Shown here: positions 1 through 39,407 of the stretch, piece after piece
How positions within the stretch are numbered: the stretch's first letter is position 1
How the letters are laid out: each line of letters begins with the position of its first letter
Source: Candidatus Gribaldobacteria bacterium
Lineage (GTDB): Bacteria > Patescibacteriota > Minisyncoccia > Minisyncoccales > CG1-02-41-26
Direction of reading: 5' to 3'
Length of the DNA stretch: 39,407 nt
Assembly: GCA_026396705.1 (NCBI GenBank)
Contig: JAPLWE010000058.1
Location: 1 to 39,407 of the forward strand
Translations under genes and position numbers: made by a program
Notes under the pieces: model-generated
What the model was told of the DNA's origin: nothing
Seen by the model: only the letters and a program-made list of their open reading frames with translations
Database searches by the model: none

Positions 1-113
1 AATGGTAAAGAGATCATCCCTACTGCAAATAATCCCCAAAGAGTTAAAACAGCTGCGATAATCAGCAGAAAATAATCAGGTAGAGATTTTTTTTTAATTA
101 CTTTTTTGTCCAT
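1..113 (-). CDS. SEDS-family protein (FtsW/RodA-like), first 37 codons only, runs off the window
   Basis: ATG at 113..111 overlaps the murD stop by 20 nt. Translation MDKKVIKKKSLPDYFLLIIAAVLTLWGLFAVGMISLP is a basic N-terminus followed by a TM helix. Its position after mraY-murD matches the conserved dcw order. Not in the ORF track because it is truncated. Confidence 0.4.
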   Translation of the reverse strand, partial: MDKKVIKKKSLPDYFLLIIAAVLTLWGLFAVGMISLP

Positions 114-1434
114 ATTTTTTTACCCATTTTTTGAACTGTTCTCCCCTGTTTTGATAATCCTTAAACATATTAAAACTGGCTGAGGCTGGCGAAAGCAAAC
201 AAATACCGTCTTTGGGCGTTTGTTGATAGCAAATCCTAACCGCCTCTTCCATACTTTGCGCTTGGAAGGAGGGAACCTCCTTCCTTTTAGGAAGGAGGTT
301 CCCTCCTTCCAGCTTGTTTACAATCTTTTGGCCAGTCCCCTGGCCTAGAATAATCAAATTTTTTACTGAGCTCTTGGCAATTTCTTTAGCTAGTAAGCTA
401 TAGTCGCTACCCTTGTCTGAACCGCCAATAATCAAAGAAATTTTTTTGTTGCTAAAAGTTTTAAGGTCTAAAATTGTTGTTTCCGGAACCGTGGCCATTG
501 AATTGTTGTAAAACTCAATGCCTTGATATTTGCCGACGAACTCTAGGCGGTGCGGTAAATTTTGGAAAGTTTTTATGGCTTTTTTAATTTTTTCTTTTTG
601 GATATTAAAGGGAGTAGTGGCTAAAACAGCGGCCAAAACATTTAAGTAATTAAACTCGCCTTGCAGGGGAATTTCTTTGAGGTTGATAATATTTTCAACT
701 ATTTTCAGCTTTGCTTTGTTAAAAGTAACTTGACGCGCTTTGCTTTGGCTGGCGATTTTTTTTACTAATGGCTCTTGGCCATTATAAACTAAAAGGTCGT
801 TTTTTGTTTGATGTATGGCTATATTTGCTTTAGCCTTGGCGTATTCCTGGAAATTAGTAAAGTAATCTAAATGATCAGAAAATAAATTTAAAAAAACAGC
901 GATTTGTGGCGATTTTTTAAGATCCCGTAACTGCTGAGCTGATATTTCATAAACCGCAATGTGGTCGGGCTTGGCGTTGAGTAGATACTGCATGACAGGA
1001 TTGCCTACATTGCCAAGAAAAAACGCTTTCAAACGAGCAGTTTTGAGAATTTGATAAATCAAACCAGAAGTGGTGCCCTTACCTTTAGTGCCAGTTACCC
1101 CAATAATCAACCCGGGAAAATTATCAAAAAATATTTCGGCCTGCGAAGTTGTTTGTAGGGAACCGAGTTCCTTACATGAAATGCCGGGGGCCTTAATAAT
1201 CAAATCATACTCCCCCGCTTTATTTAAGTAATTGTTTCCAAAATATTTTTTTAAGTTTTTATCTTTGGCTAAAATTGTTTGAACTTTTTTGTCAAAATAT
1301 TTTAATTCCTTTTTATCGGCCACTGCTAAAATCTTATGCGGAAATATTTTGCGCAAAGCCAAATAACTGTCAATCCCCTCTTTGCCCAACCCCAAAATCA
1401 AAATATTTTTATTTTCTAAATTTTCTAATTTCAT
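94..1434 (-). CDS. murD: UDP-N-acetylmuramoylalanine--D-glutamate ligase
   Basis: N-terminal Rossmann motif ILILGLGKEG, Mur-ligase P-loop GVTGTKGKGTT, C-terminal LLSPASASFNMFKDYQNRGEQF typical of MurD. Sits directly downstream of mraY. Confidence 0.85.
   Translation of the reverse strand: MKLENLENKNILILGLGKEGIDSYLALRKIFPHKILAVADKKELKYFDKKVQTILAKDKNLKKYFGNNYLNKAGEYDLIIKAPGISCKELGSLQTTSQAEIFFDNFPGLIIGVTGTKGKGTTSGLIYQILKTARLKAFFLGNVGNPVMQYLLNAKPDHIAVYEISAQQLRDLKKSPQIAVFLNLFSDHLDYFTNFQEYAKAKANIAIHQTKNDLLVYNGQEPLVKKIASQSKARQVTFNKAKLKIVENIINLKEIPLQGEFNYLNVLAAVLATTPFNIQKEKIKKAIKTFQNLPHRLEFVGKYQGIEFYNNSMATVPETTILDLKTFSNKKISLIIGGSDKGSDYSLLAKEIAKSSVKNLIILGQGTGQKIVNKLEGGNLLPKRKEVPSFQAQSMEEAVRICYQQTPKDGICLLSPASASFNMFKDYQNRGEQFKKWVKKYGQKSN
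264..310. repeat. Perfect 21-nt inverted repeat (5-nt spacer) inside the murD coding sequence
   Basis: GGAAGGAGGGAACCTCCTTCC (264..284), TTTTA, GGAAGGAGGTTCCCTCCTTCC (290..310). Each arm is itself self-complementary (GGAAGGAGG-N3-CCTCCTTCC). Read in-frame as EGGNLLPKRKEVPSF. Confidence 0.9.
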
Positions 1435-1445
1435 TTTTAAAATAA

Positions 1446-2504
1446 TTAACCAAGTAATCTAATGGCTACGCCGATAATGGCCAGCACTAAGTTGATAATC
1501 CAAAAACGCATCGTGATTTTTTCTCGCGACCAGCCAATGGCTTCTAAGTGGTGATGAATAGGTGTGCAAAGAAAAATTTTTTTGTGGAAAAACTTTTTAG
1601 AAAAAAGCTGGATTATAATTGAACCAACTTCAACCACCAAAAGCCCCGCTATTATTGGCAAAACCAGCAAAGAATCAGTTAAAAAAGCCACGGCCGCTAA
1701 AACAACTGTTAGGCCCAAACTACCGGTTTCACTCATATAAAAACGAGCGGGTGGAACATTGAACCACAAAAAAGACAGGGTCGCTCCAGCAATCACCGCG
1801 CAAAAAGTAGCTAAATCGTATTGACCGTTGGTATAGGCAATAATGGCAAAAGCGCTAAACATAATACTGAAAACACCACCCGATAGGCCATCAATGCCAT
1901 CAATCACTCCACCTGCCCAACAAGCCAAAGTAGTTATTATGAATAATGGCAGATACCATAAACCAATTTCTAAATTACCATCACCCGGAATATGGATAGA
2001 GCTATAGCCTAGCTTAAAATAAAACCACCAAGCTCCAATTATGCCCATTAGAAGCACAATGGCTAGCCGACGGGTAAAGCGCATACCTCCACCCACATAC
2101 TTGCCCTTGCTCAAAACCTGTAAAATATCATCTCCTAGGCCTAATAGACTGCCCGCCACCAATAATCCTAAGGGCAACCAAGTTTGGCTACGCGATAAAA
2201 AATTAAGATGGTTCCAGACAGGGTTTTGCGGAAAAATAGCGTCAAGCATGGCAAATAAGAAAATTACAAACACCGTAGTAACCCAAATCAATAACCCGCC
2301 CATGCGTGGTGTGGAAACCTCTTTTTCTTTATGTAGCTGGTGAAAAACTGTGGCCGGGGTCCCGTCAATAGCTTTGAGACGGGCGGTTTTGCGCCATAGC
2401 TTGTGCTTGTATAAAAAATTAGTCAAAAATGGCGTCCATAAGACAGCCAGCATTGAAGAAAAAGCGCAAAGCAATAAAACTTTAATAATATGTTCAGAAG
2501 CCAT
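1446..2504 (-). CDS. mraY: Phospho-N-acetylmuramoyl-pentapeptide transferase
   Basis: Polytopic membrane protein with MraY signatures GDDILQV, GIDGLSGG and PIHHHLEAIGW. Adjacent to murD. Confidence 0.9.
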   Translation of the reverse strand: MASEHIIKVLLLCAFSSMLAVLWTPFLTNFLYKHKLWRKTARLKAIDGTPATVFHQLHKEKEVSTPRMGGLLIWVTTVFVIFLFAMLDAIFPQNPVWNHLNFLSRSQTWLPLGLLVAGSLLGLGDDILQVLSKGKYVGGGMRFTRRLAIVLLMGIIGAWWFYFKLGYSSIHIPGDGNLEIGLWYLPLFIITTLACWAGGVIDGIDGLSGGVFSIMFSAFAIIAYTNGQYDLATFCAVIAGATLSFLWFNVPPARFYMSETGSLGLTVVLAAVAFLTDSLLVLPIIAGLLVVEVGSIIIQLFSKKFFHKKIFLCTPIHHHLEAIGWSREKITMRFWIINLVLAIIGVAIRLLG

Positions 2505-3420
2505 AGGCAGTGATGATATTTTCCATATCCTTAAACTTGTCGGGCGAATTTAACACTACGGCCACAAAATGGCTTTGTGGATTTTTACCTTGTAAAATGA
2601 GTAATAAGCAACCCCCTGCTCTTTCGGTGGTGCCGGTTTTGCCGCCAATGATGCTAGGAAATTTACCTAATAATTCGTTGGTATTAGTTAATGGGTGGTA
2701 AAATTCGCCACCTTGCGAATAAACAGCTGTTTCTTTTTCGCTTAGAATTTTGGTTATTTCAGGATGATGATAAAAAATATACTGGGCTAATCTAGTTAAA
2801 TCAAAAGCGGTTGATTGATTGATCTGCTCCTCGGACAAGCCGCTGTCTTCGGGGTCAAGGCCATTGGGGCTAAAAAAGGTAGTGCTTTCCATGCCCAAAT
2901 CTTTAGCCTTGAGATTCATTAAAGCCACAAAACCAGCTGGCCCGTCCATTGGCGCGGTTAAAGCAAAAGCAGCATCGTTGCTGGATTCAATTAGCATAAT
3001 TCGCAACAAATCGCTTAAATTAAATTGCTCCCCTGCTTTCAGGTTGCCACTGGCATCGAGTTGGTCTATGGCTTGTTTGTTAATAATAATAGTTTGATTT
3101 TTTTCGTAAAATTCAGCCGCTATCACAGCAGTCATCATCTTAGTTAAGCTGGCAATCGGTTCTTTTTGTGTTTGATTTTTGGCAAAAATAATTTTGGGCT
3201 GGCTGTCTCCAGTTATTTCGGCCAATAAGGCGCTGGTGGCCGCGATTTCTGGCTGTTGAGCGGGCGTGATGACTTTATTATTCGGTGAGGTGGCTTGCTC
3301 TATATTGGCTATGAGCTGTTGCTTGTAAACAAAAGTTGTTTTTTGTAAATCATTAATTCCAAAACCAACAATTGCCCCAATGGCGATGGCTATTAAAAAG
3401 ATAAAAATGATTTTTTTCAT
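2494..3420 (-). CDS. D-alanyl-D-alanine carboxypeptidase (low-MW PBP, S11 family)
   Basis: N-terminal signal/TM segment plus the three PBP motifs: SxxK (SLTKMM), SxN (SSND) and KTG (GKTGTT). Confidence 0.75.
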   Translation of the reverse strand: MKKIIFIFLIAIAIGAIVGFGINDLQKTTFVYKQQLIANIEQATSPNNKVITPAQQPEIAATSALLAEITGDSQPKIIFAKNQTQKEPIASLTKMMTAVIAAEFYEKNQTIIINKQAIDQLDASGNLKAGEQFNLSDLLRIMLIESSNDAAFALTAPMDGPAGFVALMNLKAKDLGMESTTFFSPNGLDPEDSGLSEEQINQSTAFDLTRLAQYIFYHHPEITKILSEKETAVYSQGGEFYHPLTNTNELLGKFPSIIGGKTGTTERAGGCLLLILQGKNPQSHFVAVVLNSPDKFKDMENIITAYGF

Positions 3421-3423
3421 ATC

Positions 3424-3792
3424 TTATGGAAGATAGCTCATTATTTTCTCTACGATTTCTTGAGGAGTAAATTCTGTTTTGATTAAGTAGTCTAAAACAC
3501 CCAATTCTCTGGCTTTTTCTCTAGCGATTTTATTGTCATAGTTAGAAAAAGCCACTACTTTTGTTTTGGCTATGTTGCTGGGGATACGTCTTAATTGCTC
3601 TAACATCTCTAAGCCACTGGCATTGGGCAGTAAAATATCCAATAGGACTAAGTCTGGGGCTTCTTGCTCTAATATTAGCAAGCCTTCTTCAGCGCTTTCC
3701 GCTGACATGACATTTAACCCATGTTCAGCAAAAACCTGACAATACATTTCTCTTAATAATGGTTCATCTTCAATAATTAAAAGCTTTGACAT
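3424..3792 (-). CDS. Stand-alone response-regulator receiver domain (CheY-like)
   Basis: 122 aa. Acidic pocket IIEDEP, phospho-acceptor context LVLLDILLP, and a conserved K after VVAFSNY. No output domain. Confidence 0.8.
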   Translation of the reverse strand: MSKLLIIEDEPLLREMYCQVFAEHGLNVMSAESAEEGLLILEQEAPDLVLLDILLPNASGLEMLEQLRRIPSNIAKTKVVAFSNYDNKIAREKARELGVLDYLIKTEFTPQEIVEKIMSYLP

Positions 3793-4973
3793 AAAATTTT
3801 AATAAATTTTCTTTTACCAACCTGAATGGTTATGTCATTTTCAATTTTTATAATTTCCTGCCAGTCGGTTTTTGTTTGGCTGTTCATTTCAACCGCGCCA
3901 CCTAAAACCATTCTCTTGGCTTCGGCCTTGGAGGGCGTCAAGCCACTTTCAAATAACAAATCCAAGATATTATACTCTCCTTTTTTAGCTTGCCATTGCG
4001 GTATTTCGCTGGGCAACTCTTTTTTTTGAAAAATTTTATTGAATTCCTCTTCGGCTTTCGTGGCGGCTTTCTCGCCATGATAAAGCGCCGTAATTTCTTT
4101 GGCTAAACGGGCTTTTTGGTCGCGCGGATTGGCTGTTTCTTGTTTAATCTTGGCGATTTCCGCTAGAGGCAAACGGGTGCAAAGTTCAAAATAATCCCCT
4201 ATCAGCTCGTCTTGCATTGACATTATTTTGCCGAACATATCATCGGGCTCGTCAATAATGGTAATAACATTACCCCAGCTGGTGGACATTTTGCGGCCGT
4301 CCAAACCATTAAGCATTTTTGTAATCAAAATATCTTGAGGGTCTTGCTTGAAAATCTTTTGCATATCTCGACCCCTTTGCAGATTGAACAATTGATCAAA
4401 GCCACCCAGTTCAACATCTGCTTTAACCGCCACCGAATCGTAACCTTGCAATAATGGATAATCCAGCTCATGTAAGCCGATGGGGTTTTCTCTATCCCAC
4501 CTTTCTTTAAAATTTCGCCGTTGAATCATTTGTTGAGCAGTAAATTTTTTAGCAAAATAAGAATATTCCGCATAGGTTAGTTTGCCCAACCATTTATTAT
4601 TATGGCGAACCTCTACTTTTTTCATATCCAATATCTTACCGATTTGTCTTTCGTAGTCTTTCATATTTTCCTTAACTTCTTTTTCAGATAATGATTTTCT
4701 CATTGAATCCTTGTCTGAAGCGTCGCCAATTTGGCCGGTAAAATCGCCAATAATCAAAACAATCTGGTGTCCTAGCTCTTGGAAAGCCTTTAATTTCCAT
4801 AAAAGAATCGCTCGGCCAATGTGAATCTTCGGTCCGGTCGGGTCAATGCCAAACTTTACCCGCAATTGCTTGCCAGACAACAAAGCCACTTCTAGATGCC
4901 CTCTGTTAATCACCTCCTCAACTCCCCTCTCTAAAATCTCTTTAATTTTATTTGGATCTGTATCTATTTTCAT
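3777..4973 (-). CDS. tyrS: Tyrosyl-tRNA synthetase
   Basis: GIDPTGPKIHIGRA (HIGH region), IIGDFTGQIGD, KMSTS (KMSKS) and a C-terminal S4-like domain. Start moved to MKIDTD (ATG 4973) because the ORF-track extension to 5138 runs through an intrinsic terminator. ATG 4997 is an alternative start. Confidence 0.85.
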   Translation of the reverse strand: MKIDTDPNKIKEILERGVEEVINRGHLEVALLSGKQLRVKFGIDPTGPKIHIGRAILLWKLKAFQELGHQIVLIIGDFTGQIGDASDKDSMRKSLSEKEVKENMKDYERQIGKILDMKKVEVRHNNKWLGKLTYAEYSYFAKKFTAQQMIQRRNFKERWDRENPIGLHELDYPLLQGYDSVAVKADVELGGFDQLFNLQRGRDMQKIFKQDPQDILITKMLNGLDGRKMSTSWGNVITIIDEPDDMFGKIMSMQDELIGDYFELCTRLPLAEIAKIKQETANPRDQKARLAKEITALYHGEKAATKAEEEFNKIFQKKELPSEIPQWQAKKGEYNILDLLFESGLTPSKAEAKRMVLGGAVEMNSQTKTDWQEIIKIENDITIQVGKRKFIKILCQSF

Positions 4974-5012
4974 TCCCCTATCATACTCAAAAACCATTAT
5001 CAACGCAACCTG

Positions 5013-5048
5013 TGAAAAACAAAAAAGCAGGGTTGTGAACAACCCTGC
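5013..5048 (-). terminator. Rho-independent terminator between the 63-codon ORF and tyrS
   Basis: Minus-sense GCAGGGTTG-ttca-CAACCCTGC (9-bp stem, 4-nt loop) followed by TTTTTTGTTTTTC. Confidence 0.75.
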
Positions 5049-5076
5049 ATAAGAGCTCAAAGTGAAGGTAGGCAGA

Positions 5077-5268
5077 TTACTCTGCCTGCTTAATAGAAAC
5101 CATTGCGGTTTCTTCAATGAAGATATAAGTTTCTTCATTGAAAGAAACCGCGTTTCGTTTTTCTCCGCTTGGTGTTTCGAACAATGTTACTTTCATATAC
5201 TTTTCATTATCTAATTCGAAACACTTTTGGATAGAAACCTCAGAAAACTCTAACATCTTTTTGCACAT
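5077..5268 (-). CDS. Hypothetical 63-aa protein, or non-coding structured leader
   Basis: Near-perfect SD AAGGGGGTGA 5 nt before the ATG and its own terminator. However, the frame contains 10-bp, 17-bp and 7-bp hairpins, so coding status is uncertain. No recognisable family. Confidence 0.4.
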   Translation of the reverse strand: MCKKMLEFSEVSIQKCFELDNEKYMKVTLFETPSGEKRNAVSFNEETYIFIEETAMVSIKQAE

Positions 5269-5316
5269 TTTTTCACCCCCTTAAGGTGGAATAATTTTAA
5301 AGTTCTGTCCTTCCCT

Positions 5317-5342
5317 AAATAAAAATCCCTTTCGGGAAGGGA
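5317..5342 (-). terminator. Intrinsic-terminator-like hairpin
   Basis: Minus-sense TCCCTT-cccga-AAGGGA followed by TTTTTATTT. Confidence 0.5.
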
Positions 5343-5455
5343 GGGAGTGTAATTTTATGGTAAAGATACTTTCAATGTATTACAACCGCTCTCTTCCCGC
5401 AAGGGAGAGTTTGTGGTTGTTGGGAACAATTTTTTATTATCAAATTCATATTACT
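5317..5455 (-). ncRNA. Candidate small RNA or 5' leader (promoter-hairpin-terminator unit)
   Basis: Bounded by the 5461..5488 promoter and the 5317..5342 terminator. Contains the extended hairpin 5382..5420 (ACAACC..CTCTCCC-ttgc-GGGaaGAGAG..GGTTGT). The only ORF is a 25-codon frame. Confidence 0.25.
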
Positions 5456-5460
5456 AAAAT

Positions 5461-5488
5461 AATATATCGATTAGCTGGTCATTGTCAA
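5461..5488 (-). promoter_or_regulatory. Sigma-70-type promoter
   Basis: Minus-sense TTGACA (5488..5483), 16-nt spacer, TATATT (5466..5461), about 30 nt downstream of the argS stop. Confidence 0.5.
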
Positions 5489-5517
5489 TATGAAAGGCAA
5501 TTTTTTTCTTCTTGCCT

Positions 5518-7227
5518 TTACATTTGCTCTAAGGTTTCAATGCCTAAGAGGTTGAGCGATTTTTGCAAGATGATGGCCACGGCCGAGACAAGGCTAAGCC
5601 TAGCGGCAATTAATTGAGGATTGTCGGCATTGAGTACCGAATGTTTTTGATAAAACTGGTTAAAGGACTTGGCTAAGTCATAGGCGTAAAGCGCTATTTT
5701 TGAGGGGTTAAAAGTATCTCCAGCCGTGGCCACGGTTTGATTGAAAGCCATAAGTTTTTGGGCTAGCAAAAGTTCTTGTTCATTGCCCAATAAAGAATAG
5801 TTGGGTTTATCAGCGGTGGCAGGGGCTGAACGCACAATGCTTTTGGCTCGGGCGTAAGCGTATTGGCAATACGGTCCGGTGAAGCCCTCAAATGATAGCG
5901 AATCCTGCGGGTTAAAATGAATATCTTGCGCAGCTCCCACCCGCAAAAGATAAAATTTAATAGCTGATAAAGCGATTGTTAGAGCTCTATCCCCTGTTAC
6001 TTTTCCCGGAGATCGTTTTTCAATTTCTACTTGCGCTAATTTTTCCATTTGAGCGATTAGATCATCAGCATCAACCACTTTGCCCTCACGGGATTTCATC
6101 TTACCTTCGGGCAAATAAACCATACCATAAGACAGATGGTGACAGTTTTTGGCCCAAGGATAGCCCAATTTTTCTAATAGCCAAAACAGCGCTCTAAAAT
6201 GATAATTCTGCTCCGAGCCCACCACATAGATTGATTGGTCTAACTTATAATCCTGAAATTTTAAAACCGCCGTGCCTAAATCCTGCGTCATGTAAACACT
6301 AGTGCCATCTTCTCTCTGCAAGGTAATTTTTTTTGGTTGGTTATCTTGGTCAAGCCCAAATTCGTCAATCGATAATTCGGCGATTATAGCGCCATTGTCT
6401 GTTTGTTGAAATACGCCTTTATCAATTCCCTGCTGAATAACATTTTTACCCAGCTTATAGGTCTGGCTTTCATAGAGAGTTGCGTCAAATTGCAGGCCAA
6501 ATCGCTCGTAGGTGGCCTTAAAACCCTCGTAAACCCAGCTATTCATCATTTCCCATAGTTTGAGGGTGGCCTGATCGCCTTGCTCCCATTTTTGCAACAT
6601 TTCCTGCGTTTCTTGCTCCAAATTTGGGTCTTTTTCTGCTTCAACGGCGTATCGGATATACCATTGGCCCACAAAATGGTCGCCTTTGGTGTTGGTTGAT
6701 TGGGGGGTGGCCCCATCTGCCCATTTCTGCCAAGCCAGCATTGATTTGCAAATGTGTACTCCCCTATCATTAACTAAATTAGCTTTAATTACTCCATAGC
6801 CAGCGAACTGCAAGATATTGGCCACAGCCATACCTAAAGCGCCATTGCGCAAGTGGCCCAAATGCAAAGGTTTGTTGGTGTTGGGCGAGAGATATTCCAC
6901 CATTATTTTACCTCGCCTGCTATAGCCTTTGGCGGAGTCGGGTTTTGGGTTGGTAATTTCTTCTAGCACAGCACTAAATAAAACTTGTCGATTGATCTGA
7001 AAATTAACATAAGGACCAACAGCAGTGGCTTTTTCTATTATTTCGTTAGTGGGAAAGTTTTCAGCTAGAGAGGAAGCAATTTCTGTTGGCGATTTTTTTA
7101 ATTGCCCGGCCAAGGCAAAACATTCCAAGGCTAAATCGCCCATTTGTGTATTGGGCGGAAAAACAAAAGAAGGCTCGCCTATGGCTAAGCTATCGCTGAT
7201 TATTTTTTTAATTGCTTCAATGTTCAT
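5518..7227 (-). CDS. argS: Arginyl-tRNA synthetase
   Basis: Class I HIGH region SPNTNKPLHLGHLRNG, ArgRS-type N-terminal domain and C-terminal DALR-type anticodon-binding domain. 4-nt ATGA overlap with the upstream gene. Confidence 0.9.
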   Translation of the reverse strand: MNIEAIKKIISDSLAIGEPSFVFPPNTQMGDLALECFALAGQLKKSPTEIASSLAENFPTNEIIEKATAVGPYVNFQINRQVLFSAVLEEITNPKPDSAKGYSRRGKIMVEYLSPNTNKPLHLGHLRNGALGMAVANILQFAGYGVIKANLVNDRGVHICKSMLAWQKWADGATPQSTNTKGDHFVGQWYIRYAVEAEKDPNLEQETQEMLQKWEQGDQATLKLWEMMNSWVYEGFKATYERFGLQFDATLYESQTYKLGKNVIQQGIDKGVFQQTDNGAIIAELSIDEFGLDQDNQPKKITLQREDGTSVYMTQDLGTAVLKFQDYKLDQSIYVVGSEQNYHFRALFWLLEKLGYPWAKNCHHLSYGMVYLPEGKMKSREGKVVDADDLIAQMEKLAQVEIEKRSPGKVTGDRALTIALSAIKFYLLRVGAAQDIHFNPQDSLSFEGFTGPYCQYAYARAKSIVRSAPATADKPNYSLLGNEQELLLAQKLMAFNQTVATAGDTFNPSKIALYAYDLAKSFNQFYQKHSVLNADNPQLIAARLSLVSAVAIILQKSLNLLGIETLEQM

Positions 7228-7913
7228 AAAATCGTTGTGCCCGCAAATCTTTGGTTGTTGAGTATTTTTTGAAAATTAGGTAAGTTGCGCCCGTCAGCCA
7301 CAATTACGGCGATTTTATTTTTCTGCGCCAAACGGCTAGCTACTGGGTCAAAAGGCGTATTGAGACCGGGCGTCCACTTGCTCGGGATAATCTTAAAATA
7401 ATCTTGCCAACTTACTTGAATAAGTGGCTTGGCGGTTGGGTCTTTGTCGGGATTGGCGGTATAAACAAAATGCGGTTTGCCTAAATTTATAACTGTATTG
7501 ATTTTCAAATCAATGGCCGCTTGAACCGCAGTTAAATCGCTTGAATGCCCGGGTTGTCCGAAACAGGTTATAATTATTGAATATTTGTTAAAAACTTTGG
7601 AATTATTTTCGTCGCTTGACGAAATAAGCCGCGCCTGATTTCCCAGTATTGTTTTAAGTAATAAACCGTTTAGTTTGATGGCCTCAATACCCAGCCAATC
7701 TCGCTCGTTATTTGATATTTTAGCGATTTTTAGGGCAGTTTGTTGATAATTGCGAGCTAATTGTCCCCCACCCGCGACAATCGCAAACTTAAAATCATTT
7801 TTAATGTTTTTAAGCAAAAAATCGCGGAGTTTTTTAATATAGGTCTCGTCCAAGCTTTGCGGATACATTACTGATCCGCCCAGAGAAATAACAAAAGTTT
7901 TATTGTTTGACAT
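7224..7913 (-). CDS. pyrH: Amino-acid-kinase-fold protein, archaeal-type UMP kinase-like
   Basis: VISLGGS, AIVAGGGQLARNY, GIEAIKLNGLLL and PGHSSDLTAVQAA match the pattern of archaeal-type uridylate kinases. Isopentenyl-phosphate kinase is not excluded. Confidence 0.6.
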   Translation of the reverse strand: MSNNKTFVISLGGSVMYPQSLDETYIKKLRDFLLKNIKNDFKFAIVAGGGQLARNYQQTALKIAKISNNERDWLGIEAIKLNGLLLKTILGNQARLISSSDENNSKVFNKYSIIITCFGQPGHSSDLTAVQAAIDLKINTVINLGKPHFVYTANPDKDPTAKPLIQVSWQDYFKIIPSKWTPGLNTPFDPVASRLAQKNKIAVIVADGRNLPNFQKILNNQRFAGTTIL

Positions 7914-7915
7914 AT

Positions 7916-8578
7916 TTAGTTGATCGGCACAACCTGCCCCAAAAATTCAGGGCTTGCATTTATGTTAATATCTAGCCACGCTTTAATGTTGGCCAGTTTT
8001 TCCCGGGCGATATTCAGCCAGATATTGCGATATGGCCGTTTGTCAGCCGGAAAGCCGTAAACCTCCATGCCTAATTGCCGGCCTAAATAGACTGCTCGTG
8101 GCAAATGAAAGTTTTGGGTGGCAACCACCAGTTTTTCGGCCTGAAAAACATCTCTAGCGCGGTATAGACTATCATAGGTGTCAAAGCCAGCATAGTCAAG
8201 GAAAATTTTATCTTGCGGTATCCCCTGCCCTAGAAGATATTTTTCAATGGCGGCAGTTTCATTATAGTTTTTTTGGCGATTATCACCGCTTACTAAAAAA
8301 TTTTTCACTTTGCCCGCTCGATACAATTCAATGGCTGTGTCAGCTCTATCTTTGAGCATATCGCTTAAAGTTTGATCGCGATGAACGCTCGCCCCTAGCA
8401 CCAAAACAGTTTGCAAGTTTGGCAGTTTTTCTATGTCAGTAAAAATATAGGGTTGGCTGATAGAAACCACATTGAGGTTAATTAAAATAATAGCAATAAA
8501 CAAAGCTATGGCCATAACATCTAAGAAAATAACACTTTTCTGCCAAAAATTAAGTTTGGGAAAAAATTTTTTCGCCAT
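7916..8578 (-). CDS. SanA/YdcF (DUF218) family membrane-anchored protein
   Basis: N-terminal TM helix, then LVLGASVHRD...ELYRAGKVKNFLVSGDNRQKNYNETAAIEKYL typical of SanA/ElyC/YdcF. Confidence 0.7.
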   Translation of the reverse strand: MAKKFFPKLNFWQKSVIFLDVMAIALFIAIILINLNVVSISQPYIFTDIEKLPNLQTVLVLGASVHRDQTLSDMLKDRADTAIELYRAGKVKNFLVSGDNRQKNYNETAAIEKYLLGQGIPQDKIFLDYAGFDTYDSLYRARDVFQAEKLVVATQNFHLPRAVYLGRQLGMEVYGFPADKRPYRNIWLNIAREKLANIKAWLDININASPEFLGQVVPIN

Positions 8579-8587
8579 AAATCATAA

Positions 8588-8965
8588 TTATTTCGGCATA
8601 AAAAACTTTTGGATTTTTTGCCAATCAGTAAACTTTATCGCTCGGTCATCAATGTAATAGCTAGCCTTAGGCTTTAAGGCAGTAATGGCTTGATAATGTT
8701 TGCCTTTTTCGAAACCATTTTTCTTGAGCCACTGGTTAATCATTTGTATTTGTTGTTTAGCTTCAGCTAAGCTACGCACTTCCGGATTAAGGCGAGTAGT
8801 GTGAATAATTATGCCAAAGCCATGCTTGGTTAATTCGCTCATTATTTTTAGAGCGCCTGGCATGGGTTTATCATAAATCGCGCCATCAGCCCAGCCCTTG
8901 GAGTATTTATGTATAACCCCGTCAAAATCTACGGCCAGCGTTTTAACTTTTATTTGTTTTTTCAT
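8588..8965 (-). CDS. Small HAD-superfamily phosphatase-like protein
   Basis: DxDG motif (LAVDFDGVIH), then IIHTTR and a C-terminal YIDDRA. ATG at 8965 lies 2 nt after the valS stop. The ORF-track start at 8980 is a TTG. Confidence 0.5.
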   Translation of the reverse strand: MKKQIKVKTLAVDFDGVIHKYSKGWADGAIYDKPMPGALKIMSELTKHGFGIIIHTTRLNPEVRSLAEAKQQIQMINQWLKKNGFEKGKHYQAITALKPKASYYIDDRAIKFTDWQKIQKFFMPK

Positions 8966-8967
8966 AA

Positions 8968-11019
8968 TTATTTTGGCCAAGATTCTACTATGAGGGCTGA
9001 CTTTTCTTTGTTGGGCAACATTTGGTAGATTTGCTCGGTAATGAAGGGCATAAAGGGGTGCAAGAGTTTGAGAGATTCACGCAGAACATAAAGCAAAATC
9101 TCTGGATTATTTTCTTTTTTGCATTGTTCAATATAGACATCGCAGAAAGTGTAACAGAAAAAATGATAAATTTTTTGAGCGGCCTCGTGAAAATAAAAAT
9201 TATCAATGTCTTTAGTCATAGAGGTGGCAGTTTCTTGTAGTGCGTTTAAGATGTTTTTATCCGCTTCTGTTACTTTTTCATTTTTCATTTTTCCTTTTTC
9301 ATTTTCGCTTTGTGTGATCACAAATCGGGCCGCATTCCAAATCTTGTTAGCAAATTTTTTCTGGGCGATTATTTTTTCTTCAGAAAAAGCGATATCTTGG
9401 CCGGGCGAGTTGGCAAACACCAAAGCCATTCTCAAAGCATCAGCTCCATGTAAATCAACTATACCCAAAGGATCAACAACATTACCTTTGGACTTGGACA
9501 TTTTTTGTTTGTCTTTGTCTCTAACTAAGCCGTGCAGATAAACATATTCAAAAGGTGGCTTGCCGGTTACATAAATGCCCAGCATCACCATACGGGCCAC
9601 CCAAAAGAAAATAATATCCGCGGCTGTTTCCATCACGGTGGTGGGGTAAAAATATTCAAAATCTCCTTTGTTCGCGCTTTGTAAAGTGGCAAATGGCCAC
9701 TGGCCAGAGGAAAACCATGTGTCAAAGACCTGTTCTTCATCGCCGGGAATAGGTATGCCCCAAGGAATTTGTCGCGATATGTTCCAGTCGCGCAGGTTTT
9801 CCATCCATTGTAAAAATATTTTTTCGAAGCGAGCGGGGATAAATTTTATCTGGCCATTTTTAACCGCCTCAACTGCTAAATCCCTCAAAGATAATCCCCC
9901 ACTGGCTGGTTTTTCGGTTGTTTTAATAAACCATTGACCGTCCATTAAAGTTGGCTCAATTACTGAACCGCACTTATAACAGCAAGCCACATTGTGTTTA
10001 TAATTTTTGTCGGTTTCTTTTTCATCTAAAAGCCCTTTGGCTGTCATATCGGCCACTATTTTTTCTCTAGCCTCTAAAATTTTCATGCCTTGGTAGGGGC
10101 CGGCCAATTCATTCATTTTGCCGTATTTGTCAATGACAATTTTCGGCCCGGGTATCTCATCTTTGTGCCTTTGCCATGTTTCGTAGTCTGCAAAATCGTG
10201 GGCTGGTGTCACCTTAACTGCTCCCGTGCCAAACTCCATATCAACTGACTCATCAGCGATCACTTTTATTTTTGATTTGCCTAAAACCGTTTGCACTTCA
10301 ACCTCTTGGCCAATATAATCTTGATACCGTTTGTCGTTTGGGTTAACAGCAATAGCCGTGTCGCCGAACTTTGTTTCTGGCCGAACAGTAGCTAATTTAA
10401 ATGGCCCGTATTTAATATAATAAAGAGGGTCAACCCTTTCTTCATATTTTATCTCAAGGTCGGAAAGCGATGTTTGGTGTTTGCAACACCAATTAACCAA
10501 GCGGGTTCCTTTATAAACCAAGCCGTCGTTTTGTAGCTTGGCAAATGTTTGGTAAACGATTTTGACGATATCCTGGTCAAGGGTAAATTTTTCACGACTC
10601 CAATCACAGGAAGCCCCCAAACGCTTTAGTTGGCTTTCCATAATTGCCTTATTTTGCAAAGTGAAATCCATCATTTCTTGAAGTAGCTGTTCTCTGGGTA
10701 TTTCATGACGGCGACGACCATCTTTTTCTAATTTTTTATCAAAAACAGTTTGAGTTTCAAAGCCAGCATGGTCCGCCCCGGGTAGCCACAAAGCGCTCTC
10801 CCCTTTCATGCGATGATATCTGGTCATAATATCCTCCAGAGTGACAAATAAAGCATGACCAGCGTGCAAGGCGCCATTGGCGTTGGGAGGCGGCATAATG
10901 ATAGTGAACGGTTTTTTGGTTGGATCAATTTTTGGCGTAAAATAACCGCCCTCTTCCCATAAGGCGTAAATTTTTTGCTCGGATTCTTTTGGATTGTAGG
11001 CTTTGCCCATTTTATCCAT
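8968..11019 (-). CDS. valS: Valyl-tRNA synthetase (compact, 683 aa)
   Basis: PPPNANGALHAGHA (HIGH), CP1 editing-domain motifs (TVRPETKFGDTAIAVNP, GTGAVKVTPAHD), KMSKSKGN, and an anticodon-binding end LHPFMPFITEQIY. Confidence 0.85.
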   Translation of the reverse strand: MDKMGKAYNPKESEQKIYALWEEGGYFTPKIDPTKKPFTIIMPPPNANGALHAGHALFVTLEDIMTRYHRMKGESALWLPGADHAGFETQTVFDKKLEKDGRRRHEIPREQLLQEMMDFTLQNKAIMESQLKRLGASCDWSREKFTLDQDIVKIVYQTFAKLQNDGLVYKGTRLVNWCCKHQTSLSDLEIKYEERVDPLYYIKYGPFKLATVRPETKFGDTAIAVNPNDKRYQDYIGQEVEVQTVLGKSKIKVIADESVDMEFGTGAVKVTPAHDFADYETWQRHKDEIPGPKIVIDKYGKMNELAGPYQGMKILEAREKIVADMTAKGLLDEKETDKNYKHNVACCYKCGSVIEPTLMDGQWFIKTTEKPASGGLSLRDLAVEAVKNGQIKFIPARFEKIFLQWMENLRDWNISRQIPWGIPIPGDEEQVFDTWFSSGQWPFATLQSANKGDFEYFYPTTVMETAADIIFFWVARMVMLGIYVTGKPPFEYVYLHGLVRDKDKQKMSKSKGNVVDPLGIVDLHGADALRMALVFANSPGQDIAFSEEKIIAQKKFANKIWNAARFVITQSENEKGKMKNEKVTEADKNILNALQETATSMTKDIDNFYFHEAAQKIYHFFCYTFCDVYIEQCKKENNPEILLYVLRESLKLLHPFMPFITEQIYQMLPNKEKSALIVESWPK

Positions 11020-11090
11020 AATATAAAATGTAACTATTTATTATAGTATCTTAATGCTTTTATTCGGTTTGTTCAAGGTTTTTGTAATAC

Positions 11091-11120
11091 AAAAGAGGCC
11101 GCTTGGGGCGGCCTCTTTTT
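11091..11120. terminator. Bidirectional rho-independent terminator
   Basis: AAAAGAGGCCGC-ttggg-GCGGCCTCTTTTT. GC-rich 8-bp stem flanked by A and T runs. Confidence 0.75.
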
Positions 11121-11134
11121 ATTTAGAAAATTAT

Positions 11135-11275
11135 TTAGCTTTGTCCTCCTGGTTGGACTGGCGATTGTGGTTTGGCCATAACTGCCTTGCTTTCTTTCTT
11201 TTTAGATTTAACAACCACTAAAGCGATTACTAAAACAACTAAAAGCGCGATTAATGCAATAATAAGTGTGTTCAT
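11135..11275 (-). CDS. Unannotated 46-aa single-pass membrane peptide
   Basis: Hand translation gives MNTLIIALIALLVVLVIALVVVKSKKKESKAVMAKPQSPVQPGGQS. It ends 15 nt before the 11091..11120 terminator. No clear SD. Below the ORF-track size cutoff. Confidence 0.4.
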   Translation of the reverse strand: MNTLIIALIALLVVLVIALVVVKSKKKESKAVMAKPQSPVQPGGQS

Positions 11276-11322
11276 ATTCAATAAATATAATATTTTCTAG
11301 TTGACCTTTTTTCAAAGTTATT

Positions 11323-12669
11323 CTACAAGTTCATTTTACTCTTTTGTTTTTTTTCGTCAATTTTAGATTGTGGAAAACTATTAATAAGCTGGCCAACTGT
11401 TTTATAAACGCTGCCAGCTCCCATAATGGTCGCTACTTGCCATTGACCAGCTGTGGTTTTTAAGTAATCAACCAAAGAGGATTCTGGCTGGTAAACCACC
11501 CATTCTTGATTGATAGCTTTAGCTAATTTTTGGCTGTTTACCTTTTGTTTAATAGCTTGGCTTTCTCGGCCTTCAACGGTATAGATATCAGTAATAATCA
11601 ATTTCTCCACGCCGAATTTGCTTTGAGCTTGTCCAAGAATTTCAACGAATTTATCAAATAAATAAAAAGTTCTTTGATACTGATGGGGCTGGAAAATCAC
11701 CCATTTTTTTTGCTTGGGATATTTTTCAGCTAAAGCTTGCAAGGTGGCGGCTATTTCAGTGGGGTGATGGGCGTAATCAGAGATAATTTTCAATTCCCCT
11801 GCTTCTTTACTCTTTAGTGAAAATTCTTCAAACCGTCGCCAAACCCCTTTATATTCACTAAGCGCTTTCAAGGCTATTTTATCGTTAATGCCCAATAATC
11901 GAGCCACATTAAGGGCAGCCAAAGCATTAGAAACATTATGATTGCCTGGCACTTTTAATATTTTTTTCAATTCCCCTGCTTCTTTGTCTTTCAAGGAATA
12001 AAATTTAGTTTTGATTTTTGATTTTTCTAAAACTTTAACTATATTGTCGTTATCTCTGTTGGCAATCACGCAACTCTTAACTTGGCCAACATACTGTTCA
12101 AACACTTTGAAAATATGATCAAGGTTTTCAAACCAGTCCATATGTTCTTCCTCAATGTTGGTTAAAGCCAAAATATCCGGGTGATAATGCAAAAATTTAG
12201 ATTGATAATCATCAGCCTCAATGATTAAATACTTACTTTTGCCAACTCGCCATCCTGGTTTGGTGCCAATAATAAAAGTGGGGTCAAGCTTGGCCTTAAT
12301 TAAAACTTGGGCAATCATTGAGGCGGTAGTGCTTTTGCCATGCATACCCGAAACCGCGATTAGAAAATAATCCTTAGCTAAATCAGCCAGAGCCTCGGCT
12401 CCTGATAAACAGCGAATTTTTAGTCGTTGCGCTTCTTTTAATTCGGGGTTGCTTTTTGGCACTGCCTCGGAGTAAATAACTAAGTCAATATTTTTGCTAA
12501 TATTGGTAGCCTTATGGCCAATAAAAACCCTAATCCCCTGCTTTTTTAATTCAGCGGTAATTTCTGAAGCTTCCGTATCCGAGCCCTGCGCCTTATGCCC
12601 TTTTTGTTGATAGATATTGGCTAAAGCCGAAATAGCAATGCCCCCAATACCAATACAATGTATTTTCAT
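11323..12669 (-). CDS. murC: UDP-N-acetylmuramate--L-alanine ligase
   Basis: MKIHCIGIGGIAISALA, P-loop SGMHGKSTT, GNHNVSNALAA and DYAHHPTEI. Confidence 0.9.
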   Translation of the reverse strand: MKIHCIGIGGIAISALANIYQQKGHKAQGSDTEASEITAELKKQGIRVFIGHKATNISKNIDLVIYSEAVPKSNPELKEAQRLKIRCLSGAEALADLAKDYFLIAVSGMHGKSTTASMIAQVLIKAKLDPTFIIGTKPGWRVGKSKYLIIEADDYQSKFLHYHPDILALTNIEEEHMDWFENLDHIFKVFEQYVGQVKSCVIANRDNDNIVKVLEKSKIKTKFYSLKDKEAGELKKILKVPGNHNVSNALAALNVARLLGINDKIALKALSEYKGVWRRFEEFSLKSKEAGELKIISDYAHHPTEIAATLQALAEKYPKQKKWVIFQPHQYQRTFYLFDKFVEILGQAQSKFGVEKLIITDIYTVEGRESQAIKQKVNSQKLAKAINQEWVVYQPESSLVDYLKTTAGQWQVATIMGAGSVYKTVGQLINSFPQSKIDEKKQKSKMNL

Positions 12670-12793
12670 ATTTTTACTATTAGGCTTATCTTATCATAAG
12701 CTTGAAAAGATAGGAATAAGTAGTAGGATAAAGCCGTTAATAAATTTGAACCTTAGACAATTAAATCTCTAAAAAAGAGAAAGGAGAATTTCC

Positions 12794-14134
12794 ATGAAAG
12801 GAAATATTTTCACGGCAGTATTGGGTATGAGCAGTGGTTTGACAGTCCAGCGATGGAACGAAAAAGAAGTAGAAACAGTTTGCCAGATGACCATTCCTTG
12901 GATAGGAAATGACAAAGATATCTTTTGGCCGGAGCAGTGGTTGAGATCTGTGGTGGAGTTAGTGAACTCTTACGCAGAACAGGGCGATACAATTGCCTGG
13001 GCAATGCCCGGAGCGGATCTTGCTTTTGTAGAGAGATATCGAGTAAGTATGTCAGAGCGGGCTTATCGGCTTATTCTGCCGATTCTTAGTTATCAATCTC
13101 TGGCAGACGGAGTCATTTTTGAAGAGATTAACAAGATGGTTAATCCTAAAAAAGCCTATAGGCAAATGGCTGGGGCTAATTGGGCATTTTTTCAACCGCC
13201 TTCTCATATCTTTTATTACCTAAAGGAGCTTCAATCAGGGGATTTCAAAGTTATTAGTCTGGCAGATTGGATCAGTTATCTTGCCAAGGGGGCTAAAACC
13301 GAAATACCTGTTCACGATTCAACTATGTTGCAAAGTATGGGGGCATATGATTTTGACGGTAGTACTAGCGGGCTATATACTGAACTATTCGGCGAGGACA
13401 CAGCAGAAAAAATTTTCCCATTTGATGTTTTAGGGGAAAATGCTTATTCTACAATTGACGATATTAAGATTATTCCCTGCAGCCACGATTCGGTTTTTGC
13501 CCGCAGAATTGGCTTTAGTGTTTGTCCATCAGGTATTTGGACTGGCACTTGGGTGGGTACCAGCGATTGGATCGGCGAAAAAAATATCAAACCATCAAAC
13601 AAAACATTTGATGCGGGCATTGCTTTTGAGGGCTTAGGTAATTTAAGAGCTTTAATCACTAACATCTCTATGGCTGGGGCTATTTACAAAGCCATTGTCC
13701 AAAAGCTCGGCTGGAGCTATGAGCAAGCGTCTAAAAAGGCGGCAGAAGCGGTGTCCCATCTTGGAAGCCAGGTAGTATTTGATCTTGATGAATTGCCAAC
13801 AGACACTGAAGCGGTGGAGAAGCTTGTTGCAGGAAAAGCTCTTAATGCTGGCGATTACACTTTAGCTTATCTCCTTCAAAGTTTAGCGGCAGCTTGTCGC
13901 AGAAAAAAGGAAGCTGTTTATAAAATCCTGCGGCGAAAAGTACCAGAGGAAGTAGCGGTTTTTGGCGGTTTTGCTGAAAACCAGGCTTTTCTACAAGCCC
14001 TAAAAAACTTCGGTTTTGAGCCGATCGTTCCAAAATTCGCTAGCAATGCCACTCACGCTGGGCTAGCCATGGATGCTCTTATCAGAACTGGTCAAGCCGC
14101 TAACGACCAAGAAGCGCTAAGTATGTTGCGATGA
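12794..14134 (+). CDS. Divergent FGGY-family carbohydrate kinase-like protein (rhamnulokinase-like)
   Basis: AGGAG SD 8 nt upstream. CSHDSVFA (compare SHDTASA), GTWVG, VFGGFAENQAFLQAL and NATHAGLAMDAL parallel RhaB-type kinases. The N-terminal AVLGMSSG lacks the usual Asp. Confidence 0.55.
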   Translation: MKGNIFTAVLGMSSGLTVQRWNEKEVETVCQMTIPWIGNDKDIFWPEQWLRSVVELVNSYAEQGDTIAWAMPGADLAFVERYRVSMSERAYRLILPILSYQSLADGVIFEEINKMVNPKKAYRQMAGANWAFFQPPSHIFYYLKELQSGDFKVISLADWISYLAKGAKTEIPVHDSTMLQSMGAYDFDGSTSGLYTELFGEDTAEKIFPFDVLGENAYSTIDDIKIIPCSHDSVFARRIGFSVCPSGIWTGTWVGTSDWIGEKNIKPSNKTFDAGIAFEGLGNLRALITNISMAGAIYKAIVQKLGWSYEQASKKAAEAVSHLGSQVVFDLDELPTDTEAVEKLVAGKALNAGDYTLAYLLQSLAAACRRKKEAVYKILRRKVPEEVAVFGGFAENQAFLQALKNFGFEPIVPKFASNATHAGLAMDALIRTGQAANDQEALSMLR

Positions 14135-14155
14135 AAAATTCTCACCTTTCTCTCA

Positions 14156-14190
14156 ATAATTCCATTATTCAACTAATGGAATTATTTTAT
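14156..14190 (+). terminator. Terminator of the FGGY-like gene
   Basis: ATAATTCCATT-attcaact-AATGGAATTAT (11-bp stem) followed by TTTTAT. Confidence 0.5.
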
Positions 14191-14230
14191 TAAAAAAAGA
14201 TTTTTTGAGATGGCTAAAGATATAGCATAA

Positions 14231-15994
14231 TTAATGTAGTTTCTGCAGAAGCTCAACAAACAGAGCGGAGCTCCATGCTTGACATAAGCAACCCTCGGCT
14301 TGCAGGTTGCGGGCTGAGCTTAGCTCGGAGTGATGACCCACTATTCCCTGCCAAAGAATGTCCTGCATGCTGGCTTTGGTGATTTGTTCAATATAGGGCT
14401 TAAACTTTTTTTGGTTGGCTTTAGCTAAAACCAAGGCGGCTAAATTATTGATAAAAAACCAACTATCCCCTTGATGATAACTTGCTGGGGTTTCGCCACT
14501 ATGTTCGTTGTGGAAAGTTGGGCTGTATTTATCAATGGTGGCTAGTCCGCCCCATTCTAGCCAAAGGCGAGGCAAAAGATTGGCAAAACATTTTTCCCAC
14601 TCTAGTTTTGTTAAAAGTTTTGGGTAGCTATGATAGGCTAGAAAAGCGTTGGGTCGAGCGGTAAAATCTGCTGATTGGCCATTAAAACCATCAGCCAACG
14701 CTTGGCCATTCCAGAATTTTTCTTTAATTAAAATATGGCTGTCATCTTCTAAGTTATCATAAAAAAACTTCTTGCGCCAAAATTCAAAATTTTTGGAAGC
14801 AGTATGACAAGCGGCCAGAAAAAGGGCTTGTAATTCAATGGTTGCTGGATAGCGGTCAATGGTGTCCATCCAGGTTGATCTTTGGCCGTGCCAAAATAGG
14901 TTCTGGCTGGCTGATTTTTCAAATTCTTGTATGGCTGTTAACAGAAACTTTCTATGCCATTCTTGAAAAATATCAGATCGTTTGATGGCCCAACCCCAAC
15001 CGTCGCTAGCAGAATTATTTTTTTCGCCTCTAATAATATCTCTAATAAGATTTTGCCAAATTGTTTGGCTGGTTGATTTGTTGAGCGCTTTAAGCGATGT
15101 TAAGCAAAGAGCGGTGTCTCTTTGCCAAAATTGAAAAAACCAAGGCAAGCCAGCATAAAGTCCTTTGATTTTTTTCTTTTCGTTAAACACTAAACAACTT
15201 CTAAGAGAATTTTTGGCGCAAAGATAGGCTAATTTCAATTCTGGATCTTTGATGTTGGGGCGGTTCAAAAATGGCCAAAGATTTTTTATTTCTTTTCTAG
15301 CTTTCTTTTTAAGTGATCCTAAATGTCTGGTGGCATTTTGCGCTTGTTCTATGGCTTGGTCTTTGGTTTGAGCCACCGCTAAAACTAAGCGCTGGCTATT
15401 TTTGAATTTTAAGGCTAAATAAACAGACCTTTCAAAGGGCGCTGAATTGCGGTTTTTGTCAAAAGAATAGTTTCTTTCTATCCATTGGTTGGGTCTTTCG
15501 TATATAGTGGAGTTGGCTTTAATGGCCACAAAAAATTCAGGCATAGCTTCGTCAGTTGTTTGGCATTTTATCACCACTAAACCATCTTGTTCAAAGATTT
15601 CATAAAACGAGCTGTTTTGGTTGTTGTATGATTCTTTGGCGTCAAAAAATAACTTAATGTCGCTGGCTAAAGTTGTTTCATAAACTAAAACATTTAAGAA
15701 TGATGGCGTGAAAAATGTTTCACTGGCCTCTCCCCTTTTTCTCTCTACTTGCCAAAAATTGTTTTTTATTTCGTTCACAGCCAATGAGCCTTCTATTTCA
15801 ATGTTTTCAAGAATACGAAAAATTTTATTGCCAGCTAGCCAGCTAGGAGTAAAAAACCATCCCTGATAGCGACTAGTGGGCTTTTCAGCTAGCCAAAAAT
15901 ATCCGCCCAAAAGGTTGGTCAATAAAAAACCGTTTTCTTTTTCTACATTTTTAGCTACCCTATTATTTTCGTTAAAATAATGAATTATTTTCAT
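14231..15994 (-). CDS. Glycogen debranching enzyme (amylo-alpha-1,6-glucosidase, GDE_C type)
   Basis: GLYAGLPWFFQFWQRDTALCL and a C-terminal (alpha/alpha)6-like region with QGDSWFF and CLCQAWS. ATGA overlap with the upstream GT3 gene. Confidence 0.7.
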   Translation of the reverse strand: MKIIHYFNENNRVAKNVEKENGFLLTNLLGGYFWLAEKPTSRYQGWFFTPSWLAGNKIFRILENIEIEGSLAVNEIKNNFWQVERKRGEASETFFTPSFLNVLVYETTLASDIKLFFDAKESYNNQNSSFYEIFEQDGLVVIKCQTTDEAMPEFFVAIKANSTIYERPNQWIERNYSFDKNRNSAPFERSVYLALKFKNSQRLVLAVAQTKDQAIEQAQNATRHLGSLKKKARKEIKNLWPFLNRPNIKDPELKLAYLCAKNSLRSCLVFNEKKKIKGLYAGLPWFFQFWQRDTALCLTSLKALNKSTSQTIWQNLIRDIIRGEKNNSASDGWGWAIKRSDIFQEWHRKFLLTAIQEFEKSASQNLFWHGQRSTWMDTIDRYPATIELQALFLAACHTASKNFEFWRKKFFYDNLEDDSHILIKEKFWNGQALADGFNGQSADFTARPNAFLAYHSYPKLLTKLEWEKCFANLLPRLWLEWGGLATIDKYSPTFHNEHSGETPASYHQGDSWFFINNLAALVLAKANQKKFKPYIEQITKASMQDILWQGIVGHHSELSSARNLQAEGCLCQAWSSALFVELLQKLH

Positions 15995-17805
15995 TTATCT
16001 TTTATGGCTAATTGATGGGCCTTAAAATAATTAGCGACTAATTTTTTCCAGCCGAAAAAAGCGGAAAGATCTTTAGCATGAATTTTATTTTCTACTCTTT
16101 CTTTGCGCTGATATTGGCTGAAAGAAAATAAACTATTGGTCAATGAATCAACGACTTCTTCATCTTTTTTACCTGTTCTTTTTAAGATAAAAACGCCCGG
16201 ATACTTTTTGCTTTTAATATGTTCTTGGCAAGCTCTGCCAAACCCAGTCAGGTCGCTGGTGATTGAAGGCACGCCAAAACCAGCCGTTTCTAGGGGAGTA
16301 TAGCCCCAGGGTTCATAAAACGATGGGAAAACGCCTAAATGCGCGCCTTTTAGAAATTCTTCATAAGTTAAGTTGGTTAAGCCGTCATGGCCAGAAAGGT
16401 AAATGGGATAAAAAACTGCTTTAACTTTATCATCAGGCTTATTATCTAGACCAGCATCTTGCAGGGCAGTTAAAATAGCATCTTGTTGGCTAACCAGATC
16501 ATGAGTGGATAATGGCGGGGTGCCCTTTCTTTTTAATTTTAAGAATTTTTTTTCAATATCAAACAAAAAGTCCTTATTGAAAAGCGTTTCTTCAGAGATT
16601 TCTTTATCTTCAGCCAAAGCGTAAAGCACCTTTTCTTGGGTTTCATCGGATATTTCTTCTAAAGAGTTTTTGATGTCATCTAAAAATTCACGACTTTCTA
16701 AAATATCAGTTTTTACTCCTCGCACATCCGAGGGCACTAAAAAGAAAACAACTATTGTTTTTTTGGCGTTGCTTTCTTGCATTTTTTTATTAAGTTGAGC
16801 CAAAGATTTAATAAAGATATCCAGCCCTTTAGCGCGAAATTCGTAGCGACAAGCGGTAAAGAAAAATAAAGTTTGCTCTAAATCAAAAGAATAATAAGGA
16901 AAAAAATAAAAAAGCAGAAAATTTCTTAAGCGGTTGCGGTGCGCTCGATGTTGAATGGTTAATTCTTCAAAGCTGGGATACTGGCTTTCGCTAAGGCCGT
17001 TGGGCAAAAAGATAGTGGCATTTCTACCTAAAAATCTCTCGGCCTCCCAAGCAGTGATAGCGCTCACCGTGGTGAATACAGTGGCTTGGGTGGCAGTGGC
17101 TTTTTCTAATTGATGCTTGGCTTTGATGTTAAATTTAATGATATTTTCTTCTATGTTGATCTTGTCAATAAAATTATAAAAATCAACATTATTGTAGGCT
17201 AAAGTGCGCCCTAAAGTAGTAGCATGAGTGGTAAAGACAGTGCCTATTTGCGGCGCAATTTTTGCTAAGTGCAAAAGGCCCGCTCCCGAGAGCCACTCGT
17301 GAAAGTGAGCCACTATTTTTTGACCAGGAAAAAGACTGGCCATTTTTTCAATTAATAAACCGCAAGCTGTCGCCCAAATAACTGGCTCGGTAAAATCATT
17401 AACAGATAATAAAGAATCAATTTGCCAATTATTCCAAAGCTCGGTTTTTATTTGGTTGGCTTTGGACCAAAAATCCTTAAAATCAATTAAAATTATTTTA
17501 GGCTCGCCCGCAATTAGCCATTTGCCAAAATGGCATTTTAAGCCATGCTCTATTTCTAAGCTATGAAAAATTTCTTTAAGACCATCAGTTGGTGGTTCTT
17601 CTTCAAATTCACCTTTGGTTTTTTCTAAAAAATAAGGGCCAAGCAAAAAATAGTTTTCAGGGTATTGTTCAAGCATTTGCTCGGCTTTGGATGTTAAAAC
17701 AGTCCAGATACCTCCTACTTTATTGCACACCTCCCAAGATACTTCAAAAACCGCTGCTGGTTTTTCCATAGGCACGGCTTTAGAAAATATTTTTTTAGCG
17801 TTCAT
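15991..17805 (-). CDS. GT3-family (eukaryote-like) glycogen synthase
   Basis: N-terminus FEVSWEVCNKVGGIWTVLTSKA closely parallels the animal/fungal glycogen synthase signature (FEVAWEVANKVGGIYTV). About 600 aa. Confidence 0.75.
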   Translation of the reverse strand: MNAKKIFSKAVPMEKPAAVFEVSWEVCNKVGGIWTVLTSKAEQMLEQYPENYFLLGPYFLEKTKGEFEEEPPTDGLKEIFHSLEIEHGLKCHFGKWLIAGEPKIILIDFKDFWSKANQIKTELWNNWQIDSLLSVNDFTEPVIWATACGLLIEKMASLFPGQKIVAHFHEWLSGAGLLHLAKIAPQIGTVFTTHATTLGRTLAYNNVDFYNFIDKINIEENIIKFNIKAKHQLEKATATQATVFTTVSAITAWEAERFLGRNATIFLPNGLSESQYPSFEELTIQHRAHRNRLRNFLLFYFFPYYSFDLEQTLFFFTACRYEFRAKGLDIFIKSLAQLNKKMQESNAKKTIVVFFLVPSDVRGVKTDILESREFLDDIKNSLEEISDETQEKVLYALAEDKEISEETLFNKDFLFDIEKKFLKLKRKGTPPLSTHDLVSQQDAILTALQDAGLDNKPDDKVKAVFYPIYLSGHDGLTNLTYEEFLKGAHLGVFPSFYEPWGYTPLETAGFGVPSITSDLTGFGRACQEHIKSKKYPGVFILKRTGKKDEEVVDSLTNSLFSFSQYQRKERVENKIHAKDLSAFFGWKKLVANYFKAHQLAIKDK

Positions 17806-17807
17806 AT

Positions 17808-18080
17808 TTATAATTGGGCTCTGATTTTTTGAGCCATTAGTTTGGCAGTTTTGATTTTTTCAATTTGCTTGGCTAAAGTTTTTTTATCAAAAACTCCTTC
17901 AATCCAGCGGGCAAAATCGTTTTTGCTGGCGTTAACATGGTGGCTAAAAATATTTTGGTCTATTTTCTCCAAAATACTTGCGCACTCTTTTAAGTTTTTA
18001 GCAACTTGACCATCGCAAAACCAAAAAGCTTTTTCTGGCGACACATTTTTTACAGGAGTCGATTTTTTAATGGGTTTCAT
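17808..18080 (-). CDS. Hypothetical 90-aa protein in the glucan operon
   Basis: Intact ORF 2 nt upstream of the GT3 gene. No family recognised with confidence. Confidence 0.5.
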   Translation of the reverse strand: MKPIKKSTPVKNVSPEKAFWFCDGQVAKNLKECASILEKIDQNIFSHHVNASKNDFARWIEGVFDKKTLAKQIEKIKTAKLMAQKIRAQL

Positions 18081-18094
18081 ATTTTTAATTTTAG

Positions 18095-18260
18095 GACTTG
18101 CGTATTTGGGGCGAAGAAATTAATTTTGCGGAGTTTCCACAGGCAAAATGCTTGGTTTGGCCAGCAGGCCAAATTTTGCCGAGGACTAAGCGAGCCGCCG
18201 CAGGAGCGGCGAGCGGCTCCGCAAAATTCAATTTCTTCGCCCCAAACATTAGCGTAAGTT
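18095..18260. repeat. GC-rich branched-palindrome element, copy C (diverged, inverted relative to A/B)
   Basis: Its reverse complement aligns end to end with copies A and B. Termini GACTTGCG.../...CGTAAGTT. All stems are retained by compensatory changes, and GCTTAGT and ACCAAGC are conserved. Confidence 0.85.
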
Positions 18261-18285
18261 GTGCGAACTTCATAAATAGCGACCT

Positions 18286-19464
18286 TTATTTCAGTTGCAG
18301 CTTTAAGTCGTTAAAGATATTCATAAAAGTAATATAGCCATCATAGGGCGATTCGTAGGGGCTGAAGTATTTATGCACATCGCCGTCAGCAAACCATTTC
18401 ACGCACATATAATAAAAATGGTCCGAGGTTTGTAGTTTTCGCCAAGTGTCCAGCAGTTTTTTGTTTTTTGTTTTTTTAATTTCATTTTCTAAGGAGTAAA
18501 TATTTTCTAGGGCGGTTTTTTGCATTTTATTGCCCAGCCACGCGGAAAGGTCTCTTTCGGTGTCAGCCCAGGTAACAATATTAGGAAAATCAAGCTCGCC
18601 TTTGGGCTTATATAATTTTATCACTTCTGAAGGATTTTGGAAATTATTTTCTGGGTATTTCAAGATTTCAGTGGGCAGGTTTTTTAAGAATTCAAAAATG
18701 CCCGTTTCTTCCCATTGGTGTTCACCGAATGTTTCATAGTCCATAAACAGATTTACTACCTCCCCATCGCCTTCGCTACCCCTGACCCAAGCGGCGAATT
18801 TTTCAGCGGTGAGAGGCCAATCTGCCCAATCACGGCAGGAAAAACGAAAAGAGATGTTGTCGCTTAGTTTATAATTGCGTAATAATAATTTGGTTGCGCC
18901 ACCGTTTTTAGCTTGATAAACGAAATTAGGGCTGCGCCAGCCCAAGATATAATCAGCCCCCTCGCCTAAAATAGCCTTATAGCCCATTTCTTCAATTTGC
19001 TTGGCCATTTGATTGTTAAGCATCAGCTCGGTGTTGCGAAAAACTTTTGGTTGAAGATTAAAGAGTTTTTTAATTTTACGGTTGTGCAAGGCCACTTGAG
19101 TTTTGAATTCTTGGGCTGAATAGAGATAAGCTAATGAATGATGATATGTTTCAGCTAAAATTTCCACACAACCAGTGGCTGTTAATTTTTGGAAATCTTC
19201 AATGACTTCGGGGAAAGACTCTTCTAATTGTTCTAGCAAAACACCGGATAAACCAAAGGCCACTTTGAATTTTCCTCGGTGTTGATGGATGAGTTGTAAA
19301 AGTAGTTTGTTGGTGGGTAAATAACTTTTGCGGGCAATGCGCTCTAAATAATTTTTATTGGCAGAGGTGTCAAAATATTCTTGGTTTTGGCCAATGTCAA
19401 AGACCGAAAAGTTTTTCAAACGAAACGGTTGATGGGTTTGTAGATATAAGCAAACTGATGGCAT
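18286..19464 (-). CDS. GH57-family alpha-glucan-active enzyme (alpha-amylase/branching-enzyme-like)
   Basis: LYLQTHQPFRL at the N-terminus, NTELML and MDYETFGEHQW. Start moved to MPSVCLYLQ (ATG 19464), because the ORF-track extension translates a repeat fragment. Confidence 0.7.
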   Translation of the reverse strand: MPSVCLYLQTHQPFRLKNFSVFDIGQNQEYFDTSANKNYLERIARKSYLPTNKLLLQLIHQHRGKFKVAFGLSGVLLEQLEESFPEVIEDFQKLTATGCVEILAETYHHSLAYLYSAQEFKTQVALHNRKIKKLFNLQPKVFRNTELMLNNQMAKQIEEMGYKAILGEGADYILGWRSPNFVYQAKNGGATKLLLRNYKLSDNISFRFSCRDWADWPLTAEKFAAWVRGSEGDGEVVNLFMDYETFGEHQWEETGIFEFLKNLPTEILKYPENNFQNPSEVIKLYKPKGELDFPNIVTWADTERDLSAWLGNKMQKTALENIYSLENEIKKTKNKKLLDTWRKLQTSDHFYYMCVKWFADGDVHKYFSPYESPYDGYITFMNIFNDLKLQLK

Positions 19465-19471
19465 AAATGTA

Positions 19472-19508
19472 GGTCTTGCGCTAATCTCGGGGTTCGCCCT
19501 CGCGCGCA
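19472..19508. repeat. Possible solo terminal fragment (F) of the palindrome family
   Basis: GGTCTTGCGCTAATCTCGGGGTTCGCC resembles the copy C termini (GACTTGCGTATTTGGGGCGAAG and AACTTACGCTAATGTTTGGGGCGAAG). GC-rich island in the 51-nt gap between genes. Confidence 0.35.
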
Positions 19509-19515
19509 AAACATA

Positions 19516-20706
19516 TTAATGTAAAATTTCGTTGTAAATATTTAGACAGGTAGTGGCGGAGTTATCCCAGGTGATGTTTTGCACTTCGGTTTCGCCGTTT
19601 TGGGACATTGTCTGGCTTAAAATCGGATATTGTAAAACCGCTAAAATTTTAGCGGCCATTTCGTTTATATCCCAGAAGTCAACCTTGAGGCAGTTTTTGA
19701 TCACTTCAGATACGCCTGATTGTTTGGAAATAATGGCTGGCGTGCCATGCCCTAAAGCTTCTAAGGCAGTTATGCCGAATGGCTCTGACACCGAAGGCAT
19801 TACATATAAATCAGCCAGTTGATAAATTTTAGACAAGTTTTCATTACGCAAAAAACCAGTAAAAATAACTTTATCGGCAATGCCAAGATCAATGGCTGAA
19901 TTTATCAATTGAGTTTCCATGTCGCCCGAACCGGCCATCACAAAATATACATTGGGATTTTTTTGTAAAACTTTTTTGGCAGCTAGTAAAAAATAATCAG
20001 GGCCTTTTTGCAGGGTAAGCCGTCCTAAAAACAAAACAATTTTGAACTTTTTTTTGAGCTCGCCCAAATTCAGTGAATTATAAAAGTTGTGGGCTGTTTC
20101 TTGAAAATCTAAACCATTATAAACCACAGTTATTTTTTCTGGGTTGATGCTATAATTATCAACTATTTTTTGTTTAGTAAAATTACTTACTGCCGCTATT
20201 TTATCAGCCTTTATAAAGCCCTCTTTTTCAATGGCATAAACTTGTTCATTGACGCTATGTCCACCGGTGCGGTCAAATTCAGTAGCGTGAATGTGCGCCA
20301 CTAAAGGTTTGCCTGAAATTTCTTTAGCCATAATACCCGCCCGATAACATAGCCAATCATGAGCGTGAATAATATCAAACGATTCTCGTTTAGCTATTTC
20401 ACGCGCCAATAAGGCGTATCTTTGGACTTCGTCTACTAGTCCCCGGCCATCAAATAGCCCTTGAGCTATTTTGCCATAAAGATCAGGGCTAAGATAAGCA
20501 GCTTTTAAGATTTTTTCAGCATCAATCTGGTTTTTATCGGCAAAAATTAAACGACAAAAATCAACCTGACAATCAATTTTTTTAGGCAAAACAAAAAGCA
20601 CTTCAACGCCTTGTTTGGCCAAGGCCTTGCTTAAACCATAACAAGCCACCCCCAATCCTCCAGCATTAAAGGGTGGAAATTCCCAGCCAAACATTAAAAC
20701 TTTCAT
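19516..20706 (-). CDS. GT4/GT5-type glycosyltransferase (archaeal glycogen-synthase-like)
   Basis: MKVLMFGWEFPPFNAGGLGVA N-terminus as in archaeal/bacterial glucan synthases. HAHDW. EX7E region SEPFGITALEALGHG. Confidence 0.7.
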   Translation of the reverse strand: MKVLMFGWEFPPFNAGGLGVACYGLSKALAKQGVEVLFVLPKKIDCQVDFCRLIFADKNQIDAEKILKAAYLSPDLYGKIAQGLFDGRGLVDEVQRYALLAREIAKRESFDIIHAHDWLCYRAGIMAKEISGKPLVAHIHATEFDRTGGHSVNEQVYAIEKEGFIKADKIAAVSNFTKQKIVDNYSINPEKITVVYNGLDFQETAHNFYNSLNLGELKKKFKIVLFLGRLTLQKGPDYFLLAAKKVLQKNPNVYFVMAGSGDMETQLINSAIDLGIADKVIFTGFLRNENLSKIYQLADLYVMPSVSEPFGITALEALGHGTPAIISKQSGVSEVIKNCLKVDFWDINEMAAKILAVLQYPILSQTMSQNGETEVQNITWDNSATTCLNIYNEILH

Positions 20707-20785
20707 CTTTTCTATTCCGCTTACATTTATTCTGTTATTATACTGCTTTTTTTCTCTGTCAACAAAGGTGGATAACCTGCCTTTT

Positions 20786-20822
20786 CTTTGAAATTAGTTT
20801 CCTCGCCACCAAGGCGCAAGTC
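20786..20822. repeat. Solo 3'-arm fragment (D) of the palindrome family
   Basis: CTTTGAAATTAGTTTCCTCGCC is 22/22 identical to the 3' arm of A/B and ends in the family terminus GCGCAAGTC. No matching 5' arm upstream. Confidence 0.7.
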
Positions 20823-21549
20823 ATGCATTAAGTAATAACGCGGCGCCGATGGCGGAGGCATTTTGGCCTAACTTGGCTAAAGCAATTTTGGGCATTTGCG
20901 TTTTGGGCCAAAGCAAGTTTTTTGCAAGGAACTCGGTTCCTTGCAAAGAGAGGGACCGCGCGCCTGCCCCGCCCAAAATAATTATTTCTGGATTAAAAAT
21001 GTTAATTAAATTAGCCAAACCAATAGCGTTTATTTTTTCTTGTTCTTTGGGTTTATTTTTGGTTGCTTGATAAAGCTTTTCCCAGCTTTGTCCTTTATTA
21101 ATAATTATGTGGCCAACTTCACCAGAAGGGGCGGGTAAAATTTTATCGTTTATCATTAGCGCTCCCCCAATACCAGTGCCTAAAGTCACCGCTAAGATAT
21201 TGCTGTATCCTCTGCCCGCTCCAAGCATTGCTTCGGCTCGCAAGAAGCAATGAACATCATTATCTATTCTAACAATTTTATCAGGCCAAAGTTTTTTTAG
21301 ATTGAGCCCGTCTAATTGAGGCGCATTGGGGCACTTAATAATCTGACCATTGATTGCGTTAAAAATCCCCGGCACGCCAATCCCGATTTTTAGCAAGCCA
21401 TACTCCCCCACTATTGCTTTGAGATTTTCTTTATTGGGAGCGCCAGTAATTTGTTTTTGTTCAACAATTTTTTGCCCATTCCAAACAACCAAATTAATTT
21501 TCGACCCGCCAATATCCACCCCCAAAATATTTTCTTTTTTGATAGTCAT
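20821..21549 (-). CDS. ROK/ASKHA-family glucokinase-like sugar kinase
   Basis: ILGVDIGGSKINLV, GIGVPG and LGTGIGGAL. Start moved to MTIKKEN (ATG 21549). The ROK Cys-rich zinc motif is not evident. Confidence 0.65.
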   Translation of the reverse strand: MTIKKENILGVDIGGSKINLVVWNGQKIVEQKQITGAPNKENLKAIVGEYGLLKIGIGVPGIFNAINGQIIKCPNAPQLDGLNLKKLWPDKIVRIDNDVHCFLRAEAMLGAGRGYSNILAVTLGTGIGGALMINDKILPAPSGEVGHIIINKGQSWEKLYQATKNKPKEQEKINAIGLANLINIFNPEIIILGGAGARSLSLQGTEFLAKNLLWPKTQMPKIALAKLGQNASAIGAALLLNA

Positions 21550-21587
21550 TATTACTATTTGATTATTATTTAATAATAGCATAAAAC

Positions 21588-21627
21588 AAAAAATACCCGA
21601 GGGCAGATCTCCCCTCGGGTATTTTTT
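21588..21627. terminator. Bidirectional rho-independent terminator after tRNA-Lys
   Basis: ATACCCGAGGG-cagatctc-CCCTCGGGTAT (11-bp stem) flanked by A6 and T6. Minus-sense it is followed by TTTTTTGTTTT. Confidence 0.8.
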
Positions 21628-21631
21628 ATTG

Positions 21632-21704
21632 TGCCCCCACTCGGATTCGGACCGAGAACCAGCGCCTTAAAAGGGCGATGCTCTGCCAGTTGAGCTATGG
21701 GGGC
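21632..21704 (-). tRNA. tRNA-Lys (anticodon UUU), CCA not encoded
   Basis: Hand-folded cloverleaf. Acceptor GCCCCCA/TGGGGGC, D arm GCTC-AACTGGCA-GAGC, anticodon loop CTTTTAA, T arm CTCGG-TCCGAAT-CCGAG, discriminator A. Oddities are a U27-C43 mismatch and C at position 55. Confidence 0.8.
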
Positions 21705-21829
21705 GAAAGGCAATTGATTGCCTTTCGCCGGGCGCCTTCGGTTCGGCGTCGGAGCGAAGCGGAGCGCCAAACCGTATAAAGGCGCCCCGGGTCGGGCGAA
21801 ATACAATGTTTTTTTCTTATTCCGCCCGA
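21702..21829 (-). other. GC-rich structured spacer between dnaJ and tRNA-Lys
   Basis: Three stacked hairpins: 12-bp GGCGAAAGGCAA/TTGCCTTTCGCC (21702..29), 9+10-bp GGGCGCCTT-CGGTTCGGCG...CGCCAAACCG-AAGGCGCCC (21730..87), and TCGGGCG/CGCCCGA (21792..829). No terminator between dnaJ and the tRNA. Confidence 0.4.
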
Positions 21830-21855
21830 TTGTAAAAAATGTTTACTGCATAATG

Positions 21856-22944
21856 CTACAATCCTTCCTTTCTCAACTCATTCAACAATTCTTTTTGTTT
21901 TTTTGTTAATTTTTTGGGTGTATCCACAACCAACTCTACAAACAAATCGCCTCTGCCCCAGCCGCCAAAATGCGGTATGCCTTTGCCCCCAATACGGAAC
22001 ACCTTGCCCGACTGTGTGCTTTCGGGCACTTTTAAGGAAATCTTTTTACCTTCTAGCATTTCTAATTCTATTTCGCCTCCCAAGGTTGCTAAAGAAAAGC
22101 TAATAGAATAGGTGGCCAGTAAATCGTCGCCTTTTCGTTCAAAGAGCGCATGGGGCTTGATGGCTATCCTAATATATAAATTGCCCGCTAGCCCGCCTCG
22201 TTTGCCTGCCTCCCCTGCCCCGTCTATTCTTAGTGTTTGGCCAGTATCAACGCCAGCCGGAATCACCACTTCTATTTCTTCAGTTTGGCGCAAGCGACCT
22301 TCGCCTCGACAAACATTACAGGGTTTTTTTTTTTTTTTTCCTTCGCCCTTGCGCTCTGGGCATTGCGAAAAGGTTAAAGGCCCTAGTTTTCTCATTTGTT
22401 GCACCCAGCCTGTGCTTTTGCAAGAAAAGCATTCTTTGATTTTGGTGTTGCCTTCAGCTCCTGTGCCATTACAACGAGAGCATTTAACCATTTTACTCAA
22501 AGAAACTTTTTTAGCAACATCTTTGAGCGTATCTTTCAAATCAATGGATAATTCTGTTTCGATGTCTTGGCCTTTATTTTTTGGTTTTTTTCTAGAGCCG
22601 CCTTGTTGCCCAAAGCCAAAACTGCCAAACAAATCTTCAAAGTTTAAGCCGCTAAAATCAAACCCGCTGTTTTGCCCGCCAAAAGAATTAAAATCAAACC
22701 CGCCAGCTCCCGGCCCGCCAGCGTTGCTGGCCCCTCCTTCAAATACTCGGCCAAATTGGTCGTATTGCGCTCGCTTGTCTTGGTTACTCAAAACCTGGTA
22801 GGCCTCGTTGATTTCTTTGAATTTTTTTTCATCGCCCCCTTTTTTGTCGGGGTGGTGTTGATGGGCCAGTTTACGATAAGCCTGCTTGACTTCATCTGGT
22901 GAAGCGGTTTTGTTAATGCCAAGTGTTTGATAATAATCTGACAT
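21856..22944 (-). CDS. dnaJ: Chaperone DnaJ
   Basis: J domain with HPD (HQHHPDKK), a G/F-rich region and CxxCxGxG zinc-finger repeats. Downstream of dnaK. Confidence 0.9.
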   Translation of the reverse strand: MSDYYQTLGINKTASPDEVKQAYRKLAHQHHPDKKGGDEKKFKEINEAYQVLSNQDKRAQYDQFGRVFEGGASNAGGPGAGGFDFNSFGGQNSGFDFSGLNFEDLFGSFGFGQQGGSRKKPKNKGQDIETELSIDLKDTLKDVAKKVSLSKMVKCSRCNGTGAEGNTKIKECFSCKSTGWVQQMRKLGPLTFSQCPERKGEGKKKKKPCNVCRGEGRLRQTEEIEVVIPAGVDTGQTLRIDGAGEAGKRGGLAGNLYIRIAIKPHALFERKGDDLLATYSISFSLATLGGEIELEMLEGKKISLKVPESTQSGKVFRIGGKGIPHFGGWGRGDLFVELVVDTPKKLTKKQKELLNELRKEGL

Positions 22945-22950
22945 AAAAAA

Positions 22951-24855
22951 TTATTTCTCTTTATACTCTCCTTCTTCTGCTTTTGGTTGCTCGTCAGTGG
23001 GCTTATCACCTTGCTCTGGCTGTTGAGATGGCTGTGGTTGTTCAGCTTGCTTGGCTTTATACATTTCTGTGCCAATTTTTTGGATAACTTGCGACAACTC
23101 CTCGGTTTTCTTTTTGATCTCCTCTATATTATCATCATCTTTTATTTTTTTCAATTCGCTAATTTTTTTCTCGGCCTCTTCTTTATCTTTTGGGGCAACT
23201 TTATCGCCAGCTTCTTTCAAAGTTTTTTCCGAGGCGTAAATTAAGTTGTCAGCCAAATTAACAGTTTCAATTAGGTCGCGTTTTTTCTTGTCTTGATCGG
23301 CATGGATTTCCGCGTCTTTTTTCATTTTTTCAATTTCTTCTTTAGATAATCCAGAAGCGCCTTCAATTCTGATCGATTGAGATTTGCTGGTGGCTTTATC
23401 CTTGGCTGATACATTCAAAATACCGTTGGCATCAATATCAAAAGATACTTCAATTTGTGGCACGCCTCTTGGTGAGGCGGGAATGCCATCTAAGATACAG
23501 TGCCCCAATGTTTTGTTGTCGTGAGCCATGGGTCGCTCGCCTTGTAAAACTTTAATCTCTACTGAAGGCTGGTTATCGGCGGCCGTGGAAAAAACTTGCG
23601 ACTTAGCCGTGGGCACAGTGGTGTTTTTAGCGATTAACACGGTATTTACTTGGCCCAAGGTTTCAATACCCAAGCTCAAAGGCGTGACATCAAGCAATAA
23701 AACATCTTTGATGTCGCCTTGCATGATGCCTCCTTGAATGGCAGCTCCAATGGCCACTACTTCGTCGGGATTGATTTCTTTATTGGGTTCTTTATTGAAT
23801 AATTTTTTAATTTCCTCTTGAATTTTAGGCATACGAGTTTGCCCGCCCACCAAAACAATTTCTTCAATGTCTGATGGTTTCAAGTTTATTTCCTGTAAGG
23901 TTTGTTTAACCAAATCAATAGAGCGCTTGATGTCGTCGCCTACCATATCTTCTAATTTGGCTCGGCTCAATTTCAAGAGCAAATGTTTGGGGCCAGATTC
24001 GCCCGAGGTAATAAATGGTAAATTGATTTCTGTTTCCAAGCTAGTAGACAGTTCAATTTTGGCTTTTTCAGCTGCTTCTTTAATTCTTTGCAAGGCCAAG
24101 GGGTCTTTGGATAGGTCAACGCCTTGTTCCTTTTTGAATTCGGCCACCACCCATTGCATTATTTTTTGATCAAAATCATCTCCCCCTAAATGGGTATCTC
24201 CGCCGGTAGCTTTAACCTCCACAGTGTCTTGGGAAACATCTAAAATAGAAATATCAAAAGTGCCTCCGCCAAAATCATAAACCACAATTTGTTGATTTTT
24301 CTTTTTATCTAAGCCATAAGCCAAAGCGGCTGCGGTTGGTTCGTTAATAACCCGCAACACTTTTAAGCCGGCAATTTCGCCTGCCACCTTAGTGGCTTTG
24401 CGTTGAGAGTCGTCAAAATAAGCCGGGCAAGTAATAATAGCTTCGGTAATGGGTTCGCCCAGCTTGTCTTCGGCGTCTTGCTTTAGTTTTTGCAAAATCA
24501 TAGCGGAAATTTCTTGGGGTGTGTGCCACTTGTCTCCGATCTTTACTTCTACTCCCCCGCCTTCGGGTTTTTCTCGCAGTTCATAAGATAAGAGGGCTTT
24601 ATCTTTGCGCACTTCTTCATCATTAAAATTGCGTCCAATCAGTCGTTTGATAGAGAAAATAGTATTTTGCGGATTGGTGATGGCTTGCCTTTTGGCGATG
24701 ACACCCACCAGTCGTTCGTTGTTTTTAGTTAAAGCCACAATGGAAGGGGTGGTTCTGCCACCTTCTTTGTTTTCAATGATGCGAGGCGAGCCGGCTTCTA
24801 TAATGGCCATAGCTGAATTAGTTGTGCCCAGGTCAATTCCTAAAATTTTTGACAT
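22951..24855 (-). CDS. dnaK: Chaperone DnaK (Hsp70)
   Basis: [27 protein letters not shown] and a C-terminal acidic tail. Confidence 0.95.
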
Positions 24856-24880
24856 ATTTTTTTTATTTTTTTATTTATTA

Positions 24881-25363
24881 TTATTTTATTATTTTAACTT
24901 TTGATGGTCTTAACAGCTCTCCGTTGAGCAGATATCCTTTTTGTATTACTTCCGCCACTACGCCCGACTCCCCTTCTCCTTTAATTTCAGTAAGGGCTTC
25001 GTGAAATTCTGGGTTAAATTTTTCGCCTACCGCTTTAATTTCTGTTAAGCCTTGTTTTTTTAGTTCTTCTAAAAATTTAGAGCTAGCCAGAAAAATGCCT
25101 TTGAGCCAATTTTCATTTTGTAAATTCTCAGGAATATGATTTTGAGCGCGCTCTAAGTCATCGCAAAAGTCCAAAATTTTGAAAAGCCAATCTTGGTCAA
25201 TTTGTTTTTTTAGCCAAGCTAGCCTTTCGCCTTCATTTTTTTTGTAGTTAGCCAAATCAGCCACTGCCCTTTGCCAACCAGCGAGATATTCATCGCGTAG
25301 CTTTTCGCAAATCTCTAAATTTGTTGGCATATTTTCTTGTTCGTTTTGTTTTTCATCATCCAT
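24881..25363 (-). CDS. grpE: Nucleotide exchange factor GrpE
   Basis: Coiled-coil N-terminus, C-terminal GEKFNPEFHEA...V.KGY pattern, and position upstream of dnaK. Confidence 0.85.
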   Translation of the reverse strand: MDDEKQNEQENMPTNLEICEKLRDEYLAGWQRAVADLANYKKNEGERLAWLKKQIDQDWLFKILDFCDDLERAQNHIPENLQNENWLKGIFLASSKFLEELKKQGLTEIKAVGEKFNPEFHEALTEIKGEGESGVVAEVIQKGYLLNGELLRPSKVKIIK

Positions 25364-25378
25364 AATTTTTAATTTATT

Positions 25379-25843
25379 TTAGCCTATTTCAAACATTTTT
25401 TCGCAAAAAGGACATCTAATGACCGAGCAGTCTTCGGGTTCGCCCAAAATAACTAGCTCTAAGTTTTTTATTGAATTGTCGTCTTTAAGCTTATTTTTAT
25501 GGCGCACTGCTTCATTAGGTTTTAATTCTCTGCCCAGGAATTGTTCCATTATCCAGCGGTGTTCGGGTAGATAGCCTCTTTTGTTGGCGTTGGGGTGGTC
25601 AGGGGCGTAAACCATGATATAGCCACTTTGGCTATCTTTGTATTTACCTCCTTTCCAATAGGGATTATTGGGGCCACTGCGGTCAGCTTCATAAGGCCTC
25701 ACTTCCCTAATTTCAAAGCGGGCTGCCCAACGAGAAATTGTGGTAATATTCACTCCGCACGAGATGGCTATCTCTGAAATAGTTAGCTCTTCGGTAAGGT
25801 ATTTTTTGCAAAGCCAATTCTTATTTTGATAATTTTTTTCCAT
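25379..25843 (-). CDS. HTH + HNH endonuclease-domain protein
   Basis: N-terminal HTH (LTISEIAISCGVNITTISRWA). HNH region GYLPEHRWIMEQ...VRHKNKLKDDNSIKNLEL. C-terminal CPFC knuckle. First gene behind the CIRCE promoter. Confidence 0.7.
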   Translation of the reverse strand: MEKNYQNKNWLCKKYLTEELTISEIAISCGVNITTISRWAARFEIREVRPYEADRSGPNNPYWKGGKYKDSQSGYIMVYAPDHPNANKRGYLPEHRWIMEQFLGRELKPNEAVRHKNKLKDDNSIKNLELVILGEPEDCSVIRCPFCEKMFEIG

Positions 25844-25863
25844 CTCAATAATTATTATAATCC

Positions 25864-25891
25864 ATTATAATAAATTAGCACTCAATGTCAA
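25864..25891 (-). promoter_or_regulatory. Consensus sigma-70 promoter of the HNH-grpE-dnaK-dnaJ operon
   Basis: Minus-sense TTGACA (25891..25886), 16-nt spacer, TATAAT (25869..25864), 20 nt before the ATG. Confidence 0.65.
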
Positions 25892-25900
25892 GGGTGCTAA
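25875..25900. promoter_or_regulatory. CIRCE-like operator (HrcA binding site)
   Basis: TTAGCACTC-aatgtcaa-GGGTGCTAA, against the consensus TTAGCACTC-N9-GAGTGCTAA. One arm mismatch and an 8-nt spacer. Overlaps the -35 box. Confidence 0.7.
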
Positions 25901-25984
25901 TTACCTTAAGGATATCCACAGCTTGTAATTATTTTTTAATAGGTTGATGTGTTAAAATAAATAAAGTAAATAAGTATTTTTAAT

Positions 25985-26899
25985 ATGTTAAGCGTTATTA
26001 AAGCTAAAAATGTTACTTGGGTTGATATTAAAGAACCAGATGAAAAGGACTTGCAGTGGCTAAAAGATAATTTTAACTTGCACCCTTTGATTTTGAAAGA
26101 ATTACCTCCCCAGCTTGATTATCCCAAAATAGAACAATTTGGTCGCTATTTATTTTTGGTGCTTTTTTATCCTTTTTACGACAGTCGTAGTTTTCGCACT
26201 ATACCCATTGAGCTTGATATAGTGGTTTCCAAAAATTATATTATCACTAATCATTATAAAGACATTGTTCCTTTGAAAGCTATTTTTGACAAGTGTAATC
26301 TTTACGAAAATATTCGAGAAGAATACACTCAAAAAGGCACTCATAGTTTGCTTTATCGCATTGTTAATGAAATTTTATCAGCCAGTTTTCCCAAATTAAG
26401 CCATATTAAGCAAAATGTTGACGAAATTGAATCGGCCATTTATGCGGAGCAATACAAAGAAAGCGTGCAGAAAATTTCTTTGGTTAGGCGTGATATTATT
26501 GGTTTTCAAAGAATTGTTGAACCTCAAGGCATTGTCTTAAAGGGGCTAATTGAGAAAAGTGATGCTTTTTTTGACGAGGATATTACTCTTTATTTTCGTT
26601 CTTTGTTGAATATCCATAATCAGATAAACACTATTTTATCAACGCAAAGCAAAATATTAGACGCTTTAGATACCACCAATCAATCCCTGATTAACACTCG
26701 CACTAATTCTACCATGAAAGCGCTCACTATATTTTTGGTTTTACTATACCCCTTTGCTTTTTTCTCGGATATATTCAGCATGAATGGTCAGTTTTTGCAG
26801 TGGACAGCCAAGCCGCACGATTTTTGGATAGTCTATGGTTTGATGATTATCGGGTTTTTAAGCATCTTAGCTGTTCTCAAAAAGAAAAAGTGGCTATAA
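25985..26899 (+). CDS. corA: CorA-family divalent-cation transporter
   Basis: Cytoplasmic alpha/beta domain plus two C-terminal TM helices, and a KKKKWL end typical of CorA. The signature loop reads FSMNGQ instead of YGMNF. Confidence 0.75.
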   Translation: MLSVIKAKNVTWVDIKEPDEKDLQWLKDNFNLHPLILKELPPQLDYPKIEQFGRYLFLVLFYPFYDSRSFRTIPIELDIVVSKNYIITNHYKDIVPLKAIFDKCNLYENIREEYTQKGTHSLLYRIVNEILSASFPKLSHIKQNVDEIESAIYAEQYKESVQKISLVRRDIIGFQRIVEPQGIVLKGLIEKSDAFFDEDITLYFRSLLNIHNQINTILSTQSKILDALDTTNQSLINTRTNSTMKALTIFLVLLYPFAFFSDIFSMNGQFLQWTAKPHDFWIVYGLMIIGFLSILAVLKKKKWL

Positions 26900-26911
26900 T
26901 GTAGTTATTTT

Positions 26912-27727
26912 TTACTTATAAAACACGCGGGAGAACCTCATGTCAATATATTGGAGGTTTTTTCTTTTTTCTTGGGGTAGGCTTTTTTCTATCAACAGGC
27001 TTAAGTTTGTTAGAATGGGCTCAATGTCGCTGGTTAAACTGAAATAAGCTTCCCAGCCCTCTTGGGTTTTAATGGTGAGCTTGTCTTGGCCGTCAGTTAG
27101 GCAATTTTGCGGGGCGATGGCTAATTTTTCTTGAAAAAAACTAATGGCTTGTAAAATCTGCGTCATTTTAGCTGGGTCAATAACTTGGCTGGGTAAAATA
27201 GTTGGAGCTGTTTTGTTTTCTGCAATAATTAAAGGCAGGTTTTTTTCAGTAGTTGTTTGAAAAGCTATACCGGCTTTGTCAATTAAATAACAAATGTCAT
27301 TTTCAGTATAACACCAGACTGCCCGAGGAACTCTTTCTTTTAGTTGTAAGGTTATAGTGTGAGAAAATTGTTTTTTGATAATAACCCCTTCTACTTGTGG
27401 CATTGTTGTTTCTATTTCTTTTTTAAGAGTGGTGGTGTTCAGCAAAAAGAAAGTTTTTTTGATAGATAAAAAAGCTAAATGGTTTTCTAATTTTTGGTTA
27501 ACCAAGTTTTCTATATTTGGGGTTATATCAGTTAAAGCGGCTGGCGATATTATTTTCACTTGGTTAATAGCTAAAAGTGGCGAGAATAATAGTAAATAAG
27601 CCAAAGCCAGAGCCAAGACTATTCCCCAAACAACTAAACGAAATATCTGGTTTTTCCAGAGAGATTCTTTTTTCTTGTATTTAGCCTTGAGGCGACCCGC
27701 TTTTTTTTTAACTCGATATTGGCTCAT
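26912..27727 (-). CDS. ftsQ: Cell-division protein FtsQ/DivIB
   Basis: Basic N-terminus, single TM, and a POTRA-like region (INQVKIIS...TLQLKERVPRAVW). Confidence 0.7.
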   Translation of the reverse strand: MSQYRVKKKAGRLKAKYKKKESLWKNQIFRLVVWGIVLALALAYLLLFSPLLAINQVKIISPAALTDITPNIENLVNQKLENHLAFLSIKKTFFLLNTTTLKKEIETTMPQVEGVIIKKQFSHTITLQLKERVPRAVWCYTENDICYLIDKAGIAFQTTTEKNLPLIIAENKTAPTILPSQVIDPAKMTQILQAISFFQEKLAIAPQNCLTDGQDKLTIKTQEGWEAYFSLTSDIEPILTNLSLLIEKSLPQEKRKNLQYIDMRFSRVFYK

Positions 27728-27745
27728 AATGATTGGTTGATGCGG

Positions 27746-27910
27746 GGCTTGATGTTAGAGGCTCGGAAAGTTGATTTCAAAGAGACGCTCACTCGCTCCG
27801 GCGGCTCGTTCGCTTAGTTTTCGGCCTATTTTCCGCCAGTAAGCGGAACCAAGCAAATAGGCCTCAAAATACTCTTTGAAATTAGTTTCCTCGCCTCTAA
27901 CATGCAAGTC
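27746..27910. repeat. GC-rich branched-palindrome element, copy A
   Basis: About 38-nt imperfect terminal inverted repeats and two internal hairpins. Core 27779..27895 is identical to 30174..30290. Confidence 0.9.
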
Positions 27911-29405
27911 ATACAATGTTTAATAGTGATAGCAAACCGTTAGGTACACGGCTTTCTAATAGGATGATGTCGTTGGGACGGGCAATGGTTTTGATTTTTG
28001 CTAAAATTTGTTCTGGTTTTTCTAGTAATAAAATTTTATTTTCAGCCAGGCCTGCCTCCAAGGCGCCTTGTCTTAATTCTTTGAATCTGTCTTGGGTGGT
28101 GATAATTGCTAAATCGCAAATTTGGCCAATGGCTTGGCCGATTTTATAATGAATATTTTTTGAGGCTTTGCCCAGCTCTATTAAACAGGGCATAACAATA
28201 ATTTTATGCTCTTGTGGCCAAGCAGTTTTTAGATATTCTAAATGGGCCATAATGCTGGCTGGATTGGCTGAATAGGTATAATCAAGTATATTAAGGTCGT
28301 TAATCCCCTGCTTTAAGCTGTGTGAGCGAATCTTTTGGCAAGCCAAAGCGATTTCAGCCATAGTCATACCTAATGTTTTAGCCACAGCTGTAGCCATTAA
28401 AACATTGATAATATTTTGCTTACCAATGAGGTTTATCTCAAATTGCGCTTTGTCGTTATCTTTACTCAAGGCGGTAAAAGAAACTTTTTCTTTTTCTATT
28501 TTTATGTCTTCAGCCCAGATATCCGCCTTTGCTTTAGTTGAGCAGAATATTTTAGATTTCAGCTGTAGATTTGAAAATTGGTAATTGGTAATTGGTAATT
28601 TTTCATCGTCTCCATTTAGTATAGCCGTCCCCTGCTCATTCAGCGACTCTATTAACTCAAATTTTGCTTTAATAATATTTTCTTGCGAGCCAAAACAGGC
28701 CAAATGTTGTTCGTTGATGCCAGTTAACACGCCAATTTGTGGCTCAAGTATAGCGCAAACTTGTTTAATCTTCCCTCGCTGGTAGGCGCCCACTTCAGCT
28801 ATTAAAATTTGATGCTCGGGCTTGAGCTTATTAATAATTGTTTGGGCGATGCCAATTTCTGCGTTGGTGTTTTTTTCGGTTGACAATACTGAAAATTTTT
28901 CTGAAAGCATGGCTAAAAGAAAATCTTTAGTTGATGTTTTGCCATAACTGCCAGTTATAGCGATAACCGTAAGGTTTTTGAATTGTTTCCTTTTGGCTTT
29001 GGCTTTTTTCATCACATAACTTTGCCAAAGCCAAGTGGGAATTTGAAAAATTAAAATAAAGACCGAGCTGATAATTGGCAAGAAAAATAGCCAAAGCAAA
29101 ATCAGCAAGCGGAAAAGGTTGTCAGGCTGGTTGAAAATAAGCCAAAAAAAAGCCCCTTGCGAAAGAAACCAAAGATCGGCTATTAAAATTGTTTTTTTGG
29201 TAGCCAATGGCAACTTAGCGCGATACCAAGAAGCCATTAACTTTTTAATTTTTTGACCCTCAAAATGGGCGCTAAAACGACCCAAGTGATAATTTTTTAA
29301 CTGCCAGAGCCATAGCCAAAACAAAAATATCTTGGCGAAAAATAAATACCAAAAAATAGAGATAATAATTTTAATTATTTGTTCCATGGTTGCTTGTTGA
29401 GCCAA
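27909..29405 (-). CDS. murF: MurF-type Mur ligase with an N-terminal multi-TM region
   Basis: P-loop ITGSYGKTSTK at aa ~151, then NTNAEIGIAQTI and a Mur-ligase C-terminal domain. The first ~135 aa are three hydrophobic W/F/L-rich segments. An alternative start at M7 (29387) is possible. Confidence 0.75.
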   Translation of the reverse strand: MAQQATMEQIIKIIISIFWYLFFAKIFLFWLWLWQLKNYHLGRFSAHFEGQKIKKLMASWYRAKLPLATKKTILIADLWFLSQGAFFWLIFNQPDNLFRLLILLWLFFLPIISSVFILIFQIPTWLWQSYVMKKAKAKRKQFKNLTVIAITGSYGKTSTKDFLLAMLSEKFSVLSTEKNTNAEIGIAQTIINKLKPEHQILIAEVGAYQRGKIKQVCAILEPQIGVLTGINEQHLACFGSQENIIKAKFELIESLNEQGTAILNGDDEKLPITNYQFSNLQLKSKIFCSTKAKADIWAEDIKIEKEKVSFTALSKDNDKAQFEINLIGKQNIINVLMATAVAKTLGMTMAEIALACQKIRSHSLKQGINDLNILDYTYSANPASIMAHLEYLKTAWPQEHKIIVMPCLIELGKASKNIHYKIGQAIGQICDLAIITTQDRFKELRQGALEAGLAENKILLLEKPEQILAKIKTIARPNDIILLESRVPNGLLSLLNIV

Positions 29406-30117
29406 TAAAGTTTTTTATTTTCTGGGCTAATTCTTCCGGGCATTGTAAGTGCAGCGAATGGCCATTTTTTGGCAAAACTTCCAGTCGAGAATTTTTTATT
29501 TTTTCTTTCATTAAATAGGCATTTTTAATTGGCGTAAAGGTATCTTTTTTACCCCAAATAATTAAAGTATTTTTGTTGATGGTTGGCAAAAGCCTGGTAA
29601 GATCTTCCTCTAAAGCATTTTTCATTATTTCTTTTTGCAGGGGGTTAGCCTTGAAATAGTCGGTTCTTCGCAAGATATAGCAATAGAAAATTTTTCTAGC
29701 TAGCTCTTTAGCTCCTTGGCTATCTGAAGATTGTTCTTGCACGCCTAATTTTTTAGCCAGCCTAACTATTTTTAATAAAAATCTATCCTTGATTGTCTTT
29801 TTTCTTTTAATGCCCGCGGCCGCCACTAAAATAAGGCCTTTGAGTTTTTCAGGGTTTTTAGCGGCTAGCTTAATAGCAATGCGACCGCCAAACGAATGCC
29901 CCAAAAGATACACCGGCTCACGATAGGCAGTTAATAGATTTTCCAGCCAAGCCACATAGTCGTTAAGATTCCAAGGCCTTGAAAGCTGGTTTTCTGGCTT
30001 AAAGCCGGGCAAGTCCAAAGCCACCACCTTTAGGTCTGGGCCTTCCAGTAGTTCTTTAACTTTTTGCCATTTTTCTTTGGAGCTTTGCCAGCCGTGTAAA
30101 ATGATTAAGGTATCCAT
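29371..30117 (-). CDS. Alpha/beta-fold hydrolase
   Basis: HGW oxyanion region, nucleophile elbow GHSFGG and a C-terminal GH. Its 3' end overlaps murF by 35 nt (17 nt if murF starts at M7). Confidence 0.75.
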   Translation of the reverse strand: MDTLIILHGWQSSKEKWQKVKELLEGPDLKVVALDLPGFKPENQLSRPWNLNDYVAWLENLLTAYREPVYLLGHSFGGRIAIKLAAKNPEKLKGLILVAAAGIKRKKTIKDRFLLKIVRLAKKLGVQEQSSDSQGAKELARKIFYCYILRRTDYFKANPLQKEIMKNALEEDLTRLLPTINKNTLIIWGKKDTFTPIKNAYLMKEKIKNSRLEVLPKNGHSLHLQCPEELAQKIKNFIGSTSNHGTNN

Positions 30118-30136
30118 TGCGTTTTTTTTAATTCAA

Positions 30137-30304
30137 ACTTATGTGGTTGTTAGTGGCTCGGAAGACTAATTTTAAAGAGACGCTCACTCGCTCCGGCGGC
30201 TCGTTCGCTTAGTTTTCGGCCTATTTTCCGCCAGTAAGCGGAACCAAGCAAATAGGCCTCAAAATACTCTTTGAAATTAGTTTCCTCGCCCCTAACCAGT
30301 AGTC
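30137..30304. repeat. GC-rich branched-palindrome element, copy B
   Basis: Same architecture and orientation as copy A. Core 30174..30290 is identical to A. The aligned 25-nt segments of the two 5' arms differ only by 5 transitions. Confidence 0.9.
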
Positions 30305-30314
30305 TGCGATAATT

Positions 30315-31565
30315 CTATTTTCTTATCTCTTTCAAACCAAAATACTTCTGTAATACTTTGGGTATTTCAACCGAGCCGTCTTTTTGCTGGTAATTTTCAA
30401 GAATAGCAATAATTGGCCTCATAGAAAAAGCTGTGCCGTTTAAGGTGTGCACAAAGTTTAATTTGCCCTGCTTGTCCTTGTAGCGCACATTGAGCCGTCG
30501 GGCTTGAAAGTCGGTGCAATTGGAAGTGGAGTGGGTTTCGCGGTATTTATCTTGACCAGGCATCCAGGTTTCAATGTCATATTTTTTGGCGGCTGGCGCG
30601 CCCAAGTCGCCGGTGCAAATATCAATTACTTGATAATGTAGGCCTAAGTCGTCCATTAGTTCTTGCTCTATTTCTCGCAAGAATTCGTGCTCTTTTAGCG
30701 AATCTTCTGGTTTACAAAAAACAAACATTTCTATTTTATCAAATTGATGCACCCTTAACATTCCTTTGGTGTCTTTGCCAAAACTGCCTGCCTCTCGCCT
30801 AAAGCAAGTGGAAAAACCAACATAGCGTAAAGGCAAATTCTTTTCGTCAAATGTTTCACCAGCATGCATTGCCCCTAAAGTTTGCTCAGAAGTAGCAGTT
30901 AGATATAAATTATCTTTTTCTAAATGATAGGCCTCTTCGTCGTTTGTTTGCTCTAAATAGCCCATGGCCCAAGCCATTTCTGGCTTTATCATTACAGGCG
31001 GAATTATTGGAATAAAGCCCTTTTTAACTAATTTTTCAAAAGCAAAATTAATTAAAGCAAATTCTAGTAAAACGCCTTGCCGTTTCAAATAGTAAAATCG
31101 GCTACCAGCCACCTTACCAGCTCTCTCAGTGTCAAGAATATCTAACTGCTCCCCTATTTCCCAGTGCTCTTTGGGCTTAAAGTCAAACTTGGGCTTTTCT
31201 TTTATTTTACCAATCCCCTTAACAATATTTTCTGAATCGTCTTTACCCACTGGCACTTCATCAAAAGCCGGGTTGGGAATTTTGCGCATTAAAGCGTCAA
31301 ACTCTGCTTCAACTCCTTTTAAAATTTCTTCTTGGGCCTGAAACTTTTCTTTCAAGGACTTGGCCTGTTCAATAACTTCTGGGCTTGGCGCACCTTTTCC
31401 ACTGAGCTTATTTTGCTCGGCTTTTAGTTGTTCACTTTGGGCAATGATTTCTCGTCTTTTTTTATCAAGCTCTAAAAGCTTGTCCACATCAACTTCTACG
31501 CCTTTATTTTTTGCCCCTTGTTTAACTTTTTCAGGATTCTCGCGAATAAATTTAATATCAAGCAT
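30315..31565 (-). CDS. serS: Seryl-tRNA synthetase
   Basis: Canonical start MLDIKFIRENPE (ATG 31565), coiled-coil arm, class II motifs including FRREAGSFGKDTKGMLRVHQFDKIE and GTAFSMRP. Confidence 0.9.
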   Translation of the reverse strand: MLDIKFIRENPEKVKQGAKNKGVEVDVDKLLELDKKRREIIAQSEQLKAEQNKLSGKGAPSPEVIEQAKSLKEKFQAQEEILKGVEAEFDALMRKIPNPAFDEVPVGKDDSENIVKGIGKIKEKPKFDFKPKEHWEIGEQLDILDTERAGKVAGSRFYYLKRQGVLLEFALINFAFEKLVKKGFIPIIPPVMIKPEMAWAMGYLEQTNDEEAYHLEKDNLYLTATSEQTLGAMHAGETFDEKNLPLRYVGFSTCFRREAGSFGKDTKGMLRVHQFDKIEMFVFCKPEDSLKEHEFLREIEQELMDDLGLHYQVIDICTGDLGAPAAKKYDIETWMPGQDKYRETHSTSNCTDFQARRLNVRYKDKQGKLNFVHTLNGTAFSMRPIIAILENYQQKDGSVEIPKVLQKYFGLKEIRK

Positions 31566-31660
31566 AAATTTAATTTTCTTTATATTACATATTACCACAA
31601 AATCTTTTATAAAAAAATTATGCAAAACTTATAAAAAAGCTTTGCATAAAATTACTAATG

Positions 31661-31984
31661 TTAACCTTGGGAAAAAGTTTGCCATGAATTTAATCCTACA
31701 ACAACCTCTCCTGTCCCTATTCCTAGAGCTTTTACGGCTTTATGAATGTTATCCATTGCCACATTTTGAGCTAAATGAGCTGAGCTTCTTAGTACGCCAA
31801 CAATCGGACTTACTTCAATAACAATTGGGAGATCGTCGGAGATTATGGAAGAATCGTCTGAAAAATGGAAAGCTATTTTTTCTTTCGGCAAAGCTTCGGA
31901 TATTGCAACTTCAACTCTTAGAACTTCTTTTGCGTAACGATGCGTATTTAGATTATAAATTTTCACAAAAACAGTGTAACTCAT
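31661..31984 (-). CDS. Hypothetical 107-aa protein
   Basis: Strong SD GAAGGAGG 6 nt before the ATG. No confident family. A weak resemblance to small tautomerase-superfamily/DUF1904-like proteins is only an impression. Confidence 0.5.
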   Translation of the reverse strand: MSYTVFVKIYNLNTHRYAKEVLRVEVAISEALPKEKIAFHFSDDSSIISDDLPIVIEVSPIVGVLRSSAHLAQNVAMDNIHKAVKALGIGTGEVVVGLNSWQTFSQG

Positions 31985-32088
31985 TTTCTACCTCCTTCTA
32001 CTAAGAACACAATAACTCAATACTGACCTTAAACTACCAAAATTTACAGAAAAAGCAAGTGATAAAGGGCTGAACTTTGCCACTTGTT

Positions 32089-32346
32089 TTAGTTATATAT
32101 ATTATGAAGGCCAACTTCTAAAAATAAAACTTCGGATTGATTGATAAAAATAAATTTAATTCTGTAAGAATAATTAATCCAGAACGCCCAGCATCCACTG
32201 TCTTTTCCTGATAATTTATGAGTTTTCAATGATGGGTCAAATGGATAAACGCGAAAAATCCCTTCTTTTTCTTTGGCCTGTTCTTTGATTTTTTTAGGCA
32301 ATCGTTTATATTGTTTTTCAAACTTTGGCGATACCCTAATAATCAT
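32089..32346 (-). CDS. RelE/ParE-superfamily type II toxin
   Basis: 85 aa. The pattern KTHKLSGKDSGCWAFWINYSYRIKFIF...LFLEVGLHNIY matches RelE/YafQ-like toxins. Starts 2 nt after the antitoxin ORF. Confidence 0.7.
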   Translation of the reverse strand: MIIRVSPKFEKQYKRLPKKIKEQAKEKEGIFRVYPFDPSLKTHKLSGKDSGCWAFWINYSYRIKFIFINQSEVLFLEVGLHNIYN

Positions 32347-32348
32347 AT

Positions 32349-32594
32349 TTAATCTAAATCAGCCAATGACTTTATTGTTTTACATTTACCAGCTTTATAC
32401 TCGGCCACCCCATCTCTAATTAACCAATCCAATTCCTGCGCTTCCTTGCCCTCTAAATGATGTATGGGCACTGCGTTTTCACACAATCTTTTATATTCCC
32501 GCAAAGACAAAATAACCATTCCTTTTTGCCTTAAAATGGTTGCTTTTGACAGGGTTATATTGTCTTTTATCTGGTGTTTTGCCATATGTTTCAT
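32349..32594 (-). CDS. Cognate antitoxin (Phd/RelB-like)
   Basis: 81-aa ORF immediately upstream of the toxin, in the typical two-gene arrangement. Confidence 0.55.
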   Translation of the reverse strand: MKHMAKHQIKDNITLSKATILRQKGMVILSLREYKRLCENAVPIHHLEGKEAQELDWLIRDGVAEYKAGKCKTIKSLADLD

Positions 32595-32602
32595 TCTATT
32601 TA

Positions 32603-32630
32603 ATTATACCTAAAGATCTTTGTTTGTCAA
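32603..32630 (-). promoter_or_regulatory. Consensus promoter of the toxin-antitoxin pair
   Basis: Minus-sense TTGACA (32630..32625), 16 nt, TATAAT (32608..32603), only 8 nt before the ATG. This implies a leaderless or near-leaderless mRNA. Confidence 0.55.
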
Positions 32631-32694
32631 AATTGCAAAACTTTTTTGGCTCGCCGGCTTCCAGCAGGGTCCTTAATTGTCCTGTGAATAAATT

Positions 32695-34179
32695 CTAATT
32701 AAATTTTTCGGGTGTATTAGGTTTCATCAACGGGAAAATTTGGCACTCTCTAGCGGGTTTATTCATTAAAAAGCTAAAGAGGCGCTCGGACAGGCCAAAA
32801 CCGCAGGTGGGGGGCATGCCATATTCTAAGGCTTCCACAAAATCATGGTCGTTCATTTGGGCTTCCTCGTCGCCGGCTTCTCTTAGCTTTTGTTGTTCAG
32901 TAAAGCGTTCGGCTTGGTCAATGGGGTCGTTGAGCTCGCTATAGCCATTGCCCATTTCACTGCCCGCCAAAATAACTTGGAATTTTTGGGTTATGCTGGG
33001 ATCTTTTTCGTTTCTTTTGGCTAAGGGCGAAAGTTCCACGGGTTGGTTGATCAAAAAACCGGGGCCTGATATTTTTTTGCGGCAATACTTCCACAAATTA
33101 TCAATAGCTCTGTTTTTATTAAAGCCTTTTTTGTCGTATTCAATACCTAACTTTTGTAAGGCTTTTTCAATTTCGCTCAAGCTATCCTCGGCAATATCAA
33201 CGCCGGTATATTTTTGCACAGTTGATTGGTAATCGTATTTTTCCCATTTTTTGGCAAAATCAATGCTATGCTCGCCTATCTGAAATTTCAGAGTGCCAAA
33301 AGTTTTTTTGGCCACGAATTTATACATTTCTTCCACTAATTCCATACCTTGGTTATAGTCAGCGTAGGCCCAGTAAAATTCCATTTGGGTATAGTCCTGC
33401 AAGTGTTCAGCATCCATACCTTCATTGCGAAACTGTCGGCCAATTTCAAAAGTTTTTTCAAAACCAGCCACCATTAGTTTTTTTTGCCACAACTCGCCCA
33501 TAGAAATTCGCAAGAAAATATCAATATCTAGAGCATTATGATGAGTGACAAAAGGCCGAGCATCCGCGCCTCCAGTGGTAACTTCCAATACTGGGGTTTC
33601 TACTTCTAAAAATCCCCTGTCAATTAAAAATTCGCGCATAGTATTCCAAAAAACTGCTCGTTTTTCTATCATTTGCTTAACTTCTGGGTTAAATAAAATA
33701 TCTAAATATCTTTTGCGCAACTTTTCTTCGGTGTCTTGCAAACCATGCCATTTTTCAGGTAAGGGCAAAAGCGCCTTAGCAATAATCTTAAAATCAACAG
33801 CTTCTATGGTTTTTTCTTTGGTTTTACTTTCAATCAAAGCGCCTTTAATCTCTACAAAATCGCCAATATCCATTGTTTCAGTGAAAAACTTAAAACCGCT
33901 CTCCCCTATTTTGTCTTGTCTTAAAATAACTTGGATATTCCCGCTTGGCGAGCCGTCTTGGATATTTAGAAACAGCAAAGCCCCATGGCCTCTTTGGGCC
34001 ATTATGCGGCCAGCCAAAATAATTTCTTTGGCTGATTTTTTGAGCTTGGCAAAATCAGTTAAGGCTTGAGCAATGGCGTGTGTTCTTTGGCTAACAGCCG
34101 GATAAGGATTAAGCCCAGCCATTTCAATTTTGCGCAATTTTTCTAAACGAACTTTACGGATTTCATCAATAGTGCTCAT
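32695..34179 (-). CDS. lysS: Lysyl-tRNA synthetase (class II)
   Basis: OB-fold N-domain, FRNEGMDAEHLQDYTQMEFYWAYADY (motif 2 region) and C-terminal GMPPTCGFGLSERL. Confidence 0.9.
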   Translation of the reverse strand: MSTIDEIRKVRLEKLRKIEMAGLNPYPAVSQRTHAIAQALTDFAKLKKSAKEIILAGRIMAQRGHGALLFLNIQDGSPSGNIQVILRQDKIGESGFKFFTETMDIGDFVEIKGALIESKTKEKTIEAVDFKIIAKALLPLPEKWHGLQDTEEKLRKRYLDILFNPEVKQMIEKRAVFWNTMREFLIDRGFLEVETPVLEVTTGGADARPFVTHHNALDIDIFLRISMGELWQKKLMVAGFEKTFEIGRQFRNEGMDAEHLQDYTQMEFYWAYADYNQGMELVEEMYKFVAKKTFGTLKFQIGEHSIDFAKKWEKYDYQSTVQKYTGVDIAEDSLSEIEKALQKLGIEYDKKGFNKNRAIDNLWKYCRKKISGPGFLINQPVELSPLAKRNEKDPSITQKFQVILAGSEMGNGYSELNDPIDQAERFTEQQKLREAGDEEAQMNDHDFVEALEYGMPPTCGFGLSERLFSFLMNKPARECQIFPLMKPNTPEKFN

Positions 34180-34265
34180 AAATTTATAAATTATTTATTT
34201 ACTTTATCATAAAAATGAGTTATCAACAATTGCAATTATGTTAAAAAGCTTTATAACTAATACGA

Positions 34266-34320
34266 GGCAGACCTCTTCTATACTGAAAAAACATTTATAA
34301 AAAGATGGTAGAGGTCTGCC
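34266..34320 (+). promoter_or_regulatory. 11-bp perfect hairpin in the 5' region of the ATP-grasp cluster
   Basis: GGCAGACCTCT, 33-nt A/T-rich loop, AGAGGTCTGCC, ending 9 nt before ATG 34330. The 3' strand contains the only SD-like GAGG. Confidence 0.35.
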
Positions 34321-34329
34321 CCTCAATAT

Positions 34330-36762
34330 ATGAAAGGCAATGGTCACGATTTTAGTGGCAAAACAATTTTAATGGTTAATACTACTTCTTGGGGTTTTTC
34401 AGATAAGTTTATTTTTAAAACTTTGAAGAAAATGGGCTTGAGCATTGTTTGCTTAAATAAAGAAAAAAATTGGGCCGAGCCTTATGTTGATGAATGGATT
34501 ATTGCTGACAACACTAACCATGTGGAAGCTATTCAGGCGGTTAAAGATTTTATCTCGCAAAACCCTAGGAAGATTGACGGTGTTTTAACTTTTTTAGAAG
34601 ATGAAGTTTTACTTACTTCTAAAATCGTGGAAAAGTTTAATTTTCTTGGCACTCCTCATAGCGTCGCCAAGAAAGTGCGTAATAAGTATTTGTTTCGTCA
34701 GTTTTGCCGCGACAATAATTTGCCTGCTCCCCGCCATACTATTTTGTTGAAATCAGTCAAAAGTATTGGCGATCTACCAGAGGATTTTACTTTTCCAGCG
34801 GTCATTAAGCCAATTTTCGGTTGCGGCAGCGCTTATGTTATCAAAGTTAACAACAAAGAAGAGCTAGCCAACACCTTTAATTACATTAAAAAAAATATTG
34901 CCGCCGCTACGGCCGCTGAAGGATCTTTTTTTGACGGCTTAGATATTTTAGTAGAGGGGTATATTGATGGAGACGAAGTTGATGTTGATATTGTTTTGCA
35001 AAATGGCAAAATAAAATTTTATTCTATTTCTGATAATTACCAAACTAGGGAGCCATTTTTTGTGGAAACTGGCCAGGCCATTCCTACTAGTTTGTCGGTT
35101 AAAAATCAAGCTGATTTAATTGGCCTAGCTGAAGAAGTTTTAGAAAAGTTAGGCATACAAAATAGCATTGTTCATTTCGAGGCTAAGTCAACGCCAAACG
35201 GCCCAGTGCCCATTGAGTTAGGTTTGCGTATGGGCGGAGACGAAGTCCATTCGTTTGTTAAGGGGGCTTGGGGCGTAGATTTGGTAGAAAATGCCGCTAA
35301 AATTGCTTTGGGAGCCTATATACCAAAAATTCAAAAACCTGACGCGCCTAAAAAATATATTACTGGTGTTTATTTCTTGTCTAATTATTCTGGCGTTCTA
35401 ACTAAAATCAATGTTAATGAAGAAATCAGAACTAAAAAATATTTAGAAGAGTTGCATTTTTTCAAAAAAGTTGGCGAGCCAGTGCTGGCGCCGCCCGAGG
35501 GCTATGAATTTATGGGCTGGACAACTGTTTCGGGCTATAGTTTGCCTGACGCGCAAGAAAATCTTAAAGAGGCTTTGAAATTCATTGATTATGAAGTAGC
35601 TAAATTTACGCCTGATTCGTCAATTGGTCGCACTAGCCGTGAAAATAGTTTTTCACACGCTTCGTTAAATACCAAGTTGCTCATTCAGGCCGCTAAAATA
35701 GAAAAGATTAAGTTGGTGGCCGGAGATGACCAACGCGATTTACGAATAGGCATAGCCAGCAATCTTGAGGAAGATGAATCTGAAGGAAACGGCGAGTCAG
35801 TTATTCAGCCATCTTTGGCTAAAATAATTGAAAAGACTCTTAAGGAGCGCGGTTATCGCACTACTTTATTCGATTTTAATAACATAGAAAAAGTAATGAA
35901 AGAACTGAAAACAAAAGCAAAAAATGTTGACTTAATTTTTAACGCTTGTGAAAAAATTAATAATTCTATTCAATTAAAATCTCACGCTGCCGCTCTTTTG
36001 GATATTTTGCAGTTGCCCTATACCGGATCAAGCCCGTTTGCTTTGTCGCTGTGTCGCGATAAAATTCAATCTAAAAAATTATTGGCTTACCATGGCATTC
36101 CCACACCTAAATGGGATTATGTTTATACGGTAGATGAAGAAGTAGATGAAACCTTAAAATATCCTTTGATTGTTAAGCCCTCAAATATGGATGATTCTTT
36201 TGGCATTACCAATGAATCCGTGGTTACCAATAAAGAAGATTTACAGCGAGAAATTCGCAAGGTGGTTGAAGATTTACATTGTCCAGCTTTAATTGAAGAA
36301 TATATTGAGGGGGACGAGTATGATGTGCCTATTTTGGGTAATGATGAAGCCGACTTGCAGGTTTTGCCATTGTCTCGCGCTATTTTTAAGGATATGCCAT
36401 TGGGCAAATGGCATATTATTACCAATGAAATGAAGATATCTGCTCAATCGCTGGCTGAATGGGGTATAATTTTGCAGCGGCCTCCTAAAAATATTGATAA
36501 AAAATTAGAAACTTTAATCACGGAGATTGCTTTGGACACTTACAATATCTTGGAATGTCGCGATTATGGTCGAGTAGAAATAAGAGTGGGGCAAGACGGC
36601 AATCCTTATGTTTTAGAATTAAATGCCAATCCCCCATTGGTGCCTTCCTCGTCTATTTCTGACGTGGCTCAATTGGCTGGCTTAAGCTATGAAGAACTTT
36701 TAGAAAAAATAATCACTTTAGCAGTAAAGCGTTATCAACAAAATTCTTCACAATTAACTTAA
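34330..36762 (+). CDS. Fusion of two ATP-grasp ligase modules (L-amino-acid-ligase/carnosine-synthase-like N-terminal half, D-Ala-D-Ala-ligase-like C-terminal half)
   Basis: N-terminal half: FPAVIKP, EGYIDGDEVDVDIVL, SDNYQTREPFFVETGQAIP and ELGLRMGG. Acidic linker NLEEDESEGNGES. C-terminal half: YPLIVKPSNMDDSFGI, EEYIEGDEYDVPILG and VLELNANP. Confidence 0.7.
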   Translation: MKGNGHDFSGKTILMVNTTSWGFSDKFIFKTLKKMGLSIVCLNKEKNWAEPYVDEWIIADNTNHVEAIQAVKDFISQNPRKIDGVLTFLEDEVLLTSKIVEKFNFLGTPHSVAKKVRNKYLFRQFCRDNNLPAPRHTILLKSVKSIGDLPEDFTFPAVIKPIFGCGSAYVIKVNNKEELANTFNYIKKNIAAATAAEGSFFDGLDILVEGYIDGDEVDVDIVLQNGKIKFYSISDNYQTREPFFVETGQAIPTSLSVKNQADLIGLAEEVLEKLGIQNSIVHFEAKSTPNGPVPIELGLRMGGDEVHSFVKGAWGVDLVENAAKIALGAYIPKIQKPDAPKKYITGVYFLSNYSGVLTKINVNEEIRTKKYLEELHFFKKVGEPVLAPPEGYEFMGWTTVSGYSLPDAQENLKEALKFIDYEVAKFTPDSSIGRTSRENSFSHASLNTKLLIQAAKIEKIKLVAGDDQRDLRIGIASNLEEDESEGNGESVIQPSLAKIIEKTLKERGYRTTLFDFNNIEKVMKELKTKAKNVDLIFNACEKINNSIQLKSHAAALLDILQLPYTGSSPFALSLCRDKIQSKKLLAYHGIPTPKWDYVYTVDEEVDETLKYPLIVKPSNMDDSFGITNESVVTNKEDLQREIRKVVEDLHCPALIEEYIEGDEYDVPILGNDEADLQVLPLSRAIFKDMPLGKWHIITNEMKISAQSLAEWGIILQRPPKNIDKKLETLITEIALDTYNILECRDYGRVEIRVGQDGNPYVLELNANPPLVPSSSISDVAQLAGLSYEELLEKIITLAVKRYQQNSSQLT

Positions 36763-37703
36763 TGACATCATCTTATATAGAAACAGATATAAAAAAATGC
36801 GAATTGTTATGGGAAGAATTTAGCCCCAAACAATCGCTTTTTGATTTATGGAATTTTCGTTGGGCTTTTTATGTGGCTTATCAATATCAGCCGTATTTTA
36901 TTGTTTTGCAAGAAAATAGCCAAAATAGCGGGCTTTTGCCATTGTGGTATGAAAAAGAAAAAAACAAATATTTTTGGTTTGGCAGCTGGTGGCAAGAAGA
37001 TAATTATTTTTGGTTAAAAAATCCAGCCGACCTTCCGCATTTGCTTGCTTTGTGCCCTTTGCCCGCTTGCCTCAATGGCATTATTTTTGAAAAAATCGCT
37101 GATATTATCCCTGAACAAGAAAAAGATAATTTTCAGCCCGATGATCCAAAGTATATTTTAGAGTTAGACCAAGTTAGATCGTTTGAATATTATTTGGCTG
37201 GCCTGAAAAAAGAACGCCGAAAGGCCATTAAAAAAGATTTATTTTTAATAGAAAAACAAAATCCTGAAATTATTCTGGATAATTTTAATGATTTTGATGC
37301 TTTAGTGGCCTTAAGCAAGCAAAGATTTATTAACGAGAAAGAAGACAAAAATGATCCTTGGTATGACCCAGCCTTAAAAGATATCAGAAGAGTTGAGGCT
37401 TTGCGCAATATTATTAAATACCAAATGCCCCAACAGAACTATCAAGTTAAGATGATTACTGTCAAAATTAATCAAAAAATAGCTGGCGTTGATTTGGTGG
37501 CTATTTTTAATAATTGCTATTATGCCTTAGTGGGTGGTTATGACACAGAAAATTTTCCGGGTATTGGCAATTATTTAAATATGCTTAATATCAAGGGCGC
37601 CTTGGATCTTGGCTTAAAAAAAGTTGACGCCTTACAGAGTGATTGCGGTTGGAAACATCGTTGGTATCAAGAGAAACCGCTTTATTACTTTTCTAAGGAA
37701 TAG
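36762..37703 (+). CDS. CelD/BioF2-like (FemAB-like fold) GNAT-type transferase, putative
   Basis: 313 aa. The start overlaps the previous stop by 1 nt. The W-rich N-terminal half and C-terminal GVDLVAIFNNCYYALVGGYD...GNYLN resemble Acetyltransf_6/FemAB-like proteins. Assigned from memory only. Confidence 0.45.
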   Translation: MTSSYIETDIKKCELLWEEFSPKQSLFDLWNFRWAFYVAYQYQPYFIVLQENSQNSGLLPLWYEKEKNKYFWFGSWWQEDNYFWLKNPADLPHLLALCPLPACLNGIIFEKIADIIPEQEKDNFQPDDPKYILELDQVRSFEYYLAGLKKERRKAIKKDLFLIEKQNPEIILDNFNDFDALVALSKQRFINEKEDKNDPWYDPALKDIRRVEALRNIIKYQMPQQNYQVKMITVKINQKIAGVDLVAIFNNCYYALVGGYDTENFPGIGNYLNMLNIKGALDLGLKKVDALQSDCGWKHRWYQEKPLYYFSKE

Positions 37704-37704
37704 T

Positions 37705-39051
37705 ATGGCTACTAATAAAAAGATAAAGTTGGGAGTATTTTTAGATGATCTGGAGTTTATTTTATTTTCTCTCAAAAAAAATTTATTGCCAATAGAAATT
37801 GTCTATTTTGTTAATAAAACATCAAATGTTTTATCAATTTTACCTAAAGACGCAAAAATAGCTTATTATTCCTTTGAAAAAGGCTATGCTTTACAGGAGG
37901 GCGAGGATTTTCTTAAGGCAGTTGTTGCGCGCTCAAATTTCACTAAAATTGCCAAGGAGAAAAAAGTTTCTTGTTTTTGGCTTTCTCTTTGCCAGGAAAA
38001 TGTTGATTTTGTGAGTTTGTGGGCTCATAAAAATAATTTTTCTTTGATCGGTAGGCCTGATTTAATCAAAAAATTAGAAAATAAAATATTTTTTGATAGA
38101 TTTTTAGCTAAGCACAACATTAAAAAACCAAACAGCCAAGAGATATTTTACGAACAAGGAAAAAATATTGAATTTAAGCATCCTTTTGTTTTACAAGATC
38201 CTGTTTCATCGGGAGGAGAAGGAACTTTTTTTATTAAAAATAAAAACAGCTTAAAGCAACTCAATAAGTCTATTCTAAGAGATAAAGCCAAACTGCTTTT
38301 AAGGGAATTGGTTTACGGGACGCCTTGCGGGATAACTTTATTTATTGATAAGGATCGCGCCATAACTTCTTCTGTTAGAAGGCAATGTTTTGAGAATGCG
38401 GATAATTTGGCTAGAAGGGTTTTTCTGGGGGTTCAATTTTTGCCATATTCTCATTTTAATAAAAAAGAAACAGAGGAAATAAATAAAACATTTTTTCAAA
38501 TTAGTTCTATTTTTAGAGAAAATAAATGGTTTGGGTTATTTAATTTTGATTTTATAATTTCAAAAAAAGGAGAGATTTATTTAATTGAGTGCAATCCAAG
38601 GATTTCCGCTGCATCTTCTTTATTATTCTATTATCCAGAGCTTAATAATGGCTTTAATATTGCTGAAGTTTTTTTAGAAAGTTTATTTAAAGAAAAAGTT
38701 CAAAAAGAATCATTTATTTTTTATGGCCTAGGCAAAAATCAATTTCAAGGCTCAATTTTCTATCTTGATATTGAAGTTTCTGCTGGTAAAAGCATTAAAA
38801 TAAAAAAAGTTTTTAAGGAAGGAGTTTATGAACAAACAGATAGTAATATTTTGTTTTTATCTTATAACTTAAATAAAATAAGCTCGCCTAACAAGCGGTT
38901 TATTCTAAAAAATGAGGTTTGTGTTGGCGAAGTTTACAAGAAAGCCTTTACTACTAGCACCATTCTGTCCAACTATCCCCTCTTTGATTCTAAAGGCGCT
39001 CTTTCGCAAGCCGGAGAAATTATAAAAAAGAAATTTAATTATGTTGATTAA
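37705..39051 (+). CDS. ATP-grasp-fold ligase (third module)
   Basis: Start MATNKKIKLG (ATG 37705) lies 1 nt after the previous stop. FVLQDPVSSGGEGTFFI and FNFDFIISKKGEIYLIECNPRIS are ATP-grasp hallmarks. Confidence 0.6.
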   Translation: MATNKKIKLGVFLDDLEFILFSLKKNLLPIEIVYFVNKTSNVLSILPKDAKIAYYSFEKGYALQEGEDFLKAVVARSNFTKIAKEKKVSCFWLSLCQENVDFVSLWAHKNNFSLIGRPDLIKKLENKIFFDRFLAKHNIKKPNSQEIFYEQGKNIEFKHPFVLQDPVSSGGEGTFFIKNKNSLKQLNKSILRDKAKLLLRELVYGTPCGITLFIDKDRAITSSVRRQCFENADNLARRVFLGVQFLPYSHFNKKETEEINKTFFQISSIFRENKWFGLFNFDFIISKKGEIYLIECNPRISAASSLLFYYPELNNGFNIAEVFLESLFKEKVQKESFIFYGLGKNQFQGSIFYLDIEVSAGKSIKIKKVFKEGVYEQTDSNILFLSYNLNKISSPNKRFILKNEVCVGEVYKKAFTTSTILSNYPLFDSKGALSQAGEIIKKKFNYVD

Positions 39052-39407
39052 AGAAACCATCACGAAAAAAAAGTTGATAATGGATATGGTCGGCAAACAT
39101 AGTTCTCCATTTTTTATTTTTGACAAGAAACAGCTTTTTTTGAGTTTTAATCAGTTTGCTGATGCTTTTTCTATTATTTTGCCCAAAGAAAATATTTTTT
39201 ACGCTGTTAAATCAAATACCTATCTTCCTTTGGTTAAAGAGATTGTTAAACTTGGGGGCAGTTTAGATGTTTCAAGCGCGAGCGAGTTTGAGATGGCCTT
39301 GAAATGCGGGTCTAAAAAAATTCTTTTTTCTGGGACGGGTAAAACTTTAAATGATTTGAGTTTGGCTGTTTCAAACAGAGAAAAAGTTATTGTAAACATA
39401 GACAGCT
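39041..39407 (+). CDS. Fold-type III PLP-dependent decarboxylase (Orn/DAP/Arg decarboxylase family), N-terminal 122 codons, runs off the window
   Basis: Hand translation MLIKETITKKKL...SPFFIFDKKQL...FYAVKSNTYLPLVKEIVKLGGSLDVSSASEFEMAL. YAVKSN carries the PLP lysine. Overlaps the previous gene by 11 nt. Not in the ORF track. Confidence 0.7.
   Translation, partial: MLIKETITKKKLIMDMVGKHSSPFFIFDKKQLFLSFNQFADAFSIILPKENIFYAVKSNTYLPLVKEIVKLGGSLDVSSASEFEMALKCGSKKILFSGTGKTLNDLSLAVSNREKVIVNIDS

Follow-up and report, generated by a model that had tools for sequence, protein, structure and literature searches.

A covarying palindromic element in a Patescibacteria contig, probably a family of interspersed repeats

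The window, i.e., the whole stretch of 39,407 nt that was analysed, carries mostly minus-strand housekeeping genes (Mur ligases, aminoacyl-tRNA synthetases, dnaK/dnaJ/grpE and a glycogen cluster), and the glycogen synthase encoded here shares ≥90% identity clusters with proteins from Candidatus Gribaldobacteria and Parcubacteria MAGs. Within this gene set we studied a palindromic element. Copy C, from which the analysis started, lies between the stop of a GH57 gene (18286) and the start of a 90-aa DUF5752 gene (18080). Copy A is found between the stop of a Mur-ligase gene and an ftsQ-like gene, and copy B between an alpha/beta-hydrolase gene and serS. The respective features are as follows.

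18087..18263, minus strand: copy C, the full palindromic element, C-type subfamily (CM R1 match 18106-18245, 139.8 bits; nhmmer 18263-18087)
18095..18133, no strand: outer-stem arm of C, from the folds; its partner arm is 18217-18260
18217..18260, no strand: second outer-stem arm of C, from the folds
18112-18116 (CGAAG), paired with 18235-18239 (CTTCG): 5-bp box in the C arm, with compensated variation among otherwise identical C-type copies
18142..18180, minus strand: large inner hairpin P3 of C, base GGCAAAAT/ATTTTGCC, tip TTGGCC(tgct)GGCCAA, with ACCAAGC as a 7-nt 3'-side bulge
18150..18156, minus strand: conserved 7-mer ACCAAGC (plus strand reads GCTTGGT)
18185..18191, minus strand: conserved 7-mer GCTTAGT (plus strand reads ACTAAGC)
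18190..18217, minus strand: P2, the smaller of the two inner hairpins of C; its loop TCCTGCG is conserved (conservation in 13 subfamily representatives; helices 2-4)
19471..19510, minus strand: perhaps what is left of a degenerated element terminus, in the gap between GT4 and GH57; weak, without nhmmer match
20785..20829, plus strand: truncated copy D, of which the A-type 3' arm and terminus alone are left (nhmmer E=4.6e-6)
27749..27919, plus strand: copy A, A-type subfamily (CM 150.8 bits; nhmmer)
30133..30305, plus strand: copy B, A-type, 95% identical to A

Some of these copies reach into neighbouring genes, i.e., the TGA stop of the Mur-ligase gene (27909-27911) falls in the terminus of copy A, and copy D provides the TGA stop (20821-20823) of the ROK gene. 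At the position of copy D, relatives (loci L041-L044) carry a terminator-like hairpin instead: when window 20707-20820 is set against L041 985-1124, a perfect terminator-like hairpin follows the ROK gene in the relatives, where the window has copy D. A TTGACA/TATAAT promoter-like pair is present 5' of the GT4 gene in both the window and the relatives. In window 19462-19512, the TTG start listed for the GH57 ORF (19509) is probably wrong; orthologues begin at ATG 19464 (MPSVC...), and the ~40 nt upstream of this ATG resemble a decayed element terminus.

Other stretches of the window were considered as family members and rejected. That is, the CM/repeat match at 262-312 is a perfect palindrome of another type, the one at 21577-21636 is an ordinary hairpin resembling a terminator, and the repeat match at 22812-22839 is dnaJ coding sequence. 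At 263-311, a 49-nt near-perfect palindrome (TGGAAGGAGGGAACCTCCTTCC TTTTA GGAAGGAGGTTCCCTCCTTCCA) is located inside the Mur-ligase ORF 94..1434 (minus strand); this seems to be a gene-internal palindromic insert of another type. Between grpE and corA there is a free-standing HNH_3 endonuclease gene (25379-25843), which showed no connection with the repeats.

Copy C (18095-18260), taken in minus-strand orientation, can be aligned over its full length with A (27753-27901) and B (30148-30296). The first-pass annotation had estimated the identity at ~60% by eye; global alignment yields 66% for A-C and 67% for B-C, and A and B are direct repeats with 95% identity. The four stem pairs quoted for A and C could be verified with the letters as claimed. 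The outer stem is ATTTCAAAGAG/CTCTTTGAAAT in A vs. AATTTTGCGGAG/CTCCGCAAAATT in C, the distal stem GAGGC/GCCTC vs. GGGGC/GCCCC, the hairpin base GGCCTATTT/AAATAGGCC vs. GGCAAAAT/ATTTTGCC, and the hairpin tip TCCGC..GCGGA vs. TTGGCC..GGCCAA. Copy C is also inverted with respect to A and B, as had been described, and the flanking genes are all on the minus strand. Location and stems were given correctly, while the extent turned out too short: the nhmmer matches cover 18087-18263 for C, 27749-27919 for A and 30133-30305 for B. Relative to an empty orthologous site, the indel spans window ~18093-18275, i.e., the alignment to the empty loci breaks at 18092/18276.

Two 7-mers are shared by A, B and C (3/3) and are complementary at 6/7 positions, in agreement with the earlier description, namely GCTTAGT (18185-18191 in C, in plus-strand coordinates, and 27812-27818 in A) and ACCAAGC (18150-18156 in C, in plus-strand coordinates, and 27848-27854 in A). 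Both had been taken as unpaired. This needs a correction for GCTTAGT, which is not wholly unpaired since the consensus fold has its bases 1-2 paired at the base of the small hairpin.

Each copy shows the same architecture, i.e., a long outer stem formed by terminal inverted repeats and a three-way junction with two hairpins. The MFE z-scores range from -6.2 to -11.0 when folded as RNA, in either strand, and the value for DNA is -9.3, which is far beyond chance. As a model-free check, we aligned 7 sequences with MAFFT and applied RNAalifold. Here, 45 pairs are found, 22/45 of them with a change on both sides. We also assessed an alignment of 31 copies (the window plus 27 loci), which was fitted to the CM and thus leans to the structure: 92.4% of its cells pair, compared to 34-54% when the partners are slid by 1-3 columns, both-side changes are observed in 34/45 pairs, and 0/500 shuffles match any observed covariation measure. 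The model-free result from the 7 sequences agrees. The claim that the stems are kept by compensatory change therefore holds in the larger alignment as well (34/45 pairs, 92.4% of cells). Within the large hairpin P3, helices 6-8 of the 31-copy alignment are paired at 87-98% and show both-side changes in 7/11 pairs. The small hairpin P2 is expanded by ~80 nt in some other copies.

Across 13 diverged representatives, the conserved letters are mostly unpaired or part of the junction (CGCTC, loop TCC-GCG, TCGCTTAGT, TCGGC, ACCAAGC and GCCT); conservation of the junction and of one loop comprises CGCTC, loop TCCTGCG, TCGCTTAGTnnTCGGC, ACCAAGC and GCCT. The arms are ~40 nt long, pair end to end, and end in termini (RACTTRCGC / GCGYAAGTY) that co-vary between copies. 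Variation within a subfamily is concentrated in compensated arm boxes of 4-5 bp, both for C-type copies (CGAAG/CTTCG, CAAGG/CCTTG, TTCGG/CCGAA) and for A-type copies (GTTAG/CTAAC, GATAA/TTATC, AATAA/TTATT). In the copies of L008, L009, L010, L017, L018, L021 and L022, these arm boxes vary far more than the 115-nt core. It is possible that such arm-box variation results from hairpin-templated correction or from a constraint on pairing only.

As a side observation, the inner arms, e.g., window 27780-27786 and 27874-27880, read CAAAGAG/CAAGGAG or GCGGAG, which is Shine-Dalgarno-like, and are paired with CTCCTTG or CTCCGC, which is anti-SD-like. The loop of the small hairpin reads GGAG on the opposite strand; the SD likeness may be coincidental.

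Given the complementarity of the two 7-mers, a pseudoknot between them had been proposed. Both 7-mers are intact in 25/29 copies, where the 25 intact ones came from a pattern that demands both 7-mers, such that the sample is biased to conserved cores. The 4 copies that were found without this pattern all show changes in one or both 7-mers (4/4), i.e., ACCATGC in L032, ACTTAGT and ACCGAGC in L022:3444, AACAAGC in L008:2260, and GCTCTGT in L038. Every change in the 4 variants weakens the pairing in either strand and none is compensated, which speaks against GCTTAGT pairing with ACCAAGC. By standard pseudoknot geometry, an H-type knot would also be sterically poor, as no linker separates ACCAAGC from the 3'-side strand of the hairpin base. 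The 7-mers are strongly, not absolutely, conserved and read better as a sequence-specific recognition motif, i.e., an imperfect inverted repeat GCTTRGT/ACYAAGC around the hairpin.

Next to the fold itself, we evaluated whether the copies mark one strand as the RNA. G-U is found in 21 pairs and A-C in 21 pairs (52 vs. 34 cells). This is balanced, i.e., no RNA strand is marked. Relative to co-directional flanking genes, copies are found in both orientations, and they almost always occupy short intergenic gaps in which they abut gene ends.

To describe the family, a pattern on the conserved centre was compared with the GTDB species genomes, which provided 4 true members, all of them in Patescibacteria MAGs, and 2 chance matches. 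For the latter, the CM gave nothing in L001 (Erythrobacter) and an unrelated low-score hairpin alone in L006 (Saprospirales). The same centre-pattern approach yielded 23 metagenome contigs. A CM built from 7 sequences recognised 31 copies, including two that the pattern had missed, with scores of 130-150 bits for most complete copies. Further copies in L030-L032 and L038 were obtained via peptide and MnmA-based look-ups. The copies are spread over ~20 distinct sites in both orientations relative to the flanking genes, and their hosts are Patescibacteria MAGs, Gribaldobacteria-like, Nomurabacteria and Paceibacterota, i.e., some of the ultra-small bacteria of groundwater. Element size is ~150-190 bp and at most ~270 bp with the expansion. 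The subfamilies are A-type, C-type, A-type with the ~80-nt expansion of the small hairpin, GC-rich/divergent forms (L029, L016, L024), and forms embedded in mnmA. We also considered the ~80-nt P2 expansion as an independent nested element and rejected this, as it was seen only inside this repeat family in the DNA examined.

No copies were found among IMG/VR viral contigs, GenBank phages and PLSDB plasmids. No conserved ORF and no protein-coding capacity was found for the element. At the gathering threshold, no Rfam family matches the copies, the sole pass in the window being a tRNA-Lys, and with E up to 10 the copies give miRNA/snoRNA noise alone, far below threshold.

Copies located inside a gene were observed for mnmA, i.e., in L002 (2741-2893), L005 (604-756) and L038 (1583-1727), in each case between the TGHY and KDQSYF motifs. 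These inserts are in frame without stop codons, split the Pfam HUP domain into two matched stretches, and would contribute insert peptides such as RLVLGASSSREVLLTTPSYAPAEASK. The hairpins of L002 and L005 differ by a compensatory pair (GTCGTC/GACGAC vs. GTTGTC/GACAAC). MnmA proteins that are 83% identical to that of L002 keep 'APAEAS' alone, and another one with 76% identity is without the insert. In the AlphaFold model of the MnmA protein P0008 (mean pLDDT 74), the insert is placed between strands 129-133 and 179-183, and its residues 135-176 show pLDDT values below 50 (~30) and no secondary structure. The predicted model thus fits a tolerated surface loop.

In patescibacterial MnmA, inserts recur in the TGHY...KDQSYF segment, a hot spot that is 24-72 residues long and has at least 5 insert types, several of them unrelated. 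Two other insert types that were examined (L039, L040) are palindromic at the DNA level, too. The three DNA-level examples of mnmA inserts are all long palindromes whose outer stems are alike by eye (GAAAATA-TT / AA-TATTTTC). Peptide searches with two reading frames of the element for other in-ORF insertions returned tiny ORFs only, i.e., no in-ORF copies beyond mnmA were found by this route.

A comparison with related genomes shows that sites are gained, lost and flipped. The C site is empty in L015 and in L041-L044 (four assemblies of one relative; 82-87% nt identity), where 4 nt correspond to 18093-18275. It is filled in L013, and in L008 it is filled with the whole element inverted. Between GT4 and GH57, i.e., at 19471-19510, L015 and L008 hold a full copy where the window has at most a 40-nt stub. 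The density differs, with 3 full copies in the 39-kb window vs. none in the orthologous region of the relatives.

The central 120 nt of the window copy are identical to L013 (120/120) and match the inverted copy of L008 at 119/120 positions; adjacent coding DNA is 83-90% identical, and the flanking genes are 83-87% identical to those of L013. With such a frozen core, the copies must have spread recently, been homogenised among each other, or be under very strong constraint. That the element is not simply decaying junk, as argued in the first-pass annotation, is supported by this 120-nt core, which is identical between genomes with flanking genes that differ by 13-17%.

The copy in L020 combines arms of two different variants, and its right flank is common to the C-type copy of L025. 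That is, L020 75-218 (A-type) and L025 1254-1393 (C-type) have the same right flank and different left flanks. Judged by these flanks and the mixed arms, ectopic recombination between copies is suggested as the likely origin. The repeat is also visible at the level of assembly: nine Logan contigs with the exact FtsQ of the window were read, and 5/5 among those listed (L033-L037, independent assemblies of this strain, position 1-44) end inside copy A, as would be expected for a repeat that is not crossable by assemblers.

With regard to signs of transposition, no direct repeat that would represent a target-site duplication was found in 9 copies with recognisable termini nor in the comparison of filled and empty sites, where exact ends are uncertain. 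No transposase or recombinase domain was detected in any ORF of the window nor in the called genes of L030 and L041-L044, and no autonomous IS with the same termini was found in the DNA examined.

Taken together, we consider it probable that copies A, B and C are a non-coding, non-autonomous interspersed palindromic repeat, i.e., a MITE-like element of the bcr1/ERIC/Correia/RPE kind. The copies are found at many unrelated sites in either orientation, and gain, loss and flips are seen between close relatives. They appear to recombine, leave truncated remnants, persist in frame in an essential gene, and form subfamilies that differ by compensation. The earlier suggestion of an orientation-independent role is favoured by the data in this very sense, i.e., as an interspersed palindromic DNA repeat. 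In terms of MITE features, we find terminal inverted repeats of ~40 nt in a small, non-coding element with at least 31 copies and insertion polymorphism; strict membership in the MITE class is not established, as neither a duplication nor a parent IS was found.

A mechanism can be sketched for such a repeat. Only copies that fold as a hairpin or cruciform, in ssDNA or RNA, and that present the junction and loop motifs would be propagated or homogenised by a trans-acting enzyme. The fold and the 7-mers would then persist between subfamilies because propagation or homogenisation needs the folded form and the motifs. After insertion, the element would ride in the polycistronic transcripts of its neighbours, where its ~40-bp stem would form an orientation-independent dsRNA, which is a plausible RNase III substrate and might have incidental effects on expression. 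We infer the mobility mechanism, since neither a target-site duplication nor a partner transposase was found.

The closest parallel in architecture is bcr1 of the Bacillus cereus group (Okstad 2004, Klevan 2007). It is described as a ~155 bp, cruciform-like repeat whose two independent stem-loops are maintained through compensatory changes; its distribution is not conserved between related strains, and it has flanking 5-bp direct repeats and is transcribed (PMC3184786). The element studied here resembles bcr1 (~155 bp) in being non-coding, interspersed and strain-variable, and its stem and two stem-loops show compensatory changes, too. It differs in that no direct repeats are seen in place of the 5-bp ones and the host phylum is unrelated; transcription has been demonstrated for bcr1 and is proposed for the present element.

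ERIC and Correia (NEMIS) elements are MITE-like repeats of Enterobacteria and Neisseria, i.e., imperfect palindromes of 100-200 bp that are intergenic, occur in either orientation and are co-transcribed with their neighbours (PMC10969869). They show size variants with internal insertions, and Correia elements can invert in place and are cleaved by RNase III (PMC10969869). The present element shares the imperfect palindrome, the intergenic location in either orientation and the size variants, and it occurs inverted at one orthologous site. Unlike Correia, with its TA duplication and its IHF and promoter boxes, we observe no duplication and no clear promoter. Furthermore, not only the termini are conserved here, in contrast to ERIC/Correia; the conserved part is the asymmetric centre, i.e., junction and loop.

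The copies within mnmA recall RPE of Rickettsia (Ogata 2000), which are described as palindromic repeats of ~100-150 bp in a reduced genome that can lie in frame in housekeeping genes and be translated as an extra loop (PMC10969869, PMC3184786). Similarly, the mnmA copies are in frame and open and are predicted to add an extra loop; this is an analogy of behaviour, and no sequence membership is claimed. In-frame insertion is frequent for RPE, whereas one gene (mnmA) was found here and most copies are intergenic.

For REP/BIME with RAYT and for palindromes derived from IS200/IS605, a trans-acting HUH enzyme recognises a folded ssDNA hairpin together with short conserved unpaired bases; in the DNA examined here, no Y1/HUH gene was seen. 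REPs are 20-40 nt long with a GTAG head, and the ends of IS200/IS605 are not one long palindrome. The working idea of a structure that is preserved while the sequence drifts is shared; size and form of the ends differ from this repeat.

Our literature search found no paper describing interspersed palindromic repeats in CPR/Patescibacteria. The family is new and the kind of element known, with no earlier description found for this host group. CPR/Patescibacteria genomes are streamlined at ~1 Mb and can host proliferating selfish repeats. These repeats break assemblies, give neighbours stop codons, replace terminators and extend an essential tRNA-modification enzyme. The family thereby serves as a marker of strain-level variation and is a known cause of contig breaks in these MAGs.

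A counterpoint to the repeat reading is that the extreme core identity and the asymmetric conserved junction and hairpin loop exceed what is usual for simple MITEs. Both would fit a host-selected function. More specifically, the asymmetric core (loop TCCTGCG, CGCTC, TCGCTTAGTnnTCGGC and the bulge ACCAAGC) might be a folded nucleic acid that is recognised by a dedicated CPR protein, which would make the element a new class of structure-dependent mobile module. We put this forward tentatively, as a minority option. The partner would be, e.g., a single-strand-DNA transposase, a recombinase or an RNA-binding partner, and the arm boxes as well as the whole-element flip would be by-products of hairpin-templated copying. 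If it is true that the conserved core is the recognition site of a specific enzyme, this would point to a new mobility system of CPR.

Further explanations for the conserved fold do without a mobile repeat. Three of them, i.e., an RNA gene, a DNA site of the host and an intron-like sequence, agree less well than an interspersed repeat with the polymorphic sites, the inverted copy, the copies within ORFs and the missing strand bias. The copies might be a multi-copy structured ncRNA gene or a cis-regulatory RNA, whose junction and loops bind a protein or ligand, with an own promoter per copy to explain the mixed orientation. The first-pass annotation had argued for a functional folded nucleic acid. 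The strong covariation in all helices, the conservation of unpaired letters in junction and loop among 13 diverged representatives, and a core that is frozen while the flanks have diverged are all what such an RNA would display; many functional RNAs also tolerate an expansion of a peripheral hairpin, as seen here with ~80 nt. Several observations oppose it nevertheless. The wobble pairs (G-U/A-C) are without strand bias, and copies occur in both orientations with no conserved promoter or terminator, i.e., promoter-like matches are weak in A-type arms and absent at C. Close relatives lack the element at this site, L008 holds it inverted, some copies are in frame in mnmA or truncated, and Rfam provides no match even with E up to 10. 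A dedicated functional RNA is thus an unlikely explanation.

Alternatively, the element could be a DNA site of the host, at which, e.g., a nucleoid protein, invertase, primosome or replication factor recognises a cruciform carrying GCTTRGT / ACYAAGC as inverted half-sites, for binding or recombination. The strand-symmetric behaviour agrees with this idea, and so do the 7-mers forming an imperfect inverted repeat that flanks the hairpin, the flip of the whole element at one site, and a fold that is equally stable with DNA parameters. A required site is opposed by presence/absence in close relatives and by the in-ORF copies, the density is very uneven (3 full copies per 39 kb vs. none in the orthologous region of relatives), and no associated recombinase gene was seen. 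We rate such a site as rather improbable.

An excised intervening sequence, i.e., a small intron-like element that splices itself or is processed by an endonuclease and joins the flanks by its long stem, would account for the location inside mnmA, and the long stem does juxtapose both junctions. All examined mnmA inserts are in frame without stops, as translation would require and splicing would not. Given also that no ribozyme family matches and most copies are intergenic in both orientations, we deem it very improbable. Finally, chance resemblance or an unconstrained decaying duplicate, for which nothing speaks but the low A-C identity (66%), is refuted by the z-scores (-6.2 to -11.0), the shuffles (0/500) and the CM scores (130-150 bits for most complete copies).

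A number of more specific candidates were tried and rejected. A hammerhead-like CTGATG...GAAA in the left arm has no CM support. An intrinsic terminator was discarded since no U-run follows the stem in either strand and respective scans gave sub-hairpins alone. For a promoter, weak outward TTGAAA-N16/17-TAACAT matches are found in A-type arms and none in C. A composite transposon with A and B as its ends and the Mur-ligase and hydrolase genes in between was dismissed: these are housekeeping genes, and the element pair in L022 flanks different ORFs. Integron attC sites are defined by 5' RYYYAAC ... GTTRRRY 3' core sites, cassettes in one orientation and a nearby intI; here, the termini GTTAGRG...CYCTAAC are in opposite order, the orientation is mixed and there is no integrase.

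Palindromes of other kinds are seen in the same neighbourhood. In L041 (5658-5791; also L042-L044), an unrelated palindromic element of 134 nt lies between the gene for glycogen synthase and that for GDE; in the window, the two genes have 4 nt in common instead (15991-15994).

Follow-up and report, generated by a model that had tools for sequence, protein, structure and literature searches.

A probable MITE-like family of TA-flanked palindromic repeats in gene junctions of Patescibacteria

Two GC-rich palindromes, copies A and B, in a 39,407-nt stretch of DNA from Candidatus Gribaldobacteria (the whole stretch is referred to here as the window) are probably members of a new MITE-like family of the Correia/ERIC/RUP kind that is composed of two subfamilies, occurs in Patescibacteria, targets TA and depends on an unseen transposase acting in trans. 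The element resembles a MITE in being a non-coding unit of less than 300 bp with terminal inverted repeats (TIRs), an apparent TA duplication, and dispersed copies with filled and empty sites. A TA target that is duplicated upon insertion is also the mark of the IS630/Tc1-mariner superfamily, for which TA is the target. Small size, TIRs, TA termini, a target-site duplication (TSD), and stem-loop transcripts are known hallmarks of bacterial MITEs (PMC2229807, PMC10969869). The preliminary description of this DNA had suggested a mobile palindrome of the MITE, REP, or ERIC kind; the dispersed copies, junction polymorphism, TA flanks, and truncated or hybrid copies agree with a MITE/ERIC-like element, but not with a REP. 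A search of the full-text literature gave no earlier account of MITE-like repeats from Patescibacteria (Candidate Phyla Radiation) or Gribaldobacteria.

Copies in the window and in other genomes

Copy A (27745..27911) is a full-length member of subfamily 1 that scores 200 bits with the covariance model (CM) and separates the stop codon of murF from the start of ftsQ, while copy B (30131..30309; 191 bits), also of subfamily 1, lies between the serS stop and the start of a hydrolase gene. The A/B type is named subfamily 1, and the type of copy D, described below, is named subfamily 2. Both A and B are on the plus strand; the strand given for any copy is its "plus sense," i.e., the strand that tolerates wobble pairs, which is window-plus for these two. 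The ends of A were fixed by comparing the related contigs L009 and L019 and read TA/TGACTTGC...GTAAGTCC/TA. In copy B, the part homologous to A is 30137-30304, and TA flanks stand at 30129-30130 and 30310-30311. The element is 165-175 nt long, with imperfect inverted arms of approximately 45 bp. Direct comparison of A with B confirmed the shared core reported previously, an uninterrupted identical run of 117 nt (27779-27895 = 30174-30290), and a repeat search of the window aligned 27753-27901 with 30148-30296 at 95% identity; the right arm (24 nt) and internal hairpin (41 nt) of A gave no chance matches in shuffled sequence. The copies are 2.4 kb apart in unrelated DNA, and their neighbors encode FtsQ, a MurF-type Mur ligase, an alpha/beta hydrolase, and SerS, all on the minus strand, so that the placement given in the preliminary description was correct. 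Its statement that the elements are "much" more GC-rich than their surroundings holds for the direction but not for the degree, with a G+C content of 47.9% in the element vs. 38.5% in the window.

A third full-length copy, D (18094..18261, minus strand; 146 bits), was detected by BLAST and the covariance model. It is approximately 70% identical to A, belongs to subfamily 2, and is flanked by TA (18092-18093) and TG, and its plus sense runs the same way as the flanking GH57 and DUF5752 genes. The truncated copy C (20784..20823, plus strand) is a solo 3' arm whose last three bases are the TGA stop of a ROK gene (20821-21582, minus strand). In total, the window has three full copies (A, B, and D) and one partial copy (C).

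Outside the window, eight more distinct full copies were found in groundwater and sediment Patescibacteria, including Candidatus Gribaldobacteria, together with one copy cut by a contig end (L020). A metagenome scan gave four of the full copies, on L003, L006 (Hainich groundwater), L007, and L009; copies were also found on NCBI MAG contigs (L010-L014, L015/16, and L017), and a further full copy is on L019. The metagenome and MAG copies, Gribaldobacteria included, are 87-94% identical to A. On the L010-L017 contigs, the neighbors of one copy are a 74-aa gene and a DUF8128 gene, secA and secD enclose a solo arm, and another copy lies upstream of recG. A protein search with the translation of the open frame returned three "hypothetical proteins" (P0001-P0003), all of which are other copies of the element, two from Candidatus Gribaldobacteria MAGs of Crystal Geyser and one from another Patescibacteria MAG. 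That A and B are the product of a single local segmental duplication, with neither a family nor mobility behind them, is extremely improbable: the 2.4-kb spacing and the 117-nt identical core speak for it, but the flanks are unrelated, relatives have empty sites, and C, D, and the eight full and one contig-cut copies elsewhere contradict the notion, named earlier as grounds for refutation, that A and B are the only copies.

Scans of other collections gave little. The genome-collection scan, run with a pattern that demanded CTCTTTGAAAT, returned two chance matches only, and since half of the copies have CTCCTTGAAAT, such scans under-sample the abundance of the family. Viral-contig scans, plasmid BLAST, and phage BLAST gave zero matches to the element, and a concatenated six-frame "bait" protein query had no match. 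A known RNA family was ruled out because Rfam gave no relevant match at either level: at gathering score, Rfam 15 finds only a tRNA in the window, and at E<=10 over the element, the best results are chance miRNA and viral-leader matches of 19-20 bits.

Several copies are degraded. Besides solo arms (copy C; L010 3332-3367), they comprise a copy that lacks the outer stem (L003), a hybrid on L019, and a copy with an internal insertion (L015/L016 10162-10238) of 77 nt, which consists of two clean hairpins placed exactly in the conserved junction and brings the element there to 250 nt. Such forms are decay products typical of transposons.

Other repeats and small genes were observed alongside the family. 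The hybrid of L019 (2916-3087) has a nested-palindrome interior that is unlike subfamilies 1 and 2, and a 51-nt piece of this interior recurs at L010 9831-9881, in the PGK-DHH spacer of a Gribaldobacteria contig, which points to at least one additional structured repeat family in these genomes. In the window, 262-312 is a perfect 21-bp inverted repeat, GGAAGGAGGGAACCTCCTTCC-TTTTA-GGAAGGAGGTTCCCTCCTTCC, inside the MurD ORF (94-1434, minus strand); it coincides with an insertion of approximately 7 aa relative to the solved MurD structure 3lk7 and has the appearance of a palindromic insert that keeps the frame, as known from the Rickettsia RPEs. Two related short palindromes, GTAGGGAACCGAGTTCCTTAC and GCAAGGAACTCGGTTCCTTGC, are found at 1152-1181 and 20918-20947, inside MurD and ROK coding sequence. 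Two different organisms (L015 7438-7473 and 8135-8170; L018 8257-8292) share an intergenic 36-bp palindrome, perfect or nearly so, TGCAACAAACAAGAACGA/TCGTTCTTGTTTGTTGCA, which could be a terminator or a further small repeat. Among the genes of the window, a weak, sub-threshold RelE/StbE-like toxin ORF (E 6e-4, 20 bits vs. a cut-off of 28) with a small upstream partner ORF lies at 32089-32594 (minus strand), and an HNH_3 endonuclease gene that adjoins grpE, kept in relatives L018 and L019, lies at 25379-25843 (minus strand).

Insertion sites, target, and effect on genes

A MurF search showed the window to be an entire contig of 39.4 kb and identified four close relatives with 82-83% amino acid identity; at the DNA level, the murF, ftsQ, and hydrolase genes of the relatives share 79-85% identity with those of the window. 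At the murF-ftsQ junction, the window and L009 each have a subfamily 1 copy; L019 has the hybrid, in which the outer ends are unchanged and the interior consists of unrelated nested palindromes; L020 has a subfamily 2 copy in reversed orientation with an identical boundary (GTATGA/CTTGCGC); and L018 has no element, its murF and ftsQ overlapping (ATGA). At the serS-hydrolase junction, the window has subfamily 1 and L019 has subfamily 2, while L018 and L020 are empty, with the ATG 0-6 nt after the stop. L009 is not comparable there, having unrelated DNA upstream of the hydrolase gene and a contig end approximately 150 nt further; this DNA (L009 7553-7700) is GC-rich and unrelated to the serS side of the window, so synteny breaks at that point. 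The presence or absence of the element, and of other copies, at the same junctions shows it to be an insertion/deletion polymorphism and is incompatible with a single duplication. The element-free alleles are imperfectly clean, as L018 has 31 unrelated nt at its murF-ftsQ junction and the filled serS-hydrolase alleles have 10-12 additional nt before the ATG. Approximately 150 kb of syntenic and related contigs (L018, L021-L028) have zero copies, and the Gribaldobacteria MurF proteins recovered are 48-49% identical and come from element-free contigs. In a more distant Gribaldobacteria relative (L023 9362-9557), three tandem repeats of approximately 44 nt follow murF, and the element is absent.

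Between the window and L009, the element at the murF-ftsQ site is 93.2% identical, compared with 83-85% for murF, ftsQ, and the hydrolase gene, which argues for constraint, conversion, or re-insertion and against neutral decay. The differing subfamilies and orientations at one site likewise speak for turnover and/or constraint and against the neutral decay of a dead insertion. At one site, the interior can change subfamily or orientation with the outer ends unchanged, which points to turnover by re-insertion or by recombination between the shared arm sequences (GGGGCGAGGAAA...); in the mechanism that we propose, recombination between the long arms would produce the interior swaps and flips.

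With all copies aligned one way, the consensus termini are (T/G)GACTTGCGC...GCGCAAGTC(C/A). TA stands at 13 of 16 flank positions of eight independent loci, on both sides at five loci and on one side, with TG on the other, at the remaining three. Given a TA frequency of 0.069 in the window, 13/16 has P~4e-13, a value to be read with the fact that the offsets (2 nt, 6 nt for B, and 0 nt for L003) were read off the data and chosen after seeing them. The L003 copy, without the outer stem, is directly bounded by TA...TA. For A, the TA on the murF side is 27912..27913, and its counterpart, 27743-27744, is CG in the window and TA in L009 and L019. As judged from these sequences, the flanks fit a TA target-site duplication. 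The earlier statement that there is no obvious TSD proved wrong for the family, most copies having TA on both sides and the second TA of A being mutated to CG. The base 3' of the 3' TA is mostly C, by which the target resembles TTA/C, and TTAC is the target of IS608. It is conceivable, at a low probability, that the "TA duplication" is a one-sided target motif joined to the element's own terminal motif, as would suit movement through a single strand; the symmetrical, two-sided TA is most simply read as a TSD.

The element also affects the genes next to it. The murF TGA stop codon (27909..27911, minus strand) is made of the final three bases of copy A, and wherever a relative has an element or hybrid here, its MurF terminates in ...LLNIV* or ...LLNII* on the element's terminal TGA. 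In the element-free L018, MurF extends to ...QDMNDRSHNATLKSINQFL* and overlaps ftsQ. The stop codon of the ROK gene is likewise supplied by copy C, and the native sequence just before the ftsQ start (CATCAACCAAT..ATG) is kept downstream of the element. Landing in packed or overlapping gene junctions thus makes the terminal TGA of the element the stop of the upstream gene.

No ORF of 60 aa or more had been noted inside the element, which is right for A, where the longest has 53 aa; across copies the longest ORF is 53-64 aa. Copies A and L009, which occupy the same site, differ by a 1-nt indel that puts the sole long frame out of register, so the element is non-coding, and a protein-coding role is ruled out by this frameshift, the database "homologues" being spurious ORFs on other copies.

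Under the MITE-like reading, a TA-specific transposase with its gene elsewhere would mobilize the element in trans, and the obvious candidate, by analogy with RUP, would be an IS630/Tc1-mariner-like enzyme. No transposase was found in the window, nor was the cognate RAYT or IS transposase suggested earlier as a target of search, and the gene tables of element-bearing loci include no autonomous partner with the same ends. The sole opposite-strand ORF without a Pfam match (12794-14134) matches NCBIfam only below threshold, to a sugar kinase (anhydro-MurNAc kinase, E 0.025). After insertion, the element would be co-transcribed with the host operon, and its hairpin may affect mRNA processing, as in Correia and ERIC elements.

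Fold, covariation, and strand bias

A and B each fold into a small multi-branch core at the end of a long imperfect stem, and both copies form the internal hairpin within the long stem as previously drawn. In A, the long stem, P1, has its 5' arm at 27753..27784 (plus strand), which is the more variable arm and holds the G.U positions, and its 3' arm (CTCTTTGAAATTAGTTTCCTCGCC...) at 27872..27902 (plus strand), which is the most conserved arm and the one that stands alone in copy C. Between them lie the conserved and mostly unpaired junction ACGCTCACTCGCTCCGGCGGCTCGTTCGCTTAGTTTTC (27785..27822, plus strand) and the internal hairpin GGCCTATTT(TCCGC-cagtaa-GCGGA)accaagcAAATAGGCC (27823..27863, plus strand). 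The folding z-scores are -6.9 (plus strand) and -6.0 (minus strand) for A, and -3.9 (plus strand), with a similar value on the minus strand, for B. The arms of A also have outward promoter-like hexamers, TTGAAA-N16/17-TAACAT, at 27752-27780 (minus strand) and 27876-27903 (plus strand); their -10-like part differs among copies, and the promoter role is putative. An own promoter or terminator was ruled out, as there are weak outward hexamers only and no T-tract terminator.

The stems show compensatory change. Over 13 copies, pairing stands at 95% for the 29 pairs of the stem; with 11 copies, RNAalifold yields 48 pairs, of which 15 have compensatory changes, and in the 13-copy model alignment 96.5% of the cells are paired and 18/48 pairs are changed on both sides. 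None of 500 shuffles reaches any of the five measures used, and sliding the partners by 1-3 columns lowers pairing to 36-57% and both-side-changed pairs to 2-5. The internal hairpin covaries at 8 of 14 pairs, which co-evolution of the TIRs with a transposase cannot explain, since these pairs are not terminal repeats. Compensatory change is also seen within subfamily 1, where one pair is A-U or G-C at 5:5 and the L003 hairpin has two such changes. Copy D retains the architecture of A through whole blocks of compensatory change, namely CAAAGAG/CTCTTTG to TGCGGAG/CTCCGCA and GGCCTATTT/AAATAGGCC to GGCAAAATT/ATTTTGCC. The junction (…GCTCGTTCGCTTAGTTTTCGGCC) and the bulge ACCAAGCA are nearly invariant, across subfamilies as well, and TCGCTTAGT in the junction is invariant in 11/11 aligned copies, subfamily 2 included. 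Variability is greatest at the termini and conservation is greatest at the internal junction, whereas a MITE usually has conserved ends around an interior that is free to vary.

The mismatches are biased toward one strand. On the plus sense, the non-Watson-Crick cells are 33 G.U, 4 A.C, and 16 others; counted by pair position, G.U occurs at 17 and A.C at 3 (binomial p ~0.003). Transitions outside the arms are not biased (6 vs. 5), and the G.U:A.C ratio is 9:0 (8:0 in the model-fitted alignment) in the gene-codirectional copies D, L015, and L003 and 18:4 in the gene-opposed copies. A mutational bias behind the G.U excess is ruled out by the balanced outside transitions and by the persistence of the bias in gene-inverted copies; since it persists whichever way the genes point, it is not a by-product of neighboring transcription. 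The five transitions between A and B that first suggested this bias, all in the 5' arm, are real; four had been placed at paired positions, and in the consensus structure all five are paired, each switching between Watson-Crick and G.U on the plus strand. The one-strand wobble from which a plus-sense RNA had been argued thus extends across the family, but the idea that such an RNA is antisense to all flanking genes is true of A and B and not of D, and fails as a general rule, since in 11 independent placements the plus sense is antisense to the neighboring genes seven times and sense four times.

Strand-biased wobble together with covarying stems implies that one strand folded alone matters, as RNA or ssDNA, and it seems that such a single-stranded form of the element does matter. 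A double-stranded cut-and-paste element does not require a covarying internal core or strand-biased mismatches. For the MITE-like reading, the upkeep of the stems and the one-strand wobble would mean that some step of persistence or spread uses that strand folded alone. Another account, in which the element is mobile through a single-stranded intermediate (ssDNA of the IS200/IS605 type or an RNA copy) whose plus sense folds for recognition, is quite unlikely. In its favor are the confinement of wobble to one strand regardless of gene orientation, the lack of such a bias among transitions outside the arms, the covarying internal hairpins, and a 3' flank that is often TA-C with a TTAC-like target, but the element pairs end to end, whereas IS200/IS605 elements have separate subterminal hairpins and no long TIRs; moreover, no Y1/HUH transposase, TnpB, or reverse transcriptase is found in the window or beside any copy. 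Minimum free energies have no consistent plus-sense preference either: the choice of strand by folding energy is ambiguous, with A, L006, and L015 favoring plus and L007, L010, and L017 favoring minus.

The element could instead be a structured RNA selected by the host, acting in the plus sense as a multi-copy sRNA or as a cis processing or insulator module with mobility secondary, which is unlikely. Its stems covary around the invariant unpaired TCGCTTAGT and ACCAAGCA even between subfamilies that are 70% identical, its junction accepts two extra hairpins in the manner of the variable regions of structured RNAs, and same-site copies are more conserved than the adjoining genes, with elements 87-94% identical across organisms whose MurF, in at least one case, shares only approximately 83% identity with that of the window; the G.U bias toward one strand also fits. 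Against this, no promoter or terminator is conserved, the hexamers being weak and outward only; the neighboring genes are functionally unrelated and the orientation is mixed (7:4); close relatives lack the element at the same junctions; truncated, hybrid, and solo-arm copies occur; and no Rfam family matches. In addition, the plus sense has a conserved 2x2 loop of U.C/C.U mismatches that would read as a tandem G.A motif on the opposite strand, and tandem G.A pairs are stabilizing, so these mismatches would gain stability on the other strand. The broader proposition that the plus-sense single strand is the active form, either as an ncRNA module or as the substrate of an undescribed single-strand mobilization system of Patescibacteria, is given a small but real chance. 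It would explain the unpaired conserved core, the covarying internal helices, the one-strand wobble, the above-gene conservation, and the cassette-like exchange of interiors at fixed junctions.

Significance and relation to known elements

Patescibacteria genomes are very small and densely packed, with start and stop codons that overlap. An element that sits within essential operons (murF-ftsQ and serS) and supplies a stop codon of its own illustrates how mobile DNA is tolerated in genomes of this kind. As a marker, the family is also of practical use, since it splits operons and gives rise to spurious "hypothetical protein" calls (P0001-P0003), and it probably breaks assemblies, the contig L020 stopping within a copy. 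Should the covarying and strand-biased core reflect a single-stranded active form, at present the less favored reading, it would be an entry to an unknown mobilization or RNA mechanism in an uncultured lineage.

REP/BIME units are 20-40 nt long, have a conserved GTAG-type head, and are usually clustered. The element is similar to them in being intergenic, palindromic, and GC-richer than its surroundings, and REPs are thought to act as single-stranded hairpins; a REP/BIME (RAYT) assignment is ruled out by its branched unit of 165-175 nt, its single copies, and a window without a RAYT/Y1 transposase. An integron attC site is also ruled out, as GTTAGAG/CTCTAAC merely approximates RYYYAAC/GTTRRRY, the neighbors are the housekeeping genes murF, ftsQ, and serS, and the window has no integrase. 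In comparison with IS200/IS605-derived palindromes, which have no TSD and insert 3' of a fixed tetra- or pentanucleotide, the long end-to-end TIRs are unlike, while the TTA/C-like target and the one-strand wobble would be compatible.

YPAL/RU-2 (168 bp), an intergenic repeat of Yersinia, is transcribed together with the genes upstream of it, and its sites are filled in some close relatives and empty in others (PMC2229807). The present element is of near-equal length and, like YPAL, is not AT-rich relative to the genome, but YPAL has no TA termini and has variable duplications of 3-26 bp and internal inverted repeats. RUP of Streptococcus pneumoniae, likewise small, non-coding, and bounded by TIRs, uses TA as its insertion site; an IS630-family transposase (IS630-Spn1) is its proposed mobilizer, and RUP is the model for trans-mobilization (PMC2229807). 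It differs in being 107 bp long, with another structure and a known partner IS with matching TIRs, whereas none was found here. The ERIC/IRU elements of enterobacteria are imperfect palindromes of similar size that are transcribed, intergenic, present in either orientation, and possess TA termini with a TSD (PMC2229807). Their TIRs are short, perfect, and 7 bp long (PMC2229807), and their effects on mRNA stability are orientation-dependent (PMC10969869). Their sequence is unrelated to the present one, in which an ERIC-like open reading frame is not conserved.

The Correia elements (CREE/NEMIS) of Neisseria are non-coding units of approximately 100-200 bp with TIRs, TA termini, and target duplication (PMC2229807, PMC10969869, PMC2649163). 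They lie beside or between genes, form long stem-loop transcripts, include subtypes with internal insertion or deletion, and have outward promoter-like hexamers (PMC2229807, PMC10969869, PMC2649163), and in-place inversion has been reported for them (PMC10969869). The present family differs in its dissimilar sequence, its occurrence in another phylum, its arms of approximately 45 bp vs. 24-26 in Correia, its junction that outranks the termini in conservation, its covarying internal hairpins, and its strand-biased wobble. It resembles Correia in its TA flanks, in the same-site differences of orientation, and in the outward TTGAAA-N16/17-TAACAT hexamers of both arms.

Follow-up and report, generated by a model that had tools for sequence, protein, structure and literature searches.

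A fused pair of ATP-grasp ligases is the hub of a modular gene cassette widespread in Patescibacteria that may make a short peptide-like molecule

A four-gene operon in Candidatus Gribaldobacteria is the local form of an unstudied modular cassette that occurs widely in CPR bacteria (Patescibacteria), and its hub is g1, a protein in which two ligases are fused. The operon lies at one end of a contig of 39,407 nt (GenBank JAPLWE010000058.1), all of which was analyzed and is here referred to as the window. We consider it moderately probable that the cassette joins free amino acids into a short peptide-like small molecule, with no need of a ribosome, an NRPS, or a carrier protein. In agreement with the first-pass annotation, which could place the cluster in no characterized pathway, all NCBIfam scores of its proteins were under the model cut-offs, PADLOC returned no match for it, and literature searches found no characterized pathway or paper that matches it. 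The features of the locus are as follows.

32695-34179, minus strand: lysS (from the ORF list)
34213..34257, no strand assigned: conserved block between lysS and g1, candidate pair of divergent promoters, or operator
34264..34324, plus strand: long hairpin before the g1 start codon, an 11-bp GC-rich stem with extension
34330-36762, plus strand: g1, 810 aa, fused double ATP-grasp ligase
34330..35604, plus strand: N-terminal module of g1, LAL-type (pre-ATP-grasp domain, ATP-grasp domain, LAL_C2)
35737..36762, plus strand: C-terminal module of g1, D-Ala-D-Ala-ligase-like ATP-grasp, not a true Ddl
36762-37703, plus strand: g2, 313 aa, tandem-GNAT, Fem-type transferase, predicted to be aminoacyl-tRNA dependent
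37705-39051, plus strand: g3, 448 aa from its ATG, third ATP-grasp ligase, of a divergent family
39041..39407, plus strand: g4, fold-type III PLP decarboxylase of a LysA/FslC-like subfamily, first 122 codons

Coordinates and junctions were re-derived from the ORF list and the sequence and were the same as first described. For g3, the ATG at 37705 was taken in place of the TTG at 37624 that opens the mechanical ORF; g4 is cut by the contig end and is lengthened to 283 aa by Logan contig L001. Read directly from the sequence, g1 and g2 share one base at 36762 (TAATG, a 1-nt overlap), g2 and g3 are separated by a 1-nt gap (TAG-t-ATG, with AAGGAA upstream), and the ATG of g4 at 39041 lies 11 nt inside g3 (an 11-nt overlap). 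With these tight junctions, no convincing terminator found within g1-g4, and a gene order that is repeated in relatives, the four genes form one operon, as had been proposed. None of the metatranscriptome contigs from the same lake samples covered the locus, and the operon within the window holds no carrier-protein, transporter, or precursor genes. Both g1 and g2 are under purifying selection (dN/dS of 0.05 for g1 and, versus relative L017, 0.09 for g2; 0.08 for lysS).

The genes are co-conserved in many Patescibacteria phyla. Adjacent and co-directional g1, g3, and g4 were found in loci of Komeilibacteria, Roizmanbacteria, Saccharibacteria, Gracilibacteria, Peregrinibacteria, Wirthbacteria, and Paceibacterota, and in 19 of the 22 loci that could be assessed, g3 and g4 are neighbors; some of these loci lie outside CPR (Bdellovibrionota, Myxococcota, Pirellulales, and one gammaproteobacterium). 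In 61 g1 loci sampled independently, the gene right after g1 is most commonly g2 (17 loci); elsewhere it is the MurL-like family F3b (11), a SET gene (4), an extra LAL-type ATP-grasp (4), or g3 (2). The full set occurs in a Gribaldobacteria genome in the order g1(split)-SET-g2-g3-g4. Operons of Peregrinibacteria and Gracilibacteria combine g1 with two further LAL-type ligases, g3, and g4, giving the five ligase modules that would be expected from stepwise oligomer assembly. Relatives also bring in accessory genes. Some encode further ATP-grasps or ABC exporters, others a dipeptide epimerase or a MurL-like enzyme, and others SET methyltransferases, whose genes in close relatives are next to g1 and g2 or separate the two. 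The epimerase homologue is enolase-type and L-Ala-D/L-Glu-epimerase-like (1e-61); the MurL-like enzyme is a PP-loop protein with an SFGKDS motif and a CxxCxxC cluster that matches MurL weakly (32 bits versus a cut-off of 700). Homologues of g1 itself fall into at least 643 clusters, so that, of the Patescibacteria proteins sampled, it ranks with the most strongly conserved and the most widespread. The cassette is therefore a normal feature of these small genomes and not the surprise it was initially taken for.

Pfam upheld the domain types first assigned to the four proteins (LAL and Ddl-like ATP-grasps in g1, GNAT in g2, ATP-grasp in g3, PLP decarboxylase in g4), and the ATP-grasp and PLP catalytic residues are kept in g1, g3, and g4. 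The N-terminal half of g1, initially likened to carnosine synthase or an L-amino-acid ligase (LAL), is LAL-type: it contains ATP-grasp_4 (aa 154-304, 1.1e-30) and LAL_C2 (aa 348-423, 7.3e-8, 33 bits versus a cut-off of 29.4), and its nearest measured relative is the LAL BL00235 of Bacillus licheniformis (PDB 3VOT, 5.2e-24 over aa 27-409), with BacD at 3e-6 in the same PDB search. It has the three-domain ATP-grasp plus LAL_C2 architecture of BL00235, BacD/YwfE, TabS, and RizA, with catalytic motifs intact and low identity to 3VOT. Invariant columns among 26 homologues include K160, E209, and E296-x-N-L-R300-MGGD, in which N298 is nearly invariant, and both halves of g1 conserve the ATP-grasp lysine, E-x-N, and Arg motifs with little or no variation. 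Unlike the known LALs, this half is permanently fused to a second ligase, in a protein that is conserved lineage-wide and lies outside antibiotic clusters.

The C-terminal half matches Dala_Dala_lig_C (aa 600-796, 2.1e-32) and, among solved structures, Ddl (6e-24). In the E. coli-type numbering used for the Yersinia pestis enzyme, it has in common with the Ddl/VanA family the fold and the ATP, Mg, and transition-state residues K144, E180, R255, E270, and N272. It differs in that S150 is replaced by D and G276 by P, the K215/Y216 omega-loop does not align, Pfam finds no Dala_Dala_lig_N in g1, and the best Ddl subfamily model reaches only 170 bits against an NCBIfam cut-off of 243. Some source databases label g1 “D-alanine--D-alanine ligase”; however, g1 (55 to 89% identity across phyla) is conserved more strongly than true Ddl, and a canonical Ddl with 22 to 25% identity to the C-terminal half shares the contig with g1 in two relatives (L081 and L127). 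Thus, g1 is not the housekeeping Ddl. The acidic run NLEEDESEGNGES (aa ~479-490), which had been described as a linker between the halves, lies just past the first strand of the Ddl-like N-domain by alignment consensus and is a family-variable loop within that domain. The very high conservation of g1 is easier to reconcile with housekeeping or an envelope role than with a diversified secondary metabolite.

Bifunctional GshF/GshAB is also a fusion of two carboxylate-amine ligases that ends in a Ddl-like ATP-grasp, and it makes a tripeptide in two steps. By analogy, the fused pair in g1 may likewise yield a tripeptide. GshF begins with a gamma-glutamylcysteine ligase where g1 has an LAL-type module, and no GshF chain was found at E ≤ 0.001 in the PDB sequence search with g1; the likeness is one of analogy, not of whole-protein homology.

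The Fem-like nature first proposed for g2 is now backed by structure. By sequence, g2 matches Acetyltransf_6 (1.9e-6, 28.5 bits versus a cut-off of 22), falls short of Pfam FemAB and FemAB_like (13 bits versus 27 for the latter), and has no match among PDB sequences by phmmer or profile search and none among NCBIfam models. The best Foldseek matches of its AlphaFold model (pLDDT 91.7) are the aminoacyl-tRNA-dependent peptide synthases Sbb17/Sba18 of streptothricin-type pathways (7e-12) and FemX of Weissella viridescens (3e-11), followed by MprF-type synthase domains; acetyl-CoA tandem GNATs rank below them (TM 0.42). The model has the same tandem-GNAT fold as these Fem-type proteins (TM ~0.6) at only 9 to 14% identity, and g2 is predicted to depend on aminoacyl-tRNA. 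Because g2 is also widespread without an ATP-grasp neighbor, often beside a class I methyltransferase instead, its role may be separable from that of the cassette.

The third ligase, g3, matches ATP-grasp_3 (2.6e-12), belongs to a family of 196 representative clusters at E ≤ 1e-30, and has an E295-C-N297-x-R299 motif that is invariant in six homologues. Foldseek returned only generic biotin-carboxylase, PurK, LAL, and PylC folds for it and no specific structural neighbor. The GC content of g3 is 0.294, compared with 0.393 ± 0.026 for the other genes of the window.

The g4 fragment matches Orn_Arg_deC_N (1.3e-9), with its PLP lysine in YAVKSN. In 20 sequences of the family, the PLP lysine, GGG, EPGR, and a Cys...Asp pair are invariant. 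The full-length relative L020 keeps them as well, but the Arg of “RPxxY” and the Glu of “CESGD” that are typical of DAP decarboxylases are missing from it, as they are from FslC; the family has a signature of its own, GSLCTPxDxWG, plus GWExxE in most members. On these residues, we conclude that g4 is not a DAP decarboxylase. The best NCBIfam model is lysA, at less than half of its cut-off (143.5 versus 297.9 bits for the full-length, 381-aa relative L020), with TIGR03099 second (114 versus 478). The nearest PDB matches are the N-citrylornithine decarboxylase FslC (7KH2, 5e-20) and BtrK (2J66/7RU7, 1e-13), although L020 scores far under the FslC model cut-off (86 versus 500 bits).

Like BtrJ/BtrK of butirosin and FslA/FslC of rhizoferrin synthesis, g3 and g4 are a conserved pair of a ligase and a LysA-like decarboxylase; the operon differs in having neither a BtrI-type carrier protein nor an NIS synthetase. 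The BtrJ/BtrK parallel that was drawn initially therefore holds as logic and no further, since the operon has no carrier-protein gene. In the uncharacterized exosortase-A (PEP-CTERM) trio, a FemAB-like protein and the TIGR03099 decarboxylase accompany an acyl-activating enzyme. The cassette, too, has a FemAB-like GNAT and a LysA-like decarboxylase, but its carboxylate-activating enzyme is an ATP-grasp and not an AMP-ligase with a carrier protein. Two ATP-grasps (HsvB/HsvC) acylate a polyamine in phevamine synthesis (PMC6187163), and E-64 is made with an ATP-grasp and an amide synthetase (Cp1B/Cp1D) plus the PLP decarboxylase Cp1C (PMC12568646). Both are parallels in logic and show NRPS-independent stepwise amide formation that ends on an amine from a polyamine or a decarboxylation; they come from other organisms and have neither a Fem-type transferase nor a fused double ligase.

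We infer the following route, including all substrates, the order of steps, and the nature and destination of the product. The LAL-type half of g1 would couple two amino acids, and the Ddl-like half would attach a third unit via acyl-phosphate chemistry. Next, g2 could transfer one aminoacyl residue from aminoacyl-tRNA onto a free amine of the intermediate, and g3 would join another amino acid, probably through its side chain (an iso-peptide link), so that its alpha-amino acid end stays free. Finally, g4 would strip the alpha-carboxylate of that residue, as BtrK and FslC do, or might instead decarboxylate a free amino acid to give the amine for coupling by g3, as in E-64; either way, the product would be amine-ended. 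Small-molecule substrates are suggested because the nearest solved relatives of g1 (BL00235 and Ddl) use free amino acids, relatives add a dipeptide epimerase and ABC exporters, and the nearest named relatives of g4 include decarboxylases of ligase products. The NRPS-independent pseudopeptide with a decarboxylated unit that was first suggested thus stays plausible but unproven.

A smaller but appreciable chance goes to peptidoglycan-peptide chemistry, in which the cassette would make, modify, or salvage a stem-peptide-like unit such as a pre-assembled peptide of the L-Ala-D-Glu type, a branch on a side chain or cross-bridge, or a stem peptide with an amine cap. The ATP-grasps would then act like enterococcal D-aspartate ligase, g2 as a FemX-type bridge builder, and g4 in trimming a free D-center carboxylate. 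In the clade of the window, the operon does lie between lysS and a convergent PBP2-mreD-mreC block, but only 2 of the 61 g1 loci have PBP2 within 6 kb, so this linkage is lineage synteny. The window also encodes MurC, MurD, a MurF-like ligase, MraY, a DD-carboxypeptidase, and FtsQ; MurC and MurD are canonical (above NCBIfam cut-offs), as is the Ddl of relatives, leaving no visible gap in the classical route. The strong conservation of g1 fits an envelope role, and the accessory families of relatives are mostly homologous to peptidoglycan-peptide enzymes, yet the LAL and Ddl relatives take free amino acids, not nucleotide- or lipid-linked precursors. MurL acts with MurD2 in an alternative D-Glu route (PMC8788868), and cassette relatives carry the MurL match, the epimerase homologue, or both; however, the similarity of F3 to MurL is weak, the window has neither gene, and no Mur ligase of the MurD2 type accompanies the cassette.

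Modification of a protein or ribosomal peptide appears improbable. Here, the ATP-grasps would attach amino acids to the carboxylate of a protein, like RimK and TTL enzymes, g2 would aminoacylate an N-terminus or lysine, and the SET enzymes of relatives, whose genes lie near g1 and g2, would methylate lysine. Both the ATP-grasp and the Fem/L-F-transferase-type folds have protein-modifying members. Graspetide ATP-grasp clusters do occur in CPR (PMC8939145), but the genes of this operon are packed too tightly to fit a precursor-peptide ORF, and the closest g1 relatives are ligases of free amino acids and not of the RimK or MdnC type. The dipeptide epimerase, a PLP decarboxylase that needs a free alpha-amino acid, and the ABC exporters at some loci also point to small molecules. 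We regard as very improbable a chance or synteny-only grouping of housekeeping genes (a Ddl fused to a ligase, an acetyltransferase, and a LysA that serves lysine synthesis). The database name of g1 and the lysA rank for g4 would suit it; it is contradicted by sub-cut-off scores for both proteins, the missing D-Ala site residues of g1 and DAP-binding Arg and Glu of g4, the separate Ddl in L081 and L127, and adjacency repeated across phyla and outside CPR.

Upstream, a functional meaning for the divergence from lysS is not supported; the adjacency is lineage synteny only, given that just 3 of the 61 loci have lysS within 6 kb of g1. The conserved block between the two genes is nearly invariant in an alignment of the window, L013, L014, L017, and the distant L018, and holds a 10-bp palindrome, AATTGCAATT, at 34228-34237, whose TTGCAA can be read as a -35 hexamer in either direction. 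On the minus strand, the promoter scan found TTGCAA-18 nt-TATGAT; on the plus strand, we read TTGCAA-16 nt-TATAAC (34230-34257), which lies outside the rule of the scan because TATAAC does not end in T. From these motifs, the block may hold two divergent promoters or else an operator. The hairpin before g1 had no credible match in Rfam, is missing from L013, L014, L017, and L018, and is confined to the lineage of the window, where the fold of 34180-34345 reaches -30.8 kcal/mol (z = -2.7).

The window spans an entire contig assembled from a freshwater or lake metagenome. Among named relatives, metagenome-assembled genomes (MAGs) of Paceibacterota and Gribaldobacteria are nearest. Four plus-strand genes (g1 to g4) lie at its 3' end, divergent from lysS:

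32695-34179, minus strand: lysS, from the ORF list
34330-36762, plus strand: g1, 810 aa, a fused double ATP-grasp protein
36762-37703, plus strand: g2, 313 aa, a Fem-type tandem GNAT
37705 (first ATG)-39051, plus strand: g3, 448 aa, a third ATP-grasp
39041 to the contig end, plus strand: g4, a PLP decarboxylase, an open frame of 122 codons

Read directly from the DNA, g1 and g2 have one base in common in the junction TAATG, g2 and g3 meet at TAG-t-ATG with a Shine-Dalgarno-like AAGGAA motif 5' of it, and the ATG of g4 lies 11 nt inside g3. The genes form an operon. The first-pass annotation had called these ORFs and tight junctions, which the ORF list and the DNA reading bear out, and every one of its domain calls was matched by Pfam; the "acidic linker" that it placed between the g1 halves is instead, from the family consensus, a variable loop inside the Ddl-like N-domain (aa ~479-490). 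A Logan contig (L001) adds ~480 nt and extends g4 to 283 aa, and run X1 contains a contig of 917 nt that continues ~700 nt beyond the window end. In the closest relative with a full g3-g4 pair (L020/L021), the operon stops at g4, and the next gene, convergent with it, encodes PBP2. Metatranscriptome contigs available for the same lake samples matched the locus only spuriously, over ~20 nt.

Both halves of g1 are ligase modules. Pfam matches of g1 to ATP-grasp_4 (106.8 bits versus a cut-off of 27; 1.1e-30) and LAL_C2 (33 bits versus 29.4; 7.3e-8), together with likeness to a characterized L-amino-acid ligase (LAL), place it in the LAL family; the nearest relative measured for its N-terminal half is LAL BL00235 (PDB 3VOT; 5.2e-24 over aa 27-409). 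The C-terminal half (g1C) matches Dala_Dala_lig_C (2.1e-32), and Pfam detected no Dala_Dala_lig_N domain in g1. Across 26 sequences, K160, E209, E296, N298, and R300 of the N-half and K616, E656/E657, R748, E763, and N765 of the C-half are invariant or nearly so, and each half has the ATP-binding Lys, hinge Glu, E-x-N, and Arg of an ATP-grasp carboxylate-amine ligase. Aligned to Y. pestis Ddl (E. coli DdlB-type numbering), g1C keeps K144, E180, R255, E270, and N272; its D-Ala site is altered (S150 to D, G276 to P), and Q/S stand opposite K215/Y216 of the omega loop, a poorly aligned region. The best NCBIfam Ddl model gives g1 170.3 bits (cut-off, 243). On two related contigs that carry a g1 orthologue, a canonical Ddl is encoded separately:

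L081, 11514-12494: true Ddl with both Dala_Dala_lig domains, 252 bits
L127, 13891-14850: true Ddl with both Dala_Dala_lig domains, 185 bits

The Ddl-like domains of g1 are 51-66% identical among themselves and 22-25% identical to these two enzymes. Given this distance and the separate Ddl genes of these two relatives, as well as the subcut-off score and the missing D-Ala site residues, g1 is not a housekeeping Ddl. It is also better conserved than the true enzyme: between L081 and L127, the Ddl-like half of g1 is 59% identical, versus 34% for the genuine Ddl. A fused LAL/Ddl-like ligase of this kind could serve as a biocatalyst for two-step peptide formation.

By sequence, g2 is recognizable only as Acetyltransf_6 (Pfam; 28.5 bits versus 22). 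It does not match FemAB (PF02388), scores 13 bits against a cut-off of 27 for FemAB_like (PF04339), and has no match among NCBIfam models or in sequence searches of the PDB. Its AlphaFold model is a tandem GNAT (pLDDT, 91.7) for which the best Foldseek matches are the aminoacyl-tRNA-dependent peptide synthases Sbb17/Sba18 (7.4e-12), FemX (3e-11), and MprF-type synthase domains; matches to the FemX, Sbb17, and MprF folds span 7.4e-12 to 2.7e-10 (TM, 0.58-0.64), whereas tandem GNATs that use acetyl-CoA fit less well (TM, 0.42). As modeled, g2 shares the tandem-GNAT fold of FemABX transferases, and aminoacyl-tRNA is its predicted donor. Profile alignment (hhalign) of g2 gave no signal against either a canonical CPR FemAB or the uncharacterized genes preceding g3 in Bdellovibrionota and Pirellulales loci.

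The third ligase, g3, is a bona fide ATP-grasp by its sequence features (Pfam ATP-grasp_3, 2.6e-12; an E295-C-N297-x-R299 motif invariant among homologues). Foldseek places it at similar scores beside biotin carboxylase, PurK, PurD, LAL, and PylC, with no specific neighbour. Its GC content (0.294; GC3, 0.238) lies well below that of every other gene in the window (mean, 0.393 ± 0.026; GC3, 0.378 ± 0.032), and the closest relatives of the window (77-89% identity in g1) carry g1-SET-g2, with no g3-g4 in the sequence recovered. Together, these two observations suggest that g3-g4 is a mobile add-on, gained and lost. Plasmid collections held no g3 homologue, and phage records returned Ddl-like fragments only.

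The decarboxylase g4 (Orn_Arg_deC_N, 1.3e-9; PLP lysine in YAVKSN) was analyzed through its 381-aa orthologue in L020 since the window copy ends before the RPxxY/CESGD motif region. This orthologue is closest to diaminopimelate (DAP) decarboxylase (PDB 2P3E, 2e-24), the N-citrylornithine decarboxylase FslC (7KH2, 5e-20), lysine/ornithine decarboxylase, and BtrK. Among 20 family members, K57 (also present in the window fragment), G225-G227, E267-R270 (EPGR), C333, and D337 are invariant, in keeping with a fold-type III PLP decarboxylase, and the residues that bind the distal carboxylate in DAP decarboxylase, the Arg of RPxxY and the Glu of CESGD, are absent. The family has its own signatures, GSLCTPxDxWG and, in most members although not in L020, GWExxE. 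Because the PLP residues are kept and the DAP-binding Arg and Glu are absent, g4 is predicted to be an active decarboxylase whose substrate is not free DAP. It is not LysA: besides the missing DAP-specificity residues, the L020 protein scores 143.5 bits against the lysA model TIGR01048 (cut-off, 297.9). A reading of the locus as housekeeping Ddl plus LysA, with no pathway, is likewise rejected, given scores under the cut-offs, missing specificity residues, and canonical Ddl genes that share a contig with g1 in two relatives.

To assess co-conservation, one genome per GTDB species was scanned with a g3 profile, giving 27 loci onto which the cassette proteins were mapped. Adjoining, co-directional g1-g3-g4 genes occur in Komeilibacteria, Roizmanbacteria, Saccharibacteria, Gracilibacteria, Peregrinibacteria, Wirthbacteria, Paceibacterota, and unclassified Patescibacteria; the Saccharibacteria homologues (L027 and L028) belong to uncultured MAGs. 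The g3-g4 pair occurs without the others in Colwellbacteria, Bdellovibrionota, Myxococcota, and Pirellulales, and in a gammaproteobacterial MAG, g2-g3-g4 precede a gene for a lysine-2,3-aminomutase-like radical SAM enzyme. Of the 22 loci that could be assessed, 19 have g4 adjoining g3. The co-conservation on which the first-pass annotation had staked its reading thus holds, for g1-g3-g4 across Patescibacteria phyla and for g3-g4 beyond them. The complete set of the window recurs in a Gribaldobacteria genome, with g1 split, a SET gene added, and a g3 only 45% identical. A g3-g4 fusion (P0288) was set aside as Rosetta-stone evidence because its C-terminus seems to be frameshifted and its contig, judging by the name, comes from a long-read assembly at 2x. 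Genes in related loci were called as greedy ORFs (code 11), and some Gracilibacteria genes may be mis-split. Operons in which g1 and two further LAL-type ATP-grasps precede g3 and g4, giving five ligase modules, were found in Peregrinibacteria and Gracilibacteria:

L041, 4726-12324: five-module operon
L042, 4839-13990: five-module operon, g4 duplicated
L099, 728-8326: five-module operon
L113, 3869-11471: five-module operon

An independent sample of g1 from JGI metagenomes (80 loci; 576 of 600 candidates confirmed among the matches listed) included 61 in which 1.5 kb or more of downstream sequence was present; from these, neighbours were counted on metagenome contigs of uneven length.

Next gene after g1 in 61 loci
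g2: 17/61
F3b, a PP-loop protein of ~460 aa: 11/61
SET-domain gene: 4/61
Extra LAL-type ATP-grasp: 4/61
g3: 2/61
Other: 13/61
None or convergent: 10/61

Within 6 kb of g1, g2 was present in 23 loci, F3/F3b in 18, g4 in 9, SET in 7, g3 in 6, and a dipeptide epimerase in 5. These counts show that g1 is the hub of a modular cassette. Within the same distance, lysS was found in only 3/61 loci and PBP2 in 2/61, and functional ties to lysS (as a source of Lys-tRNA donor) and to PBP2-mreCD were both dismissed as lineage synteny.

Patescibacteria make up a large part of bacterial diversity, have a stripped-down metabolism, and are almost entirely uncultivated. At E ≤ 1e-30, homology searches gave at least 643 clusters for g1 among the first 8000 candidates, against 196 representative clusters for the smaller g3 family. 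The best 120 g1 matches, at 55-89% identity, come from Patescibacteria phyla, span 702-844 aa (nearly all ~800-830 aa), and bear generic names only ("ATP-grasp domain-containing protein" or "D-alanine-D-alanine ligase"). Estimates of dN/dS against close relatives, rough because dS is near saturation, are ~0.05 for g1, 0.09 for g2, and 0.08 for lysS, so that the hub enzyme is under constraint as tight as that on lysyl-tRNA synthetase. The cassette had at first seemed unexpected in a metabolically minimal genome; the comparison reverses this, and the cassette is of interest precisely because it is a conserved and characteristic feature of these minimal genomes. Its retention across Patescibacteria phyla points to a molecule that these bacteria cannot do without.

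The second most common neighbour of g1 is the F3/F3b family, proteins of ~450-480 aa with a PP-loop motif (SFGKDS) and a WCxxCxxC cluster. They match no Pfam family, resemble the peptide epimerase MurL weakly, and, for F3, returned nothing in a sequence search of the PDB. Examples are as follows:

L023, 6132-7568: F3/F3b
L024, 5865-7247: F3/F3b
L032, 4498-7258: F3/F3b
About 20 further loci: F3/F3b

Several loci encode a homologue of the enolase-superfamily L-Ala-D/L-Glu epimerase (1e-61, below the cut-off), and in one (L128) a dipeptide-epimerase homologue lies 3' of g3-g4. ABC exporters (ABC_membrane plus ABC_tran) are nearby in about six loci, and a DUF1611 protein is encoded upstream in one Bdellovibrionota locus. 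Taken together, these accessory genes hint at a short, possibly exported peptide with at least one epimerized residue. Several loci encode a soluble 620-aa protein without a family match, either between g3 and g4 or nearby (L023, 11319-13181; L064, 14333-16192; also L100 and L101). In a Wirthbacteria locus (L037, contig CAISZI010000053.1; 3-12648), same-strand trehalose genes (an OtsA/OtsB fusion, a trehalose phosphatase, and TreT), along with an Fe-alcohol dehydrogenase, precede g1-g3-g4, hinting that in this lineage the context is one of stress or compatible solutes.

On the best-supported reading, the cassette builds a short peptide-like small molecule step by step, with neither the ribosome nor NRPS involved. 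All function beyond enzyme class, including substrates, order of steps, and destination of the product, we infer. In this scheme, g1 would use free amino acids to form two amide bonds in succession, g2 would add an aminoacyl group from aminoacyl-tRNA, and g3 would add a residue with its alpha-amino acid end left free, which g4 would then decarboxylate; alternatively, g4 could supply the amine for coupling by g3. The same logic has precedents in phevamine (PMC6187163) and E-64 (PMC12568646), and BtrK and FslC, both among the PDB matches of g4, are precedents for the proposed decarboxylation. In butirosin biosynthesis (BtrI/BtrJ/BtrK), however, an ATP-grasp loads Glu onto the carrier BtrI ahead of decarboxylation, whereas the operon here is gene-tight, with no room for a carrier ORF, and no carrier-protein family was seen among the annotated neighbours in related loci. 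A graspetide or other RiPP is rejected because the operon has no small precursor ORF and its ATP-grasps are LAL-, Ddl-, and biotin-carboxylase-like rather than MdnC-type. A known anti-phage defence system was rejected, as PADLOC found no match for g1, g2, g3, the g4 orthologue, or F3. No NCBIfam model reached its cut-off for the cassette proteins, and a full-text literature search returned no description of this gene set; with PADLOC also negative, the earlier judgement that the cluster matches no characterized pathway stands. ATP-grasp peptide assembly with tailoring enzymes is already known as a kind of system. What is new is that a fused LAL/Ddl-like hub is combined with a transferase of Fem type and a decarboxylase derived from LysA, to which relatives can add a MurL-like enzyme or an epimerase.

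A role in making peptidoglycan peptides is the main rival. Most of the accessory families are homologues of murein-peptide enzymes, and the conservation of g1 would suit an envelope function, but canonical MurC and MurD are already encoded in the window, Ddl is present in relatives, and the linkage to PBP2 is local synteny only. Modification of a protein, or mere chance adjacency of the genes, is less likely. A bolder proposal, which we consider improbable, is that the g1 cassette is a near-essential, Patescibacteria-wide pathway to a conserved envelope peptide with D-amino acids, the add-ons (Fem-type transferase, MurL-like enzyme, epimerase, decarboxylase, and SET) tailoring the product. It could represent a new branch of cell-wall peptide synthesis or salvage, or could make a universal small peptide for host-attached life; if this were true, g1 would stand as a new ligase that defines the lineage and would open a way into CPR envelope biology. 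The cassette is compact (four to seven genes) and composed of easily assayed enzyme classes (ATP-grasp ligases, a PLP decarboxylase, and a Fem-type transferase) and is thus a tractable entry to CPR chemistry, be it that of a small metabolite, of interaction with a host, or of the envelope.

Two elements separate lysS from g1:

34213-34257, intergenic: nearly invariant block with a 10-bp palindrome, AATTGCAATT, found in the window and four related loci, including distant Gribaldobacteria
34264-34324, intergenic: GC-rich hairpin of ~60 nt between the conserved block and the g1 start codon, in this lineage only

In the block, TTGCAA can be read as a -35 hexamer in either direction, toward lysS and toward g1, which suggests candidate back-to-back promoters or a shared operator. 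The 3' arm of the hairpin lies over the likely ribosome-binding region of g1, and the hairpin could either control translation or have arisen as a small palindromic insertion. Rfam returned only noise upstream of g1; a riboswitch or leader RNA was therefore discarded as a clue to the ligand, the hairpin also being absent from relatives.

Several other features of the window were recorded:

32089-32594, minus strand: two small genes between serS and lysS, encoding an 85-aa protein with an 81-aa partner upstream
14231-21582, minus strand: glycogen-metabolism block
7224-7913, minus strand: UMP kinase gene
12794-14134, plus strand: 446-aa ORF
25379-25843, minus strand: free-standing HNH endonuclease gene adjoining the grpE-dnaK-dnaJ operon

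The 85-aa protein has a weak, sub-cut-off match (5.8e-4) to the RelE/StbE and YoeB toxins, and the two genes probably encode a type II toxin-antitoxin pair. The glycogen block comprises an amylo-alpha-1,6-glucosidase-like protein, a Glycogen_syn (PF05693) synthase (514 bits) of a type best known from eukaryotes, a GH57 protein, a GT4/GT5 starch-synthase-like protein, and a ROK kinase. The UMP kinase scores 148 bits with the archaeal pyrH model (cut-off, 158) versus 54 bits with the bacterial one. The 446-aa ORF, without a Pfam or NCBIfam match, has a GC content (0.438) among the highest in the window. Upstream of the cassette, where genes otherwise run on the minus strand, only this ORF and one other gene are on the plus strand. 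In addition to the HNH gene of the window, LAGLIDADG endonuclease genes lie near mreC in two related loci (L007 and L014).
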